A stretch of 64,000 nt of DNA from a virus (IMGVR_UViG_3300031539_000002); one strand, 5' to 3'. Shown: positions 1 to 64,000, counted from the stretch's first letter. Notes: generated from the letters alone by a model not told the origin. Numbers and translations are program-made.

Positions 1-131
1 GTGTCCAGGACCAATTCGAGATGAACGAACACATGGACTGGTCCACGCAAGTCGGACCCCATACGCAGCACGGTCGAGGGCCGTCTCCTCTGCGCGTGGC
101 CTCGGCTTGGATGGAGGCTCAAGACGCGTGA
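1..131 (+). CDS. 3' end of an upstream hypothetical (probable virion) protein, partial
   Basis: Open frame from base 3 reads ...GPSPLRVASAWMEAQDA* and ends in TGA 129-131, overlapping GTG 128 of the next gene. It carries the RVAxxW motif seen in other head-region proteins. Confidence 0.6.
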   Translation, partial: VQDQFEMNEHMDWSTQVGPHTQHGRGPSPLRVASAWMEAQDA

Positions 132-3100
132 GACTCTTGGCGCATTCTCATCGGGTAGCACTTCGTCGTCCCGAGTCCCTTGCGGCGATCCGACCCCTCT
201 TGATCGAGGCGGCTGTGTTGTTGCGCGTGGGCAAGGAGCCCGGGGTCAGCACGGACCCGGAGTTTGCGCAGTGGGTCGAGAAGCAGAAGTTCCGGTCGCA
301 GGCTGGGAATGATGTGCAGTTCAAAAGCCTCCCCGTAGAGGAGCAGGCCAAGATCCGTGCGCGATGGCAGCAGGCTAAGCAGGAGCAAGGGCAACAGCAA
401 GAACCGAAGAGTCAAAAATGGGACGGACTTGCGCGAGAAGAGTCCAAGGCATTCGGAAAATGGCTCGGCCAACAGGGAGCTGACTCGGAATCTCTCTGGA
501 GTTCCCCCGGCAATCGGCCGGCGAAAAAGGAGATCTGGCGCAATTTCCAAAAAGACCGAAATCGGACACCCACCGTCTCCGAACAAATGGCAGAGCAGCG
601 CAAACGGGAGGAAAACAAGACCCCCGAGGAGCGTGAAAAGGAAAAGGCTCAAGGTGAAAAGAAGGAGCAAGAAGGTGCCGCCAAACGCAAAAAGCTCCAA
701 GAAATGTCCCCGAACGATCGCCCTCAAAAGTGGGTGAGCGTCGATAACGGAAACTCGATGTGGCATCGAGGAGAGATCGGCGACGACGCGAAAGTCAAAG
801 ACTCTAAAATCGTGGGCACCATTGACGGGTCAGCAACCGTTGAGACGTCCCGAGTGGGCGCTCGAGCCCGTGTCGGCGGGGAAGCGCAGGTTCGCGGGTC
901 CGACATCGACAGCGGCGTCGTTGAAGACAATGCCAGAGTCACCGGCTGTGAGGTTGGAGGGGGGGCCCGTGTCCGAGGTGACAGTGACATCAGCGATGCC
1001 AAGATTCGTGGAGGAACTTGGGATGGAGTTCAACTCAAGGGGCGCGGAGGCATCTACCACGACTCCTACGACCCGAAGACGCTGGAAACCCTCAGCGGGG
1101 TTCGTGGCAACCCGAGCCCCGGCGATGGGCCTCTTCGCGCAATGGAGCGCTACTTTGCGGACGGTGGTCGTACGAAGGGGTGGCTCGGAGGAGACTACGA
1201 CCGCAAAAAGCTCCAGCGGAAGATTCAGGAGCACACTTACGATCGGTACGATCGCAAAGACCCGTGGCTTGGTCGCGGGGCGAGTTTCATCGATCAGCTC
1301 GACGATGAAGGGTTCGACCATCTCATGGGGGTGGCGCAACGCAGGGCCGACGAGAGCCAAACTAAGAAGAGAAGGAAAAAAGCAATGCTGTACCAACTGA
1401 CCAAGACGGCGCTTGAGCATCCCGAATTTCGTGAAGGCCTCTTGCCCCTTGTGAAGCTTGGCAAAGATGTGCGAACGGCTTCGGGAGGAGCCAACCTGCG
1501 CCAGGCCGTCATCCGAACTGCTTTTGAAGCAACCGATCCCGAGTTCAAAACTCTCCTCGTCCGCTGTGTGATGGCGGCTGACCGGGCCCCTGAGCCGTCC
1601 AAGAAGGTGGCTCAAACAACTGCCCTGTCGGCTGCGGAGCGCAAGCGTCTTGTGCGGGTGGCCTACGAGTCCAAGGACTCCGCAGCACGCAAAGAAATCC
1701 TCGAGCAGATCAAAACTGCGGATGCCCGTCATGACGAGCTGATCGAGGCGAACCTGGTCGAGAACGACTCCTGGGAAGGCCCTCTGGCCATCGAAGCGTC
1801 CGAGTACAAAACTCTCGTTCGTGTCGCCTACAGCACCAAGGATCTCGGCCGTCGTCGAGAGATTCTCGGACTCCTCAAGGAGGCCAAGTACAGCCCTGGC
1901 TTCATGAAGTACGTCGAGAAGCAGCAGTGGAAACACCCCGAGACGGGCAACATGGTCCAGTTCGTTTCGCTGCCTCCCAAGGAGCAGAAGAAGATCCACG
2001 AACAGTGGAAGGCGGGCAAGAAGGACTGGGCCCAGAAGTTCAAGCCCGACGGTCTCGGTGAGGAGACGGAGTTGAGTCCCGAGAAGTTCGATGACCTCAA
2101 GCCCGGCGACCGTCTGTGGATCTCTTGGGCCCCGCACGTCGAACACAAGGTCACTGGCTTCAACAAGACCAAGACGGGCAAACCCGTCCTCGAGATGGTC
2201 ATGGTGAACCCGGAGACGGGTGAGGAAGGCGAGGAGCGATACATGCACCGTTCCTCCGCTGGCAACCCGAAGCACGACATCCACATCCTGCCCGAAGGCG
2301 CCAAGCCCAAGGACCCCGCCAAAACCGAAGATGCTAAGGCTGAGGCGCCCAAGGAAGAGCCCAAGGCCGAAACTCCAAAGTCTGCGATTCCGGCCGCGGC
2401 AAAAGAGAGCCTCGAGATCATGCACGCGAATGCAGGGTCGTGGATGAATGCGCCCGGAATGCCGGGGTACGGGGCTAGCTTCAGTGCCGAGGATGCTCCT
2501 TTCTCGGAGGGGGACATCATTGAAATTGAAGAGGGCGGCTATCCCCCCATCAAGTACAAGGTCCAGGCTGGCAAACTCGTGGTCGGACCCAACGGCAGCG
2601 CCATGATGGCCACACCTCTGCCTGGGCAAAAGGTCGAAGGGACCACACTCATCCCGATCGGCGGTAAATATGAGCCCCAGAAGATGAAGGGATTTGATGA
2701 ATCTGGGAAACCTAAACCCGCAAAGATTCCTTCGAGTGCCAAGCCCATGAAGAGTGCGGAGATCGGCCCCGGGGATACTGTCTACCTGAACGGCAAACCC
2801 TACGAAGTTCTGACCTCGAAACCCAACCCCAATGCTCACGGTGACATTTTTGAGCTCAAAAACGGCCCTGACTCCGCGAGCATCTTGGCTCTCGATGGCC
2901 CCAAGGACTCAAAAGGATCGGCTTTCGTCACCCAAGGCAAAAAGCCAGAGAAGGTCAAGGAGCCAGAGAAGGCCAAGGAGCCCGAGAAGACCGAGGCCCC
3001 CAAGGCCATGAAGCACAAGGACCGCAAGGAGCTCCGTGGGGTTCCCAAGCCGGATTCCGACAAGGTCAAGCTCACCGCGAAGGTCAAGCAGGGGTTCACC

Positions 3101-3565
3101 CCTGATGGGCTCAGCGACGAGGCCAAGAAGGCCACCGAGGCTGGCTTCAAGGGTCTCACCTACGGCGGCCTCAAGCAGCTTGCTACCAACGTCCAAGCGG
3201 CTGTGGACGACCCCGAGGGAGCCTACGCGAAGGCGCTCGCCGGAAGCGGCTACTCCCCCGGTGACCTGTCCGAGATGCACAAGACCATCAAGACCCTCAT
3301 GCGAGGGGCTGAAGGTCGCAAGTACACGCAGCCGGTGCTCGACATCGCCAACAAGTACGACCTTGAGTCCGAGGATGCGGACGAGCTGTACGATTTCAAA
3401 GACGACAAGCCGGGGCGCGGCAAGAAGCTGACGGACCAACAACTGTTCGACAAGTTCCTTGCCAAGGCCAAGCCAGAAACTCGGGAGCGCATGCAAGGCA
3501 TGAACCTGAAAGACTTCATGATCATGTACGCCTCGATCATGGATGAGGAAGACGAAGAGGTTTGA
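128..3565 (+). CDS. Large modular putative internal virion protein (helical LxRxA repeats, 2 NPxTGN-type modules, hexapeptide-repeat beta-helix, C-terminal domain paralogous to next gene)
   Basis: 1152-aa ORF; probable start GTG 128 (GTGA overlap). Hexapeptide-like repeats at ~776-1017 (IGDDAKVKDSKI...VEDNARVTG). Modules shared with 3562-6003 and 48920-58297. Confidence 0.75.
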   Translation: MRLLAHSHRVALRRPESLAAIRPLLIEAAVLLRVGKEPGVSTDPEFAQWVEKQKFRSQAGNDVQFKSLPVEEQAKIRARWQQAKQEQGQQQEPKSQKWDGLAREESKAFGKWLGQQGADSESLWSSPGNRPAKKEIWRNFQKDRNRTPTVSEQMAEQRKREENKTPEEREKEKAQGEKKEQEGAAKRKKLQEMSPNDRPQKWVSVDNGNSMWHRGEIGDDAKVKDSKIVGTIDGSATVETSRVGARARVGGEAQVRGSDIDSGVVEDNARVTGCEVGGGARVRGDSDISDAKIRGGTWDGVQLKGRGGIYHDSYDPKTLETLSGVRGNPSPGDGPLRAMERYFADGGRTKGWLGGDYDRKKLQRKIQEHTYDRYDRKDPWLGRGASFIDQLDDEGFDHLMGVAQRRADESQTKKRRKKAMLYQLTKTALEHPEFREGLLPLVKLGKDVRTASGGANLRQAVIRTAFEATDPEFKTLLVRCVMAADRAPEPSKKVAQTTALSAAERKRLVRVAYESKDSAARKEILEQIKTADARHDELIEANLVENDSWEGPLAIEASEYKTLVRVAYSTKDLGRRREILGLLKEAKYSPGFMKYVEKQQWKHPETGNMVQFVSLPPKEQKKIHEQWKAGKKDWAQKFKPDGLGEETELSPEKFDDLKPGDRLWISWAPHVEHKVTGFNKTKTGKPVLEMVMVNPETGEEGEERYMHRSSAGNPKHDIHILPEGAKPKDPAKTEDAKAEAPKEEPKAETPKSAIPAAAKESLEIMHANAGSWMNAPGMPGYGASFSAEDAPFSEGDIIEIEEGGYPPIKYKVQAGKLVVGPNGSAMMATPLPGQKVEGTTLIPIGGKYEPQKMKGFDESGKPKPAKIPSSAKPMKSAEIGPGDTVYLNGKPYEVLTSKPNPNAHGDIFELKNGPDSASILALDGPKDSKGSAFVTQGKKPEKVKEPEKAKEPEKTEAPKAMKHKDRKELRGVPKPDSDKVKLTAKVKQGFTPDGLSDEAKKATEAGFKGLTYGGLKQLATNVQAAVDDPEGAYAKALAGSGYSPGDLSEMHKTIKTLMRGAEGRKYTQPVLDIANKYDLESEDADELYDFKDDKPGRGKKLTDQQLFDKFLAKAKPETRERMQGMNLKDFMIMYASIMDEEDEEV

Positions 3566-6003
3566 TCATGGCCTTGACCCCCGCACAGCGAGAACTCGTC
3601 AGGATTGCTGCCCGGACTTCGGACCCCGAGCGGCGTCGGGGACTGTTGATGCGTCTTGTGGATGCCCTTCCGAGAACCCCTCTTGTCCGTGGGGCTGGGG
3701 AAAAGGTGCTTGCTCGGAGTCTGGACCAGTTCTCGCGCGGCGGTGAGGTGCCCATGACCCCATTTGCCAAGCGAATGGTCCGTCTCGCTTACGCGACGAC
3801 AGACAAAGTGCTTCGCCAAGGGATCCTCGAGTCGGTTCGCGTTGCGGCTTACCCGAAGGAGTTTCTGGAGGCGGTCAAGCAACAGAAATTCCGCAACCCA
3901 GTCACAAACAATCAAGTGAAGTTCGTCTCTCTGCCTGGCACGATGCAGACGCAGATCTACGAGCAGTGGAGGCAAAAGAACCAGCCCCCTACTGGTCTTG
4001 AGAATGTGCAGGTGCCTCAGGAGGTCCTGACGGAGGCCCGTGAAACTATTTACGGTCACCTGCCGCAAGCTGTCTCGTCTATGGAAGAGGCGATGAAGCT
4101 GCAGGAGCAGGGCAAACCTTGGCGCACCACGATGATTGCGAAGGGGGCGAAGGGGGGCATGAAGTTCTGGGAGGCGTCGAGCGACGGGAAGACGATTCTG
4201 GCGCGGTGGGGCCCCATGGGGCCCGCGGGCGACTGGAAACAGAGCAAGGAGATGAAGAGCGTCAAGGACGCTTTCAAACGGCGCGACTCCAAAGAGAAAA
4301 AGGGCTACATGAGCGCCGGCTTCAACATCGCCATGGCGGTTACGGACGGCCCAGTTGGGCTGACGACGGACGGTGTGTGGGCTCAGCTCGAAGAGAAATT
4401 CGGCAGCGATCCTGAAAAAATGGGGCAGGCGGTCAAAGGTGCTTTGGCCAGCCTCACGCAGCTCGATGCCTGGAATCCCGGTGGCTGGGACTCCGTGCAT
4501 GACACGGCGAACGGGCTCGTGCAGAAGTGGAAAGAGCACCAAGCCGGGGCCGACTCTTCGACCGCAGAGGTCCTGAAGGAAGCCCCCAAGCCGAAGAAGG
4601 ACAAGCCGAAGCCGAAGAAAACGAAGGCCCCTGAGATGGTCGACATGACGGCCGACGTCATGGATTTTCTCAAGCAGATGGGGACCAGTCCCTCGAAACT
4701 GCCGGATCTCGACAGCGGGCTCGTCTCGTTGGTGTCCGAGTGGGAAGGTTCCGATGCAGATTTCGACAAAATCGACGAGCTCGGGAAAGAGGTCTTCGGC
4801 AACAACTTCGATGACACTCGGCGCGTTGAAATGATGCGTGCTGTTGCGGATGGTCTTGAGAATCAGGTGAAGCAGGCGGAGGCCGAAGGTAACAAGGAGC
4901 ACGCGGCGAATCTCGAGGAGATGATCGGCATCGCTCGCAAGAGAGCCGACTTCCTTGAGCATGATGTCAAGACGAAGAAGAAGAAGAAGAAGACCCAGGC
5001 CCCTCCGATGGTTGACATGACGGGCGACGTCATGGAGAAACTCAAGCAGATTGGCGAGGAGTTCGACGAGAAAGGTGAGGCGGCTAAGAAGAAGCTGGAA
5101 AAGGCCAAGGCCAAGCCCAAGCCGAAGAAAACCGAAGCACCGAAGCCTGAGAAGACCGAGGCCCCCAAGGGCAAGCACAAGGATCGCAAAGAACTTCGTG
5201 CCAAGCCGAAAAAGAAGATGGCTGATTCGGTCAAAGTCAGTGATGAGCTCTCAGGGATTCTGATTCCCGACAGCATGAGCGATGCGAAGAAGGCTCAGGC
5301 CAAGCAACAGCTCAAATCCGCGAACTTCCAACTCCTCTCAACCCTTCGGGAAAACGCCCAACACGCTCTGGACAGCCCTGGGGGTGCCTATGCCAAGGCC
5401 CTCAAGAAGGCCGGTTACACCCCGGAGGGCATCCGAGACATGCACACGGCCCTGTCCAAGGCCCTCGTGCCCGCGCTCGGCAAGAAATACCACCCCGACG
5501 TGCTCCAGGTTGCCAACCTGCACGACCTTGAGTCGGAAGATGCTGACCAACTCGCAGCTTTCAAGGGCGACAAGCCTGCTCGAGGCAAGAAACTCACGCC
5601 ACAAGAACTGTTCAACAAGTTCATGGCGAAAGCCAAGCCGGAGACGAAGGAGCGCATGCAGGGTATGCCTCTCAACGATTTCATGGCCATGTACGCCGCG
5701 ATCATGTCCGAGGAAGACGAAGGGTTTGACGCTCCGGGCAAGACAGCCGGCCGTCTCCCACAAGAACCTCACAGCGTCGTCCAAGATGCGTTCGAGGAAG
5801 GCGTCCTTGCGATGGATGACACCGTGAACGACATCCTTGCAGGTGAGGATGAAGACGCTGGCGGCATCACCATCTTCGACTCCCCCGAAGAGGCGAGGAC
5901 AGCGAAGTTGTCCGATGAGGATCGACAAATCGTCCGGCTGGCCCACTCCACGGGCAATGTGAATCTTCGGCGACGCCTGCTCGCCATGTTCCGAGCTTCG
6001 TAA
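3562..6003 (+). CDS. Modular putative internal virion protein with WGR-like domain; C-terminal paralog of upstream gene
   Basis: 813-aa ORF. WGR-like motif KFW...RWGPMG...KEKKGY (~4162-4310). Shares the C-terminal DLESEDAD...KAKPET.ERMQGM domain with the upstream gene. Internal repeat APxMVDMTxDVM occurs twice. Confidence 0.75.
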   Translation: MIMALTPAQRELVRIAARTSDPERRRGLLMRLVDALPRTPLVRGAGEKVLARSLDQFSRGGEVPMTPFAKRMVRLAYATTDKVLRQGILESVRVAAYPKEFLEAVKQQKFRNPVTNNQVKFVSLPGTMQTQIYEQWRQKNQPPTGLENVQVPQEVLTEARETIYGHLPQAVSSMEEAMKLQEQGKPWRTTMIAKGAKGGMKFWEASSDGKTILARWGPMGPAGDWKQSKEMKSVKDAFKRRDSKEKKGYMSAGFNIAMAVTDGPVGLTTDGVWAQLEEKFGSDPEKMGQAVKGALASLTQLDAWNPGGWDSVHDTANGLVQKWKEHQAGADSSTAEVLKEAPKPKKDKPKPKKTKAPEMVDMTADVMDFLKQMGTSPSKLPDLDSGLVSLVSEWEGSDADFDKIDELGKEVFGNNFDDTRRVEMMRAVADGLENQVKQAEAEGNKEHAANLEEMIGIARKRADFLEHDVKTKKKKKKTQAPPMVDMTGDVMEKLKQIGEEFDEKGEAAKKKLEKAKAKPKPKKTEAPKPEKTEAPKGKHKDRKELRAKPKKKMADSVKVSDELSGILIPDSMSDAKKAQAKQQLKSANFQLLSTLRENAQHALDSPGGAYAKALKKAGYTPEGIRDMHTALSKALVPALGKKYHPDVLQVANLHDLESEDADQLAAFKGDKPARGKKLTPQELFNKFMAKAKPETKERMQGMPLNDFMAMYAAIMSEEDEGFDAPGKTAGRLPQEPHSVVQDAFEEGVLAMDDTVNDILAGEDEDAGGITIFDSPEEARTAKLSDEDRQIVRLAHSTGNVNLRRRLLAMFRAS

Positions 6004-6005
6004 AA

Positions 6006-6188
6006 ATGCGACTGCGAGGAGACATCGAGCTCCACCTCGGGATCGACCGCAGGTGGTACGTCGTCGAGCGCCGAACCTTCAATCCAGAGGGCCGGATCAT
6101 CGGGCGCCCCGAGGGCTACAGCTCCCATCATGAAGCCAGACGGTGGAGAACCCTGTACCGCGCTGTCCGCGAACTCCAAGTCGCCTAG
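6006..6188 (+). CDS. Small hypothetical protein
   Basis: 60-aa ORF with ATG 2 nt after the upstream stop; fills the gap. Confidence 0.45.
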   Translation: MRLRGDIELHLGIDRRWYVVERRTFNPEGRIIGRPEGYSSHHEARRWRTLYRAVRELQVA

Positions 6189-6211
6189 GGAGAGTAAAAC
6201 CTCTGCTAGGG

Positions 6212-6790
6212 ATGATTTCTCGACCTGAAAACCTCCAAGAGCGGTTCATCCGAGTTTCTAGGGAGCAAAAAGCTACCTTGGTAGTGTCTCCTGACGACTT
6301 CCGAACTGACGACCAGGGCATCTACGAACAGGTAGGGGACATGGGACTCATTGGCTGGAGCATGGCTACACGCGTGTTTCAGGAGCTTTTGCCGACCGTG
6401 GATGAGGTCCGGGTCCTCGCGGGGGCGCCCGGTTCTGGCAAGACTACGTGGCTCGAGCAGCATGGTGTTGCCGGTGTTCTCTACTTCGACAGCACGGGAA
6501 GCGCGAGGAAGAGCCGACGAGAACTGTGCAGGATGGCGGCCGACGCCGGCAGGGAGATCTCTTGCGTGTTCCTCGACGTGGAGCTCGCGGTGTGCCTTGC
6601 GCGCAACGCCACTCGACCTGAGCATCGACGTGTGCCTGAGGAGGTCCTCCGCGGTATCCACCACAGGCTTGCTGAGTGCCCTCCAGACGTGGATGAAGGG
6701 TGGCATCGCGTGCTCAGGGTGGGGGCCGACCCGAGGGCTCTCGGGGGCCTCTGCGGCCGCGTGCTTGACAGCCCGGGTGACGACCCCTAG
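6212..6790 (+). CDS. P-loop kinase, polynucleotide-kinase-like (AAA_33 type)
   Basis: Walker A GAPGSGKTT, YFDST, lid CLARNATR...RRVPEEV and terminal EGW. Start placed at in-frame ATG 6212. Confidence 0.7.
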   Translation: MISRPENLQERFIRVSREQKATLVVSPDDFRTDDQGIYEQVGDMGLIGWSMATRVFQELLPTVDEVRVLAGAPGSGKTTWLEQHGVAGVLYFDSTGSARKSRRELCRMAADAGREISCVFLDVELAVCLARNATRPEHRRVPEEVLRGIHHRLAECPPDVDEGWHRVLRVGADPRALGGLCGRVLDSPGDDP

Positions 6791-7560
6791 CCTCGTTCGG
6801 CTGTCTTCCCTCCGTCCTCGACGGAGGCGAACCCCGCAGGTGGGGAGACCATACGCAAGATGGTCAACCCTGGGGTCGAGCGGAACGCTCGGGCGCGCCT
6901 AACGCTGGGCATCCAGGTCTCCCGACGAAAACCTCGACGGGGACTCTCAGTATCGACGCGCTCGTAGTGGGGAAGCTGGGGAAACCCAGGAGGGACAACG
7001 AAGCCTCCAAGACAGCCCCTCAATGCCGCCTACGCAAGAGGCCAACAGGCGAGGGAAAAGGTTGCACGCGAACGGGCTGATCCTAGCCACGCAGGGTCTT
7101 CGGGATGACTCGACTTCAACACACAGCACAGCAAACAGGACGGGACCAACAGGTCTTGTCCTCCGTGTCGTTGTCGGGACACTCCTCCGTTTTCTATTCG
7201 CTCCGACGAGAGAGCCTGAACCCTGAGTCTGCTTCCCTGGATGGAAACAGCTCAGGGTTTCTCTCGTCGCCCCTCTCCCGGGGTTAAGAGTTAAGAGAAT
7301 AGAGATGGTTGTTTGAAGTAGTAGTCCAACAAATCAAAATCCAAATCCTCCTTCAGCTTCTGATCCAGATCCTCATCATCCTCGTCATCCAACTACTACC
7401 AACCGACAATCGAAGAAGACTCCGGGTTTCCGTCTTGGAAACCTCCTAAACGGGGTCAAAACACTACCTGGGGGCAGTTTCCCTGTTTGCTGGGAAGTCA
7501 GACCCTGTTTGAGATCTTTCTTGAGCCGGTGCTTCGCCTATGGGGAGACCTGTTTGAAGG
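6791..7560. other. Largest non-coding gap, with hairpins and a low-G tract (candidate origin or regulatory region)
   Basis: No convincing ORF. Hairpins CCTCCGTC/GACGGAGG (~6809-6827), CCCTGAG/CTCAGGG (~7221-7257) and GGTTTCC/GGAAACC (7425-7443). A/C/T-rich tract ~7325-7410. Confidence 0.35.
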
Positions 7561-7971
7561 ATGTCCGACAAACGCAGAGCAAGGCAGGGGAGTAAGGGAG
7601 GCAACTTCACCCCCACGCAGGCGAAAAAGCTCCTTGCGCTGCCGGTTTACGCAGTGCTGCGAGGTCAGGCTGTCCCTATTTTTCCGGGAACCTCCCTGGC
7701 TGCACCTTCGGGCCTGGTGGGGATCTTCATGAAACCGGGCAGCTCCTGTCGAGGGCTGCCCGGAGGGAGGGGCATAGTTCTCCCTGTTTGGTTGAACGAC
7801 CGACAGTGGGAGCGCGCTGTCCTGCCTGTTCTCCAAGACCCCCGGTGGTCAAACAGCAACCCGACCTTCGTTCAAACCGCTTCGGTCAACTTCCCCTCTG
7901 TGGTGGACATGATCGGCAACGAGCTCGCGGCTAGTTTCCACGCTGCGGGCTACGGGCCCTTGCCGACGTAG
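7561..7971 (+). CDS. Hypothetical protein
   Basis: 136-aa ORF with GAAGG upstream; first gene of the replication block. Confidence 0.55.
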   Translation: MSDKRRARQGSKGGNFTPTQAKKLLALPVYAVLRGQAVPIFPGTSLAAPSGLVGIFMKPGSSCRGLPGGRGIVLPVWLNDRQWERAVLPVLQDPRWSNSNPTFVQTASVNFPSVVDMIGNELAASFHAAGYGPLPT

Positions 7972-7980
7972 AGTGACAAG

Positions 7981-8187
7981 ATGCCGAGCAATGTGAAGCC
8001 ACCATCGAAGCAGCCCACCGGAATCGTGCGCCCTGAGGACGAGATCGTGTGGACGAAGTGTCGCGGTTCTTCAAAGTGCGAAGGCAATCGCGCGCAGGTG
8101 CTTTTGAAGAAAAACGAAGGCCTTCGTGGAACTTGGATTCAGTACGTCTGCATGACGTGCAAGCGCACCTTTTCCATTCACTTGTAG
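7981..8187 (+). CDS. Small zinc-ribbon protein
   Basis: CRGSSKC ... YVCMTCKRTF cysteine pairs. Confidence 0.6.
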   Translation: MPSNVKPPSKQPTGIVRPEDEIVWTKCRGSSKCEGNRAQVLLKKNEGLRGTWIQYVCMTCKRTFSIHL

Positions 8188-8201
8188 GGCGTATAAGGGA
8201 G

Positions 8202-8804
8202 GTGCCCCCGTACTCGTCCGCGATTCTCTTCCATGGACCCGGTGCCCGTGCTGCTGCCATGCGGGCTGCCAGCGGCCTCGGAAGGCTGCTTCATTCCCCT
8301 TTTGGGGAGGCTGGGCTCAAGATTGCGGAGAGCCGAGAGATCATCAGCATCATGAACAACACCCCGGTCGGCGACCGTGCGGGTGTCCTCGTGATCGGAC
8401 CTGTGGATCGAGCGGCCCCGGCCTCCACGGATGTTCTCCTCAAAAGCATCGAGGAGTTCAACCCCAACATCGTGCGCCCTGTCCTGTGGGCCCATGACGA
8501 GACCGAGGTGAGTTCCACGATTCGCTCAAGATGCCTGCGACGATGGTGTCCTGGTGAGCGACTCGTGGATGAGGATGTGATGGAGGCCGCGCGACAGCTC
8601 GTCTCCGAGAGTTTGGGTGGGCACCGGGCGTCCGTAGTGGAACTCCTGAACGATCGAGACCCTCGAGATATCCTGGTCGGCGCTGCACAAGCTCTCCATG
8701 AGCGCGGGATCGACAAAGAGACCCAATACCTTTGGGAAGGCGTCCGTGCGGCGCTTCGTTTTCGCAACCCGACCGAGACGGAAGCTCTCTCGGCGTTCTT
8801 GTAG
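8202..8804 (+). CDS. holB: DNA polymerase III delta-prime-like clamp-loader subunit
   Basis: VLLKSIEE and STIRSRC (SRC arginine-finger motif) with a degenerate P-loop. Adjacent to a delta-like gene. Start uncertain. Confidence 0.65.
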   Translation: MPPYSSAILFHGPGARAAAMRAASGLGRLLHSPFGEAGLKIAESREIISIMNNTPVGDRAGVLVIGPVDRAAPASTDVLLKSIEEFNPNIVRPVLWAHDETEVSSTIRSRCLRRWCPGERLVDEDVMEAARQLVSESLGGHRASVVELLNDRDPRDILVGAAQALHERGIDKETQYLWEGVRAALRFRNPTETEALSAFL

Positions 8805-8806
8805 CC

Positions 8807-9817
8807 ATGAGTCAGTGGAGTAGCCCACCTCCCGTGGTGGTCTTGTCGGGGGACGAGGAGTTTTTGCGAGTGCGAGAACTCCGCGAAGCCATTGCTGTGG
8901 CGGATGAGGCAGGGCGCTCCGTCGAGTACGTCAATGGTGACGATCGAGAAGAACTGTCGCGAGTGCTCTCGAGCGCGGGGATCTTTTTCCAAGATGACAT
9001 CTTGGTGGTCATCGAAAACCCTGAGAACGTGGATGACGGTCTTGTTCTTCGTCACCATGAAGCTGGCAACAGCAGTGTTGTCATCCTTCTCTCGCAGAAG
9101 GGAGCCATCAAAAAGAAGTCGAATTTGTCGAAGATAGCTGCGGGGCTTCCGAAGAACCTCGTGGCCAATTTCGAGAAGCCGAAACCGTGGGACGAAGCTG
9201 ATCGAGCTGTGCAGTTTTGCGTGTCTGAGGCACGCAAACGCGGCGTAGGGCTTGAAGACAAGTTCGCAGACGCACTCGTGAAAAACGTAGGTCTCGACCT
9301 TGGAATTCTCACCTTCGAGATCGACAAGCTCGCACGCTACACAAAGATCGAAGGAGCGCGGGACGTAGGTGTGATGCACCTCAAGGCCACCATTGGCGCG
9401 TTCTCCGAATTGGGCCCAAAGCCCGTTGTGGAGGCCCTGGAGCGCTTCGACGCGAAGGGCGTGTCCAACGCATTGGCAAACATGCGACGAACTCATGCGG
9501 GAGCGCTTGGCGGCGCAACACTGCGAGCATGTGCGTTCGTGAGCAGGTCAGCTACGAAGTGGCTGCACATTGCAGCCCTTCTCAACGAAGGTGCAAGTCA
9601 GGATGAAATCGCCTCGCGAACTGGTTTGCATCCCTTTGTGCTCCGCAAAACCCTCCTTCCCGTTGCAAAACGGTGGGGCGAGGGAAGGTTAGTGACCCTT
9701 CTAAAGTCGTTGGCCCGCGTAGAGCGGTCTGTAAGGAGCGGTCATCTTAATTCTTGGGTCCAGCTTGAGTGTGCTTTGCTGGACTCGTTCACCGTCGAGG
9801 CGTCTCGTGTCGGGTAA
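8807..9817 (+). CDS. holA: DNA polymerase III delta-like clamp-loader subunit
   Basis: VVLSGDEEFL N-terminus, GIFF clamp-wrench-like motif, LVKNVGLDLGILTFEIDKLARY, GLHPFVLRK; typical HolA length. Confidence 0.75.
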   Translation: MSQWSSPPPVVVLSGDEEFLRVRELREAIAVADEAGRSVEYVNGDDREELSRVLSSAGIFFQDDILVVIENPENVDDGLVLRHHEAGNSSVVILLSQKGAIKKKSNLSKIAAGLPKNLVANFEKPKPWDEADRAVQFCVSEARKRGVGLEDKFADALVKNVGLDLGILTFEIDKLARYTKIEGARDVGVMHLKATIGAFSELGPKPVVEALERFDAKGVSNALANMRRTHAGALGGATLRACAFVSRSATKWLHIAALLNEGASQDEIASRTGLHPFVLRKTLLPVAKRWGEGRLVTLLKSLARVERSVRSGHLNSWVQLECALLDSFTVEASRVG

Positions 9818-9938
9818 GATCAAATCCCGTCCCGGTAGGTGGCCTATACGACGACCACCTATGCGCGCTGCGTCGAAACGACCACACGCCGCCTTCTCGT
9901 AGACAATCGAACCCCGCAAGGACAGGTCGAGGCACCTC

Positions 9939-12557
9939 ATGCTCCAGACGACTCCACAGGACGTTGCCGTCACAATTCCACAATCCGACTCCAAGAAGAA
10001 AAAGGAGTCGACCCCCAAAATCTCGACCATCACTGTTGATGAGGGAGGAGACCTATCGGTGAAACGACAGAGCTACTCGTACGAGGAACTCTACGGGGCG
10101 ACTCTCAAATACTTCGACGGCGACGAGTTGGCGGCGAATGTGTGGGCGACCAAGTACGCACTCAAGAACCACGAGGGGGAGTTCCTCGAGAAGACGCCGG
10201 CCGACATGCACCGGCGTCTTGCGCGTGAGTTCGCCAGGATCGAAGCGAAGTACCCGAACCCGATGAGTGAAGATGAGATCTTCACCCTCCTCGACAGGTT
10301 TCGGTACATCGTGCCGCAGGGTTCACCGATGAGCGGCATCGGGAATCCCTACAAATTCCAGAGCATTTCCAACTGCTTCGTGATCGAGAGCCCCGCGGAC
10401 AGCTACGGAGGCATCCTCGCCACGGACCAGGAGCAGGTCCAGATCATGAAACGTCGTGGAGGGGTCGGGTTCGACCTCTCTACAATTCGGCCCAAGGGAT
10501 TGCCGACGGCCAACGCCGCGCAGACCACTGACGGCATCGAGATCTTCATGGACCGGTTCAGCAATAGCTGCCGGGAAGTTGCACAAGGAGGGCGCCGAGG
10601 CGCTCTCATGTTGTCTCTGGATGTGCATCACCCTCAAGTTCGAGACTTCGCGAAGATCAAGCGTGACAAGACCCGCGTGACGGGAGCCAACATCTCGATC
10701 CGCCTCTCAGACGAGTTCATGGAAGCCGTCGAGAAGGGCGAGAAGGTGCACCTCCGCTGGCCATGTGAGCCTGGTGTCAAGCACACCGTCGAACAGTGGG
10801 AAGATGCTCGAGAGATCTGGAACGAGATCATCGAGAGCGCTCACGGATGCGCCGAGCCCGGACTCCTGTTCTGGGGCAACGCGAAGAAGTACTCGCCCGC
10901 GGACATCTACGAGGATGAGGGCTTCGGCTCAGTTTCCACAAACCCTTGTGGCGAAATCATCCTGAGTCCCAACGACTCGTGCCGTTTGATGGTCGTGAAC
11001 TTGGCGAACTTCGTGACCGACGCGTTCACTCCCGAAGCTGATTTCGATTGGATCAAGTACCACGACGTCGTCATCAAAGCGCAGCGGCTCATGGATGACA
11101 TGATCGATCTCGAGCTGGAGCAGGTCGATAAGATCATCGCCAAGATCAAAGCAGACCCGGAGCCCGAGCACGTTAAGGTCCACGAGCTCAACCTGTGGAA
11201 GAAGATCCGAGACGCAGCCGTTCGTGGTCGTCGTACAGGTCTCGGAGTGACCGCCGTTGGCGACACCACGGCCATGATGAATCTTCGTTACGGCTCCGAC
11301 GAAAGCATCGAGTTCGTGGAGAAGATGTACCGCGCGCTCGCGGTGGGGTCCTACGACTCCTCCATTACGATGGCGCAGGAGCGCGGGTGTTTCCCCGTCT
11401 ACAACTTCCGCAAGGAACACGACCACCCCTTCATCCAGCGCATCCTCGACGCCGGCGGTGAGGACATGCGTGAGCGATACGAGGCCCATGGTCGTCGCAA
11501 CATCGCCAACACCACCACAGCCCCGTGCGGCTCCGTGTCACTTCTGACGCAGACCACAAGCGGCATCGAGCCCGCTTACCTGGTGGTCTACAAGCGCCGC
11601 AAGAAGATTAACCCCAACGACGAAGACGTGTCCGTGGATTTCACGGATCTCATGGGGGACCGGTGGACGGAGTTCACCGTTCGGCATCACGGCTTTGCTC
11701 AGTGGCAGGCAGCCAACGGAAAAACGGACAAGGACCTCGAGGAGAGCCCCTACTGGAAAGCCACGTCCAACGATGTGGACTGGGTTCAGAAGGTGAAGAT
11801 GCAGGGAGCTGCGCAGAAGTGGATCTGCCATGCCATCTCAAATACGACGAACCTGCCGGCCGACGTGGACATCGAGACCGTCAAGAGTGTCTACGAGGCA
11901 GGGTGGAAAGCTGGCTGCAAAGGGCTCACGGTTTACCGCGATGGGTCGCGCTCAAACGTCCTCGGGGACAACCACCTGTTCGTGCAGCATGACGCACCAA
12001 AACGACCGGACCGTCTTCCATGTGAAGTTCAGCGCAGCAGCGTCAAGGTGGGCCACGACGCCAAAGGGAACCCCATCATGGAGGACTGGCTGTTCTTCGT
12101 AGGGTTGTTTGAGGGCAAGCCTTTTGAGATTTTCGGTGGCACGACTGAGAACATCGAGCTCCCCAAGAAGGTCGAGAAGGGCGTCATCGTCAAGCGGACG
12201 TTCAAGAACGGCGGCAAGTACGACTTCTACTACGGTGAAGGCGACGATCCGACGAAGATCAAGAACATCGTGCGGCAGTTCGACAATCCCGACCAAGGGT
12301 GGGCGACGCGCATGATCTCACTGTCTCTGCGGCACGGTTCGCCGATCCAGTACATCGTCGAACAGCTCGGACGAGACAAGGAGGCGGACATGTTCGCGTT
12401 CTCCAAGTGCATCGCTCGAGTGCTCAAGAAGTACATTCCCGACGGCACTCCTGCGACCGCCGAGAAAGTATGCCCCGGCTGTGGCGCTGAGGAGAGTTTC
12501 ATCTACGAGGAAGGCTGCTCCAAGTGCCTCTCGTGTGGCGACAGCAAGTGCGGGTAG
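9939..12557 (+). CDS. nrdJ: Class II (adenosylcobalamin-dependent) ribonucleotide reductase
   Basis: SNCFV, RRGGVG, GGRRGALM, TNPCGE, TTAPCGSVS, GCKGLTVYRDGSR, and C-terminal CPGC...EEGCSKCLSCG. No beta-subunit gene adjacent. Alternative start GTG 10059 after GGAG. Confidence 0.92.
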   Translation: MLQTTPQDVAVTIPQSDSKKKKESTPKISTITVDEGGDLSVKRQSYSYEELYGATLKYFDGDELAANVWATKYALKNHEGEFLEKTPADMHRRLAREFARIEAKYPNPMSEDEIFTLLDRFRYIVPQGSPMSGIGNPYKFQSISNCFVIESPADSYGGILATDQEQVQIMKRRGGVGFDLSTIRPKGLPTANAAQTTDGIEIFMDRFSNSCREVAQGGRRGALMLSLDVHHPQVRDFAKIKRDKTRVTGANISIRLSDEFMEAVEKGEKVHLRWPCEPGVKHTVEQWEDAREIWNEIIESAHGCAEPGLLFWGNAKKYSPADIYEDEGFGSVSTNPCGEIILSPNDSCRLMVVNLANFVTDAFTPEADFDWIKYHDVVIKAQRLMDDMIDLELEQVDKIIAKIKADPEPEHVKVHELNLWKKIRDAAVRGRRTGLGVTAVGDTTAMMNLRYGSDESIEFVEKMYRALAVGSYDSSITMAQERGCFPVYNFRKEHDHPFIQRILDAGGEDMRERYEAHGRRNIANTTTAPCGSVSLLTQTTSGIEPAYLVVYKRRKKINPNDEDVSVDFTDLMGDRWTEFTVRHHGFAQWQAANGKTDKDLEESPYWKATSNDVDWVQKVKMQGAAQKWICHAISNTTNLPADVDIETVKSVYEAGWKAGCKGLTVYRDGSRSNVLGDNHLFVQHDAPKRPDRLPCEVQRSSVKVGHDAKGNPIMEDWLFFVGLFEGKPFEIFGGTTENIELPKKVEKGVIVKRTFKNGGKYDFYYGEGDDPTKIKNIVRQFDNPDQGWATRMISLSLRHGSPIQYIVEQLGRDKEADMFAFSKCIARVLKKYIPDGTPATAEKVCPGCGAEESFIYEEGCSKCLSCGDSKCG

Positions 12558-12563
12558 CGCCGA

Positions 12564-12737
12564 TCAGATGAAGAAGTCGATGACGGCGATCCCGCGCTCA
12601 GGGATCTCTTTCTCGGCTTCTTCATCTTCTCCATCCTCGGAACGGTGACGACGCGGCAGATCGATCTCAAGCTCAAGGCGAGGTCGAGGTTGCGGGCGTT
12701 GGCGCTCGGGGAGGCGTCTGAGATGTCGGCGTTCCAT
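12564..12737 (-). CDS. Small hypothetical protein (57 aa, below the ORF-track cutoff)
   Basis: Minus-strand ATG 12737 to TGA 12564 encodes MERRHLRRLPERQRPQPRPRLELEIDLP...PERGIAVIDFFI and fills an otherwise empty gap. Confidence 0.45.
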   Translation of the reverse strand: MERRHLRRLPERQRPQPRPRLELEIDLPRRHRSEDGEDEEAEKEIPERGIAVIDFFI

Positions 12738-12821
12738 GTTCAATGAACGGGATCGAGTTAAGTCTTACACGGTTTGGGTCTCTTTTCACGTTTAGCAAGC
12801 CCCAGGTGGGTAAATTCCTTG

Positions 12822-13370
12822 ATGGCCGAGACATTCACAGGACTCAAGGTGAAGGACTTCCTTGGGGTCTTCTACCGCGAAGATCGCCGCCTGATGCTCG
12901 CAGATGAGTTCGATGGCGTGCGGGACGTGGACGCTGAACTGGCCTCATACGAGGGTCAGGAGATCCGACTGCTGGCGCACCATCGCCCACTGGAGCCGGC
13001 AGACAACAACCGGTGGGGAGGTGGGTGCTGCATGTTGGAAAACTCTGGGCACTGCCACTTCGGTCATCACGAAGATCCACGAAGAGCCTTCACGTTCAAT
13101 TCCAAGGGCGTACTACGAAGGAGGGAAGACCGTTGGTATCTCGAACACGAAGAAGACGAAACCGAATGCTTGGTCGACTGCCTCGTCGGGCACCGCTCGC
13201 AGATCATCATCACGACGGTTCCCGATCTCGAGGGCCTCGAAGAGAAGGTGAAATCCTTCGACCCCTCCACAACACAACCCGAGACCCTCGACGAGATGGC
13301 TGAGCAGATCAAGAATTTGCGCGACACCCTCGCCGAAATTAATCACCTGAAGAACGATATTGATGTCTGA
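12822..13370 (+). CDS. Hypothetical protein with Cys/His cluster and C-terminal coiled coil
   Basis: WGGGCC...CHFGHH. ATG 12822 preceded by GGGTAAATT-N5. Confidence 0.65.
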   Translation: MAETFTGLKVKDFLGVFYREDRRLMLADEFDGVRDVDAELASYEGQEIRLLAHHRPLEPADNNRWGGGCCMLENSGHCHFGHHEDPRRAFTFNSKGVLRRREDRWYLEHEEDETECLVDCLVGHRSQIIITTVPDLEGLEEKVKSFDPSTTQPETLDEMAEQIKNLRDTLAEINHLKNDIDV

Positions 13371-15732
13371 GTATCATGCAGGCCGAGTCAGGGCCGTCAT
13401 TTTTGAGAACGCCGCGCAGTCGTTCTACATCATCGAGATGGTGCTCGATGGCCAAGCGACCGTAGATTCCACGGAGGCCAAAGGGACCACCGTGCGGGGC
13501 AGCGTTCCAGGCCTCGATGTGAAACCCGGATGTTGGTTTGGGTTTGAGGGGCACTGGGTCGATCACGACAAGTACGGGCGCCAACTCCTCATTGACCGCG
13601 CTCCTGTCATCGAGGGTTCGTGGGACTCCGAGAAGGCGCTCAAGATGTTGCAGAGCCACGGCGTCGGAGCGCGCACCTGCGACAGCTTGCACGAGCAGTT
13701 CGGCGACGACTTGCTCGACGCGCTTTCGGACGCCACGAAGCTCCAAACGGTGCCAGGGATCTCCGAGTTCTCCGCACAGCACATCGTCAGTCGATGGCGC
13801 GCTGTCCGGGCCATGTTTCAGAGTCTTGAGTTCCTCGGTGAACTTGAACTCCCCAAGCAGCGCATCGAACAGATCTACGCGCACTTTGGAGACGAAGCCG
13901 AAGAGATGCTGTCCGAAAACCCTTGGGCTCTCGTTGAGATCGACGGCATCAACTTCGACCAGGCCGATGAGGTTGCCCGTAAACTCAGTCTCGATCTCTC
14001 CAGCGAAAGCCGTATTCGAGGCGCCGCGCTCTACACCTGCAAAGCCAAGCGGGGCATGGGGCACCTCTACTTGAGCTCAGGCGAACTCGTGAAGGGCATC
14101 ACCCACTACGCCCCTGAGATCGACAAGAGCAAGATCGCCCAAACCCTCAAAGACCTCCACGACGAGAACCTTCTGCTCATCGACAACAAGACTCGTGAAG
14201 GGGTCACTGCGATTTACGAGCCATGGTTCTACCAGCTCGAGCTTGAGTCAGCCCGACTGTTGGCCGAACGAAAGGTGAGGGCCAGGATCACGGAAGAAGA
14301 CCAAGCCGAGTACCTCGAACGCTTGGGGACTGTGGGACCCAAAAGCGAGAAGGCTGCCAAGCGCAAAGACGCCAAGATCAAAACGGTTGCGAAAGCTGCC
14401 ATCAAAGAGTTCGCCGAAGGCGGCACTACCTCCCTGTCCGAGGCTCAGCTTGATGGTGCCGTCAACGCCATCACAGAGTCCCTGTCGGTTCTGACCGGGC
14501 TGCCCGGCACCGGCAAGACAACGACGCTCAGAGTCGTTGTGAAGGTGCTCCAAGACGCCGGTATCCCTTTCCTTTTGGCGGCTCCCACGGGCATTGCCGC
14601 CAAGCGCCTCACAGCCGTCACAGGGGCCGAGGCGTCCACCATCCACCGAGCCTTCGGAGCCAAGGGAAAAGACCGTGACGATGGTCGTGAGGCCACCTAC
14701 GCGGGCATCGTGGGCTTCGGGGACCGGGAGGTGGATACCGACGGTTCACGGGAGTTCTGGGAGTTCTCCGCGCACCAACCGCACCCGGCCAAAGTCGCCA
14801 TCATCGACGAGAGTTCGATGGTCGATCAGCACTTGCTGTTTCGAGTGCTGACCTGCACCGCGAAGGATTGTCGCATCGTGTTCGTGGGGGATGCCGCACA
14901 GCTCCCCTCAGTCGGTCCCGGCAATGTCCTGCGGGACCTGATCGACAGCGGCAAGATCCCCGTGACCGACCTACGGGAGATCTTCCGGCAGCACGAGGCC
15001 AGCGATATCGTCATCGCGGCCCATGCCATCAACCGTGGGGATGTGCCCGAGTTTGAGCACAAGAGTCGGGACTTTTCGGTGGTGGAAGTCCGTGACGAGA
15101 ACAAGATCCTGGCGACGATCACGGCCACGGTCCAGAAGCTCTACGACCTCAGGGTCAACTTCCAAGTACTCAGCCCGCGCCATGGGGGGACGCTCGGGGT
15201 CACGAGTCTCAATCTCCGCATCCGAGAGTTGCTCAATCCCAAGGCCCCCGGTCTCCGTGAAATGCGTCTCGGCTCCGAGATGATTCGCGAAGGGGATCGA
15301 GTCATGGTGGCGAAGAACAACTACCGGTTCGAGATTTTCAATGGTGATGTGGGGAAGGTCGTACGTCTGGACCCGAAGGCAAAGATCGTGGAAATCAAGA
15401 TCCACGGACCGCCGGTGATGCACGTCCAGATGCCTTTCAAGGAGGCACCCTCACACCTGCGGATGGCGTACTGCACGACTGTCCATAAGAGTCAGGGGCA
15501 GGAGTACGACATGATCCTGATGCCCTGGACGAACTCGTTCCGGCATCAGTTACAGCGGAACTTGCTGTACACGGCCATCACCCGAGCCCGTAAAAAGGTC
15601 ATTTTGGTAGGGCATCCCGAGGCGATGGCAAAGGCCATCGACAACAACAAGGTCGATGCTCGCAACACGCTTTTTCCCGATCGGCTTCGGCATTTTATCG
15701 ATCAGGGGTTGGTGCCCCGATCGAAGGGGTAA
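13360..15732 (+). CDS. recD2: RecD2-like SF1B DNA helicase
   Basis: N-terminal OB-like and HhH region, Walker A GLPGTGKTT, IIDESSM, VGDAAQLPSVGPG, YCTTVHKSQGQE, LLYTAITRARK. Confidence 0.93.
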   Translation: MMSEYHAGRVRAVIFENAAQSFYIIEMVLDGQATVDSTEAKGTTVRGSVPGLDVKPGCWFGFEGHWVDHDKYGRQLLIDRAPVIEGSWDSEKALKMLQSHGVGARTCDSLHEQFGDDLLDALSDATKLQTVPGISEFSAQHIVSRWRAVRAMFQSLEFLGELELPKQRIEQIYAHFGDEAEEMLSENPWALVEIDGINFDQADEVARKLSLDLSSESRIRGAALYTCKAKRGMGHLYLSSGELVKGITHYAPEIDKSKIAQTLKDLHDENLLLIDNKTREGVTAIYEPWFYQLELESARLLAERKVRARITEEDQAEYLERLGTVGPKSEKAAKRKDAKIKTVAKAAIKEFAEGGTTSLSEAQLDGAVNAITESLSVLTGLPGTGKTTTLRVVVKVLQDAGIPFLLAAPTGIAAKRLTAVTGAEASTIHRAFGAKGKDRDDGREATYAGIVGFGDREVDTDGSREFWEFSAHQPHPAKVAIIDESSMVDQHLLFRVLTCTAKDCRIVFVGDAAQLPSVGPGNVLRDLIDSGKIPVTDLREIFRQHEASDIVIAAHAINRGDVPEFEHKSRDFSVVEVRDENKILATITATVQKLYDLRVNFQVLSPRHGGTLGVTSLNLRIRELLNPKAPGLREMRLGSEMIREGDRVMVAKNNYRFEIFNGDVGKVVRLDPKAKIVEIKIHGPPVMHVQMPFKEAPSHLRMAYCTTVHKSQGQEYDMILMPWTNSFRHQLQRNLLYTAITRARKKVILVGHPEAMAKAIDNNKVDARNTLFPDRLRHFIDQGLVPRSKG

Positions 15733-15749
15733 ACCGAGGGAGGACAGTC

Positions 15750-16187
15750 ATGGCCGAAGACGGACCGCAAGAGATAGACAAACGCCAGATCAAGGAGCGT
15801 CTTCGTCGCATCCGCGATGGGATTCGCATCACAAAGATCACCTGCAGCCGGGCAGTGAAAGGGCGCAATGGGGATTCGTTCGTAGCGTTCTCTGCGGCGT
15901 ACCAGTCGGTGCAGGATGACAAGGGAGGGATGGGGGGAGACACGCATGCCACCCCTGAGGAGGACGGGGCCTACGCGGCACAAGGCATCAAGATGAAGGA
16001 CGCGAAACTCGCTCGGTACATGTTGTCGATGGAGTGCGACCTAGCGGCCCTTGAGTCGGCCGCAGCGAACGGCAGCATCAGTCCTCAGATGTTCCAAGAC
16101 TCCGTCCGAGGGGTTCGAGAGACCTACAACCGACTCGTTCTGCGAGAGATGGGAGCGACCAATGGGAACGCCAGCGACCAAGCCTAA
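15750..16187 (+). CDS. Hypothetical protein
   Basis: 145-aa ORF with GGAGG RBS. Confidence 0.7.
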   Translation: MAEDGPQEIDKRQIKERLRRIRDGIRITKITCSRAVKGRNGDSFVAFSAAYQSVQDDKGGMGGDTHATPEEDGAYAAQGIKMKDAKLARYMLSMECDLAALESAAANGSISPQMFQDSVRGVRETYNRLVLREMGATNGNASDQA

Positions 16188-17184
16188 GCCAGAGCCTCTC
16201 GCTATCCCCGTTGTGGATCTTGACCGTATCCGGGAGACCTACGCGGAACTCAAAGGGATGCAGGTCAAGCTTGACCCCAATCCCATTCTGTACGGGCCGA
16301 AACGGTTCAACAACCGAATCGCTTCCGTGCGGGCCATGCTCAACCGGGTCGATCAGATCTTCCTCCAAGTCTCCGAGGACCTGCATCTCTTCAAGCGCAT
16401 CATCAACGCCAAGCGCACACTCTACGATTTTGAGAAGCGCGAACTCATGGTGAACGACACCCGGGTTCGGGTGGGTCGATCACAGGCCGAGCGCGAAGCC
16501 CTGGCCGATGTGCAGCTCAGAGACACCCTCGAGGACTTGGCCGAGCTCGAGCGGGCCGCTCACGACCTTGAGACCATGATGATCTCCATCAAGTCCAAGC
16601 GCACGGACCTCAAGGACGCGCAGGGACGGATGCGAGACCAGATGAAGATGATTGAGCACGACCTCGGAATGGGGGCTCGATGGGGCTCCAACGCGGGGCC
16701 CTCTTTAGAGGCAGCGAGTGTCACTGACATCGACAGCATGCTCGCAGACGTGGATGCCAGCCTCGGTATTGTGGATGGCGACGACGAAGAAGAGGACGAA
16801 GAAGAGGACGAGGACGACGAAGAAGAGGAGAGCGAGGACGAAGAGGTCGTCGTGGACGATGCGGGCCAAGACCCCTCTCCTCATGCAGAGGAGCCCGTTC
16901 TGGTCTTCGGCGAAGAAGCCGAAGAGGACGAAGAAACCGAGACCGAGGACGAAGAAGCCGAAGAGGACGAAGAAGCCGAAGAGGACGACATCGAAAAACT
17001 CTTGCCCGACGAAAAGGACGATGGGGATCTACCCGACGACGACAACACGCCATCCGACGTGAGTTCGTTCCTCGATTCGATTGGCTCGAGTGACGAAGAA
17101 GATTCCGAAAGTGACGACGAAGACGACGCCGACGAGGTGATGGGCATTGAAAGCCTGATCGCTAGCCTCGCCGACGATGATTGA
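16162..17184 (+). CDS. Coiled-coil protein with long acidic C-terminal tail (possible recombination mediator)
   Basis: Helical N-terminal half and ~130-aa D/E-rich tail. Lies next to SSB, RuvC and RecA. Confidence 0.65.
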   Translation: MGTPATKPKPEPLAIPVVDLDRIRETYAELKGMQVKLDPNPILYGPKRFNNRIASVRAMLNRVDQIFLQVSEDLHLFKRIINAKRTLYDFEKRELMVNDTRVRVGRSQAEREALADVQLRDTLEDLAELERAAHDLETMMISIKSKRTDLKDAQGRMRDQMKMIEHDLGMGARWGSNAGPSLEAASVTDIDSMLADVDASLGIVDGDDEEEDEEEDEDDEEEESEDEEVVVDDAGQDPSPHAEEPVLVFGEEAEEDEETETEDEEAEEDEEAEEDDIEKLLPDEKDDGDLPDDDNTPSDVSSFLDSIGSSDEEDSESDDEDDADEVMGIESLIASLADDD

Positions 17185-17272
17185 AAAGTTTCCGTCGTTT
17201 TTTGCGCGTAGAAGAAATGAACAGGCAACGTCTAACCGACACTGCCCCTCACCAACGAAAGAGAACAAGACA

Positions 17273-18034
17273 ATGAGTGCATCAACTTTTGGATTCGGAC
17301 AGAACGACGCCGGTATCGGCGGCAAAACCAAGAAGTTCAAGGCGGACGAGGGCAAGACCTACCGTCTCGGCTTCGTCTGGTGGCCCGGCATGGAAGAAGG
17401 CAAGAAGGTCACGACTGCGACCCTGACGCCTCCTGAGGGTGAGGACGATGAGAAGCTCACCCCCCACTTCATCGGAGCTCGCCAGTTCTACGTGGAGGGC
17501 GTCGGCTATGTCATCGACACCGGCCCTGAAATCGGACAGCTCTTGGGGCAGCAGTCCAAGCCCAAGATCGCCACCATCGTGGTCTCGTGGGCGCTTGGGA
17601 AGAAAGGACAGCCGACCAAGGAGTCGCTGTTCGAGGACCTTCCCGAGGTCATGCCGTGGATCTTCTCGGGCGACAAGTACGAGAAGCTCAAGAAGATGCA
17701 CCTCTCGGGCTACCCCATGCACGAGTGGGATGTCCAAGCGGACGTGGAGAAGGGCGGGGCTCAGTTCCAGAAGCTGACCTTCCTTCCTGCCAAGCAGTGC
17801 ATCTTCAAGGAGATGCTCAAGAACGACAACGAGCGTGCGCAGGAGATCGCCAATCACATCATCGCGCAGGTCCGGGCTCTGGCCCCGAACCTCGAGGGTG
17901 AGATCGGTCGAAAGTACACGCTCGACCAGCTCAAGGAGAAGCTCGGTCACGAGGTCTCCTCACCGGTCGGCAATGCGGTGGCCGGCGGCGATGTCGAGGT
18001 GGACAACCTGCTCGGCTCGATGCTGGACGACTAG
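17273..18034 (+). CDS. Putative single-stranded DNA-binding protein
   Basis: Phage-SSB-like layout (KFKADEGKTYRL...WIFSGDKY...DVQ) with acidic/hydrophobic C-terminus DVEVDNLLGSMLDD. Recombination context. Confidence 0.55.
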   Translation: MSASTFGFGQNDAGIGGKTKKFKADEGKTYRLGFVWWPGMEEGKKVTTATLTPPEGEDDEKLTPHFIGARQFYVEGVGYVIDTGPEIGQLLGQQSKPKIATIVVSWALGKKGQPTKESLFEDLPEVMPWIFSGDKYEKLKKMHLSGYPMHEWDVQADVEKGGAQFQKLTFLPAKQCIFKEMLKNDNERAQEIANHIIAQVRALAPNLEGEIGRKYTLDQLKEKLGHEVSSPVGNAVAGGDVEVDNLLGSMLDD

Positions 18035-18052
18035 GTCTCGGTAGGGTTCCAG

Positions 18053-18697
18053 ATGCGGATTTTAGGTCTGGACCCGTCACTGAGGAACTACGGATGGGCA
18101 CTCCATGACACGGAGGCAAGCGGCCCCGACCGATGTATCGATCGGGGCCGCTTTCAAACGGAGAAGAAACAGTTCTCAGACGAGATCGGTCGCTACATGC
18201 ACCTGCGAGAGTGCCTCCGAGCGAAGATCCAAGAGCTTGAGCCCGACAACATGGGCCTCGAGCATCCCGTCATGAATGAGGACTACTCCGAGGGCATGTA
18301 CGGACTGTTTTTGTTCACCATGGAAGCCATCAAAACCGAAGCCCAGAATCTGGTGCTTGTGGGACCCCCGCAGATCAAGAAGTGGGCGTTCGATTTCATG
18401 GACCGCCCCAAGGGTTGGAAGATGGGGAAAATGGACATGTGCATGACCGCGTCCGAACACACGGGCGGCGGTAACTGGGACCACAACGAGGCCGATGCGT
18501 ACATCGTCTCGATCTTCGCGGGTCGGTTCTGGAATTTCTACGTGGGCAATCTGAACGAAGACGAGCTCACACCGTACGAGTTGAAGACGTTCACCAGCAT
18601 CAGGACCATCACGAAAGGCAAACGCGCCGGACAGCAAGAGGCCAAAGGTTTCTTGCACCGCGAGGGCGATCGCTTTTTCCTGTGGTCCGTGGAGTAG
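18053..18697 (+). CDS. ruvC: RuvC-like Holliday junction resolvase
   Basis: ILGLDPSL...GWA, GLEHP and DHNEADA acidic residues of the RNase H fold. Confidence 0.8.
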   Translation: MRILGLDPSLRNYGWALHDTEASGPDRCIDRGRFQTEKKQFSDEIGRYMHLRECLRAKIQELEPDNMGLEHPVMNEDYSEGMYGLFLFTMEAIKTEAQNLVLVGPPQIKKWAFDFMDRPKGWKMGKMDMCMTASEHTGGGNWDHNEADAYIVSIFAGRFWNFYVGNLNEDELTPYELKTFTSIRTITKGKRAGQQEAKGFLHREGDRFFLWSVE

Positions 18698-18707
18698 AAG
18701 GCTAGCC

Positions 18708-20057
18708 ATGGCGACAACAAAAAAGACCACGAAGAAGAAAGCAGCGACCAAGAAGAAGGCAGCCAAGAAAGCTCCTGCTCCCGCTGCTGCCCCCAAAAAG
18801 ACGGCGAAGAAAACCACAGGGAAGACGAAGACCTCCGGGAAGGGAGGGAAAGCCTCGTCTCCCCTTCTCCAGGGCAAGGCGATGCTCAAGGACGCCCTCA
18901 AGTCGATGGACTGGAAAACAGACCTCGACCCGAAGCAGGCGAGAAAGTCCTTGCCGGTTCTCTCCACCGGTTCGACCGTCATCAACATCCTCATCAGCGG
19001 CAAGGCCAACGAGTACGGGGTGCTCCCCTGTCCGGGATTCCCCAAGGGCCGCATCGTGAACCTCTACGGCAAGGAGGGATCGGGCAAGACCACCATTGCA
19101 CTCCAAACCGCGGTTCAGACGATCAAAGCCGGGGGCACCGTCTGCTACATCGACTGGGAGCACGAGATCGTGCCGGGCTATGCCATGGCCCTCGGGGTGC
19201 CCATCGGTGACGACTCCAAGTTCATGCTGTGTCAGCCCGACACGCTCGATGAGGGTGTGGCGATCATCTGGACGATGGCATCCGCAGGCGTTGACCTGAT
19301 CGTGCTCGACTCTGTGGGAGCCGGCGTTCCGAAAGCGTACTTCGAGAAGGCGATCAAGGAGACCGCCGAGCAAGGGCGTGTGGGGATGAACGCTGCGGTG
19401 TGGTCGGCCTTCTTGCCAAAGCTCAAGGGGCGCATCAGCAAGACCAGCACGACCATCATCGGGATCTCGCAGATCCGCGACTCCATCAACACGATGGGCT
19501 ACGGCGACAACTTCACAGTGCAGGGAGGCAAGGCATGGAAGTTCTACTCCGCGCTTCGCATTCGTCTCCAGCCGATGGGGGTTGAGAAGACCTCCGAGTA
19601 CTCCTCCGTGGTCAACAAGACCGCCGATCAAGTCGTGGGGGTCAAGGTCAAGGTCAAGCTCGACAAGTGCAAGGTCTCTGCGCAGCAGAACAACGAGACC
19701 ATGTTCTACATCCGCTACGGCGAGGGCATCGACGACCTTCGATCCCTGATCGAAATCGGCATCGCCCACAAGGTCATCAAGAAGGCAGGGGCGTGGTTTG
19801 AGTGGCTTGACCCTGAGGGTGTCTCCTACAAATTTCAGGGTATGGAGAACTTCCGCGGGGCGTTCGCCAAGGATGCAAGGCTCGCCAAGCTCCTTGAGAA
19901 ACAGGTTCTTCCCTACCTCGGTTCCTCGAGCAGCAGTGTCGGGGAGGACGAGGAGGACGAGGAGGAGTTGTTCGGGAGCGATTCGTTCCAGAACGATGAG
20001 GAACTCAAGCAGATCCTGTCGTCCATCAGTTCCGAACCGGATGACGAGCCCGCCTGA
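18708..20057 (+). CDS. recA: RecA recombinase with Lys/Ala-rich N-terminal tail
   Basis: GFPKGRIVNLYGKEGSGKTT, YIDWEH, IVLDSV, SQIR, GGKAWKFYSALRI, KAGAWF. Confidence 0.93.
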   Translation: MATTKKTTKKKAATKKKAAKKAPAPAAAPKKTAKKTTGKTKTSGKGGKASSPLLQGKAMLKDALKSMDWKTDLDPKQARKSLPVLSTGSTVINILISGKANEYGVLPCPGFPKGRIVNLYGKEGSGKTTIALQTAVQTIKAGGTVCYIDWEHEIVPGYAMALGVPIGDDSKFMLCQPDTLDEGVAIIWTMASAGVDLIVLDSVGAGVPKAYFEKAIKETAEQGRVGMNAAVWSAFLPKLKGRISKTSTTIIGISQIRDSINTMGYGDNFTVQGGKAWKFYSALRIRLQPMGVEKTSEYSSVVNKTADQVVGVKVKVKLDKCKVSAQQNNETMFYIRYGEGIDDLRSLIEIGIAHKVIKKAGAWFEWLDPEGVSYKFQGMENFRGAFAKDARLAKLLEKQVLPYLGSSSSSVGEDEEDEEELFGSDSFQNDEELKQILSSISSEPDDEPA

Positions 20058-21301
20058 TGCCTATCAAAGTTCGTGTCCGTGACTTCCAGTCCATCGAAGA
20101 CGCCACCATCGTCATCGACGGCTTGACTGTGGTGACGGGCACGAACAATGCCGGCAAGTCTGCTTTCTTCCGTGCCCTTCGGGGAGCCCTGACGAACGCC
20201 AGGGGTTACGACTTCGTTCGCTACGGGGCCAAGTTCTGCACCGTCGATATCGAAGACGTTCCTACAGGGCGCACCCTCACCTGGCAGAAAGGGAAGGGCG
20301 TCAACACTTACATCATCGACGGTAAGGAACTCCCGAAGGTTGGGCATGGTGTCCCCCCCGAGGCGCAGATCTTCGGCGTCGAGTCCATCAAGGCCGGCAA
20401 CTCGGAGCTGTGGCCTCAGATTGCCGCGCAGATTACGGGCGTCAGCTTCCTGCTCCACGAGTCGGGGTCCGTGGTGGCCGAAGCCGTGGCCGATGTTGAC
20501 CGTGTGAACCAACTCAGCCGGGCACTCAAGGACTGTGAGTCCGACAAACGCAGCACCCGAGCCAACCTCAAGGTGCGCCGCAAAGACTCCAAGACCCTGG
20601 CAGAGCGCATGGAAGGGTTTGCGGGTTTGGACGCCGCGGTGGAGGCTGTCGACGCGCTCGATACGCGCCACAAGAAGGCAGAGAAGATCGCCAAGGCCAA
20701 CGCCAACCTCGTGCGTCTCGGGGACCGTGTGACTCGCGCACGTACCGAGGTCCGGGCTCTTGATGGGCTTGAAGAGGCGGCCAAGCGAGTTCCTCCCTCT
20801 GAGCGCATCAGGGGGGTCCGAGAGACCGGCCGGGAGTGGGCTGCTGCGACACACCTCAGCACCCGCCTGGGCACCGCACGAAGCGACGTGCGCACGCTGG
20901 CGGGGCTTGAGGACGTGGAGGGCCTGCTGCCTTCCACAAAGCGTATGGGCTACGTTCAGCAGTTCAGGAAGGCCATCGGAGTGACCGTTGGGCTTGCCAT
21001 GCGCTACGAGGAGGCCAAAACCGAATTGGCCCGTGCGGAGGCTGCGCAGAAAGCTCTGAAAGGCATCACCCTCGACGACAAGAAAGTCGTCCGCATCGGG
21101 AAGTTCAGGAAGGCCCTCGACAACGCGAAGCGGATGCGCAAGAGATACGTGGAGCATCGAGACTCCGTGACGACCCTGGATCACCAGATCAAGGTGATGG
21201 AGGCCGAACTCGCGAAGCTCACAGAACGCGCCGCAGAGGTACTTGGCACCTACCAGGAGTGCCCTACGTGTGGCGGCGGTCTCGACCACGTTCACCAGTA
21301 G
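20057..21301 (+). CDS. SbcC/Rad50-like ATPase, N-terminal half (Walker A, coiled coil, zinc hook)
   Basis: VRDFQSIED, GTNNAGKS, a long coiled coil and terminal CPTCG. No Walker B. Confidence 0.8.
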   Translation: MPIKVRVRDFQSIEDATIVIDGLTVVTGTNNAGKSAFFRALRGALTNARGYDFVRYGAKFCTVDIEDVPTGRTLTWQKGKGVNTYIIDGKELPKVGHGVPPEAQIFGVESIKAGNSELWPQIAAQITGVSFLLHESGSVVAEAVADVDRVNQLSRALKDCESDKRSTRANLKVRRKDSKTLAERMEGFAGLDAAVEAVDALDTRHKKAEKIAKANANLVRLGDRVTRARTEVRALDGLEEAAKRVPPSERIRGVRETGREWAAATHLSTRLGTARSDVRTLAGLEDVEGLLPSTKRMGYVQQFRKAIGVTVGLAMRYEEAKTELARAEAAQKALKGITLDDKKVVRIGKFRKALDNAKRMRKRYVEHRDSVTTLDHQIKVMEAELAKLTERAAEVLGTYQECPTCGGGLDHVHQ

Positions 21302-21318
21302 GCGTAAAAGGGACGGCC

Positions 21319-21540
21319 ATGCCGTCGATCAACCTCAGGAAGTACAACCGAGTCGCGCTCGAGGCAGAGCTCGCAGGGAAGTCCAACTACGAGGGGCCCC
21401 CTTGCAAGGCTTTTTCCAAGCATGTGGGCTCGGCTGGTACGACGACACGCGACACTGTGCGCCGCACTTGCAACCTCTGTGAGAGGCAGAAAGTGAAGGC
21501 GTGGCAGGAAAGACAGACAGAACGATGCACTTCGACGTAG
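21319..21540 (+). CDS. Small putative zinc-binding protein
   Basis: GPPC...H...CNLC pattern; AAGGGA upstream of ATG 21319. Confidence 0.5.
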   Translation: MPSINLRKYNRVALEAELAGKSNYEGPPCKAFSKHVGSAGTTTRDTVRRTCNLCERQKVKAWQERQTERCTST

Positions 21541-22679
21541 ACAGTCACACCATCTTCCTCGCCGTCACGGGTTCCCATGCCTATGGGATGGCACGACCCA
21601 CATCCGACGTGGACATTCGAGGCGCTGCCGTTGTGCCTCGTGATGTGCGGGATAGCTTCTACTTGAATTTCGACCAGTTTACGGCCGCGACTCAGCAGGG
21701 GCCATGGGGGCCGAACTCAGAGTTCGCCCTCAAGCAGATGGAGCACCACGAGACTGCGGGCCCTTGCTACCGGGGCGAGACGGACCTGTGCGTCTACTCG
21801 CTGACGAAGATGATTGCGTTGGCGGCGAACAACAACCCCAACGTGCTTGAGCTACTGTTCATGGACAACCGGGACGTGTTGTTCGCCACCGGGAAGTGGG
21901 AAGAGATCCTCGAGGGACGCGATCTGTTCCTCTCCAAGAAGTGCCGCCACTCCTACACGGGGTATGCGATGTCGCAGCTAAAGCGCATCCAAGGGCACCG
22001 GGCTTGGCTACTCAACCCGCCTTCGGCACCCCCGACACGGGAAGAGTACGGACTGCCCAACGAGTCTGTACTCCCGGCCGACGTGCGCAATCAGATCGAT
22101 GAAGCCGTCAAAAAGATCATTGCGCAGTGGCAGCTCACCGATGGATTTGAGGATTTGCTCGTGGGCGGTGCGCTCGACTCACTTGTGAATCGCATGAGGG
22201 ATTTCCACTCGACGATGTTGCAGTGCGAAGACGGCATGCTCGATGAGAAGGTGTACGAGCTCGCGGGGGCGAGCATCGGTTTGTCGAAGGACATGCTCTA
22301 CGCCATCAAGCAGGAGCGGAAGTACCGGGCCGCGCTCAAGCACTGGCAGCAGTTCAAGACGTGGAAAACGGAACGCAACGAGAAGCGAGCCGAACTCGAG
22401 GCCGAACATGGCTACGACACGAAGCATGCGTCGCATCTCATTCGCCTTCTGCGGACAGGGCTTGAGATTCTGACCGAGCACACGGTCAAGGTGCGTCGCC
22501 CCGATGCCGAGGAACTCATGGCGATCCGGGATGGGCGCTGGAGCTACGACGAGTTGATGGAACAGGCCGAGAATCTCCAAGCGGAGATCTCCGAAGCCTA
22601 CAAGACGAGTACGTTGCGCAAAGCTCCCGAAGTGGCCAAGATTGACGAACTTCTTCTGTCGGTTCTGAGCGGGGTGTAG
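21525..22679 (+). CDS. Pol-beta superfamily nucleotidyltransferase (RlaP/YcgL-like)
   Basis: GSHAYG...[37 protein letters not shown]. Confidence 0.82.
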
Positions 22680-22689
22680 AACCGATACG

Positions 22690-23643
22690 ATGGACAACTT
22701 CGCCGACGACCCTTACCTCGACATCCTCAAAGCTCTCCTGACGGAGGGCATCCGCAAGGGAGACCGCACCAAGACAGGGATGCGGGAGATCTTCGGTGCC
22801 CCGCAGATGGTGTTTGATCTCAACACAGGCAAGTTCCCGCTGTTGACGACCAAGAAGATGTTCACGAAGGGGATTTTGGTTGAGCTGCTTTGGTTCCTGC
22901 GTGGCGACACCAACATCAAGTTCCTGCACGACCACGATGTTCACATCTGGGACGAATGGGCTGACGAGAATGGAGACCTCGGCCCGGTCTACGGTGCGCA
23001 GTGGAGGTCATGGTCGACAGCGCCAGATGACGGCAACAACAACGACGTGCCACCGGTCATTGATCAGATCGCGGACCTCATTGAGGAGATCAAGACGAAG
23101 CCGGATTCGCGCCGCATGATGGTGACGGCTTGGAACCCCTCTGAGATCCCGAACATGCGTCTTCCTCCGTGCCACTGCATGTTCCAGACGAATTCGCAGC
23201 CCATGTCGCATGAGCGTCGGGCTCAGTGGGCCACTTCGCAGGGCTGGTACGACCCGTCGAGTCTCAACTCGGACACCTCCAAGGCGTCGTTGGACGCATG
23301 GGGAGCCCCCACACGCGAGCTGCACCTCAAGCTCTACCAGCGGAGTGCAGACTGGTTCCTCGGAGTGCCCTTCAACATGGCCAGCTACGCGATGCTGACC
23401 ATGATGCTTGCCAAACTCTGCGGCATGGCCCCTGGCCGATTCATCCACACATTCGGCTCAGCCCACCTGTACGAGAACCACCTCGAGCAGGCCAAGATGC
23501 AGCTTGAGCGCACTCCGTTCGCGGCTCCGACCATGAAGATCCTTCCCAATGAAGTGAGCAGCATCGACGGGTTCCGCCTTGAGGACTTCGCGCTCGAAGG
23601 CTACGAACATCACCCGGCGATCAAGGCTCCGATCGCCGTCTGA
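22690..23643 (+). CDS. thyA: Thymidylate synthase
   Basis: [57 protein letters not shown]. Confidence 0.96.
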
Positions 23644-23660
23644 GCAGGGTAAGATGGGGC

Positions 23661-23906
23661 ATGTCCTGTCACGACGACCGGGTCTCGGCGCATAAGGCCG
23701 TGGCCAAAGAGGTGTTCCCTCAACTAACCGAGGCACAGCTTGAGGGAGTCTGGGCTCTGTGGGCGTACCACAGTCCTAAGGCGTATCGACAGGACCACGA
23801 CGATGCTTTGTGCGGCTACTTGACGACGGAGTGTGGAGTCCCACACATCGAAGAAGCCCGGAAGCTCATTCGGGCTCTTCACAAATACGACCTGTGTTTG
23901 TTTTGA
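23661..23906 (+). CDS. Small hypothetical protein
   Basis: 81-aa ORF preceded by GGGTAAGAT-N5. Confidence 0.55.
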   Translation: MSCHDDRVSAHKAVAKEVFPQLTEAQLEGVWALWAYHSPKAYRQDHDDALCGYLTTECGVPHIEEARKLIRALHKYDLCLF

Positions 23907-24129
23907 GGCGCGGGGCGAGCTCGTCGTAGTTCGTCCACTTGACGTAGGGGTGGCCGCATGGGCAATGCGCCCCTGAGTAAGTGGGAGGGAGCCTGCCGTC
24001 GGCACGCATCCGGGACCGTTCGGCCAAGTTCTCTCCCCATTTGCGGCCGCACCTAAGACACTCGTAGAGCGCGATCGGGTCCCCTTGGTCCTTCTTCCGA
24101 CCGGGCTTTTTTCGTTTCCATCGAGCCAC
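23866..24129 (-). CDS. Possible small zinc-ribbon protein on the minus strand
   Basis: YECLRCGRKW...HCPCGHPYVKW; occupies the gap between plus-strand genes. Confidence 0.4.
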   Translation of the reverse strand: MARWKRKKPGRKKDQGDPIALYECLRCGRKWGENLAERSRMRADGRLPPTYSGAHCPCGHPYVKWTNYDELAPRLKTNTGRICEEPE

Positions 24130-24198
24130 GCCAAGGAACCTTACCGAACACAGAAGGTAGTTTTACGAAGCCGGGGAACTCGTCGGGTAGAATCCCTG

Positions 24199-25182
24199 AT
24201 GATTCGTCTCCTCTGGCGCACAGACGTGCACACCCGAGACTCGGGCCCTGAGTCTCGTACGGACGATTGGGCCGACACGGTGATGGGCAAGCTCACCGAA
24301 GTCGGGCAGATCGCGCGTAAGCACGAATGTCACGCCGTAATCGATGGCGGCGACTTTTTCGATGACAAGACCCCCATCAGGACGACGCACCGTCTCGTGA
24401 GCCGCGTGGCCCGTGTTCACCAGGGCTACCCGTGTCCGGTGTTCGCCAACGTCGGAAACCATGACGTGCGCCTGGCACAGCTCGGCAACCTCCATGAGAA
24501 CCCACTTGAGGTTCTGTACGCCACGGGAGTGTTCTACCGCCTGTACGACGAGCACGAGTGTGTGATCGACAAGGAGGGCGTGAAGGTCCGCGTGGTGGGC
24601 ATCCCCTACCACGGCCCTCGCTACGACCTTGAGCGGTTCAAGGCCATCGAGCGCGGGGACGAGGACTATCTGATCTGCAACGCTCATGTCCTCGCGTCGC
24701 CTCAGGGTGGCGAGATGTTCAAGGGCGAGGACATTCTGCGCTACTCCGATCTGCCGAGCCTCAACCCAAACGTGGATGTTTGGTGTTTTGGCCACTGGCA
24801 TAAGAACCAAGGCATCACGCAGATCGCCGATGACAAGTGGGTGGTCAACACCGGGAGCCTCACTCGAGGAGCCCTGACCGAGGACAACGTGGAGCGCGAG
24901 CCCGGTGTCGTCGTCATGGGATTCTGGCCGAGGGATCGCAACATGCCCCCCACCCTGGAGTTCGTGAAAATCGGGGTGAAGCCCGCGAAGGAGGTATTTG
25001 ACATGGAAAAACGCGTCCGAGAAGAGGCCCGAGCCGTGACTGTCGATGCCTTCGTGGAGTCCGTGAAGAAGGAATTGCAGACCTCCTCCGACAAGCCCTT
25101 TCCCGAACTCATTCGCGAGCTCGACATGCCCTCCAAGGTCAAGGAACGAGCACTTGAGTACCTCGACAAGGCCCGTAGGTAG
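24199..25182 (+). CDS. SbcD/Mre11-like metallophosphoesterase nuclease
   Basis: DVH, GGDFFD, GNHD and FGHWH calcineurin-like motifs plus NTGSLTR. Lies between the two SbcC halves. Confidence 0.85.
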   Translation: MIRLLWRTDVHTRDSGPESRTDDWADTVMGKLTEVGQIARKHECHAVIDGGDFFDDKTPIRTTHRLVSRVARVHQGYPCPVFANVGNHDVRLAQLGNLHENPLEVLYATGVFYRLYDEHECVIDKEGVKVRVVGIPYHGPRYDLERFKAIERGDEDYLICNAHVLASPQGGEMFKGEDILRYSDLPSLNPNVDVWCFGHWHKNQGITQIADDKWVVNTGSLTRGALTEDNVEREPGVVVMGFWPRDRNMPPTLEFVKIGVKPAKEVFDMEKRVREEARAVTVDAFVESVKKELQTSSDKPFPELIRELDMPSKVKERALEYLDKARR

Positions 25183-25191
25183 AGTGATTTC

Positions 25192-26118
25192 GTGACGGTG
25201 AAGCATCTCAGGACCCTGTACTGGTCGCATCTCCAGGCTTACGAGGAGTGCCCTCAGAAGTGCTTCTGGCAATACGGATGGGGCGACATCGATCAAGGAC
25301 GAGGCCCCGGCAAGGGGCGTCCTAAGCCCGAGGACAAGTCCATGCACCATGCGGTCATGGGCATCGTCATCCAGGCCGTCCTCGAGGATCTCTACAACAA
25401 GGAGATGTGGAAGCAGCCGCAGGAGCTCAAAAAGCGCCTGATCGAACTGACGAAGGAGAAGCTCACATCGTCGTTGCCACGTTTCTACATCGACTGGGAC
25501 CAGACTTCGTTCTCCGAGATGGAGGAAGTCTGCATGGATGGCGTCTTGGGCTATCTCAAGACGATGAAGGCCCACAACCTGCTGGGGGTCTATGCGCGCA
25601 GTGAGGTCGAGCTCTACGGGTTTGCCGCCAACTGGCTCCCGCTCGGGGGCCGGGCTGACTTCGTGATTCGCCGGGATGACACGGGCATCACTTTGCTCGA
25701 TGGCAAGAACAGCGGAACCAAGCTCAAGTACGTCGATCCCGACCAGCTCCGGTGGTACGCCCTGTGCTTCTCACTGGCCTACAGGAAGCTTCCTGACCGT
25801 TTGGGGTTTGCGTGGTTCCGCTATCCGACGGACGCCGAGGCGGGGGAGCCGGGGATCGATTGGGTGGATTTCACGAAGCGGGATCTCGTCGCCCTGGTGG
25901 ATCGGGCCAAGAAAGTACGCCGGGGTCAAGAGGCCGGGAAGTTCAAGGCAACGCCCTCCTACAAGGTCTGTCGCTTCTGTGACTACGAGTCTGTGTGCGA
26001 GGAGAGGCAACAGGCCAAAGCTGAGAACTCGGCCAAACGACAACGTAAAGTTAAGAGCCTCCCAATTATTGACGAAGCTGAGGGCGGCGTCATCCAGTTC
26101 GGGTTCGGTAGCGAGTAG
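25192..26118 (+). CDS. PD-(D/E)XK exonuclease (RecB/AddB/Cas4-like, putative Fe-S)
   Basis: N-terminal ECP, GRADF...LDGK, QLRWYA, and C-terminal CRFCDYESVC. Confidence 0.8.
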   Translation: MTVKHLRTLYWSHLQAYEECPQKCFWQYGWGDIDQGRGPGKGRPKPEDKSMHHAVMGIVIQAVLEDLYNKEMWKQPQELKKRLIELTKEKLTSSLPRFYIDWDQTSFSEMEEVCMDGVLGYLKTMKAHNLLGVYARSEVELYGFAANWLPLGGRADFVIRRDDTGITLLDGKNSGTKLKYVDPDQLRWYALCFSLAYRKLPDRLGFAWFRYPTDAEAGEPGIDWVDFTKRDLVALVDRAKKVRRGQEAGKFKATPSYKVCRFCDYESVCEERQQAKAENSAKRQRKVKSLPIIDEAEGGVIQFGFGSE

Positions 26119-26129
26119 AAGGAGGGAGC

Positions 26130-26411
26130 ATGTCGGAGAACCTCGACCAAGAGCTCGACCAAGTTGTCGAGCGTCGCAAAAAGGTGGCCGAGGCCATCGA
26201 GCGACTCAAGGGCCGCAAAGAGCAGGCCGAAACCAATCTCGCAGCCGTCGAAGAGGAGTGCCGGGCGAAGAACATCGACCCGGACAAGATCGACGACATC
26301 ATCGCCCAGCTCGACGGAAAGTACCGCGAGCAAATCGAAGAACTGAAGAATGACACCGAAGAAGCAGAACGGGCTCTTGCGCCGTTCATCGGAGGAGAAG
26401 CAACCCCATGA
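26130..26411 (+). CDS. Small coiled-coil protein
   Basis: 93 aa, heptad-like throughout; AGGAGG RBS. Confidence 0.7.
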   Translation: MSENLDQELDQVVERRKKVAEAIERLKGRKEQAETNLAAVEEECRAKNIDPDKIDDIIAQLDGKYREQIEELKNDTEEAERALAPFIGGEATP

Positions 26412-27556
26412 AAATCGAAGTCGCGAAGCCTGATCTTGAGGCGGCCCTCCAAGTGGTGTCTATTGGCACCGCCTCGACGGGGTCGGACCTCACCACCCAC
26501 TTTGTCTTCCGCCGTCGTGACGGCGTGGTCGAAGTGCTCTCCAACAACAACCGCCTTGGGTGCTCGATGCCCATCGCCGGCTGCAACGTCGAAGAAGGCG
26601 GCGCCGATGCGTTCACAGTAGAGTCCTCTCGTCTCAACAAGTGGATCTCTGCCGTCGAAGACGCATCCCTCACCCTCGAACTCGAAGACGGCACCGTCAG
26701 GGCGACGAGCCCCAAAGGTTCGGTCAAGTTCCAATCCCTCGACCCGGCGCAGTTCCCCTACTGGGACGAGACACTGGGGGACACTGCCGACGGCATCTCC
26801 CTCAACGCCAAGCGTCTTCAAAGTGCCCTGCGGCATGTCAAGCTCTTCATCTCCGACAAGGACACCACGACTCCTAAGCTCGCGGTGACGGAGATCTCCA
26901 ACGGGTCCTTGCAAGCCACGGACAAGGGGGCTTTGGCGGTCGTCACCATCAAAGAACTCGCCAAGAGCAATCTCCGCATCCACGGCAAGGACCTTGCGCA
27001 AGTGCTGGCCTTCCTCGGCTCGTGCGGAGAGGATGCTGTTGAGATCAAAGAGCACGAACGCTGCTTGTTCCTGGTGCGCCAGGACGGCGGTGTTTTGTCC
27101 GTGGGCCGTCCACACCACGCGTTCCCTGACATCCAGCTCGACAAGAAGCCAGGCGACCCGCATTGGTGGTCCCTCAAGGCCGATGACTTGCAGTCGGCCA
27201 TCAACGCATTGTCGGCATCGGCATCAAAGGAAGACACGCGTCTCACCTTCAGTCTTGAAGGGGGCACCGTGGGGCTTTCCATGACGAGCGCCCCCGGAGA
27301 CAAGGTCACTCTTCATCTCGAAGCCATCGAACACGGCGCCGCAGAGGACGCCAAGATCGACATGCCCGAGAAGGGCTTCGACATCGCGTATCCGTACTTG
27401 CTCAAGCTCCTCGGCCAGCATCGAGGAGAGACGATCAAGTTCGGGCTCAACCCGCAGCTCGACAAGAAGACAAAAAAGCCGGGCGGTGGTTGGGTGCGGT
27501 TCCGTGAGGACCGTGACGGCGACGATTACCTCACCCTCCTCGTCTGGCTCCTGTGA
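26408..27556 (+). CDS. dnaN: DNA polymerase III beta-like sliding clamp
   Basis: 382 aa with a three-domain pattern (MKIEVAK.DL..AL, QFPY, QATD, AFPD); co-located with clamp-loader genes. Confidence 0.75.
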   Translation: MKIEVAKPDLEAALQVVSIGTASTGSDLTTHFVFRRRDGVVEVLSNNNRLGCSMPIAGCNVEEGGADAFTVESSRLNKWISAVEDASLTLELEDGTVRATSPKGSVKFQSLDPAQFPYWDETLGDTADGISLNAKRLQSALRHVKLFISDKDTTTPKLAVTEISNGSLQATDKGALAVVTIKELAKSNLRIHGKDLAQVLAFLGSCGEDAVEIKEHERCLFLVRQDGGVLSVGRPHHAFPDIQLDKKPGDPHWWSLKADDLQSAINALSASASKEDTRLTFSLEGGTVGLSMTSAPGDKVTLHLEAIEHGAAEDAKIDMPEKGFDIAYPYLLKLLGQHRGETIKFGLNPQLDKKTKKPGGGWVRFREDRDGDDYLTLLVWLL

Positions 27557-27560
27557 GGCG

Positions 27561-28232
27561 ATGTCGCTTCCTGAGCTTCCAGACTTGACTCGAGTGAGGG
27601 CCAAGGCCACCAAGGCTTTGGCTCTCCGCTCGGCGTTGGAGGCTCAGATTGCGGAGAACGACGCAGAGGTTAGCGACCTCGAGAACGAGGATGAACTGCT
27701 CGAACTCGTGGGCAGTCTGATCCGTCGGCTCATCGACGCAGAGGTGACCGATGGGGTCAAGGCTGTGGAGAAGCTCCAGACCGAAGGGTTGCAGGAGATT
27801 TTCCACGACCAAAACCTTTCGGTGCGTGCGGAGGTCGAGGAGTCTCGAGGAAAGGTGTCCGTTACCTTCTTCACTGCGCGCGAACGCAAGGATGGGTCTG
27901 TAGTGGAGGGGGTGGCCGACCAGTCCTTCGGGGGCTCCATCCTGACGATGCAGAGTGTCCTGATGCGTATCACCGTCATCTTCCGCCGGGGTATGCGCCC
28001 ATTGCTCCTGCTGGACGAAACACTTGCGGCGGTGGCCAATCGCTATGTCGACAGGGCTGCAAAGTTCCTGTCCACGCTTTCCAAACGCCTGGATCTCGAC
28101 ATCTTGCTCATCTCGCACGATGAAGCCCTTGTGGGGGCTGCGACCAACGCGTACTACGTCACCTATGTCAAAGACCGAGCCCGCTTCCGTAAGGTGACGG
28201 CTGAGGATCTGAAGAAAGATGGTGTGCGGTGA
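27561..28232 (+). CDS. SbcC/Rad50-like ATPase, C-terminal half (signature, Walker B, H-loop)
   Basis: Short coiled coil, SFGGS signature-like motif, LLLLDE and LLISHD. No Walker A. Confidence 0.78.
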   Translation: MSLPELPDLTRVRAKATKALALRSALEAQIAENDAEVSDLENEDELLELVGSLIRRLIDAEVTDGVKAVEKLQTEGLQEIFHDQNLSVRAEVEESRGKVSVTFFTARERKDGSVVEGVADQSFGGSILTMQSVLMRITVIFRRGMRPLLLLDETLAAVANRYVDRAAKFLSTLSKRLDLDILLISHDEALVGAATNAYYVTYVKDRARFRKVTAEDLKKDGVR

Positions 28233-28750
28233 AAAGCGAGGGTCAAGTCAAGCAGAAGCTCAAGCAGGTGATCTACCGTCACCGGAAGAGCCATGTCGAG
28301 CGAGGCATGACGCGCATCCCAGAGAACTGCACGCACAACAGGGCTGTGCGTCTGCCAGTGCATACAGGCAACCGTGCCGTCATCCATGTGTGCGCCTACT
28401 TGGTCTCTGAGACGGAGCCCAACGACGTGGTGTGCGATTCGACGATGGCGGGGGAAGTGCAGGCTCGTGAGTGCCCGTATTTCGAGGGATGCCATTCGGC
28501 CGAGGATCTCAAGGACGAGTTCACCCGGAACCTTGGGCTTGACGGGAGCCCCGTCAACATCGGGGTCATCGCCAAGGAATACCCGGACGTGGCCGCGCTC
28601 ATGTGGGCACTCGGCCCGGATAAGAAGATGGACACGAAGGCCCCTGCGGAACCCGGCGACTCGGGCATCCTTGCGTTCTTCGGTGAATCACTCGAGGAAC
28701 CTGACGTGGTTCCTGAACGCCCGCTCGTGGAGGATTCCGATGACCGCTAG
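28229..28750 (+). CDS. Cys-containing hypothetical protein
   Basis: 173 aa, GTGA overlap with upstream gene, several Cys/His. Confidence 0.65.
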   Translation: MKSEGQVKQKLKQVIYRHRKSHVERGMTRIPENCTHNRAVRLPVHTGNRAVIHVCAYLVSETEPNDVVCDSTMAGEVQARECPYFEGCHSAEDLKDEFTRNLGLDGSPVNIGVIAKEYPDVAALMWALGPDKKMDTKAPAEPGDSGILAFFGESLEEPDVVPERPLVEDSDDR

Positions 28751-29360
28751 CCTTCTTGAAATCGTCAATTTCGACAGCACGGTGAAGCAAACTCGCCGAG
28801 GAGCCGCAGCCCCTCTCATGATGGAGTTCCAAGTCAACGCCGAGCTCGCCCCGTTTTTGGTCTCGAGTACCAGGTCGGTCCAGTGGGTGAACAGCACGTC
28901 GGAGACGGGAACCATTCGAGCCGCCATACGCAAGCGACACGGCATCGAGTCCGAAATCATCGCCGCCATTGTCGATGCCGGGCAGCAAGCCGGGTGGGGC
29001 AACGTCCACGATCTCACCTCCGAGGGTGTGCTCAAATGTCTTGAGCACGTCGCGTCCTACGAGCTGGCTCCTTTGGAGATTCTCGTGGCTGAGGATACGA
29101 ACCTTGAGGGTGTCGAGATCCCCAAGGATGTCGGTGTTGTGACGGCCTCGTGGATGCCTCAGAACGCTCTGGCCGTCGTCCCTGTAGACCGCGGCTTCGT
29201 GGGAACACTCGGAACCATCGGCAAACACAAAGCCGTCTGTGTCCTTCACAACCCAAGCCGCGGCATCGCAGTGGCTGCTCGTCTTGAGGAAACTTCGGTG
29301 ACTTCCGCGGAGAAGCCGCCAGAGTCCGCAGGACATGAGACCGCGGAGGTCGAGGCATAG
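28740..29360 (+). CDS. Hypothetical protein
   Basis: In-frame ATG 28740 after GGAGG; abuts the primase gene. Confidence 0.65.
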   Translation: MTASLLEIVNFDSTVKQTRRGAAAPLMMEFQVNAELAPFLVSSTRSVQWVNSTSETGTIRAAIRKRHGIESEIIAAIVDAGQQAGWGNVHDLTSEGVLKCLEHVASYELAPLEILVAEDTNLEGVEIPKDVGVVTASWMPQNALAVVPVDRGFVGTLGTIGKHKAVCVLHNPSRGIAVAARLEETSVTSAEKPPESAGHETAEVEA

Positions 29361-30055
29361 TGGCAGCAAGTGCCCTGTCCGCGTGGCTCGCTGCCGCGCT
29401 CCAGTTGTGCTCCCTCTCAGAGGACGCACGCGACTACCTGATGGGTCGCGGAGCTACCCCCGAGGTCATCGAGCAGTGGAAGCTCGTGACCTTTGAGGCG
29501 CCTCCTGAGCCCTGTCCTGACGAGCGCCTCCACAAGCATTACGGGACGAACTTCGACCGGTTCGAGGGCAAGGTCATCTACCCGCTCTACAGCCCCCGAG
29601 GACGACTCCTGGGTTTTGACAGCCGCACGCCCTACGCCAAGGACGACGACCGTTACCTGCTGCCTGAGAGCCGCTGGAATCCCGTGTGGATCGGCATGCC
29701 GGCGGCGATGCCCGCCATCTGGAAAGGCGCCGACATCATCGTGGTCGAAGGACGGTTCGACGTGTGGGCGATGCTGCACGCCACCACCCGAGGCCAAGCG
29801 GTGCTTGGATCAGGGCCAGCTCACCTGTCCTACAAGCAGACTGAGTTTCTGCGGCGATGGGCTCAGAGCGATGTCTACATGGGATACGACAATGATGCCG
29901 CCGGCAAGAAGGGGATTGCCGACGCGCTCAAGCACCTGGAGATGAAGCGGGTATCGTGCAATGAGCTTCGCTACGGGCGTACTGGAGACGACCCGGGAGC
30001 TATCTGGGATCGTGGCGGCGTTGAGGCTCTTCAGGAAGCATTCCCCCACCTGTAA
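29360..30055 (+). CDS. dnaG: DnaG-type primase catalytic core (TOPRIM), no zinc-binding domain
   Basis: YLMGRG, IYPLY...LLGFDSR, VVEGRFD, YDNDAAGKKG, DDPG. Confidence 0.82.
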   Translation: MAASALSAWLAAALQLCSLSEDARDYLMGRGATPEVIEQWKLVTFEAPPEPCPDERLHKHYGTNFDRFEGKVIYPLYSPRGRLLGFDSRTPYAKDDDRYLLPESRWNPVWIGMPAAMPAIWKGADIIVVEGRFDVWAMLHATTRGQAVLGSGPAHLSYKQTEFLRRWAQSDVYMGYDNDAAGKKGIADALKHLEMKRVSCNELRYGRTGDDPGAIWDRGGVEALQEAFPHL

Positions 30056-30066
30056 AGGAAATCACC

Positions 30067-30633
30067 GTGGATTTTTGGAAAGCCGGCAAAGAAGTCATGA
30101 GCATCGTGCAGAAGCTCATCGCAGATCACCATCCCCATCTCGCGCTCATCGAGAAGGACATCACCGTCGTCTTCAAGGACAAGGCTACGGAGAAGTGCGG
30201 TCTGATCATCCCGGGCAACACGAAGAAGGCGCCTCCGCTGATGCGTGTGCTGACGGACAAGAAGTTCGACTACAAGTTCATCATCGAGCTTGGAGCAGAT
30301 GCTTGGAACGAGCTCGACGACAAGCAACGTGTTGCGCTGCTCGACCATCACATGTGCGCGATGAAGGTCGAAGAGGACGAGAAGGGCGGCGGCGTCAAGT
30401 GCTCGATCCGACCCCCGGACTTCGTCGGCTACAAGGAAGAGGTCGAGCGTCACGGCATGTGGCGCCCGATGGACGACGAGACCCTCTCCATCATCGAGGA
30501 CATGTTCGGCAAGAAGGCCGACGAGCATTCAGCCGAAGTGCGCAAGCGAGTGGCAGATGAGGATGGCCTGAGCGGTGTCCTTGAGGCCCTCAACGATAAC
30601 GAGGAGGGGGATGACGACGACGATGCCGCCTAG
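30067..30633 (+). CDS. Phage metallopeptidase-like protein with degenerate HExxH
   Basis: DYKFIIEL...W..L...QRVALLDHHMCA...PDF..Y.EEVERHG.W resembles phage metallopeptidase-like families. Confidence 0.55.
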   Translation: MDFWKAGKEVMSIVQKLIADHHPHLALIEKDITVVFKDKATEKCGLIIPGNTKKAPPLMRVLTDKKFDYKFIIELGADAWNELDDKQRVALLDHHMCAMKVEEDEKGGGVKCSIRPPDFVGYKEEVERHGMWRPMDDETLSIIEDMFGKKADEHSAEVRKRVADEDGLSGVLEALNDNEEGDDDDDAA

Positions 30634-30685
30634 CGCGCATCGTGAAACTCAGCGATCCCCCAGACTCGCGTAGAACAAGAGCCCC

Positions 30686-32188
30686 GTGAGTCTCGATACC
30701 AAGTACCGCCCTCTCCGCTACGCGGATGTCCTCGGCCAAGATGCGACCATCAAGGTCTGCAAGGAGTATGTGCGCAGTGGGCATGGCTTCCGGCAGTCCT
30801 ACGTCTTCGCAGGCGCTCACGGTGGAGGCAAGACGACGTGCGGCCGCATCCTTGCGCGAGCTCTGTTGTGTGCGGACCCCAAAGAGGGGGAGCCGTGCGA
30901 CGAGTGCCCGTCATGCTTGACGATGCTGGCCGACAAGTCCGAGAACTTCGTAGAGGTTGACGCCGCCACGAACTCAGGCAAGGACGATGTCCGTCGCATT
31001 ACGGAGGAGGCCCAGTTCGGGAGCTTCTCAGGCAAGCGGAAGGTCTACCTGTTCGACGAGTGCCATGAGCTGTCGCGTCAAGCCATGGACGCGATGCTCA
31101 AGCCCCTCGAGGACAATCTCCGGGGTACGCAGGACAAGCAGCTCGTCTGCATCTTCTGTACGACGGAGCCTGAGAAGATGCGGAGCGCTATCCTGTCCAG
31201 GTGCGCGCCCTTGTTCCGTATTCGTCAGAACACCCCTGACGAGATCGCCATCAGGCTCGCGTACATCTGCGAGCATGAGAAGATCGAGCACGACCCGGCA
31301 GTTCTCCCCCTCATCGCAGAAGTGGTGGAGTGCCATGTGCGCGATGCCATCAAAGCGGTCGAGGGGGTGTCGATGCTCGGGCTCGTCAGCCGGGAGAACG
31401 TCACGACGTATCTCCACATGGATGCGAACGCGCTCTATCTCGACGTGCTCGAAAAGATCGGGTTCGACCTGCCTGGCCTGATCCAGACGCTTGAGGAACT
31501 CGATCAGAAAGTTTCGCCAGCCACTTGTTACGAACGCATGGCCGACGTGTGCATGCTTGCGTATCGGCTTGCGAACTTCGGGGCTGCTGCGGTGCCGTCG
31601 TACTGGGAACGGGATCGACTCAAAGCGGCAGGAGATCTCCATCGGGAATTTCTGGTGACGTTTGCGAGGAGATTCGCGGAGCGCCCTGCGCACTCCTCCG
31701 CGGCCATGTTCGCCTGCGATGTTTCGACCCTTCACCAGGAGCGTGCGGGCATCGTTGTGGTCGCACAGCGCAGTGAGGTGGCCGTACCGACGGCCGTAGC
31801 CCCTCCAGCCGCGCCTGCGAGTCAGCCAGTCTCGGCTCCGGCATCCGAAGTTTCACGAAGGGATCCTCCTCCCGCCGCGGAGCCGCCTTCCGCGCCTATC
31901 GAACCATCACCGAGCCCGACGCAAGAAAAGGCGTCGGTAGTTGAAATTCAAACGCCGAGTCCGGGTAGGGTGCATGCGGACCCGGTCGTGACCAAGATGG
32001 GAGTCCACATCAACCCGCTCGCGCAAAACACCCATCGAGGCCGTGAAGTTCGGCCGCAGATGGGAGAACTTCCTACTCTTGCGGTAGACGAGTTCGCCAG
32101 GATTCTACAGCGCCGGGTCATTGAGCTGACGGGAGAACAGTCATCCAGTGGCAGACCGGCGAGACTCAACAACGTGGGTAGCTCTTGA
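30686..32188 (+). CDS. dnaX: DNA polymerase III gamma/tau clamp-loader ATPase
   Basis: KYRP..YADVLGQ, GAHGGGKTT, C..PCDECPSC zinc module, EVDAATN, FDECH, ILSRC, Pro/Ala-rich linker. Confidence 0.92.
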   Translation: MSLDTKYRPLRYADVLGQDATIKVCKEYVRSGHGFRQSYVFAGAHGGGKTTCGRILARALLCADPKEGEPCDECPSCLTMLADKSENFVEVDAATNSGKDDVRRITEEAQFGSFSGKRKVYLFDECHELSRQAMDAMLKPLEDNLRGTQDKQLVCIFCTTEPEKMRSAILSRCAPLFRIRQNTPDEIAIRLAYICEHEKIEHDPAVLPLIAEVVECHVRDAIKAVEGVSMLGLVSRENVTTYLHMDANALYLDVLEKIGFDLPGLIQTLEELDQKVSPATCYERMADVCMLAYRLANFGAAAVPSYWERDRLKAAGDLHREFLVTFARRFAERPAHSSAAMFACDVSTLHQERAGIVVVAQRSEVAVPTAVAPPAAPASQPVSAPASEVSRRDPPPAAEPPSAPIEPSPSPTQEKASVVEIQTPSPGRVHADPVVTKMGVHINPLAQNTHRGREVRPQMGELPTLAVDEFARILQRRVIELTGEQSSSGRPARLNNVGSS

Positions 32189-32681
32189 GCTAACGCGAAA
32201 TGGCGAGAAACTCGTCGAAGAAGGCACTCTCGCTCGAGACCTGCGAAGGGCTCTTGATGTCGAGGAGACGTGGCCCGTCTTCATCCCTGCGCGCATCTAC
32301 GAGAAAAAGGGCCGCAGCGTCACCATCCATTTGATGGAGGGCTACGCCTTCGTGGCCACCGGCCTCGATGAGGTGCGCTATTTCCGTCTCGAGTACTCGA
32401 AACTCGTGACTCAGGTGCTCTCTGAGAAGAAGGGGTCGCAGGCGATACGGGTGTTGTCCACCATCTCCGACGCCCGAATTACCGAACTTCGCCGCCAGCT
32501 CAACGAAGAGGTTGCCTCTGACATTGTGCCGGGCATGGAGGTTTTGGTAACTGACGGAATTTACAGTAAGCTCGAGGGCACTGTTCTCGACGTTGAGGGC
32601 GATTATGCGATCGTCCGCTTTGAGCTACGTTCCCTCAAGGTCCTGTCCAAGGTCCCTAAGGTCTTTTTGGACACCGTGTGA
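32148..32681 (+). CDS. nusG: NusG-family transcription elongation/antitermination factor
   Basis: NGN domain (WVAL...VFIP...LMEGYAFV) plus KOW domain (PGMEVLVTDGIYSKLEGTV). Confidence 0.8.
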   Translation: MADRRDSTTWVALELTRNGEKLVEEGTLARDLRRALDVEETWPVFIPARIYEKKGRSVTIHLMEGYAFVATGLDEVRYFRLEYSKLVTQVLSEKKGSQAIRVLSTISDARITELRRQLNEEVASDIVPGMEVLVTDGIYSKLEGTVLDVEGDYAIVRFELRSLKVLSKVPKVFLDTV

Positions 32682-32687
32682 GATTCA

Positions 32688-33299
32688 ATGTCAAGTGTAT
32701 GGGCTGATTGCCGTTCTGTAGATCCCTCCGAACTCGAAAGCCGCGTAAGCGTGGCTGACAACATGGAGTTCCTTGGACAGATTCTGTCTGAGGAGCCCAC
32801 CGAAGAATCCATTCGGAATTTGGAACGGGTTCGCGACATCATGTTGGAGCTGCCCCTTCGGGAAGCGGACTTCGTCGAACTCTACTTCTTCAACCACAAG
32901 ACGCAGACCGACATCGCGGAGATCTTCCGAGTCAGCCAGCCGACCGTTTGCTACCGGCTCCAGCGAGCTACGGCTCGCATCCGGTTTGTTCTCAGTTTGC
33001 CGGACATCTCCGAAGCTGAGATGGAGATCGCGCTCCGCGGCTTCTTGGGTGACGAGGAGGATGTGGAGATCATGATGCGGATGTACGAGACGACCTGTCA
33101 GAGTGCCGTCGCCAAGGCGATGGAGATCACTCAGGGCAAGGTGCGTCATCGGTTCATGCGGTCAACGAAGCGGATGCTCGAAAACCCGCAGATGCAGCAA
33201 TATGCGAAGATTTTCCAAGCCATTGCGGAAAACTTGAACATCATGCGGGAAGTGGATCGGCCGAAGTGGGACGAGAAGGTCCATTTCGTCGTGGACTGA
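32688..33299 (+). CDS. Sigma-70 region-4-like tandem HTH transcription factor
   Basis: LPLREADFVELYFFNHKTQTDIAEIFRVSQPTVCYRL and a second HTH QSAVAKAMEITQGKVRHRF. Confidence 0.72.
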   Translation: MSSVWADCRSVDPSELESRVSVADNMEFLGQILSEEPTEESIRNLERVRDIMLELPLREADFVELYFFNHKTQTDIAEIFRVSQPTVCYRLQRATARIRFVLSLPDISEAEMEIALRGFLGDEEDVEIMMRMYETTCQSAVAKAMEITQGKVRHRFMRSTKRMLENPQMQQYAKIFQAIAENLNIMREVDRPKWDEKVHFVVD

Positions 33300-33310
33300 C
33301 GTTGGAGGCC

Positions 33311-33334
33311 GGTTTTCGTCCTATCTCAGCCCTT
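33311..33334 (+). promoter_or_regulatory. Putative late promoter motif GGTTTTCG-N3-TAT...CCCTT
   Basis: GGTTTTCGTCCTATCTCAGCCCTT; recurs at 37169 and 46760. Confidence 0.55.
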
Positions 33335-33354
33335 GAGGTAGGAGCCATCCATCC

Positions 33355-34137
33355 ATGTCTCGTTTCGGAAAAATAGCAGCAAGCGCGCTTATCGTCCTTC
33401 CGATCGCCCTCGGCGGGTGCAGGCCCACAAAAGGCACCGCCAATCCCGAGGACTACTTCCCCCTGATCCAGGTGGCCCTTGCCGGTGGCGAGACGGCCGC
33501 CATGATTGGCCGAAACGAGGCATTCAAGGCCAAGAACTTCGAGGGATGTGTGGCCGCCGAGTCCCTGGTCTCGGCGTTCGACAGTGCCAACCAAGTCTTG
33601 GCCGGCCGGCTTTCGGATCAGATTGTGATCCCCGCTGTTGAGATTGACGTGTCGGATTGTCTCGCTCTTCGTGAGTCCTCCGATGTGGAGGAAGCGGCCA
33701 AGGTGACCACGTATTCCACGATGGTCGCGGGCTATGTTGCCCCGGTGAGCGACGCCAACCCCGAGGGTGCTGACCCGGCCCCGACGGAAGAGACCACGAC
33801 CGAGGAAGCTCTGGCCGAAGAAGCGGCTCCCGTGGAGGAGGCTCCGGCCGAAGAAGCGGCTCCTGTGGAGGAAGCTCCGGCCGAGCCCGAAGCCCTCAAA
33901 GGGAACCCGGACGCCGCCATGCTCGTCGAAACCATCGGTGGCATCACCATCATGGCTGTCCTGCATTACGCCACGAGGCTGCAGACCGCGAACTGTAAGA
34001 AGGGCACTGCTGCAATCGGTGCCATCAACTACGTCGGAGGAATGATCAAGCCGATCGCCGATGAGATCGCCGATCCCGACGGAAAGGTGTCGGTCCCTGC
34101 CGTCGCCATCGACCTGAGTGAATGTCAGGGGGGCTAG
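33355..34137 (+). CDS. Putative lipoprotein
   Basis: Basic N-terminus, hydrophobic stretch and lipobox-like LGGC; AGGAG upstream. Confidence 0.7.
   Translation: MSRFGKIAASALIVLPIALGGCRPTKGTANPEDYFPLIQVALAGGETAAMIGRNEAFKAKNFEGCVAAESLVSAFDSANQVLAGRLSDQIVIPAVEIDVSDCLALRESSDVEEAAKVTTYSTMVAGYVAPVSDANPEGADPAPTEETTTEEALAEEAAPVEEAPAEEAAPVEEAPAEPEALKGNPDAAMLVETIGGITIMAVLHYATRLQTANCKKGTAAIGAINYVGGMIKPIADEIADPDGKVSVPAVAIDLSECQGG
33802..33885 (+). repeat. 33-bp tandem repeat (about 2.5 copies) encoding EEA(L/P)AEEAAPV
   Basis: Units at 33802, 33835 and a partial copy at 33868. Confidence 0.85.
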
Positions 34138-34166
34138 CCGACCAACCAACAGGCTACGGGAACACC

Positions 34167-34472
34167 ATGTCCGATAAACCATCAGCGCGCCGGGTCGTCA
34201 TGACCAAGAAGGTGGCCCGGCAGTGGCTGCTTGCTCAGGCGAAGCCAGAGTACCGCTTTCGGGTGTTCAATCCGAACGCGAAGGATTATCCCTCGGTGCT
34301 CCGTTCTTTTCGTGACGGTAAGCTCAGACTTGCTTCCGTCGAACCCCTTCCCGACCTCGGAGTCAGTGAAGACTTCGAGGGCTTTTACGTCTGGTCCTCC
34401 GATCGCGACTCCTTGAAGACCTTGGAGCGTTGGTTCGTGAGACGCGGGCTGGAGACGAACTGGATTTGGTGA
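34167..34472 (+). CDS. Hypothetical protein
   Basis: ATG 34167; N-terminal KKVARQWLL motif. Confidence 0.65.
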   Translation: MSDKPSARRVVMTKKVARQWLLAQAKPEYRFRVFNPNAKDYPSVLRSFRDGKLRLASVEPLPDLGVSEDFEGFYVWSSDRDSLKTLERWFVRRGLETNWIW

Positions 34473-34473
34473 G

Positions 34474-34917
34474 ATGTCGGGTGTTCGAACGCGCATCAAG
34501 AGTTGCTTCACGTACATGGTGCGGATCAATGATCCGTGCAACCCGTCGTGGATGTTCACCATTGACGTCAACCAAGATGGCACTTGCGGCGTCAGCAGCA
34601 TCAAGTCACCCAACGGCAGCATTTGCGATTCAAACACGCAAATTCCCGGGTGCGTCCTCGACGAGATTAACGCCGCGAAGGCGGATGTGGAGAACATCTT
34701 GGCACAGTCGAGCGCAGTAAACGGAACCCTGACTTTCACTGACGAGACGACGCAGTCGATCGTCTTTGCCACGCCGTTCGCCAACACGAACTATCGCGTG
34801 TACGTGACGCTCGAGGACTTCTTCGACTGGAGGATCGTCAACAAGACCACCGTCGGCTTCGACATCGAACTCAACATCACCTACACGGGAACGGTTCAGT
34901 ACGACGTGTTCGTCTAG
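34474..34917 (+). CDS. Putative virion protein with C-terminal beta domain shared with next gene
   Basis: IVFATPF...YRVYV...KTTVGFDI resembles the C-terminus of 34927-36537. Confidence 0.6.
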   Translation: MSGVRTRIKSCFTYMVRINDPCNPSWMFTIDVNQDGTCGVSSIKSPNGSICDSNTQIPGCVLDEINAAKADVENILAQSSAVNGTLTFTDETTQSIVFATPFANTNYRVYVTLEDFFDWRIVNKTTVGFDIELNITYTGTVQYDVFV

Positions 34918-34926
34918 GAGCAAGCC

Positions 34927-36537
34927 ATGGCCGTCCAACCTCCATTCAGAAGCGACGCGTTCCAAGTCGAGAACGCAGACGCCCCCGTCGGCCCCCGCCT
35001 GCTCGAGGCAGACCTCAGCGACGGTTCGTTGCGGTTCACAGACCCGCGCATTCCGACCGGCATCAACCTCTCCGAGCTCGCAGGACTCCAGCAGCTCAAC
35101 AGCACCATCGTCGTCTCCCAGACGGGCGTAGGCGCCTCAAAGGACGCTAGCGGCGATCCCATCACCACCATCCAAGGTGGCCTGGATGCGGTGCCCGACA
35201 GCGCTGATGTTGACGATCCTTGGACCGTGTTCGTGGCCCCAGGCCTGTACGTCGAGGATGTGTATTTCCTCAAGGATGGCGTCACCCTACAAGGTCTCGG
35301 CACTGTTCGCCTGACCAACGCTTCGGGCGTTTCCACTCTCAGGATGCGTGCGGGGGTTTCGACCGTTCCGCGGCGCGTCATGGTCCGCTCGATGCGGATT
35401 GAAAACACGACTGCGGCGCAGGCGTGCATCGACATTGGGAGTGCGACCTTCGCTTCGGGAACCATCACGATTGCGTCGGTCCCGACCATCGGGGACATCG
35501 CTGGGACGGGGGGCGTCAACCTTACGGCCGTGGCCAACGGCGCGGTCCCTGCTCCTGGTGAATTTGAGCTGGGCACCGACACGGCGACCACGGCGACGAA
35601 CTTGGCTGCGGCCCTCAACGATCCGGTCAACGGCCTCACGGGCATCGTGGTGGCTACCGTGGTGGGTTCTGTCGTCACCATTCGCGCACTCGCGGACGGT
35701 GTGGCAGGCAACGCCATCACGCTCTCGAGCACGGTGGCCCTGGTCATCGTGGTTTCGGGGCCGACTCTCACGGGTGGGGCTGCGAGCTCGGCAGGTTCGA
35801 CTGTTGGCAACAATCTGATCCAGGTCATCGACTGCGATCTGGTGCCTACGGTGGGCGCGAGTTTCACATTGCGTGCTGCGGCCATCAACAATCTCTACGT
35901 CGAAGGTGGCAACTGGACTGAGGCTGCGACCGGTTCCGTGTTCAGCGTGACCGATTGCGCGGCCTGCAACTTGAACAACGTCGAGATCGAAGGAGCGGCT
36001 CTCAACTACGACAGCGCCAATCCTGATCTTCCTTTCCTCGGCACGTCTGCCTACGAGATGAACGACGTGTCGATCGGCGGCACGGGACTCCTTGCGGGCT
36101 ATTCGGGTGTTGGGAGTCTGACTTTGACGGAGTGTGACGTGGTCGGAGCCACGACATACAGTGGAGGCGCCCCGGCACAGAGTTTCACAGCTCGACGGTG
36201 CTCTTTCGGTGCGATGGTCGTTGGCGGGGTTGCCCCGGCAATGGTCCTCAGCAGTTGCACTCGAGGAACCCTTGCGGGAGGCGGCACCGGTACCCTGGCT
36301 GAAACGACGGTGTTCGGGTCGGCTGTTTTCGCTGCGGTTCCTGTGGTGACAGTGCCTTTTGCGGAGCCTCAGCCCGACCTTGCTTACACGGTGCTGTTGG
36401 AGCCTGAGGGGCCCCCCGCAGCCATCACGGATCTTGCTTTCGTGCCGAGCCCCGCGAAGACGGCCACAGGCTTTGACATTGCGTTCGGAGCCCCGCAGGC
36501 ATTGACCATCAACTTCGTCGTCAAGCGCGACATCTAG
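34927..36537 (+). CDS. Virion structural / fibre-like protein (beta-helix-like)
   Basis: G/A/T/V-rich; TTIQGGLDA..VFVAPGLYVE beta-helix entry motif; TATNLAAALN...VVTIRA insertion; AGGAG RBS. Confidence 0.65.
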   Translation: MAVQPPFRSDAFQVENADAPVGPRLLEADLSDGSLRFTDPRIPTGINLSELAGLQQLNSTIVVSQTGVGASKDASGDPITTIQGGLDAVPDSADVDDPWTVFVAPGLYVEDVYFLKDGVTLQGLGTVRLTNASGVSTLRMRAGVSTVPRRVMVRSMRIENTTAAQACIDIGSATFASGTITIASVPTIGDIAGTGGVNLTAVANGAVPAPGEFELGTDTATTATNLAAALNDPVNGLTGIVVATVVGSVVTIRALADGVAGNAITLSSTVALVIVVSGPTLTGGAASSAGSTVGNNLIQVIDCDLVPTVGASFTLRAAAINNLYVEGGNWTEAATGSVFSVTDCAACNLNNVEIEGAALNYDSANPDLPFLGTSAYEMNDVSIGGTGLLAGYSGVGSLTLTECDVVGATTYSGGAPAQSFTARRCSFGAMVVGGVAPAMVLSSCTRGTLAGGGTGTLAETTVFGSAVFAAVPVVTVPFAEPQPDLAYTVLLEPEGPPAAITDLAFVPSPAKTATGFDIAFGAPQALTINFVVKRDI

Positions 36538-36548
36538 GAGAAGACGCC

Positions 36549-37124
36549 ATGTCCCACGATGATGACTTTTGGACACAACTGACCCTCGGGCAGCAGAGCA
36601 ACACCGCGTCTGCGCTCGATGACTACCTGTCGGGCCGTGAGGCCGACGCACAGAACGCGGGGCTCCGTGCCCTCACCGACAAGGGGCGAGCAGCAAACGC
36701 TCTCCTGTTGCCGGCAGAGGCTGGCACGAGGGTGTCGTTCGTGACCAACATCGGCAGTGTCTTGTCGTATCCCGATCCTCCGGCCCCGGATGCCGAAGGC
36801 ACCATCGTCATGGTCCGTACGGCGGAAGGAGACCAGACAAGTTTGGGGGGGATGGCTTTCGTGAAGTTTGACGAAGGCCAGTTCATGGTGATCCACCCGG
36901 AGCATCTGCGTCGAGCGGCTCCGAACACGAAGCGCGCCAACAGTTTTGCGAGGCGTGTGTCAAATCTGGGGGACCTGGGCGGGTTTTTGCGGTGGGGCAC
37001 CGAGGACGACAACGAGCTCGTCCACAAGGCCACGAAGGACCTGTGGTCCTTTGAGAGCACCGATGGCGGGGACTTCGTGATCTCTCGTTTGTTTGACGAT
37101 ACGGGCTCCCCACTCAAGGTCTAA
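36549..37124 (+). CDS. Hypothetical (probable virion) protein
   Basis: 191 aa; AGGAG RBS. Confidence 0.7.
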   Translation: MSHDDDFWTQLTLGQQSNTASALDDYLSGREADAQNAGLRALTDKGRAANALLLPAEAGTRVSFVTNIGSVLSYPDPPAPDAEGTIVMVRTAEGDQTSLGGMAFVKFDEGQFMVIHPEHLRRAAPNTKRANSFARRVSNLGDLGGFLRWGTEDDNELVHKATKDLWSFESTDGGDFVISRLFDDTGSPLKV

Positions 37125-37168
37125 CAGGGGCGCCACTTGCGCCCGCCTCCAATCGCCTCAACGGGCGT

Positions 37169-37193
37169 GGTTTTCGCCTTATAGGCATCCCTT
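37169..37193 (+). promoter_or_regulatory. Putative late promoter motif
   Basis: GGTTTTCGCCTTATAGGCATCCCTT in an intergenic gap. Confidence 0.55.
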
Positions 37194-37208
37194 GACAGGA
37201 AGTTCGCT

Positions 37209-38003
37209 GTGCCCACACCCGACCCTAAACGCGTCGCCGCGACGTATCTGGCCCATCAGCAAATCAAAACTGCTGGCGAGGTCATTTTCAAGAAGGACCG
37301 GAGTGGGGATGTTGATTCGTGGGCCTACACCGATGTCCCGCCTTCGATGCGGGAGATCCCTCGAGACTTCAACTACGCGCCCAAGCATCAGAAGCCGTTG
37401 GCTCAGGTCTTGAGGTCCACGCTGGCCGCGCTCGGCTACGTGCTGATGGCCTACAACCGGTTCGCCAAGCTCAAGTCTTCCCGTCTCAGCCCCGATGGAA
37501 ACCTCGGAGGCCGTGGCTACATTCAGAAGATCCAAGACATGCGCAAGCAGTACATGAACTGTGTTGAGGCGCTGTCTGCTCTTTCCGACACGGTGCATGA
37601 CGAGATCAACGCTCCGCACTGGGCCCTCATGTCGCGTCAAGAAGATGATGAGGGGAAGAACGAAGTGTCGCAGCTCATTGAGGAAGCACAGGTCATCCGC
37701 GAGGACCCCCAAGAATGGGCCGAGCAGGAGACCGGTGAGTCGGTCGCTGACGAAGAGAACAAAGACGACGAGGAAGAAGAAGTCGTCGTGGAGGAGGGAT
37801 TCGGTGAGTCGATGGCCGGAGGTAAGGACGAGCGCACCAAGAAGAACGAGTCCAACCCCGCCGCGTGGATGAATCCTCCCGCACCCTCCGGGAACAAGAT
37901 GGCTTCCCACAAATCGGCCCGAGACATTCGCCTCGCTCTCGCAGTGGGTCGCATTGCCCAAAAGTGGGCTACCAACCAAGAGATCGAGGGAGGGCAAAAC
38001 TGA
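37209..38003 (+). CDS. Hypothetical head-region protein with RVA/KTA leader
   Basis: N-terminal PKRVAATYLAHQQIKTA and C-terminal GRIAQKW. Confidence 0.7.
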   Translation: MPTPDPKRVAATYLAHQQIKTAGEVIFKKDRSGDVDSWAYTDVPPSMREIPRDFNYAPKHQKPLAQVLRSTLAALGYVLMAYNRFAKLKSSRLSPDGNLGGRGYIQKIQDMRKQYMNCVEALSALSDTVHDEINAPHWALMSRQEDDEGKNEVSQLIEEAQVIREDPQEWAEQETGESVADEENKDDEEEEVVVEEGFGESMAGGKDERTKKNESNPAAWMNPPAPSGNKMASHKSARDIRLALAVGRIAQKWATNQEIEGGQN

Positions 38004-40282
38004 TGTCCAAGAAGTCCGAATCCAAGCTCCCCGGCGAGCTCAACGAAAACTGGGGCTCCAACTACATGATGGACGGCTTCTGGCACGACATGGAGTACGA
38101 GCATGGTCTCAAAGAGAACCCTGGCGCGAACCCTGTCCCGCAGCCCTCCACGTCTGGCATGAGCCATCTCCCCGACGGCATGATCATGGCTCTCCAAGCC
38201 GAACTCGAGATTGAGACTCAAGAAGAGGAAGGCGGTCTCGATCTTGAGGCGCTCGGCATTGTCGCCGCGATTTCTGGTGTTGACCCTGAGCAAGACTTCG
38301 ACGTTGATCGTGCAGACGCGGGCATCGTGGACTATACGTGGCTCTCCGAGGCGTACCAGGACCCCACTCGCCTCCCCAACAAGCCCGTCGATAACGGCAT
38401 CCCTGAACTGCAAGAGGCATGGGGCAACCGCACGGATGGCATTGCTCGCATCGACCTCACTGACCGTGACGCCGTGCGTTACCAGGATGCGTTTCAAGGC
38501 CAAGAGGACGACGACATACTGCATCCTGAGAAGCTCGCTTCTTTCGTGCAGTCGGCCATGCGTCGGTCTGCTGCGGGGGAGTCGATGGTTTCCATCAAGC
38601 GCCGTCTTGCATCGCATCTCAACCTCGCGTCGGCTCGGAAGATTCTCAACCCCGTCAAAGCCATCGAGGCCGAGCACGGGCTCGTGGGCAACGTCTACGT
38701 CCGTGCCTCCGCGTACCCTGGTCTTGAGCAAGGCAAGTGGCGCAACGACTTGATCAAGGCAGCCAAGGGCGCCCGGTACCTGATCGCTCAGTGTGGTCAG
38801 GATTGTTCGGGATGCGCGTGTTCCCTCGGCCTCACGGTTGTCAACCACCCTGATCAGATCGACTGGAACGACGCCTACGATCACTACTCGCCCAGGCTCG
38901 CGGCCACGGGTCGCCTCGACCGCATGGCTACGGTGATGGACAAGCGCTTGGCTCTCAAGCACGCGTTCGTCGCTGAGGAGAAGGCACCGAAGACTCACAT
39001 CGAGAACTCCAGGGTGCGTCACACGACGCCATCTGATCGAGTGTCTCGTCACGAAGCCGTGCAGGCCATCACGTCGCACAAAGAGACGCGTGAGCGCCTG
39101 GACCTGTCGGGCAAGGAGTTGCAGATCCAGCGGACGCAGCTCGCCAAAAAGCTCGGCGCGATGGCCAAGGCCAATCTCATCAGCATGGAGGAAGCCAAGA
39201 CGTTGATGGGTTCGGACCAGCCGATTCAGACGCGCATTCGCATGGCCAACCTCTTGGCAGCTCGTACCAAGAAGGCCGAGTTCAGCGGTGCTCTGATCGG
39301 GGATGCTCGCGTCTCCATCACGGCTGAGGAGTTCGCAGCCGCAGGCGAGCGTGGGAAGGCTGCTCAGCACAACGCTCGGACGGCCTCCGCATCTGAGGAT
39401 GCGGAGCGCAACCGTCTGCTCGAGGGATTCAATCGCCTCGAGGCTCGCTACCAGGCTGCGCGCGCGAAGGTCGGCAAGGTTCTTGAGGTCGTCGTCAACA
39501 AGAAGATGGCGGGCGCGAAACTCCGGGAGTGGGTTGACGGTCTGTTCGACGCCAACGAGCGTCAGATGGTCAAGGCAGCGCTCGACCCGGTGCTCGTCAA
39601 TGGCGGGTACTACGAGGACGAGAATGCAGGCAAGCCCCGTGCGTACGAGGGCAACGCGATGCACGAAGCCGAGTACAAGCGCCCCGAGCACATCGTCTCT
39701 GCCGGTGAGATCGCCAAGACGGTTCGGTGGGCTCGACAGCAAATGAGCGAAGGGTTCGCTTCTCGTGACCTCGACCAGCTCATCGACCATCGTGTCGAGG
39801 CTCGTGTGAAGAAGGCCGCATCCGAGCAGCTCGTTCAGATTCGCATGAAGCACGAGGGTCTGTCAGGCCACCTGTATGTGGATGCCGAAGCCTACGCCAC
39901 TCCCAAGACGGCCAAGGGCTGTGAAGAGGGGGCACTCAAGCATCGTACGAACGGCCTGCCTTACGTGCTCGCTATGAGCCAGTGCGGAAGCTGTGTCTTC
40001 AAGAACGCGGATGGTGTTTGCCAGAAGTACAACAAGACACTCGTGGATGAAGTGCCGACGGAGAACCTTGAAGAGTTCCGTCGTCAGGCACTCGCGTCTC
40101 ACGACATGAGCGACGCCGAGGAGACGGCATCCATGTTCCATGGGAACGATCTCCGTATGGCCGACAACCCCAATATCGTGGACGAGTTCGGGCTCCACAA
40201 CGCTACGCTCGATGACCTCGAAACAGAGGACACCACGATTGGAACTCTCGACGGGATCTTCTTCGGAGGGTTTGAGCTGTGA
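38003..40282 (+). CDS. Large hypothetical head-region protein with duplicated Cys-containing domain
   Basis: Start ATG 38003 (TGATG overlap). EHGLVGNVYVRASAY...CGQDCSGCAC and HEGLSGHLYVDAEAY...CGSCVF..C are internal repeats. Confidence 0.72.
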   Translation: MSKKSESKLPGELNENWGSNYMMDGFWHDMEYEHGLKENPGANPVPQPSTSGMSHLPDGMIMALQAELEIETQEEEGGLDLEALGIVAAISGVDPEQDFDVDRADAGIVDYTWLSEAYQDPTRLPNKPVDNGIPELQEAWGNRTDGIARIDLTDRDAVRYQDAFQGQEDDDILHPEKLASFVQSAMRRSAAGESMVSIKRRLASHLNLASARKILNPVKAIEAEHGLVGNVYVRASAYPGLEQGKWRNDLIKAAKGARYLIAQCGQDCSGCACSLGLTVVNHPDQIDWNDAYDHYSPRLAATGRLDRMATVMDKRLALKHAFVAEEKAPKTHIENSRVRHTTPSDRVSRHEAVQAITSHKETRERLDLSGKELQIQRTQLAKKLGAMAKANLISMEEAKTLMGSDQPIQTRIRMANLLAARTKKAEFSGALIGDARVSITAEEFAAAGERGKAAQHNARTASASEDAERNRLLEGFNRLEARYQAARAKVGKVLEVVVNKKMAGAKLREWVDGLFDANERQMVKAALDPVLVNGGYYEDENAGKPRAYEGNAMHEAEYKRPEHIVSAGEIAKTVRWARQQMSEGFASRDLDQLIDHRVEARVKKAASEQLVQIRMKHEGLSGHLYVDAEAYATPKTAKGCEEGALKHRTNGLPYVLAMSQCGSCVFKNADGVCQKYNKTLVDEVPTENLEEFRRQALASHDMSDAEETASMFHGNDLRMADNPNIVDEFGLHNATLDDLETEDTTIGTLDGIFFGGFEL

Positions 40283-40746
40283 GCAAGACGGCAAATGGCA
40301 GGGCGACTGCGGTCGACCTGCTCCAGCACCTGCTGGGTCTCATGCGGGCTCAGTATTGGAGCTACCAAGAAGCTCATTGGAAGGTGAAGGGCGCAAGCTT
40401 CTACGGCAACCATCTTCTGTTTCAACGTCTCTATGAGAGCCTCGTGGAGCAGGTGGACACGCTTGCTGAGAAAATGGTGGGCAAGTACGGCCCTGAGGCT
40501 GTGTGCAGTTCGGCCCTCGTTCCGCGATTCGAGAGTTTCCTTGGGCGCTGGCAGGTGGTGGGTTGTCTGCACAAGCGGGGTCTCTTGTCTGAGGCTGATT
40601 TTCATGCCGTGGTCCAAAAGGTCTACAACGAACTCAAAGCACTGGGTGAACTTAGCCTCGGGATGGACGACTTCCTGATGGCCATCGCAAGTGAGCACGA
40701 GACCAACCAGTACCTTCTTCGCCAGGTGCTTCGATCCAAGGGGTAG
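40279..40746 (+). CDS. Dps/ferritin-like protein
   Basis: HWKVKGASFYGNHLLFQRLYE...DTLAEK matches the Dps ferroxidase-centre pattern; 155 aa. Confidence 0.8.
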   Translation: MSKTANGRATAVDLLQHLLGLMRAQYWSYQEAHWKVKGASFYGNHLLFQRLYESLVEQVDTLAEKMVGKYGPEAVCSSALVPRFESFLGRWQVVGCLHKRGLLSEADFHAVVQKVYNELKALGELSLGMDDFLMAIASEHETNQYLLRQVLRSKG

Positions 40747-40749
40747 ACC

Positions 40750-41373
40750 ATGCCAACCGTCGCACAACCGCCATACCAACTGCTTGTCGCGAACTTCTCG
40801 CGCCCGACGCAGAGCTCCATTGAGGGTTCTGACACGTCTCACATGGCACCGACGAAGACGCGCACGGGGTTCATTTTCCAGCACGTCCAGAACCTCGGGT
40901 TCGCTTCAGACCACGTCAGCGGCACGTCCTCTCCAGCGCGTTCGGTTGTCACGAACACGATCAACGCAACTTTCGATCCTTTCGGAGGAACTCCTCCTCC
41001 CACAGGGGATGTGGTTGTGGCCAGTGATGTGTTCGTGGGGCAGTCCGCAAGCCTATTCATTGGCCCCTACGAGCTCGTGTCCAACCGAGACTTCGTGACC
41101 GGAGGTGGCACCGCAGCCACGGCCACAGCCATTGCAACGGCTGTCAGTGCGTTGCCTGGCTACACCGGCACTCCAGCCGGGTCCACCGTGACCGTGGAGG
41201 GTCCTGACGGACAAAGCGGGCTTCGTTTCGATGCTGCCTATCGGGGCGGCGATCTGAACTTCACGTTCACCTACGTGGCTGAGGACGGCGTTTTGAGCCA
41301 GGGCATCGGTGGAGGCCCGATCGAGCCGCCGGACATTTTGCCCCCGGGTACGCCCAATGGTGTGGCGCCCTAG
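40750..41373 (+). CDS. Putative virion structural protein
   Basis: G/T/A-rich; ATATAIATAV...GSTVTV resembles the insertion in 34927-36537. Confidence 0.6.
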   Translation: MPTVAQPPYQLLVANFSRPTQSSIEGSDTSHMAPTKTRTGFIFQHVQNLGFASDHVSGTSSPARSVVTNTINATFDPFGGTPPPTGDVVVASDVFVGQSASLFIGPYELVSNRDFVTGGGTAATATAIATAVSALPGYTGTPAGSTVTVEGPDGQSGLRFDAAYRGGDLNFTFTYVAEDGVLSQGIGGGPIEPPDILPPGTPNGVAP

Positions 41374-41382
41374 TAGCCGAAT

Positions 41383-42084
41383 GTGAATTTTATGAGTGCA
41401 GCAGAGCAGACACGAGATGAGTTAATCGCTTTGATTCCGACTGACGCAAAGCGCGTCAAGGTCATCGACGAGAAAGGCCAGGAGCGTTGGCGCGATCTTG
41501 AGGCCGATGGGTTCGATGCCATTTTGGATTCGGACGAGATCGTCTTGGTGTCTGGACGTCCGCACATCATGACTGAGAAGCCCGGTCGTCGGAAGAAGGC
41601 GCCGGCGCCCAAGCCCCCTGCTCCGACGAGCCAAACGGTTGCGCAGCTCATGGCTGCGAAGGCGTATTTCTTCGACAACGACCCTCTCTTGCTTCAGCTC
41701 GAGCGCGGTCTCGATTCGGAAGATGTCCTGCACCTTGTGATGCAGGGGTTCGCTCAAGAAGCTGCCTCTCTCAACTTTGAGCGCGTCGAGGCGGAGCGAA
41801 CTGGCAAGGAGACGAGCCAGCTTTCCATCCGTCGCATCAACGCCCTCAAGGCCCTTGGTGAAACGTGGATCAAGCGCAAGGAGCAACTTTCGGGTCGCAT
41901 GATCGACCTCGAGAGCCCCGCGTTTCGCCAGCTCTTTGAGTTCATGCTCGAGTGTTTCCGCGAGTCCATGCGCAATGGCGGGATCTCCCGAGACCAAGCC
42001 GAGACGGTCTTCGTCGCGCTCTCAGAGCGCATGACGGAGGAGACGTGGGAGGAAGAAGCGCGCAAGAAGATGAGGGGAGCGTGA
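41383..42084 (+). CDS. Hypothetical protein, candidate terminase small subunit
   Basis: Helical 233-aa protein immediately upstream of TerL; function inferred from position only. Confidence 0.45.
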   Translation: MNFMSAAEQTRDELIALIPTDAKRVKVIDEKGQERWRDLEADGFDAILDSDEIVLVSGRPHIMTEKPGRRKKAPAPKPPAPTSQTVAQLMAAKAYFFDNDPLLLQLERGLDSEDVLHLVMQGFAQEAASLNFERVEAERTGKETSQLSIRRINALKALGETWIKRKEQLSGRMIDLESPAFRQLFEFMLECFRESMRNGGISRDQAETVFVALSERMTEETWEEEARKKMRGA

Positions 42085-42088
42085 ACCC

Positions 42089-43993
42089 GTGGCAGGCAAA
42101 GCTTCCAGCAACCTCGCCCGGATCGCTCTCAACGCCGGGCGCCTCAAGATTGAGGGAGGCAGACGTGAAGTTGTTGACATCATCACCTTCATCGAAGCCG
42201 ACTGGGGTCTGAAGTTCAAGCTCTGGCCCGTCCAGAGAGTCATTCTCAAGGCGCACTACGGCATCGAGCTCGACGACAATCCTGCCAACAAGTTCAAGAT
42301 CACGGACTGGAAGCGGGAGAACGAGCAGTGGTTCACTGAGGCGGAGTACCTGCGGTGGAAGCACGAACGCGGCGAGTGCAACATCGCTGAGGTCGTCCCG
42401 GGGCATGAGCGTCGCAACCTGATTCTGCCCATTGGGCGCCGGTCGGGTAAGACGACGATCTCTGCGTGCATCGCTGCCTACGAGACGTACAAGCTGATCA
42501 ACAAGGGCAACCCGCAGAGCTATTACGGGCTCGCCCCTTCCAACCCGATCCGTCTCATCTCAGTTGCGACTGGCAAGGACCAGGCCGGTCTCCTCTACGA
42601 AGAGGTCAGCCACCACTTCGCCAAGTGCAACTTCTTCAAGCGCTACACAGCGAACAACACGCTGTCCTACGCGCGTTTCCAGACTCCTCACGACATCGAT
42701 GAGTTTGGCGCCTACTCGGAGAACCCCCGAGCTCGTGCAAGCGTCCGCGTCTCCTTCGCAGCTTGTAACGCCAAGAGCCTCCGCGGGTCTGGCAACGTCG
42801 TCATCATCCTCGATGAGGTTGCCCACTTCCTCGAGCAGGGCGGCAGCTCGGCCGAGGAGGTCTACACAGCGCTGTCTCCGTCAAACAAGGCGTTCACACC
42901 GAAGGATGAGTACGGAGAGAACATCTACGGAGAGGCCACTGAATCTGAGGGTCGGATCATCATGATCTCGTCGCCCCTCGGCAGGCAGGGGCTGTTCTAC
43001 GAGAAGTTCAAACAGGCGATGGGTGGCGGCGAGTCCACCACGAACATGCTCGCTGTGCAGGCGCCTACGTGGGAGGTCAACCCGACCATGTCCGCGGCGG
43101 CGTTCAAAGAGGAGTACGCCTTCGACCCCCGTAAGTTCGCGGTCGAGTTCGGGGCGGAGTTTTCCGACCGGACCCTCGGTTGGCTTGAGGACGACCAAGA
43201 CTTGTGGGCCTGCGTCGACAAGAGCCTACGAGCTCGTCATCGAGGACAACCTCGCTTGGCCTATTTCGTTGGATTCGACCTTGGTCTCGTCAACGATGCG
43301 TCTTCGATCGCCATCACGCACATCGATCCTGATGGCCGCATCATCCTCGATTACATCGGCAAGATGCAGGCCGGGGAGGGCGAGTACGCCGACTACGACC
43401 GCCTTGAGTTCGAGGACGTGGCCAACTGGATTCACCTTCTCTCGCGTCGATTCCGTTTCTACAAGGGTCTGTTCGATCAATGGGGAGCGATCCCTCTTGA
43501 GCAGGCACTCGCCAAGAAGGGGCTCACGATGCTCGAGGGCAAGCTGTTCACGGCGCCCGAGAAGAGCCAGATCTGGCAGAACTTCAAGTCGATGATGTGG
43601 GACCGCATTGGCGGCAAGCCCCGCCTCGGGTTCTACGACATCACGGACCGCGAGAAGCAGGAGTACATCCGGCGCGAAGAGAAGCCTCCTGAGCACCTTG
43701 AGTACCTTGAGGAGCTGCGGTCTCTCCAAGCCACCTTCAAGAGCAAGTACATCATCCACGTCGAAGCCCCGCAGTCGGATGGGAAACACGACGACATGGC
43801 AGACGCCTTGGCGCGTTCGATCTACTTGGCGAGTCAGCATCTCGGGAAGCTCAAGCACATCGCGGGTTCAAGGACGAACGCGGACCCCAATCAGCCACAA
43901 GTGTCTGCGAAGGTCCGTCGTTTGAACCATCGGAAACGTCTCGCCGGGGGCTCCGATCCAAAGCGGATGGTCCCCAGGAAGCGGAGGCGATAG
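42089..43993 (+). CDS. terL: Terminase large subunit
   Basis: LWPVQ Q-motif, Walker A GRRSGKT, Walker B IILDE, ISSP coupling motif, EFGAEF, nuclease GFDLG and HDDMADA. Confidence 0.92.
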   Translation: MAGKASSNLARIALNAGRLKIEGGRREVVDIITFIEADWGLKFKLWPVQRVILKAHYGIELDDNPANKFKITDWKRENEQWFTEAEYLRWKHERGECNIAEVVPGHERRNLILPIGRRSGKTTISACIAAYETYKLINKGNPQSYYGLAPSNPIRLISVATGKDQAGLLYEEVSHHFAKCNFFKRYTANNTLSYARFQTPHDIDEFGAYSENPRARASVRVSFAACNAKSLRGSGNVVIILDEVAHFLEQGGSSAEEVYTALSPSNKAFTPKDEYGENIYGEATESEGRIIMISSPLGRQGLFYEKFKQAMGGGESTTNMLAVQAPTWEVNPTMSAAAFKEEYAFDPRKFAVEFGAEFSDRTLGWLEDDQDLWACVDKSLRARHRGQPRLAYFVGFDLGLVNDASSIAITHIDPDGRIILDYIGKMQAGEGEYADYDRLEFEDVANWIHLLSRRFRFYKGLFDQWGAIPLEQALAKKGLTMLEGKLFTAPEKSQIWQNFKSMMWDRIGGKPRLGFYDITDREKQEYIRREEKPPEHLEYLEELRSLQATFKSKYIIHVEAPQSDGKHDDMADALARSIYLASQHLGKLKHIAGSRTNADPNQPQVSAKVRRLNHRKRLAGGSDPKRMVPRKRRR

Positions 43994-43996
43994 CCG

Positions 43997-44257
43997 ATGT
44001 CCGACAAAGGGATCATGCCGGGCGATCCCAACCGGGCCGACCACCGGTTCATCGCCTATTCGCTCGATAACTTCATGAAGCCGAAGTGCCTTCATTTTCC
44101 GAAGGAGTTCGACAGAGTGGCGAAGGTTTTCAAACGTGCGGGAGGTTCTTGGGAACGCATCTTCACGGGTTCTGCCCGGGATGTGGTGCTCCTGCGCCGT
44201 ATTCTAAAGCTCGCAATCAAGAAGGGCTTCATCACCAAGGAGCCGACCTTTCGGTAG
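43997..44257 (+). CDS. Small hypothetical protein
   Basis: 86-aa ORF with GGAGG upstream. Confidence 0.6.
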   Translation: MSDKGIMPGDPNRADHRFIAYSLDNFMKPKCLHFPKEFDRVAKVFKRAGGSWERIFTGSARDVVLLRRILKLAIKKGFITKEPTFR

Positions 44258-44266
44258 GGTGTCGAG

Positions 44267-44719
44267 ATGTCCGAGCACGAGGATAGCGAAGAGCAGGAAA
44301 GGTTCGTGCCGGCGGAACGGCAGACCATTCGGGACGCCATTCTTGCCCAGGCTGAGGAGCGCCGCCGTGAAGAAGCGGAGCGTGAGCATGCGGAGCGTCG
44401 ACAGGCTCGGGAAGACCGTATCCAAAAACGACGCACCACGGATCTCAAGAAGGCTCGAGACCGCAAAGCGAAGAATCTGAGGGCCGTCAACGAGTCAAAT
44501 GCCCGGACGCGGGCGCACCTCTCGGACGCTGCTCGATCCCTCAAGGCTGCTCTCAAAGCCGCCACTGGGGTCAAACTGTCCCGGCACAGCGACGAGGGAC
44601 GGCAACAACAGCGCGATGTTCGTTCGATCCAGGCCTCGATGGCCTCGCTTCGTGGCGTCGGCGCAGGCGATTTTGACGAAGCCAACTTCGAGGTCGATCT
44701 TGACTTGGACGTTGGATAA
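44267..44719 (+). CDS. Charged coiled-coil hypothetical protein
   Basis: 150 aa, R/E-rich helix. Confidence 0.6.
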   Translation: MSEHEDSEEQERFVPAERQTIRDAILAQAEERRREEAEREHAERRQAREDRIQKRRTTDLKKARDRKAKNLRAVNESNARTRAHLSDAARSLKAALKAATGVKLSRHSDEGRQQQRDVRSIQASMASLRGVGAGDFDEANFEVDLDLDVG

Positions 44720-44772
44720 CCACCACACCACCACAGAACTACAGAACACAGAACTACAGGAGATGAGCAGCC

Positions 44773-46758
44773 ATGCCAGCGGAAGGATCAGGTAAAGCAA
44801 TCGCCGGACCAGCGTCAACGACGGTTCGGACAAACGAGGGCGCACGCGTCGTGGCTGAGGTGCCGAACCATCGGACTCAGGTTCGCATTGGCAAGCCGTC
44901 CCGGGTGGTCGTTGGATCGATGCGCTCGCAAAACAAGTCGAGCTTCCGAGCAAGGGTGGCCGCTTCTTGCGGCCCCGGCAGCGGTGGCTTTGGCGGGACC
45001 GGTGGCGCATACGGCGGTGGCGGTGGCGGTGGTGGTGGCGGCGGGTTCGGAGGCAACGGGGGTGGTGGCGCAGTTGCCCAAGCATCCGCGGGCAACTTCT
45101 ATTCGCCCGAGCTGTCGACGGACTTCCTTGAGCTTCCGCAGTCTCTCAACGAGCAGTGGAACTACTACCGATTCTTCTACAACAACGAGCCGTTCGTCGG
45201 GCAGGCCCTTGACCTGCACACTGAGCTGCCGTTGTCGAAGGTCCGCCTTGCTCGCCCCAAGGCCAAAAGCAAGGCGCTTGCAGACCGGGCACTCCGTTTC
45301 TGCGAGAAGTGGGTCGAGGGCATCGGACTGCTGCAACGGCTGCTGGAGATCGTCCACGACTACTTCCTCATCGGGGAGGTCTACATCTTCTGCGAGGATG
45401 CCAACCCCGACATGCCTCGGGAGGTTCGGCAGAAGGTCGTCCGTCGCGTGGAGCACGACGGCACTCTCACAGAGCAGTGGATCGACCGCGAAGAGGCCGA
45501 TGACCTCGCTGTTGAATGGCTCAAGCAGAACTACAAGGGGCTCACGAACGTCCGCATCCTACCTCCTGAGCAGGTGCACATCCAGACGTTCCCGTTCACG
45601 GATGAAGTGATCATCGAGCTTATCCCTGACTCCAAGACGAAGCACGTCCTCGAGATGGCTGAGCAGGGGGACCGCAACGCACAACGCGTGGCAGATTCTA
45701 TGGACCCTGTGGTCATCGAGGCTCTTCGTCGCGGTGACAACATCCCGCTGTCCACGGACCCTGATGGGGGCTCGTTCGTCCACTACATGGCGAACAAGAA
45801 GTCGCAGTACGAGCCGCGCGGCCACAGCATCCTCCAGCGATGCCTCCGTACGCTCGTGTACTTCGACAAACTCCGTCAGGCGCAGACGAGTATCGCTTCG
45901 CGCCACATGACTCCTGTGCGTCTCGTCTACGCCGAGGACATGAGCGAGGCCGACACGGAGAACCTGCGCGACCAGATTGACCTCGCGCTCCAAGACCCCG
46001 ACTACTCGATCGTCACGAACTTCCAGGTCACCTGGGAGGAGATGAACTCAAACGGCCGTCTCCTTGAGCTCACGGGAGAGTACGACCTCATCAGCCGTCA
46101 GCTCTACGCGGGCCTTGGTGTGACTGAGACGTTGCTCAACGGTGAGTCGAGCTACTCGGGTGACCGCATCAACCTCGAGGTCATCAACACGCGCTACATG
46201 CTGCTTCGTGAAAACGTGCAGCGCCTCGTCGAGCAGTACTTCTTCAAGCCGATGTGTCGACGCATGGGCTTCGTGGAGGAGGACGAGGACGGCGAGATGG
46301 TGGTCATCTACCCGAAGCTGAGCTTCACCAGGCTCGCGCTCCGGGACAATCAGGACACCTTCGATGCCCTGTTCCAGCTCTACCAGAAGGGCAGCCTGGA
46401 CATCGAGACGATCCTCGACCTGCTCAACATCGACCCGGTCATGGTCAAGGAGCGCCTCGAGCGAGACTTCGCCACGTTCAACGATGCGCAGTTCAACGAA
46501 GTCCTTCGTTCGGTCTACGGCCGGTCGGGCGACCAACTCGCCGAGAACTCCAACATCGTCAACAAGATCGCGGAACAGCTCGGGCTCGAGTACAGCAAGC
46601 CCGAAGAGCCTGGCATGGGCCGATTCGCGTCCCTCAAGACCGCATCAGAGGGGGGTCTCCAAATTGGTGACGACATGGTTTCCAAGATCGCTGATGCAGT
46701 GGTCGAACGGCTCATGGGGACGCGGAAGGCGCCCGGAGAGCCCTCTGACGAGTCTTAG
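44773..46758 (+). CDS. Portal protein
   Basis: Downstream of TerL. YRFFY..EPFVGQALDLH..LPLS, YFLIGEVY and YEPRGHSILQRC are portal-like; Gly-rich N-terminal extension. Confidence 0.78.
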   Translation: MPAEGSGKAIAGPASTTVRTNEGARVVAEVPNHRTQVRIGKPSRVVVGSMRSQNKSSFRARVAASCGPGSGGFGGTGGAYGGGGGGGGGGGFGGNGGGGAVAQASAGNFYSPELSTDFLELPQSLNEQWNYYRFFYNNEPFVGQALDLHTELPLSKVRLARPKAKSKALADRALRFCEKWVEGIGLLQRLLEIVHDYFLIGEVYIFCEDANPDMPREVRQKVVRRVEHDGTLTEQWIDREEADDLAVEWLKQNYKGLTNVRILPPEQVHIQTFPFTDEVIIELIPDSKTKHVLEMAEQGDRNAQRVADSMDPVVIEALRRGDNIPLSTDPDGGSFVHYMANKKSQYEPRGHSILQRCLRTLVYFDKLRQAQTSIASRHMTPVRLVYAEDMSEADTENLRDQIDLALQDPDYSIVTNFQVTWEEMNSNGRLLELTGEYDLISRQLYAGLGVTETLLNGESSYSGDRINLEVINTRYMLLRENVQRLVEQYFFKPMCRRMGFVEEDEDGEMVVIYPKLSFTRLALRDNQDTFDALFQLYQKGSLDIETILDLLNIDPVMVKERLERDFATFNDAQFNEVLRSVYGRSGDQLAENSNIVNKIAEQLGLEYSKPEEPGMGRFASLKTASEGGLQIGDDMVSKIADAVVERLMGTRKAPGEPSDES

Positions 46759-46759
46759 C

Positions 46760-46783
46760 GGTTTTCGGTCTATCGCGGCCCTT
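46760..46783 (+). promoter_or_regulatory. Putative late promoter motif
   Basis: GGTTTTCGGTCTATCGCGGCCCTT directly before the 2H-CCA gene. Confidence 0.55.
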
Positions 46784-46799
46784 CTAGCGGAGGGTTCGC

Positions 46800-48923
46800 G
46801 TGCCCCAGCCTGCGCCACAGAACTTCACGAAAATCGCTAACCGCGTCGTCCAGAGATGGATGCGGCGAAGTGTGCGTGTGGCCAAAGCGACGGGGACCAA
46901 GACCGGCCAAGGCGAATCGGTCGGGCTGTTCATCCCGCTCCCGAAGGACCTGGCCAAGCAGTTCCCAGACTTGGGGAAGAACGACTCTTCCCCCTCTCAT
47001 GTCACCTTCCTCTACATCGGGGATTTCAAGGACAAGGAGCAGCAAGAAAAACTCGTCGAGGTCCTCCGCGAGACGATGCGGAAGTGGTGGCCCGGAGCCA
47101 AGGCCACCCTCAATGGCCTTGAGTACTTCGACCACCACGACAAGGACCGTCGTGTCCCCCACGTCGCCGTCGATTTCGACAAGGACCTGAGCGGGTTCAA
47201 ACACCGCGTCAAGCAGGAACTCAGCGACGAAGGCATCGAGGTCGGTGACAAGTTCCCTGAGTTCAAGCCTCACGTCACCCTCTCGTACATGCCCGGCATG
47301 GACTCGGAGTGGGAAGGGGAGGTGCCCGAAGGGTCCTGGAACTTCGATGAGATGGAGGTCTGGGGGCTCCCCGAGCTCCACACCATCAAACTCGGACCCT
47401 CGGAGAAGAAGGTCGCCGCATCCTGGCTCCGAGGCAAGGTGGCCGGCTGGTGGGCCATCTCCCCCGGCAACCCAGGGATCAACCCGCCTCCCGTGGACAA
47501 GGGCGGCCTACTGAATGCACTCCCTGGCACAGACCCCGATAGCGCCCGCTACAACGGAGACGGGCCGGCTGACATCATGGGCAATGCGCTCGCTGCCGTG
47601 AACCAGGAGTATATTGACGCGTGGAAGCGTCCTGCGACTCCCGAGGAGATGCAGGCAGTCTTCGACTTCGTCTACGGAGGATTCGAGCGAGCACCCGAGC
47701 ACTACCTCCCCAAAGGCGATTCTGTCAGCCTCCGGGTAGCGGCTCGTTACATGCAGTCTTCCGTCCATCGCAAAAACATCTCCCTCATGAAGTGGCTCTC
47801 GCAACTGACCCGTCGATTGGGGGTTGGCCGGGACACGTACGTCGTGGGTGGTGCTGTGCGGAACTTTTTGATCGATCAGCCGATCAAGGACATCGACATT
47901 GTCATCGATACCACGAAGGCTGGCCGTGACTCTGACTGGCTCGCCAAGCAGATCGCTCGCAACATCCCAGCTCCCACGAACGTCACCACGAATCAATATG
48001 GCGTCGCCATCCTGACCGTGAAGGGGACGTGGATGATCGGAGGGGACGACCTCAACGGCGAAGTCCTTGAGATCGCCAACGCTCGCAAGGAAAGCTATGG
48101 GGGCCAGGGCGGCAAGGGCTACAAGCCTCACGCAGTCGCCCCTGCCACAATCGATGAGGACGTGCTTCGACGCGAGTTCACGTTCAACACGCTGCTATGG
48201 CGCATGATGGACTTGGCCCATGGTCCTGACAAAGCCGAGATCATCGACCTCACTGGCTGCGGTCGTCGTGACCTCGATCAGCGTGTGGTTCGTTGTCCGC
48301 AAGACCCCGACAAGGTGTTTTCGGATGACCCGACTCGGATGCTCCGGGCCATCAAGTTCACCGGCAAGTACGGCTTCAAGATTCCTCCCGATGTGGTGCG
48401 CTCCATCAAGCGCAACGTCTCCAAGCTCAAGCGCATGCCGTGGGAGGCTGTGGCGTCGATTCTCGTGAACGACGTGATGAGTCAGCCGACTGCTCGCAAG
48501 TCTCTCAAGCAGATGAAGGACCTTGGGTTGCTCGACACTGTGTCGGAGATGATCCAGGAGCAGAAGCCGTTCGCCACGTACATGAGCAACCAGCTCCGTC
48601 GCAACCGCAAGGTCCAGTTCTTGCTCGACCTCCTCGAGCTGGGCGTCCCCGCATCGACGCCGATCTCGTTTCTCGACCGCGCAGGCCAGCAGCGGTTGCG
48701 AGACCTGACTGTTTCGATGCCTGAGAAGGAGGCCGTCGCCTTCGTCGAGAATCTCATCAAGCCTCCTGTGGACAACAAGCGCATCATCGACGTGCTCAAG
48801 TTGGAGGGCCCCGATCGCCGTCACATCACCCCGACTGCTCGGCATCTGATCCTGCAAAATCCCGAGCTCGCGTCCAAGGGACAGCATCTCACTGACGCTG
48901 TCATCAAGGGATTGAGGAAGTGA
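46800..48923 (+). CDS. Fusion of a 2H phosphoesterase, a small unknown domain and a class II CCA-type tRNA nucleotidyltransferase
   Basis: HVTF (46998) and HVTL (47271) HxT pair; VVGGAVRN...KDIDI, EDVLRREFTFN, DDPTRMLRAIKF. Confidence 0.85.
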   Translation: MPQPAPQNFTKIANRVVQRWMRRSVRVAKATGTKTGQGESVGLFIPLPKDLAKQFPDLGKNDSSPSHVTFLYIGDFKDKEQQEKLVEVLRETMRKWWPGAKATLNGLEYFDHHDKDRRVPHVAVDFDKDLSGFKHRVKQELSDEGIEVGDKFPEFKPHVTLSYMPGMDSEWEGEVPEGSWNFDEMEVWGLPELHTIKLGPSEKKVAASWLRGKVAGWWAISPGNPGINPPPVDKGGLLNALPGTDPDSARYNGDGPADIMGNALAAVNQEYIDAWKRPATPEEMQAVFDFVYGGFERAPEHYLPKGDSVSLRVAARYMQSSVHRKNISLMKWLSQLTRRLGVGRDTYVVGGAVRNFLIDQPIKDIDIVIDTTKAGRDSDWLAKQIARNIPAPTNVTTNQYGVAILTVKGTWMIGGDDLNGEVLEIANARKESYGGQGGKGYKPHAVAPATIDEDVLRREFTFNTLLWRMMDLAHGPDKAEIIDLTGCGRRDLDQRVVRCPQDPDKVFSDDPTRMLRAIKFTGKYGFKIPPDVVRSIKRNVSKLKRMPWEAVASILVNDVMSQPTARKSLKQMKDLGLLDTVSEMIQEQKPFATYMSNQLRRNRKVQFLLDLLELGVPASTPISFLDRAGQQRLRDLTVSMPEKEAVAFVENLIKPPVDNKRIIDVLKLEGPDRRHITPTARHLILQNPELASKGQHLTDAVIKGLRK

Positions 48924-51900
48924 ACGCTCTCGTCGCACGCGTGGCTGCACGCCACATGGCTGCTCAGGATGATTTCTCCGTGGGCGACGAGGTGCTGTTT
49001 GGCAAGTACAAGAACAAGCGCGGCAAGATCGTGCGTCTGTTTGAGGATGAACGCGGCATCCCATCCGTCGAGATTGAGCCCATCCCCAAGGGTCGCAAAC
49101 AGAACCGTGTGATCGGCCTCTACAAGATCTGGAAGGGCGACCATCGCAAGCAGGCCGCGTACTCCAAGGAGTTTTTGGAGTTCGTTCAGGGACGCCGTTT
49201 CCAAAACCCCGACACCGGCAACCAAGTCTTGTTCCAGAGCCTTGAGGTTCCTGAGCAGGTCAAGATTTACCAGCAGTGGGGTGCCGCACAGAACGCCCAA
49301 GAAGAGAAGCCTGAGGGCCGAGAGCGCCACGAGCCCGGAAGGCTCCCGCCTGCGTGGAACCGTGACTCGGACATGGCACGTAAGGTAGAGAAACTCGCGG
49401 AAGAGTACGCGACGGAGTACGAGGATTTCTTTGACGGAATGCGACAAGTGTCCGTGGAGGACGAGCGCTATCGAGGGGCCGAATTCGCGGGCGAGGCGGT
49501 TATGCTCCGCGAGTGGGACCGTCACATCCCTGGGTACGTGCGGTTGCCCCCCTCTTCCACTTTGGAGGCTATGAGCGACGAAGATCGGCGCATCGCGCTG
49601 ACTTCATGGGACGCCGGTGTCAAGTTCATGGACGAGGTGCTTGGGGATGGTGAACGTCTTTCCCTTTTAGAGACCATGAAGCCTTCGGGAGAAGGAGGGT
49701 CGCTGGGGTCCCCCGGAGAAGGCTGGATCGACTCGACCCACAGCCCTGGAGCCCAACGTCTGCAAGGAGCTCTCCGAGAGTTGGGTATCGAGACACACCT
49801 GCCGTCTCGAGGCATCGAAGACCATGCAAAATGGCGTGACGAAGGGGCATCGAACGACCTACTCAAGAGTGCGTTGACGAAGGCGATGGCATGGCAACGC
49901 GCCTACTTCGCTGCGATGGGTGTTGAGGATGTGATGCTTTTCCGGGGAGCCAGTCTCGGTGACGAGGTGGCACGTCAACAGGAGCCCCACCCAACCGACA
50001 AACAGCAGAAATATCTTCCTCAAGGGATTCCGGTCACGTTGCAGAGTCGCCAGGAACTCTCGAGTTTCACGATGGACCCTTACGTTGCCTACAACTTCAC
50101 TCATCGAAATCGGAGTCCGGGAGAGAGTGACGAGAGCTACGAGAGTCGGGCGGGGAATTCCCTTCGCGGAGCAGTGGCGTACCGGGTTCCTGTTGACCGG
50201 ATTGTTTTGTCCCCAGCCGCAATCCCACAGCTCGGGCCTGCAACTCCGAAAATCAAGGAGGGCTACCGAGAGGTCGAGTTCATTGTGGGGGGCATTGGGG
50301 AACTTGAAGGGCGCACGCTGCCTTCACTGGATGCGGGATACGGAGCGGGCCGGTACGACCCCGAGAAGATGAAGCTCGCGACCAAGATCACCATCGAGAT
50401 GTCCGACGAAGACGAGGATGCGTGGCATAAGAGCGTGCGACGCGAGAACAAGGGCGACCGCCGCAAACAGGCCGCGTACTCCAAGGAGTTTTTGGACTCT
50501 GTGCAGGGGCAGCGGTTCCGCAACCCCGACACAGGCAACAAGGTCGTTTTCAAGTCGCTCTCCGAAGCAGAGCAACGGAAGATCCACGAGCGATGGGAGG
50601 CCCGTCATCGTAGCCAAGACGCGTCGGGGCCCACGGTGACAGAGCGCGGCCGTACCTTCGAGACAGGCAAGCCCGTTGCGTTTGAGTTCCTCCGCAACAC
50701 TGAGAAGGCTCCCAAGGCCCCTTCGGATTCGGACCCGTACCAGCAGAAGATCGAGCCCGCAGGGTTCTATGTGACCCACAAGGACACGGACGGGGACCCA
50801 CTCCCGGGCTACGACACGGGCACCATCAGTTTTCAGAACCCGCTCGTGCTCGCGGTCAACACCAACCCTGATGGCCCGATCTACGACGAGAACTCTTGGA
50901 AGGCGCAACTCGAGCGTCAGTACGGCAAGCGTGGAAAGGCCCTCACCAAGGCCCTCCAAGCTGACGGATACGACGGCATCGTGACCGTCACCCAAGTTCG
51001 TGGAAAGCCCTACACGTCCGAGATTGTTGTGCTCGACTCCGAAAAGTCTGTGCAGAAGGGCGACGACCGTAAGCGCAGGGCACAAGAGATCGCGGGCATG
51101 GGGTACGAGGCGGCGGCGCAGCTCGACAACGATGAACTTGATAGTGTGGCGTTTGGCGTGAAGCAGGGGGTCCAAGACCTTCGCATCGACCAGCTCAAGG
51201 TCAAGTACGACGCGGATCTTGAGCAGGCTGAGCATGCGGTGTCTCGAGAGCCCGACCGCTGGAAGGAACACCTTGATGAGCCTATTGAGGTCCGTTTCAA
51301 GGATGGGGAGTTCCACATCGAGGACGGCCACCATCGGTACGTGACGGCCCAGCGCATGGGCCGCGACAGCGTGAAGGTGGACCTGACTATCGATGACAAC
51401 CCTGTGAAGAAGATCTTTGAAATGGCCGGCAAGAAAATGGCTTCCTTCCATCGTGAAGCGTGCATCATCGCCGGCCGTCGGTTCGGAGACAGTCTGTGTC
51501 TCATCAAGAACCGCGACCGTGCCTACGACGCAGAGCTCGAGATCGTGCACCTGGAGAAGGACGGCACCGAGATGGCTGTCATCCTCGATACCGTGACCGG
51601 GTACATGGAGGGCGTCAACGAGCACGGGATCGCGGTCGTCAACACAACTCTGATGGTTGTGCGCGACGAAGCCGAGGGCAAGAAGAAGTCCCCCAACGGA
51701 GACAAGGGCAAGAAGCCCCTCACGTCCAAGGACGGCCCCAAGATCTACCGCGCCCTGGCGTGTGACAACATTGAGGATGCCCTTGAGTCCTTGCGCACGG
51801 ACGACAACGGTATTCGGGGCCATACCTTCGTGGCCGACGGCAACAAGTTGTTCTCCATTGAGTGCAGCAAGACGCACCCAGCTCGCGTAACGGAACTCGA

Positions 51901-54900
51901 CCCAGACCGCGTCAACACTCGAACGAACCACGGCGTCTCGTACCCCGATGCCGGGTACACGCACGGCGAGGACTACGTTAGTTCCGTCGTGCGTCGGTGG
52001 GAGGCACAGAAACGTCTGCAGGACATCAAGCGTCCTGAGGCGGCAGCCGTGGCCCTCATTGAGGCGATCGATGAGGCTGACAGCCCGTTCAATCCGGTCC
52101 GCACCACGGACAAGATGCGAACGACGAGCCAGCTTACCATCGACACGACCAACCCGAGGTTGCTGCTCTATCTGATCCCTGGCCACGCCAAGGTCGTCAA
52201 GCGTCGCAACACGCTGCCGGATGGGCGCAAGCCCAAGATCCCTGTCCGTGTCTTCAAATACCGCAACAAGATGGAAGACCGGAAGAAGCCGGTCAACAAA
52301 GACGCCGCCTTGATCGAACGCGTCGCAGCCCGATCATTGGACAAGCTCCCCGGTGGGTTGGCCGATGAGAAGAAGCCTGAGGATTTCGATCCCGAACAGA
52401 TCGCCAAGGGCACTAAGGTCGAGCTTGAGCATACGGATGACCGTGCAGTGGCCCGTGAAGTGGCGATGGATCATCTCACTGAGGACCCGAAGTACTACGA
52501 CAAGCTTGAGACCATCGAGAAGCACGGCGCCCGCTACAAGTCCAAGAAGAAGGTCAAGACCAAGGACGGCGACGAGATGACGGTCTACGAGTACAGCGAC
52601 CGTCAAATCGCTGATCGGAACCGGGGCAAAGCAGAACGCATCGAGAAACTGCGCAAGCAGATGAAGAAGCTCCAGACCAAGGTCCGCAAGGACGTGAACT
52701 CCAAGGACGAGAAGACTCGTGACCTCGCGCTGGCAGTCGGCTTGATGGACGAGACCTTTGAGCGTGTTGGCAACGACGGGAGCGCCAAGGAAGGCCACTT
52801 CGGCGTCACCACCTGGCGGGTGAAGCACATGACCTTCGGTAAGGGCGGCGTCACGATCACGTACGTCGGCAAGTCGGGGGTTGACCAGAAGAAGAAGGTC
52901 ACGAACCCGCGCATCGTTTCGGGTCTCAAGGACGCCTGCAAAGACAAGGAGCCCAACGCTTGCGTCCTGAGCGTCACGGCTTCCGAAGTCAACGAATACC
53001 TCAAGCCGCTCGACATCACCGCCAAGGACATCCGAGGGTTCCACGCGAACCAGAAGATGAAAGAGGAACTCCGAAAGGTCCGCAAGGGGAAGCTCCCCGA
53101 AGACCCCAAGGAGAAAGAGAAGAAGCTCAAGGACGAGTTCAAGAGTGCCCTCGAGGCCACTGCTGACGCGGTAGGCCACGAGGCATCAACCTTGCGCAGC
53201 CAATACCTCGTCCCAGGCCTGGAGGATGACTACATGAGAGACGGGACCGTCAATGAGAGTCACACCAAAAAGGGCTCTACCCTCCACACCGCGGCGTTGG
53301 ACGGAACCCCAACAGAGCGCCACATCCTTGCCCATGCCCAACTCGCTCCGGTCCTGGTAACCGCCAACCGACGTTGGTGGATTCAAAAAGCTCCGAACCT
53401 GTACCGAATCGCGCGTGAAGACGAGAGGCCGCGCCCCCATATCGAGGGTGTTCGTTTCCCGCCAGAGGTCTTCACAGTGCTCTGGTACGAGGACGACGAC
53501 GGCAATCGCTATGAGATGCCCGAGGATGGTCCCGAGCATCCCGAAGGCGCCAAGTACCAACTCAGCCAGTTCCCGAACTACCTGCACGACAGCATGTTGC
53601 AGCTCAACGAGGATGGCACCTCTACGGAGATCATGAGCGGTCAGCGAGGGTTCCCTGAGGACCTTGTGACCTCCATGGTGCGCAGCGGCGAGTGGGACGT
53701 GGGCGACGCCATCATGGTCGGCGGCACGAGCTGCGAGCGCTGCATGAACGTCTTGTGCAATCGCTACTTGGGCCCGGAGGAAGGCTACCCCTACGACTCG
53801 GAAGAGTATTGGCAGTGCGGGACCCGATGCGCCATGTGTGGGCACGTCGACAACACCAACGAGCGGGTGGTCCGACAGCCCCGCTATGCGTCTCCGAGCT
53901 ACGACAGTTACGTCCAGCGCAAGCGCAGAGAAGGCGGCCCTGTGCTGTCCCGTGATGAATGGGAAGCCAAGGTCATGGGCGTCGAAGATGACGCTGACGA
54001 GACCCCTGAGGCTACCCGTGAAGACTGGGAGGCCCGTCGCAATGCTCTCATGGAGGAGCACGGCCTCGACAAGTTCCATTCGTCGTACCGTCCTGACGAG
54101 AAGCACATGACGATTGACCTCATCTCCGTTCCCAAGGAGAACAAGGGTCAAGGCAGTGCTTCAAAGGCCATGAAAGAGACGCTGGCGTGGGCTGACTCCA
54201 ACGGCGTCACGGTCACGTTGTCGCCAACTTCTGAGTTCGGTGCCTCCAAGAAGCGCCTTGAGAAGTGGTATCGCAGCATGGGCTTCGTGCCGAACAAGGG
54301 GCGCAACAAAGACTTCCGGTTCACAGACGCGATGCTCCGCGAGCCGCAGGCCAAAACGGCCACGAAATCCGATGCGGAGAACGAAGATGAGGCGGTGGCG
54401 AAGATGCTCCGCAAGGAGCCCAAACTCAAGCCTCCGCGCTACGACCTTCGTGACAACCGTACTCTCGACGACGACGACCCTGAGGACGATCTTGGCGGTG
54501 GCGATGACGGCGACCGCGACATGTCCATGAAGTGGAACAAGGTGGCGAGCCGCGTGGCTTTCCGTTGGACAGCGATTGGGCCTCGAGTCCCACGACCTGA
54601 ACGCGTTGCTCGACTGTTCTTGGCGGAGGCGCCCCCAAAGGACAAAGCCCAGCCCAAGAGCGGTCCGAGCTTCGAGGAGTGGGTCAAGAACCAGAAATTC
54701 AAGCACCCTGAGACCAGCAACGATGTTGGGTTCTCATCGCTCCCCTCTGACGAGCAGGCCAAGATCCGCGAGAAGTGGAAGGGTCAGCAACAGCCTGAGG
54801 ATGAGAGCGGCAAGGACAAGGGGAAGGGTGATGAGGATGCGAAGCGCACCAAAGAAGACGTGCAGGTCGACCTCAATAACGCGCGCGACGAGATGCGGGA

Positions 54901-57900
54901 CCTAGAGTCCCAGATGGGCGACATCGAGAACGAGATCAAAGACCTCGAGGCCAAACTTAAAGGGTTCAAGCAGTACGAAAATCTCTCAGGCGATGCCAAG
55001 AAGCAGATAGACGAGCATGTTCGGGACACCCAACGTGCCATTGGCCGCAAGAAGGATGAACTTGAGGACAAGAAGGAAGAGTTCGACGAAGCGAAGGAGA
55101 AGGTCAAAGAGCTCAGGGCTGAGCGAAAGGACCCCGGCTTCGCTCAAGCCAAGCGCAAGGAGCAGGCTCGCAAGCAGCGAGCCGAACGGGTGAGCCGTGC
55201 TGTCCTCAAGGCGCAAGGAGACATGCAGAAACTCCTCGGTAACGAGGATACCCAGATCCCAGGGGTCCTTGCCAAGCAGATTGCCAAGGCACTCAACAAC
55301 CTCGATGAGTCTGAGGTGGAGTCCTTTTCGATTGATTTTCAGGACACGCTCCAAAAGTTGATGGGGATGGACTCGAGTTCGGATGAGGCACTTGAGTTGG
55401 CGTCTCAAGCCGCCAAGTTTGGTGACCTCCATGGCCTTACTGATCCGGGGGAGTTGGCCGTGCGAATGGCTCAGCTCAGCTATGCGCAGAACGTCGTCGC
55501 CAATCCGATGAACATCGGGGGAAAGCCGGTCGGCGTCACGGAGATGGACAGTGACAAGTACGCCGAACGTGCTCGCGCATCCTACGACCAGTTTCAGAAC
55601 CTGCCGTCCTCTTTGCGTACGCAGGCTGCGAGGCAAGTGACGGAGGCGCTCGAGGGTCTGGACCCTGAGACGCACCGCTCACAGGAACTCAATGCCATTT
55701 TGACGGGCATGAACCTTGCTCAGGTGGCGGCGACGGGGGACTCCCTCCCAGGGCGCCCTCAACCGAGCAAAGGGATGGCGTCAGTCATCCAAGCGATGGC
55801 TGAAAAGGGCGATGTTGATGCCCTCTTCACTACTTCGGAGGACTACTTTGCAGAGCAAGCTCGCGGGAAGATGGAGAAGAGTCTTGATGACATGACGCCA
55901 CTTGAGGTGGCTCAGTTGGCCACACAAGGGGATTCCAATCACGGCTACGCGGGGATGGTCAAATTGATTGAGGAGGAGTCTACGCCTGATGTCATGAGAG
56001 CCATGATGAAAGACTATCTTATCCAAGACATCCTCAACGATCAGTGGGGCGACCGAGCCATCCGCGACACGATGCAGGCTGCGGGTCTTGTGGATGCTGA
56101 TGACCCCGAGGTACGCGCAGGAGTGGTGGGTGAAGCTAACGAGCGCATGAAGCCTCGGATGGAGCAGATGCTTGAGGCGCGGGAGCGTATTGCTCAAGCC
56201 GAGAAAGAAGGCAAAAAACCGGATCCCGAAGACGAGGCCATTGTTGCAGGCGTCTTGGACAAGGAAAAGGGTACCGGTCTACGTGAGAAGGCGAAGGCTG
56301 TTCTCGATACGATCAAGGACAAGTTCAAGAAGGTCGTCATCTCCCCGGCGAGCGCGGTGCTCCAGCACTTCGTCAACACGGGTGACCGAAAAGTGCTCGA
56401 GCAAGAGACGCTGCCACATCCTGATGAGAAGGCCAAAGCACCTCGTCCCAAGGAAGAGCGTGATGAGGCTCGTGGAGGCGAGAGCACGGCACCGAAGTCG
56501 AAGCGCGAGCGCATGATCGAACGTGTGCGTCTCAAGGCTGAGAGGGTCAAGCTCAAGGCACAGCGCGACAAGGTGAAGGGCGACGAGAAGGGCAAGTACG
56601 ACGAGAAGATCAAGGACCTCGATGGGAAGATCGAGGGCCTGTCGAAAGAGCCTGAGAGCGACGAGTCCGAGAGCGAGCAGCCCAAATCCCGCGAGGATTA
56701 CCGAGCGAAGTTCGATGGCTCGACGTGGGGTGACGACGACGCGGGCACCGAGTACCACGTCGGGGATCTCATCCATAAGGCTGAGTCCAAGGAGGTCGAA
56801 GAGGTTCCGATCGCGGACATCGAGGAGAGCCTCAAGAATATCTCGGCAGACGAGCCGGTGGGTTCGCCCGAGTTCAAAGAGCGAGCTGACAAGGCCGACC
56901 TCAAGTATCCCGTCGTTCTCATGCGACAGGAAGACGGCTCCCTCGAGATCGTGGATGGCTCCCATCGAGCTTGGAAGGCACGCGAGACGAAGCAGCCGTT
57001 GAAGGCTCGGATTCTGGAGCCCGCCGATCTTGAAGATCTTGAGCAGGTCTCCGACGCTGATCGTGAAAAGTGGGACGAAAACGTCGAGTCTCAGGACGAC
57101 GAGGAGCACGGCCCCGGCGACGTTTGGGAGACCGAGCAGGGCAACTGGCGCGCCAAGAACCCGGACGGCGTCCCCAAATCATTCAAGGACAAGGACAAGG
57201 CTGAGATCTACGCCAAGGGCCCAGACGAGAAGGAGTCCGAGGGGAGCGCTGAGAAGCCCAAGGGAGCGCCCGACGAGGCTGAGGGGAAAGGCCAAGCCGA
57301 GAAGGACGAAACGGCTGAGGGAGCGTCTGAGGGAGCGTCTGAGGGCGCCTCTGAGAAGCCCAAACAGCAGCGCCGGGCCGTCAAGGACGAGCACTTCGAC
57401 CGCACGCAGGATGCTGTGGACTCCGTAGGAGCACCCATCCAGGAGAGCTTTACGAAGCTGGCGGACGACCCTGCTTTCCTCAAGATGAGCCCGCAAGAGC
57501 GATACACGCGTCTCGGAGAGACGCTCAAGGAGGCCATTCCTGGTGCTCGAGCGATCCAAGTGCCTGGGGCCGGTTCTAACGCTCCCATCAGCATCACGGT
57601 GCCCGAGGAACACCGAGCTCCCGGCGTGACCTCCCGGCAGAAGATTCGCTTGCAGCCCAACAGCACGGGTGGCGAGGCGTCGGGTAAGGGCGGCCATCTG
57701 GGGCTCGGTGTGAAGGACCTGCTTGAGGCCAAGACGCCCGAGGAGATCAAGAATGCGACTGCGCGGGTCATGGGCACGATGGTGCATGAGATGACCCACA
57801 TTTACGGGCATCATGGGACCAACCCCGATGAGTTTGACGATGAGGACAAGAAGGTGCGCCACATCCGATACATCTCGGACCCGGGGGAGATGCGGGCCCA

Positions 57901-58297
57901 CGCGAAGGAATTCGCGTGGCGTTACGCTCAGGACCACCCCGATGAGGGGGAGGTCGACATCGACAAATTAGAAGAGGCTCACAAGGGAGTGGGTAAGGAT
58001 TGGAAGATCCGGCAGTACTTCCAACAGCTCGGTGACAAGGAAGTCCAAGCCAAGTACGACCCTGAGGTCCAGAAGCTCATGCAGGACACGCATGAGGAGA
58101 TGGGCGACTTGGTGCAGCACTACGTCGACGAGTACCGGAAGCGCAATGGCCAACAGCGCAAGATGGGGAGCCGCGTGGCCCAAGCGTGGCTCGAGAAGGA
58201 ACGTCCCGTTCGCATGGCGAATGACTGGTTGGCACACGTCCGTTCGTTCCATCCAGACGACCCAAAACGTCCGATTGTCGTGCTCGACGCGGCTTGA
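48920..58297 (+). CDS. 3125-aa polyvalent protein: ART x2, ParB-like x2, Ntn hydrolase, DUF5661-like, topoisomerase IB, Cys-rich domain, GNAT, coiled coil, zincin
   Basis: FRG/SSFT/EVE; GFY..NPL..GYDG..EIVV; IEDGHHR and IVDGSHR; CII..KNRDR; ERVG/GKSG/KDIR/VGH/QYL; KGQG...WYRSMGF; HEMTH. Confidence 0.88.
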   Translation: MNALVARVAARHMAAQDDFSVGDEVLFGKYKNKRGKIVRLFEDERGIPSVEIEPIPKGRKQNRVIGLYKIWKGDHRKQAAYSKEFLEFVQGRRFQNPDTGNQVLFQSLEVPEQVKIYQQWGAAQNAQEEKPEGRERHEPGRLPPAWNRDSDMARKVEKLAEEYATEYEDFFDGMRQVSVEDERYRGAEFAGEAVMLREWDRHIPGYVRLPPSSTLEAMSDEDRRIALTSWDAGVKFMDEVLGDGERLSLLETMKPSGEGGSLGSPGEGWIDSTHSPGAQRLQGALRELGIETHLPSRGIEDHAKWRDEGASNDLLKSALTKAMAWQRAYFAAMGVEDVMLFRGASLGDEVARQQEPHPTDKQQKYLPQGIPVTLQSRQELSSFTMDPYVAYNFTHRNRSPGESDESYESRAGNSLRGAVAYRVPVDRIVLSPAAIPQLGPATPKIKEGYREVEFIVGGIGELEGRTLPSLDAGYGAGRYDPEKMKLATKITIEMSDEDEDAWHKSVRRENKGDRRKQAAYSKEFLDSVQGQRFRNPDTGNKVVFKSLSEAEQRKIHERWEARHRSQDASGPTVTERGRTFETGKPVAFEFLRNTEKAPKAPSDSDPYQQKIEPAGFYVTHKDTDGDPLPGYDTGTISFQNPLVLAVNTNPDGPIYDENSWKAQLERQYGKRGKALTKALQADGYDGIVTVTQVRGKPYTSEIVVLDSEKSVQKGDDRKRRAQEIAGMGYEAAAQLDNDELDSVAFGVKQGVQDLRIDQLKVKYDADLEQAEHAVSREPDRWKEHLDEPIEVRFKDGEFHIEDGHHRYVTAQRMGRDSVKVDLTIDDNPVKKIFEMAGKKMASFHREACIIAGRRFGDSLCLIKNRDRAYDAELEIVHLEKDGTEMAVILDTVTGYMEGVNEHGIAVVNTTLMVVRDEAEGKKKSPNGDKGKKPLTSKDGPKIYRALACDNIEDALESLRTDDNGIRGHTFVADGNKLFSIECSKTHPARVTELDPDRVNTRTNHGVSYPDAGYTHGEDYVSSVVRRWEAQKRLQDIKRPEAAAVALIEAIDEADSPFNPVRTTDKMRTTSQLTIDTTNPRLLLYLIPGHAKVVKRRNTLPDGRKPKIPVRVFKYRNKMEDRKKPVNKDAALIERVAARSLDKLPGGLADEKKPEDFDPEQIAKGTKVELEHTDDRAVAREVAMDHLTEDPKYYDKLETIEKHGARYKSKKKVKTKDGDEMTVYEYSDRQIADRNRGKAERIEKLRKQMKKLQTKVRKDVNSKDEKTRDLALAVGLMDETFERVGNDGSAKEGHFGVTTWRVKHMTFGKGGVTITYVGKSGVDQKKKVTNPRIVSGLKDACKDKEPNACVLSVTASEVNEYLKPLDITAKDIRGFHANQKMKEELRKVRKGKLPEDPKEKEKKLKDEFKSALEATADAVGHEASTLRSQYLVPGLEDDYMRDGTVNESHTKKGSTLHTAALDGTPTERHILAHAQLAPVLVTANRRWWIQKAPNLYRIAREDERPRPHIEGVRFPPEVFTVLWYEDDDGNRYEMPEDGPEHPEGAKYQLSQFPNYLHDSMLQLNEDGTSTEIMSGQRGFPEDLVTSMVRSGEWDVGDAIMVGGTSCERCMNVLCNRYLGPEEGYPYDSEEYWQCGTRCAMCGHVDNTNERVVRQPRYASPSYDSYVQRKRREGGPVLSRDEWEAKVMGVEDDADETPEATREDWEARRNALMEEHGLDKFHSSYRPDEKHMTIDLISVPKENKGQGSASKAMKETLAWADSNGVTVTLSPTSEFGASKKRLEKWYRSMGFVPNKGRNKDFRFTDAMLREPQAKTATKSDAENEDEAVAKMLRKEPKLKPPRYDLRDNRTLDDDDPEDDLGGGDDGDRDMSMKWNKVASRVAFRWTAIGPRVPRPERVARLFLAEAPPKDKAQPKSGPSFEEWVKNQKFKHPETSNDVGFSSLPSDEQAKIREKWKGQQQPEDESGKDKGKGDEDAKRTKEDVQVDLNNARDEMRDLESQMGDIENEIKDLEAKLKGFKQYENLSGDAKKQIDEHVRDTQRAIGRKKDELEDKKEEFDEAKEKVKELRAERKDPGFAQAKRKEQARKQRAERVSRAVLKAQGDMQKLLGNEDTQIPGVLAKQIAKALNNLDESEVESFSIDFQDTLQKLMGMDSSSDEALELASQAAKFGDLHGLTDPGELAVRMAQLSYAQNVVANPMNIGGKPVGVTEMDSDKYAERARASYDQFQNLPSSLRTQAARQVTEALEGLDPETHRSQELNAILTGMNLAQVAATGDSLPGRPQPSKGMASVIQAMAEKGDVDALFTTSEDYFAEQARGKMEKSLDDMTPLEVAQLATQGDSNHGYAGMVKLIEEESTPDVMRAMMKDYLIQDILNDQWGDRAIRDTMQAAGLVDADDPEVRAGVVGEANERMKPRMEQMLEARERIAQAEKEGKKPDPEDEAIVAGVLDKEKGTGLREKAKAVLDTIKDKFKKVVISPASAVLQHFVNTGDRKVLEQETLPHPDEKAKAPRPKEERDEARGGESTAPKSKRERMIERVRLKAERVKLKAQRDKVKGDEKGKYDEKIKDLDGKIEGLSKEPESDESESEQPKSREDYRAKFDGSTWGDDDAGTEYHVGDLIHKAESKEVEEVPIADIEESLKNISADEPVGSPEFKERADKADLKYPVVLMRQEDGSLEIVDGSHRAWKARETKQPLKARILEPADLEDLEQVSDADREKWDENVESQDDEEHGPGDVWETEQGNWRAKNPDGVPKSFKDKDKAEIYAKGPDEKESEGSAEKPKGAPDEAEGKGQAEKDETAEGASEGASEGASEKPKQQRRAVKDEHFDRTQDAVDSVGAPIQESFTKLADDPAFLKMSPQERYTRLGETLKEAIPGARAIQVPGAGSNAPISITVPEEHRAPGVTSRQKIRLQPNSTGGEASGKGGHLGLGVKDLLEAKTPEEIKNATARVMGTMVHEMTHIYGHHGTNPDEFDDEDKKVRHIRYISDPGEMRAHAKEFAWRYAQDHPDEGEVDIDKLEEAHKGVGKDWKIRQYFQQLGDKEVQAKYDPEVQKLMQDTHEEMGDLVQHYVDEYRKRNGQQRKMGSRVAQAWLEKERPVRMANDWLAHVRSFHPDDPKRPIVVLDAA

Positions 58298-58309
58298 AGG
58301 TCGAAAAAC

Positions 58310-58491
58310 CTTCCTTAGAAACCTCCTTTGGCCCTCGGTCAAGGTTTCTAAGGAAGCAAACCATCCCTAGCAGGCCCTAAGTAGGTTTTCCGTCCTCAGA
58401 AGGTGCGGTTGAACTTCCTTGGAGGGGTCTAGGTGCTCAGACCTTCCCTGAGAACCTTGGTCGAGGTCTGACCGAGGGTGTCGGGGAAGGT
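58310..58491 (+). other. Structured intergenic element (inverted repeats; terminator or ncRNA candidate)
   Basis: Perfect 15-bp inverted repeat 58310-58324/58342-58356; second stem 58441-58448/58484-58491. Confidence 0.5.
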
Positions 58492-58519
58492 TTGTGAACT
58501 GAAAAGTGCGGATTATTCC

Positions 58520-58535
58520 GTTTTTCACCTTATAG
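58520..58535 (+). promoter_or_regulatory. Putative late promoter motif variant
   Basis: GTTTTTCACCTTATAG resembles GGTTTTCGCCTTATAG at 37169. Confidence 0.4.
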
Positions 58536-58611
58536 CGCGACCCAAATAGACGAAGGGCTGCCCCTCCTCTCGGAGGGTCTCTGTGCGCCCATTTTCGCCA
58601 GGAGAAATTCA

Positions 58612-59121
58612 ATGCCGGATCAGCTCACGAAACAAGGCGCCTTGCAGGTCTCGAGCGACCTCGACCGCCTCGCCACCCTCTTCCAATCTGAAACCGACAC
58701 TCTTGGGGTAACCGAGAAGATCGCCAAGGACTTCGCCCTTCGTTGCGACATCCTGGCCGATCATGTCGAGAAGAAGGCTGGAGTCGAGCGCGACGAGGAC
58801 GGCACCATCAAGGACCCCGACCTCAACAAGTACGCCTCTGCACTCTCCAAGCGGGCCCAGATGGACCCCACGAAGAACATCTCCATCGACCACGGCAGCG
58901 GTTTCAACCCCGCCGAGATCGGTGAGGAGCAGTCCAAGGCCCTTCTGCGCAATCAAGACGAGCCCTACATGGACGTCTTCAAGCAGGACGAGTTCGACCA
59001 GCTTCGTGAAGTTCAGCAGAACGGCATGTTCTCGAACGCGAAGTCGGCAGCCGCCGTCATCGCCAAAATGGCCAAGCTGCTCAGCGACAACAACATCAAG
59101 TTCCCTGTCGCCGTCGGCTAA
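58612..59121 (+). CDS. Hypothetical head-region protein
   Basis: 169 aa; AGGAG RBS. Confidence 0.72.
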   Translation: MPDQLTKQGALQVSSDLDRLATLFQSETDTLGVTEKIAKDFALRCDILADHVEKKAGVERDEDGTIKDPDLNKYASALSKRAQMDPTKNISIDHGSGFNPAEIGEEQSKALLRNQDEPYMDVFKQDEFDQLREVQQNGMFSNAKSAAAVIAKMAKLLSDNNIKFPVAVG

Positions 59122-59175
59122 CACCCCTGGCGGCTTTTCACGTTCCGGTTCTCGGAGCGTCGTCAAGCCGCCTTC

Positions 59176-60186
59176 ATGGGACGCCTCATGCCCAGTCTCT
59201 CCCTACAGCAGACCAGAACGTACATCGACAGGCTCGGTGATCTCGAAAACGAGCTCACCCGATCCTGTCGTGTCGCAGAGGTCATGTCCAAAGGCGCCGA
59301 CAAAGATCAGGCGGCCGCGGGCGGTCGTCTGAAAGACGCCTGCGACTCGGCGCGGGAGCACCTCAAGTACGTCGCGGAGGCGAAGACACGCCTGCTCGAG
59401 TTCGATGGGTTCCTGCATGCGCAAAGCCAGACCATCCGTGAGTCGCTCGATCGACCACACATGGTCTCGTTCATGAACGAGGTGGGCTCCAAACTGGGGC
59501 GCTCCATGGAAAGTCACGTCGAAGCCATCGTCAGCGGTGCCATCGACGCCCTTCGCAGAGTCGCCGGCTCCATCAAGGACATGCGCGATGCGAAGGCTGG
59601 TACCGAGGGCGACGCGTCCGCCAAGGGGAGTGCCAAAGCACTCGACAAGATCTGTGACGCTGCTGAGAAGGCCATTCGAGAAGGGGTCAAGGAGCGCAAA
59701 GCTGCTCCGGCACCTGCTCCTGAGGTCGAAGTTGAAGTCGAAGTCGAACTCGACGAGGAGACCGAAAAAATGGCAGCACATGGTTACAACCTGACAGCAG
59801 GCCTTCCTCCCGAGTTCTTGGAGAATATCCAGAAGAAAAAGGATGAAGCCAAGGGCAAGAAGGACGACGACAAAGAGGACGAGAAAGACGCGGGCAAGAA
59901 AGCCTACGTCCAAGTCCAATACCTGACGGCGGGCCTTCCTCCTGAGTTCCTGGAGAACATCCAGAAGAAAAAGGACGAAGCCAAGGGCAAGAAGGACGAC
60001 GACAAAGAGGACGAGAAAGACGCGGGCAAGAAAGCCCACGGCTACACCCTCACCGCCGACTCCTTGACCCCCGGCAATGAATCCAAAGGCCCCAAGGACG
60101 AGGGCGAAGAAGACGAGGGTTGGGTTCCGGGTCATCGCACCGATGGCAAGGACAAGAAGGCCCACGGCTACACGCTTACTGCGTAG
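59176..60186 (+). CDS. Hypothetical head-region protein with repeated C-terminal peptide units
   Basis: 336 aa; LTAGLPPEFLENIQKKKDEAKGKKDDDKEDEKDAGKKA twice and HGYxLTA three times. Confidence 0.72.
   Translation: MGRLMPSLSLQQTRTYIDRLGDLENELTRSCRVAEVMSKGADKDQAAAGGRLKDACDSAREHLKYVAEAKTRLLEFDGFLHAQSQTIRESLDRPHMVSFMNEVGSKLGRSMESHVEAIVSGAIDALRRVAGSIKDMRDAKAGTEGDASAKGSAKALDKICDAAEKAIREGVKERKAAPAPAPEVEVEVEVELDEETEKMAAHGYNLTAGLPPEFLENIQKKKDEAKGKKDDDKEDEKDAGKKAYVQVQYLTAGLPPEFLENIQKKKDEAKGKKDDDKEDEKDAGKKAHGYTLTADSLTPGNESKGPKDEGEEDEGWVPGHRTDGKDKKAHGYTLTA
59791..60036 (+). repeat. Direct repeat of 114 bp, period 132 bp
   Basis: Copies 59791-59904 and 59923-60036 encode identical peptides with a few synonymous changes. 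Confidence 0.9.
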
Positions 60187-60196
60187 GAGGATCTTG

Positions 60197-60820
60197 ATGG
60201 AGCGACGAGCAGACGAAGGTAACTGGCAAGCCCGTGGACAAGAGTTCCGCGTGGGTCAGACCGTGCAGCTCGTCAACGGGGGCGAGACGGATGTGGGGCG
60301 CGTCGTTGCGGTCTGGCCGGGCATCGGCATGTGTGACGTGCAGTTCCCACACACGAGCTACCGCTTCCCCGTCGAAGACCTCCAGATCATCAATCAAGGG
60401 GACGACCCCTTCATCGCTCCCATGCACGAGGACGTTCCGGGTGGCCCCGGCTCCGAAGGCGACGTGTCCGAAGGCGCTCCTGCCACCAACGTCATCGAGG
60501 GCGAAGTGCCCCGCATCGAACTCGTCCACGAGGTCGGCAAGACCGCCGAGGAAATGACGAGCCGCGTTGCTCAAGCTTTTGTGAAGAAGTCGCTCTACTG
60601 GCACGCCACCGATCGCAAATATCGGGTGAGCCGTGAAGAGCACGCGAACGGTCACTACAAGTGCCCGGCCAAGTCCTGCACAGGCCACCTGCGTCGCGCG
60701 AACTACAAGATGGAGGACGGCCGCATGGTCAAACTCCACGCCTGCCCCGAGTGCCTGTTCATGATCCGAGCTTCGGACATCATGGACGACCATTGCGCTT
60801 CGTCGAAGGGAGCTGCCTGA
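60197..60820 (+). CDS. Hypothetical protein: SH3-like N-domain and C-terminal zinc ribbon
   Basis: AGGAGG RBS; FRVGQTV...GRVVAVW; GKTAEEMTSRVAQAF linker; CPAKSC...CPEC. Confidence 0.7.
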   Translation: MERRADEGNWQARGQEFRVGQTVQLVNGGETDVGRVVAVWPGIGMCDVQFPHTSYRFPVEDLQIINQGDDPFIAPMHEDVPGGPGSEGDVSEGAPATNVIEGEVPRIELVHEVGKTAEEMTSRVAQAFVKKSLYWHATDRKYRVSREEHANGHYKCPAKSCTGHLRRANYKMEDGRMVKLHACPECLFMIRASDIMDDHCASSKGAA

Positions 60821-60821
60821 T

Positions 60822-62330
60822 ATGGCGTTCTCTAAGACCGCTCGAGCAGACGTGACGCAGCCTTCGTGGTCGATGGACCATTGGGGCAACTTCGTGCAGC
60901 AAGCGCGTGGGCGCGTTCGTACTGCTTCAGGTTCCCCGAACCTGGTGTCCCAGGCATCGGAGATCCTCCAAGAGAACTTCTCTCCCGAGAAGTACCTCCT
61001 GACGCACGCGACCATCGTGGCGTCGGTGGATACCGATGACGTGCAGAACGTCAAGCTCGGGAACATCAACGAGCTCGGTCGCAAGGTGAATCGCCGGTGG
61101 GCGAACTACCGCATCAAGCCGGGCTGCGACATCTACATCAACAACAACCACGACGCGTGGGACCGACCGGTGCTCCTCAAGAGCTACCGAACCTTCGTCG
61201 GCGCCCACAACTTCGTGGAGCACGTTCAGATCGAGGACCAGTCGAAGGGCCGCATCATCGATGCTGCTGCCCGCGACATCGGCGACTCGGTCTACGTGGA
61301 CATCCTCATCGCGACCAACCGCCGTCACTCGAGCCTGATTCGGGACATCGAAGCTGGCCGCATGAACACGATGAGCATGGGCTGCTCCGTCACGGAAACG
61401 ATCTGCACGAAGTGCGGGAACGTGGCCGCCGACGAGACGGAGATGTGCGAGCACGTCAAGTACGCCAAGGGGCAGTACGAGTACGACTCGTTGGGACGCA
61501 AGTACCGAGTGGCCGAACTCTGCGGCCATAGTGACATCGACCCCACAGGCGGCGTGACGTTCATCGAAGCGTCATGGGTCGCGGTCCCTGCTTTCCAGGG
61601 TGCCGTGATGCGCAACATCCTTGCGCCAGGCTCCATCAACTTGGATACGCGGAGTCAGATGCAGAAGGTGCTCTCAGAGCCCCCTTCGCAGTGGACTGCC
61701 GACGATGATCAAATGGCCAAGGCCGCTCGCACACTCGAAGTGACGTTCGATGAGAACTCCCTCGATGCTGTGCAGCTCGCCGAGCGCCGTCGCCTCCAGC
61801 GTATTGCTGAGATGCCCGCCATGCCTGAGATGCCCCCAATGGGTGCTCCGGGCGAAGGTGGCGCACCAGGCGGTGAAGAAGCTGACCCGATGAAGGATCT
61901 CGAGGACGAGATCGAGAAGTACGTCCTCGACAAGATCAAGAAGAAGATTCGGGACAAGATGGTTTCGGAGGAGGACGAGGACCAGGTTTCCGAAGAGGAA
62001 CTTGCCACGTCGTCCAACGAGAACATCAACCACCAAGCAGCCAAAGTCGCTGCACTGACGAACGGTACGAAGACCCTTCTTCGCATCGCTCGCTCTGACG
62101 TGGAGTTGCTCGACGGGATGGCCCGTCTCCAGCAAAGCCACGGCATCAAAGTTTCGAGAGAACTGTACAGGACCGCCCTCCGGGTCGGGTCTACCGACGG
62201 GCACCCCTCTCTCGAAAAGTACCTCGTGCAATGTGCCGAGGTGCTTGGTCACAACCCAAACACGGGAGAATCCAAGACCTTGGTGCGTCTTGGGCGAATC
62301 CTTTCAATGCGAAAGAAGACCCGGTTCTAG
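60822..62330 (+). CDS. Putative prohead (capsid maturation) protease with zinc-finger insertion
   Basis: NFVEH...GRIID, TMSMGC, CTKCGN..CEH and FIEASWVAVPA follow the HK97/assemblin-fold His...Ser...ExSxVxxPA pattern. Position between portal and scaffold. Confidence 0.7.
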   Translation: MAFSKTARADVTQPSWSMDHWGNFVQQARGRVRTASGSPNLVSQASEILQENFSPEKYLLTHATIVASVDTDDVQNVKLGNINELGRKVNRRWANYRIKPGCDIYINNNHDAWDRPVLLKSYRTFVGAHNFVEHVQIEDQSKGRIIDAAARDIGDSVYVDILIATNRRHSSLIRDIEAGRMNTMSMGCSVTETICTKCGNVAADETEMCEHVKYAKGQYEYDSLGRKYRVAELCGHSDIDPTGGVTFIEASWVAVPAFQGAVMRNILAPGSINLDTRSQMQKVLSEPPSQWTADDDQMAKAARTLEVTFDENSLDAVQLAERRRLQRIAEMPAMPEMPPMGAPGEGGAPGGEEADPMKDLEDEIEKYVLDKIKKKIRDKMVSEEDEDQVSEEELATSSNENINHQAAKVAALTNGTKTLLRIARSDVELLDGMARLQQSHGIKVSRELYRTALRVGSTDGHPSLEKYLVQCAEVLGHNPNTGESKTLVRLGRILSMRKKTRF

Positions 62331-62361
62331 CCAGAACACCAAGTCTCAGGAGAAAAAAATC

Positions 62362-63807
62362 ATGGCACGTCAACGACTCACCCGTAAGCTGGCCGAGCAA
62401 AGCAAAAAGGCCTCCCCTCCCCCACAGATCCCCGCGGTCGATCGCACTGAGGGCCCGAGCAATCCGGCCTACTACCCCGATCCCGACGCGGACAAGTATC
62501 AGAACGGCGACACCAGCTCGTGGGCAGAAGATCCCCACAAGCCGATGGAGCCCGAGAGCCCGCCCCCGGCCATGCCCGGTAACCTGACCACGGAGAAGCT
62601 GGATCACCCCGGCACCTCCGAGTTCAGCAAGAAGCCCGAAACCCCGGAGCAAGCTGCTGCCGAAGGTGGCGGCGGTGGCAAGTCGGCGTCCCTCAAGGAG
62701 CTCGCCGAGCAGCGCGCTACCCTGTGCGTCCGTCTCGCTTCTGCAATGCTGCCCAAGTCCTCGGCCCTCGAGATCGAGGAGCGCGCTGTCAGGCTCATGG
62801 ACCTTGACGACGCAAAGCTCAAGGCCGCAATGGAGACCTTCAACGTCCTCGCCGGCGAAGAGCCCGACGAGTTCGAAGAGGGCGAAGAGTCCGAAGGGAC
62901 CAAGGAGTTCGACGAAGAGAAGGAAGGCGGCAAGAAGGCTGCTCACGAACTCACCGCGCACTCGGCACGCATCGCGAAGATTGAGGGTGCGCTTGGTCGC
63001 ATCGTCAAGGCCATGGGCCACTTCTTCGGGATGGAAGAGGGCGACGAGGGCATGAGCGACAAGGAGCTCATGGCCTACCTCATGGCCGAGGACATGGACG
63101 GCGACGGCGTCGACCAGAACGAGCCCGACTACGGCTACGGCGGTGGCGGCGAGAAGTCCTCCATGGAAGAGGAAGTGGAAGAGGAAGAGGCCATGCTTCG
63201 CGCCATGCTCGAGGAGATGGACGAGGAAATGGCTGTCATGGCTTCGGCCGCGACCGAGACCACCGAGCCTCTCGCCAAGGGTGCGGACATCCAATCGGGT
63301 GAGGGCGGCAACGTCAATCCCGATCCCGCTCCCCACACTCCCGTCGTCGCTCAGAGCGACGGTGCCGAGAAGAAGGCCAACGAGGACCCCACCGACAACG
63401 ACATCGAGATCAGCGCCTCTGGTGCTGACCCGATGGGTCTGATGGACCTCACCGCTTCGGCCGACGACGAGCTGCTTGCTCTCTACGCCGATCTCGACCT
63501 GCCCAAGACGGCCGGTGAGGAAATGGAAGAGGCCGAGGAAGCCCCGGTCGACGACGAAGCCGGAACCGATGAGAAGGCCGAAGAGGACGACATCGAGTTC
63601 GGTGCCGACGACGAGAAGAAGGGTGGCAAGAAGGCCGCACCCGTCAAGCAACGTCCGCAGCCCAAGGCGGCTTCGGCCGGCGCTCGCACGCTCGGCAATG
63701 TTGCCGGGATGCCCAAGGCTGCACACGACGAGATCGCCGAGCTCGGCAAGATCTGGGACACCGCTCCCGACGTTGCGTCTGTGTTCGGACTCCCCAGCGG
63801 AAGCTGA
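62362..63807 (+). CDS. Putative scaffolding protein
   Basis: Very acidic, low-complexity protein after the protease; AGGAG RBS; many KKA/KTA/KSA motifs. Confidence 0.6.
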   Translation: MARQRLTRKLAEQSKKASPPPQIPAVDRTEGPSNPAYYPDPDADKYQNGDTSSWAEDPHKPMEPESPPPAMPGNLTTEKLDHPGTSEFSKKPETPEQAAAEGGGGGKSASLKELAEQRATLCVRLASAMLPKSSALEIEERAVRLMDLDDAKLKAAMETFNVLAGEEPDEFEEGEESEGTKEFDEEKEGGKKAAHELTAHSARIAKIEGALGRIVKAMGHFFGMEEGDEGMSDKELMAYLMAEDMDGDGVDQNEPDYGYGGGGEKSSMEEEVEEEEAMLRAMLEEMDEEMAVMASAATETTEPLAKGADIQSGEGGNVNPDPAPHTPVVAQSDGAEKKANEDPTDNDIEISASGADPMGLMDLTASADDELLALYADLDLPKTAGEEMEEAEEAPVDDEAGTDEKAEEDDIEFGADDEKKGGKKAAPVKQRPQPKAASAGARTLGNVAGMPKAAHDEIAELGKIWDTAPDVASVFGLPSGS

Positions 63808-63821
63808 TCAGAGAGTTCTCC

Positions 63822-63864
63822 AGGTCGAAGGGGCTTTTAGTTTCCCTATAAGCCCTTTCGACCT
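63822..63864 (+). terminator. Stem-loop after the scaffold gene
   Basis: AGGTCGAAGGGGCTT / AAGCCCTTTCGACCT, a 15-bp stem with one G-U and a 13-nt loop. No clear U-tract. Confidence 0.45.
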
Positions 63865-63997
63865 CGGTAAAGCCCCTATCTGGGGACCATATATGTGAAT
63901 GACGAGGTTTCGGGTCGGTAGCGTGAATTGATCTTATTCCGAGATCAGCCGACACGAACCCCATCACACTCAGCCAGTAAACAAGGAGCACAGCGAT

Positions 63998-64000
63998 ATG
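63998..64000 (+). CDS. Probable start codon of the next gene (candidate capsid or decoration protein)
   Basis: AAGGAG followed by ATG at the window edge; identity inferred from gene order only. Confidence 0.35.

Follow-up and report, generated by a model that had tools for sequence, protein, structure and literature searches.

The 64-kb window, by which we mean the whole stretch of viral DNA that was analysed (64,000 nucleotides), carries genes in the order TerL, portal, CCA/2H protein, a 3125-aa open reading frame, three small ORFs, protease, and scaffold-like protein. With TerL, the portal, and the head maturation protease as its neighbours, the 3125-aa ORF is a member of the head-morphogenesis module. 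The genes considered here are:

48920-58297, plus strand: gene for the 3125-aa polyvalent protein that hosts the Ntn domain, between the portal and prohead protease genes
60822-62330, plus strand: candidate prohead (head maturation) protease with a C-terminal extension, matching phrog_18299 (head maturation protease, 1.2e-11)
62233-63807, plus strand: acidic scaffold-like protein, 3' of the protease gene and enriched in [KR]xA[SC]

Tunturiibacter phage Tunturi_5 has an annotated head maturation protease that is 42% identical to the candidate. The 3125-aa ORF contains the Pfam domains AAT, DUF5661, and Topoisom_I, a sub-threshold GNAT match, and two ParB-like motifs. Many unrelated effector domains on one 3125-aa polypeptide, with the portal adjoining, identify it as a polyvalent protein, a group in which each polypeptide likewise carries many effector domains (Iyer, Burroughs, Anand, de Souza, Aravind 2017, PMC5512222). 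As in those proteins, the ORF strings together ART-like, ParB-like, topoisomerase IB, and GNAT modules, and has virion genes beside it; it is predicted to enter the host by injection and is probably packaged in the virus head. The word 'Ntn' occurs 0 times in the text of Iyer et al. 2017 (PMC5512222).

Embedded in this ORF is a domain that an earlier, sequence-only reading had taken for a Cys-type Ntn hydrolase of the C45/choloylglycine-hydrolase kind, at 51431-52260 on the plus strand, a stop-free translation of residues 838-1113. Its features are listed here, with an arrow marking putative cleavage:

51434-51460, plus strand: nine-residue junction with tandem [KR]-x-A↓[S/C] sites in its sequence, K-M-A↓S (P1 = residue 841) and R-E-A↓C (P1 = residue 847)
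51461-51463, plus strand: codon (TGC) of Cys848, the predicted N-terminal nucleophile from homologue invariance and superposition, with R-E-A directly before it
51461-52258, plus strand: predicted Cys-Ntn hydrolase domain, residues 848-1113, C45-like, beta-subunit only (Pfam, NCBIfam, AF2, Foldseek, VIA)
51506-51520, plus strand: K-N-R-D-R motif, residues 863-867, 15-19 residues past the nucleophile (columns K26, N27, R28, D29, and R30 invariant, 72 sequences)
51608-51628, plus strand: E-G-x-N-E-x-G motif (EGVNEHG, residues 897-903) with Asn900 (columns E60, G61, and N63 invariant)
51920-51934, plus strand: R-T-N-H-G motif, residues 1001-1005, with Asn1003 and His1004 (N166 and H167 invariant; R164, T165, and G168 at least 90% conserved)

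The Pfam family AAT (PF03417) matches with 33.4 bits when the domain is searched alone and 25.2 bits in the whole ORF, passing the cut-off of 23.2. The NCBIfam profile NF040521 (C45_proenzyme) gives 51.9 bits, below its cut-off of 85, and covers profile positions 107-286 of 313; because the alignment begins at position 107, the alpha-subunit is absent from the phage domain. A Pfam search of the domain returned no match to the NAAA/acid ceramidase (C89), BSH/PVA (C59), or TANGO2 families, and no PDB chain matched it in sequence. The AF2 model (pLDDT 92, pTM 0.90) has the four-layer alpha-beta-beta-alpha architecture of the Ntn fold. Foldseek assigns it a probability of 1.00 against IAT, BSH, PVA, and NAAA, and VIA gives structural Z scores of 16-21 over 196-230 residues against CV2077, NAAA, IAT, acid ceramidase, and BSH/PVA; C69 is also among the structural matches. 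The scores are 18-21 against CV2077 (PDB 3gvz, an uncharacterised short bacterial protein) and IAT (2x1c/2x1d, with Cys848 at the place of IAT C103). The Ntn fold and a Cys nucleophile as the first residue are thus common to the phage domain, peptidase C45/IAT (PF03417; NF040521), and CV2077.

In the VIA superposition, Cys848 (model residue 11) lies on NAAA C126, IAT C103, acid ceramidase C143, BSH C2, and PVA C1, all of them first residues of mature chains. The Cys is invariant in one alignment of homologues (96/96) and is kept in 295 of 310 by an HMM-based count, the other 15 being 13 N-terminally truncated calls and 2 alignment offsets; among homologues with the N-terminal part present, this amounts to 295/297. 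By position and by conservation, then, Cys848 is the predicted nucleophile. Across 72 sequences the invariant columns are K26, N27, R28, D29, R30, N63, N71, N166, H167, and R188. The K-N-R-D-R motif presumably occupies the R-x-x-D position of other Cys-Ntn enzymes (R/D of PVA, NAAA), and the invariant Asn900 is a candidate oxyanion-hole residue. To judge from sequence and from knowledge of the family, the basic-x-x-Asp ~16-19 residues past the Cys and the conserved Asn resemble NAAA/PVA-type catalytic sets. NAAA, acid ceramidase (C89), BSH and PVA (C59), and TANGO2 have the fold and nucleophile position of the phage domain (Z 15-19), but sequence identity to the C89, C59, and TANGO2 enzymes is only 13-17%.

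These data bear out the Cys-type Ntn hydrolase at 51431-52260 through Pfam AAT, the AF2 fold, and the structural matches, and its C45/choloylglycine-hydrolase-like placement is correct by Pfam AAT, NCBIfam, and VIA. The Cys848 codon does begin at 51461 directly after R-E-A, and KNRDR, EGVNEHG, and RTNHG were all located. The sequence-only reading had proposed a structure prediction, which gives an Ntn fold, and had named a different fold, or a Cys not conserved at the domain start in homologues, as findings that would speak against it. Neither was found: the predicted fold is Ntn, and every informative homologue keeps the Cys at the domain start. By sequence and model, residues 848-1113 are confirmed as a genuine Cys-type Ntn hydrolase domain, its match and the quoted motifs being, as sequence evidence, far beyond chance; the domain is predicted to be a C45-like cysteine Ntn amidohydrolase or acyltransferase consisting of the catalytic beta-subunit only.

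The phage Ntn family comprises 425 clusters (50% identity, E<=1e-3) and 574 IMG/VR loci, is almost wholly uncultured, and has no PHROG. Alignments of the homologues nearly all begin at the Cys. Of 250 homologue matches, 83 have the domain inside a longer protein, behind a junction motif shared with N-terminal copies; its fusion partners in relatives include Zeta toxin, PolyA_pol, 2H, GGACT, SOD, PAP2, and ART-PolyVal. Many relatives are standalone genes; in other homologues the Cys is the second residue or has a short leader before it, and many standalone leaders have only 4-5 residues. Some 16 homologues start directly with M-C, a variant with at least five independent origins in the domain tree. 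C45 precursors carry an alpha-subunit of ~100 residues; in contrast, the phage domain is without one and is embedded in a polyprotein or sits behind a leader of 0-24 residues.

Catalysis by Cys-Ntn enzymes requires that the nucleophile's alpha-amino group be free. The Ntn domain would therefore be an inactive zymogen inside the polyprotein, and only a cut at the A847-C848 bond would make it active; the argument of the sequence-only reading that an internal Ntn domain implies a polyprotein cut follows from the family mechanism. The junction itself is poorly modelled by AF2 (pLDDT <50 for model residues 1-6 and a mean of 52 over the first ten), and its motif falls into two classes. In class A, [KR]-x-[AGS]↓C, with 95 non-redundant sequences, P3 is K or R in 95/95 and P1 is A in 73, G in 11, and S in 11, while P2 and P4 vary freely. 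In class E, [LIV]-x-E↓C, P1 is E in 55 of 57 sequences and P3 is L, I, or V in 54. On sequence evidence, this constraint on P3 and P1 in both classes looks like that of protease subsites. A point against such a reading is that the short [KR]xA[SC]-type motif is found within folded domains of the 3125-aa ORF as well, at residues 344 and 1339.

An N-to-S acyl shift could let the folded Ntn domain sever the A847-C848 bond itself, an alternative that the sequence-only reading had named, with the P3 and P1 residues serving the geometry of self-cleavage; the domain would then be a self-splitting joint of the polyprotein and an enzyme afterwards. Autoprocessing is the established default mechanism of the family, and to our knowledge every characterised propeptide-bearing Cys-Ntn hydrolase (PVA, IAT, NAAA, acid ceramidase) processes itself, which runs counter to a role for the prohead protease. 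The nearest NCBIfam is named 'C45 family autoproteolytic acyltransferase/hydrolase', the common leaders of 4-5 residues resemble the 3-residue leader of PVA, and the pre-Cys residues of the AF2 model align, at low pLDDT, with the pre-nucleophile segments of the precursors 2x1c, 6dxw, 5u84, and 2iwm. The repeated origin of the M-C variants also fits, the leader therefore being dispensable for folding. However, the alpha-subunit of canonical C45 precursors is missing. C89/C59-type enzymes self-process or use Met removal; the phage junction carries a putative viral protease motif.

We compared the junction class with the resident head protease. A gp21-type protease (PF03420) is found in 10/21 IMG/VR records of class E or M-C versus 0/14 of class A, and a protease of the window type in 7/14 class A records versus 0/21 of class E or M-C. 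As read from these sequences, the junction class appears to go with the kind of head protease, window type for [KR]-x-[AGS]↓C and gp21 type for [LIV]-x-E↓C; because class E is a single clade in the domain tree, this correlation rests on one evolutionary switch. T4 gp21 cleaves at L/I-X-E and removes propeptides of 7-65 residues (PMC9026906). The Ntn leaders of 4-5 residues are shorter than the shortest known gp21 propeptide and too short for a capsid-targeting signal, a counterpoint to cleavage by a prohead protease. At a T4-like locus with the same head-module context (L091), the Ntn leader ends in L-I-E↓C, and the leaders of an unrelated neighbouring 1245-aa polyvalent protein and of the S77 protease also end in L-I-E. 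Autoprocessing does not explain why [KR]xA gives way to [LIV]xE precisely where a gp21-type protease is resident, nor why unrelated neighbouring proteins have matching leader endings.

The [KR]xA[SC] motif is also enriched in other head proteins. The scaffold-like protein of the window has 4 sites versus 0.52 expected (p=0.001), and across six related phages, the window phage among them, such proteins have 4-9 versus 0.2-0.7 expected (~6- to 20-fold). Among the proteases of the same six phages, enrichment is significant in 4/6 (5- to 10-fold in most) and not significant in the window protease (1 vs 0.47) or the L096 protease (2 vs 0.63); in the replication genes of the six phages the motif occurs 0-1 times. 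The window protease has an R-T-A↓S of its own near residue 35, and an N-terminal [KR]xA↓S is kept in 5/6 orthologues. The enrichment is repeated in Tunturi_5 and LR745208.1, two Tunturi_5 sites having Cys at P1', and tblastn found no Ntn match in either phage. We found no cleavage data in the Tunturi_5 and phage G papers. From the enrichment in scaffold-like proteins and most proteases, we infer a recognition motif of [KR]-x-[A/G/S]↓[S/C] for the window protease. Self-cleavage likewise leaves unexplained the enrichment in scaffold-like proteins, that of Tunturi_5 included; we regard it as possible but doubtful.

The same enrichment bears on whether the Ntn domain could itself be the processing peptidase, freeing its own N-terminus and then cutting other [KR]xA junctions in trans, a suggestion raised by the sequence-only reading. 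The proteasome and C69 dipeptidases are Ntn enzymes that hydrolyse peptide bonds; C69 is among the structural matches, and the junction motif varies along with the Ntn subfamily. Yet the scaffold sites are enriched in Tunturi_5 and LR745208.1, where tblastn found no Ntn match, many relatives are standalone with no polyprotein to cut, and the nearest structural relatives are amidases and acyltransferases acting on non-peptide amides. We consider such a role very unlikely.

A further candidate cutter lies in the C-terminal part of the 3125-aa ORF, where an HExxH (57785-57799, residues 2956-2960) is accompanied by sub-threshold matches to the zinc peptidases BSP, Peptidase_Mx1, and WLM (E 0.05-1.5). 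Cleavage by this metallopeptidase-like region, or by a host protease, would be analogous to the solution argued for polyvalent proteins by Iyer et al. 2017, in which an MPTase metallopeptidase, common though not universal in such proteins, does the processing (PMC5512222); that proposal differs from the prohead protease sites and Ntn junction proposed here. But the peptidase matches are all far under their cut-offs, standalone Ntn genes have the same junction without an HExxH-type domain, and the junction motif tracks the prohead protease family, making either cutter highly improbable.

Separate translation of the Ntn module from the in-frame ATG at 51437 (Met840), followed by removal of the 8-residue leader, would make a polyprotein cut unneeded here. 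In 43/95 class A sequences, many of them internal, a Met precedes the Cys by 5 residues, and Met840 of the window precedes Cys848 by 8. However, ATG 51437 lacks a Shine-Dalgarno-like sequence upstream; the Met at P5 is kept inside long leaders too and therefore behaves as part of the motif; and the leader would still have to be removed by another route. To this possibility we give next to no weight.

We favour, with fair confidence, cleavage by the prohead protease, which would unmask Cys848. The polyprotein would be packaged in the prohead and, as the head matures, be split into modules, most likely by the phage's own prohead protease (60822-62330) at the tandem K-M-A↓S and R-E-A↓C; the Ntn enzyme would thus be armed inside the capsid, enter the host together with the DNA, and act there on some amide substrate. 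Because the essential Cys sits mid-chain behind an apparent protease cut site, activation would be timed to head maturation, and the enzyme is probably switched on only then. The sequence-only reading had proposed that the prohead protease cuts [K/R]xA; this has gained strong indirect support from the P3/P1 constraint, the way the junction class follows the protease family, and the motif's excess in scaffold-like proteins and most proteases, whereas the cutting agent is something we infer. Overall, its interpretation is supported and its Ntn observation confirmed.

This arrangement resembles T4 IPI-III and Alt, cargo proteins targeted to the capsid, from which gp21 removes the propeptides. The phage Ntn gene likewise lies in the head module, its leader or linker ends in the motif of the resident protease (exactly L/I-X-E in T4-like relatives, a putative [KR]xA↓[S/C] here), and the Ntn cargo is predicted to travel with the DNA. 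Cleavage in T4 merely frees the cargo, whereas in the Ntn phages it would generate the catalytic N-terminus and make the protease a zymogen activator. Also unlike T4, the window has its putative site in the middle of a 3125-aa polyprotein and a protease from another family, whose motif is deduced from sequence.

A further feature follows the Ntn domain:

52292-52339, plus strand: post-Ntn linker, with K-D-A↓A and then an RVAxR tag helix; the next module is DUF5661 + topoisomerase IB

The K-D-A↓A may be a downstream cut site at the start of the next module. The K-D-[AS] and tag arrangement recurs at two other loci (L005 and L006), and [KR]xAS lies within 14 residues upstream of an RVAxR tag in 10/35 cases versus a background of 2.6% (p=1.6e-8).

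On balance, and by a small measure, we lean towards the view that these Ntn domains are a widespread, undescribed phage capsid cargo, a zymogen that does not self-activate and that the phage's capsid maturation protease would switch on in trans. Its junction would be retuned to each resident protease ([KR]xA here, L/I-x-E in T4-like phages), and in this jumbo-phage lineage it would belong, as a module, to a cargo system built on the RVAxR tag and [KR]xA↓S. If so, this tag-and-cut system strings many effectors into polyproteins, and the junctions would provide the first readout of cleavage specificity for the window-type family of prohead proteases.

Translation of 51431-52260 gives residues 838-1113 of the giant ORF, and all of the motifs from which the sequence-only reading had proposed an Ntn hydrolase are found in it; the codon for the presumed nucleophile, Cys848, is TGC at 51461, directly after R-E-A. 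Taken alone, the Ntn domain (residues 848-1113) reaches 33.4 bits with Pfam AAT, above the cut-off of 23.2, and 51.9 bits, under the cut-off of 85, with the NCBIfam family 'C45 family autoproteolytic acyltransferase/hydrolase', where the alignment begins at profile position 107 and thus covers the catalytic beta-subunit only. Neither phmmer nor a 72-sequence profile found a match among PDB sequences, so the link to solved structures is made through the fold. An AF2 model built with 72 homologues is of high confidence (pLDDT 92, pTM 0.90), except in the residues before the Cys, and its structural matches by Foldseek and VIA-align are Ntn hydrolases only: CV2077 (Z 20.7), NAAA (19.4), precursor and mature IAT (18.3-18.6) and acid ceramidase (18.0), followed by C69 dipeptidase, bile salt hydrolases (BSH), penicillin V acylase (PVA), PLBD1 and TANGO2. 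The fold proposed from sequence is therefore borne out by the model. Cys848, residue 11 of the model, pairs with NAAA 126, IAT 103, acid ceramidase 143, BSH 2 and PVA 1, each of which is the nucleophile and residue 1 of the mature chain. It is also conserved at the start of the domain, being present in 295 of 310 homologues; the exceptions are 13 truncated gene calls and 2 alignment offsets.

Together, the sequence comparisons and the model show that the giant ORF holds a real Cys-Ntn domain, predicted to be catalytically equipped. By predicted fold and Pfam score it belongs with the C45-like Cys-Ntn enzymes; given that it misses the NCBIfam proenzyme cut-off and has no alpha-subunit, we file it as a new phage subfamily and not as a canonical C45 proenzyme. 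Since the mechanism needs a free N-terminus, the junction pinpoints, to the residue, a required cut in a polyprotein of 3125 aa: the predicted enzyme can have no activity before the A847|C848 bond is broken.

The domain represents a large family. A full HMMER scan gave 425 clusters at 50% identity, nearly all with alignments that start at query residue 1, the Cys, and IMG/VR holds 574 loci with the domain. Among cultured phages, tblastn with three different members as queries found it only in the Chryseobacterium phages MA9V-1 and MA9V-2, as a standalone hypothetical protein of 274 aa, which is gp182 in MA9V-1. PHROGs has no family for the domain or for this Chryseobacterium homologue; the clusters in the protein collection are all named 'hypothetical' or not named, and no source names the family. 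Of 250 motif hits, 83 have the domain embedded in a longer protein, fused to partners such as topoisomerase IB, poly(A) polymerase/CCA enzymes, 2H phosphoesterases, Zeta toxin/kinase, GGACT, SOD, PAP2 and ART-PolyVal.

The window is phage DNA with a GC content of about 60%, and the giant ORF lies in its head module:

42089-43993, + strand, large terminase gene
44773-46758, + strand, portal gene
46800-48923, + strand, 2H-phosphoesterase/CCA-nucleotidyltransferase fusion
48920-58297, + strand, giant ORF of 3125 aa
between the giant ORF and the protease candidate gene, three small ORFs
60822-62330, + strand, head maturation protease candidate
62233-63807, + strand, acidic scaffold-like ORF

The major capsid gene is located past the end of the window. 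No match to the head module came up when it was compared by megablast with 50,697 phage records. The Pfam domains of the giant ORF are AAT/C45, DUF5661, a eukaryotic-type topoisomerase I and a weak GNAT; as Iyer et al. 2017 (PMC5512222) use the term, it is a polyvalent protein, here encoded in the head module; Ntn is unmentioned in that paper. The giant ORF has three copies (49172-49222, 50489-50539 and 54671-54721) of a ~40-residue module, F..V...[KR]F.[NH]P[DE]T[GS]N..., the first two being close in sequence and flanking an ART-like region. There are also two ParB/sulfiredoxin-like D-G-[HS]-H-R motifs (51323-51337 and 56954-56968), the first within the domain directly upstream of the Ntn junction.

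Across the family, strict rules govern the sequence that precedes the nucleophile. In 95 non-redundant sequences including the window (class A, [KR]-x-[AGS]|C), P3 is without exception K or R, and P1 is A in 73, G in 11 and S in 11; Met is frequent at P5, and P2 and P4 are free to vary. Another 57 form class E ([LIV]-x-E|C), with E at P1 in 55 of them and L, I or V at P3 in 54. A third group, some 16 proteins, simply starts M-C. The same P3/P1 rules hold for internal domains and for leaders of 4-24 residues. In the domain tree, the class E sequences group in a single clade, class A makes up the remainder, and M-C has at least five origins, which indicates that a free N-terminal Cys is the common end state and that the leader is dispensable for folding. 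The class E phages often carry the domain inside proteins of 1000-1600 aa with Zeta-toxin/AAA_33 kinase and cytidylyltransferase-like domains (proteins P0139-P0164), with V-S-E or [VI]-D-E before the Cys.

The junction class tracks the head protease. In a set of 35 IMG/VR records, the gp21-type protease (PF03420) is found in 10 of 21 with class E or M-C junctions and in 0 of 14 of class A, and the window-type protease in 7 of 14 of class A and 0 of 21 others; the records with no protease match are mostly fragments. MA9V-1 likewise has an L-N-E|C leader and a PF03420 domain in the same phage. By these sequence comparisons, the strict P3/P1 rule of the junction and the head protease that the phage carries agree in motif class. 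The gp21 protease cuts after L/I-X-E, removes propeptides of 7-65 residues and needs P3 and P1 for processing (PMC9026906). At locus L091, which is T4-like, the Ntn gene has the terminase, gp20 portal, S77 protease and gp23 genes as neighbours, and leaders ending in L-I-E are found on the Ntn protein (11 residues), an adjacent, unrelated polyvalent protein of 1245 aa and the protease itself. Given the specificity of gp21, the Ntn leader in this branch looks like an ordinary gp21-type propeptide. The distance from Ntn to protease gene in T4-like records is 2-98 kb and does not separate leader-bearing from M-C copies. In L091, a gene for ribosomal protein S21 (PF01165; 18570-18782) lies directly 3' of the prohead protease gene, within the head module.

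We propose that the prohead protease of the phage probably makes the A847|C848 cut. A serious rival, which we judge possible but doubtful, is that the Ntn domain cuts its own junction: Ntn hydrolases are textbook self-activating enzymes, autoprocessing being the rule for the class, very short leaders are common among the relatives, and the switch between classes A and E was a single evolutionary event. Internal initiation at Met840 (ATG at 51437) is a minor alternative, and no ribosome-binding sequence was seen there.

For the protease family of the window's lineage, we found no cleavage-site data in the Tunturi and phage G papers and so tested the [KR]xA motif statistically. In six related phages, the scaffold-like protein downstream of the protease has 4-9 [KR]xA[SC] sites against 0.2-0.7 expected from shuffles (p<=0.001). 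The proteases of four of the six have 3-5 against ~0.5-0.6 (p<=0.012), and there is no significant excess in the window's own (1 against 0.47) or in that of the relative L096 (2 against 0.63); replication and other genes have 0-1. An R/K-x-A|S around protease residue 25-35 is kept in five of six orthologues, recalling the L-I-E near the N-terminus of gp21. In Tunturiibacter phage Tunturi_5 (L097), gp332 has 6 sites against 0.58 expected, 2 with Cys at P1', and gp328, a 'DNA ejection protein', 5 against 0.97; LR745208.1, a 485-kb uncultured phage, shows the same enrichment. Neither phage has an Ntn match by tblastn, which argues against the Ntn domain as the enzyme that recognizes the motif and leaves its role as the processing peptidase a minor alternative. 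Overall, the motif is 5- to 20-fold enriched in scaffold-like proteins, most protease C-terminal extensions and the annotated DNA ejection protein (the window and its relatives L092-L096, L097 and L098). The major-head-protein homologues of relatives (~291 aa) have zero sites and thus give no check of the motif. An unannotated ORF of 805 aa at 37865-40282 carries 4 sites where 0.82 would be expected (p=0.006) and may therefore encode a further head or cargo protein.

Within the giant ORF, the motif falls at the Ntn junction (841|842 and 847|848), before the GNAT region (1657|1658) and directly before an RVAxR tag (1876|1877); two more, within folded domains, are probably chance. An HExxH at residues 2956-2960 (57785-57799) gives sub-threshold matches to three families of zinc metallopeptidases, BSP, Peptidase_Mx1 and WLM. 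This region may be an MPTase-like domain typical of polyvalent proteins; that it is the cutter is a minor possibility, its peptidase matches being below threshold.

The RVAxR-aromatic tag, a helix, is 13-fold commoner in class A loci (38 hits in ~253 kb against 3 in ~258 kb of class E), and 10 of 35 tags have a [KR]xAS no more than 14 residues upstream, the background being 2.6% (p=1.6e-8). In the window, tags begin at 46842, 47733, 48938, 52319, 54551, 58172 and 60563. In the head-module proteins of this lineage they occur at either terminus and between domains; they also form the longer leaders of standalone Ntn relatives and recur in loci L003-L010, L018, L042 and L059; the tag may be a capsid-targeting or docking signal. 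A separate repeat marks the 336-aa ORF at 59176-60186, which has a tandem duplication of ~35 residues. In this ORF K-x-A is followed three times by H-G-Y-[TN]-L-T-A, the third time at the very C-terminus; in the scaffold-like ORF, K-K-A-A is followed by a related E-L-T-A.

We further infer that the giant protein would be packaged and injected and that the enzyme would act on a host amide. By analogy, the Ntn protein would functionally resemble cargo that a prohead protease trims, such as Alt and the internal proteins of T4, but unlike theirs its trimming would create an active site. A literature search on N-terminal nucleophiles with prohead proteases and on Ntn hydrolases in jumbo phages returned nothing relevant. 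If a viral maturation protease does activate the Ntn domain, this would be a mode of control new to this class of enzymes; it would also let a phage neatly hold an enzyme off until it is sealed within the capsid. The junction also yields a testable cleavage motif for the prohead protease family of soil jumbo phages such as Tunturi_5, a family that extends more distantly to cluster C mycobacteriophages. Finally, the Ntn family is large, with hundreds of IMG/VR loci, lacks annotation and is accompanied by anti-defence-type domains; its substrate may therefore reveal which host process is under attack when phages enter.
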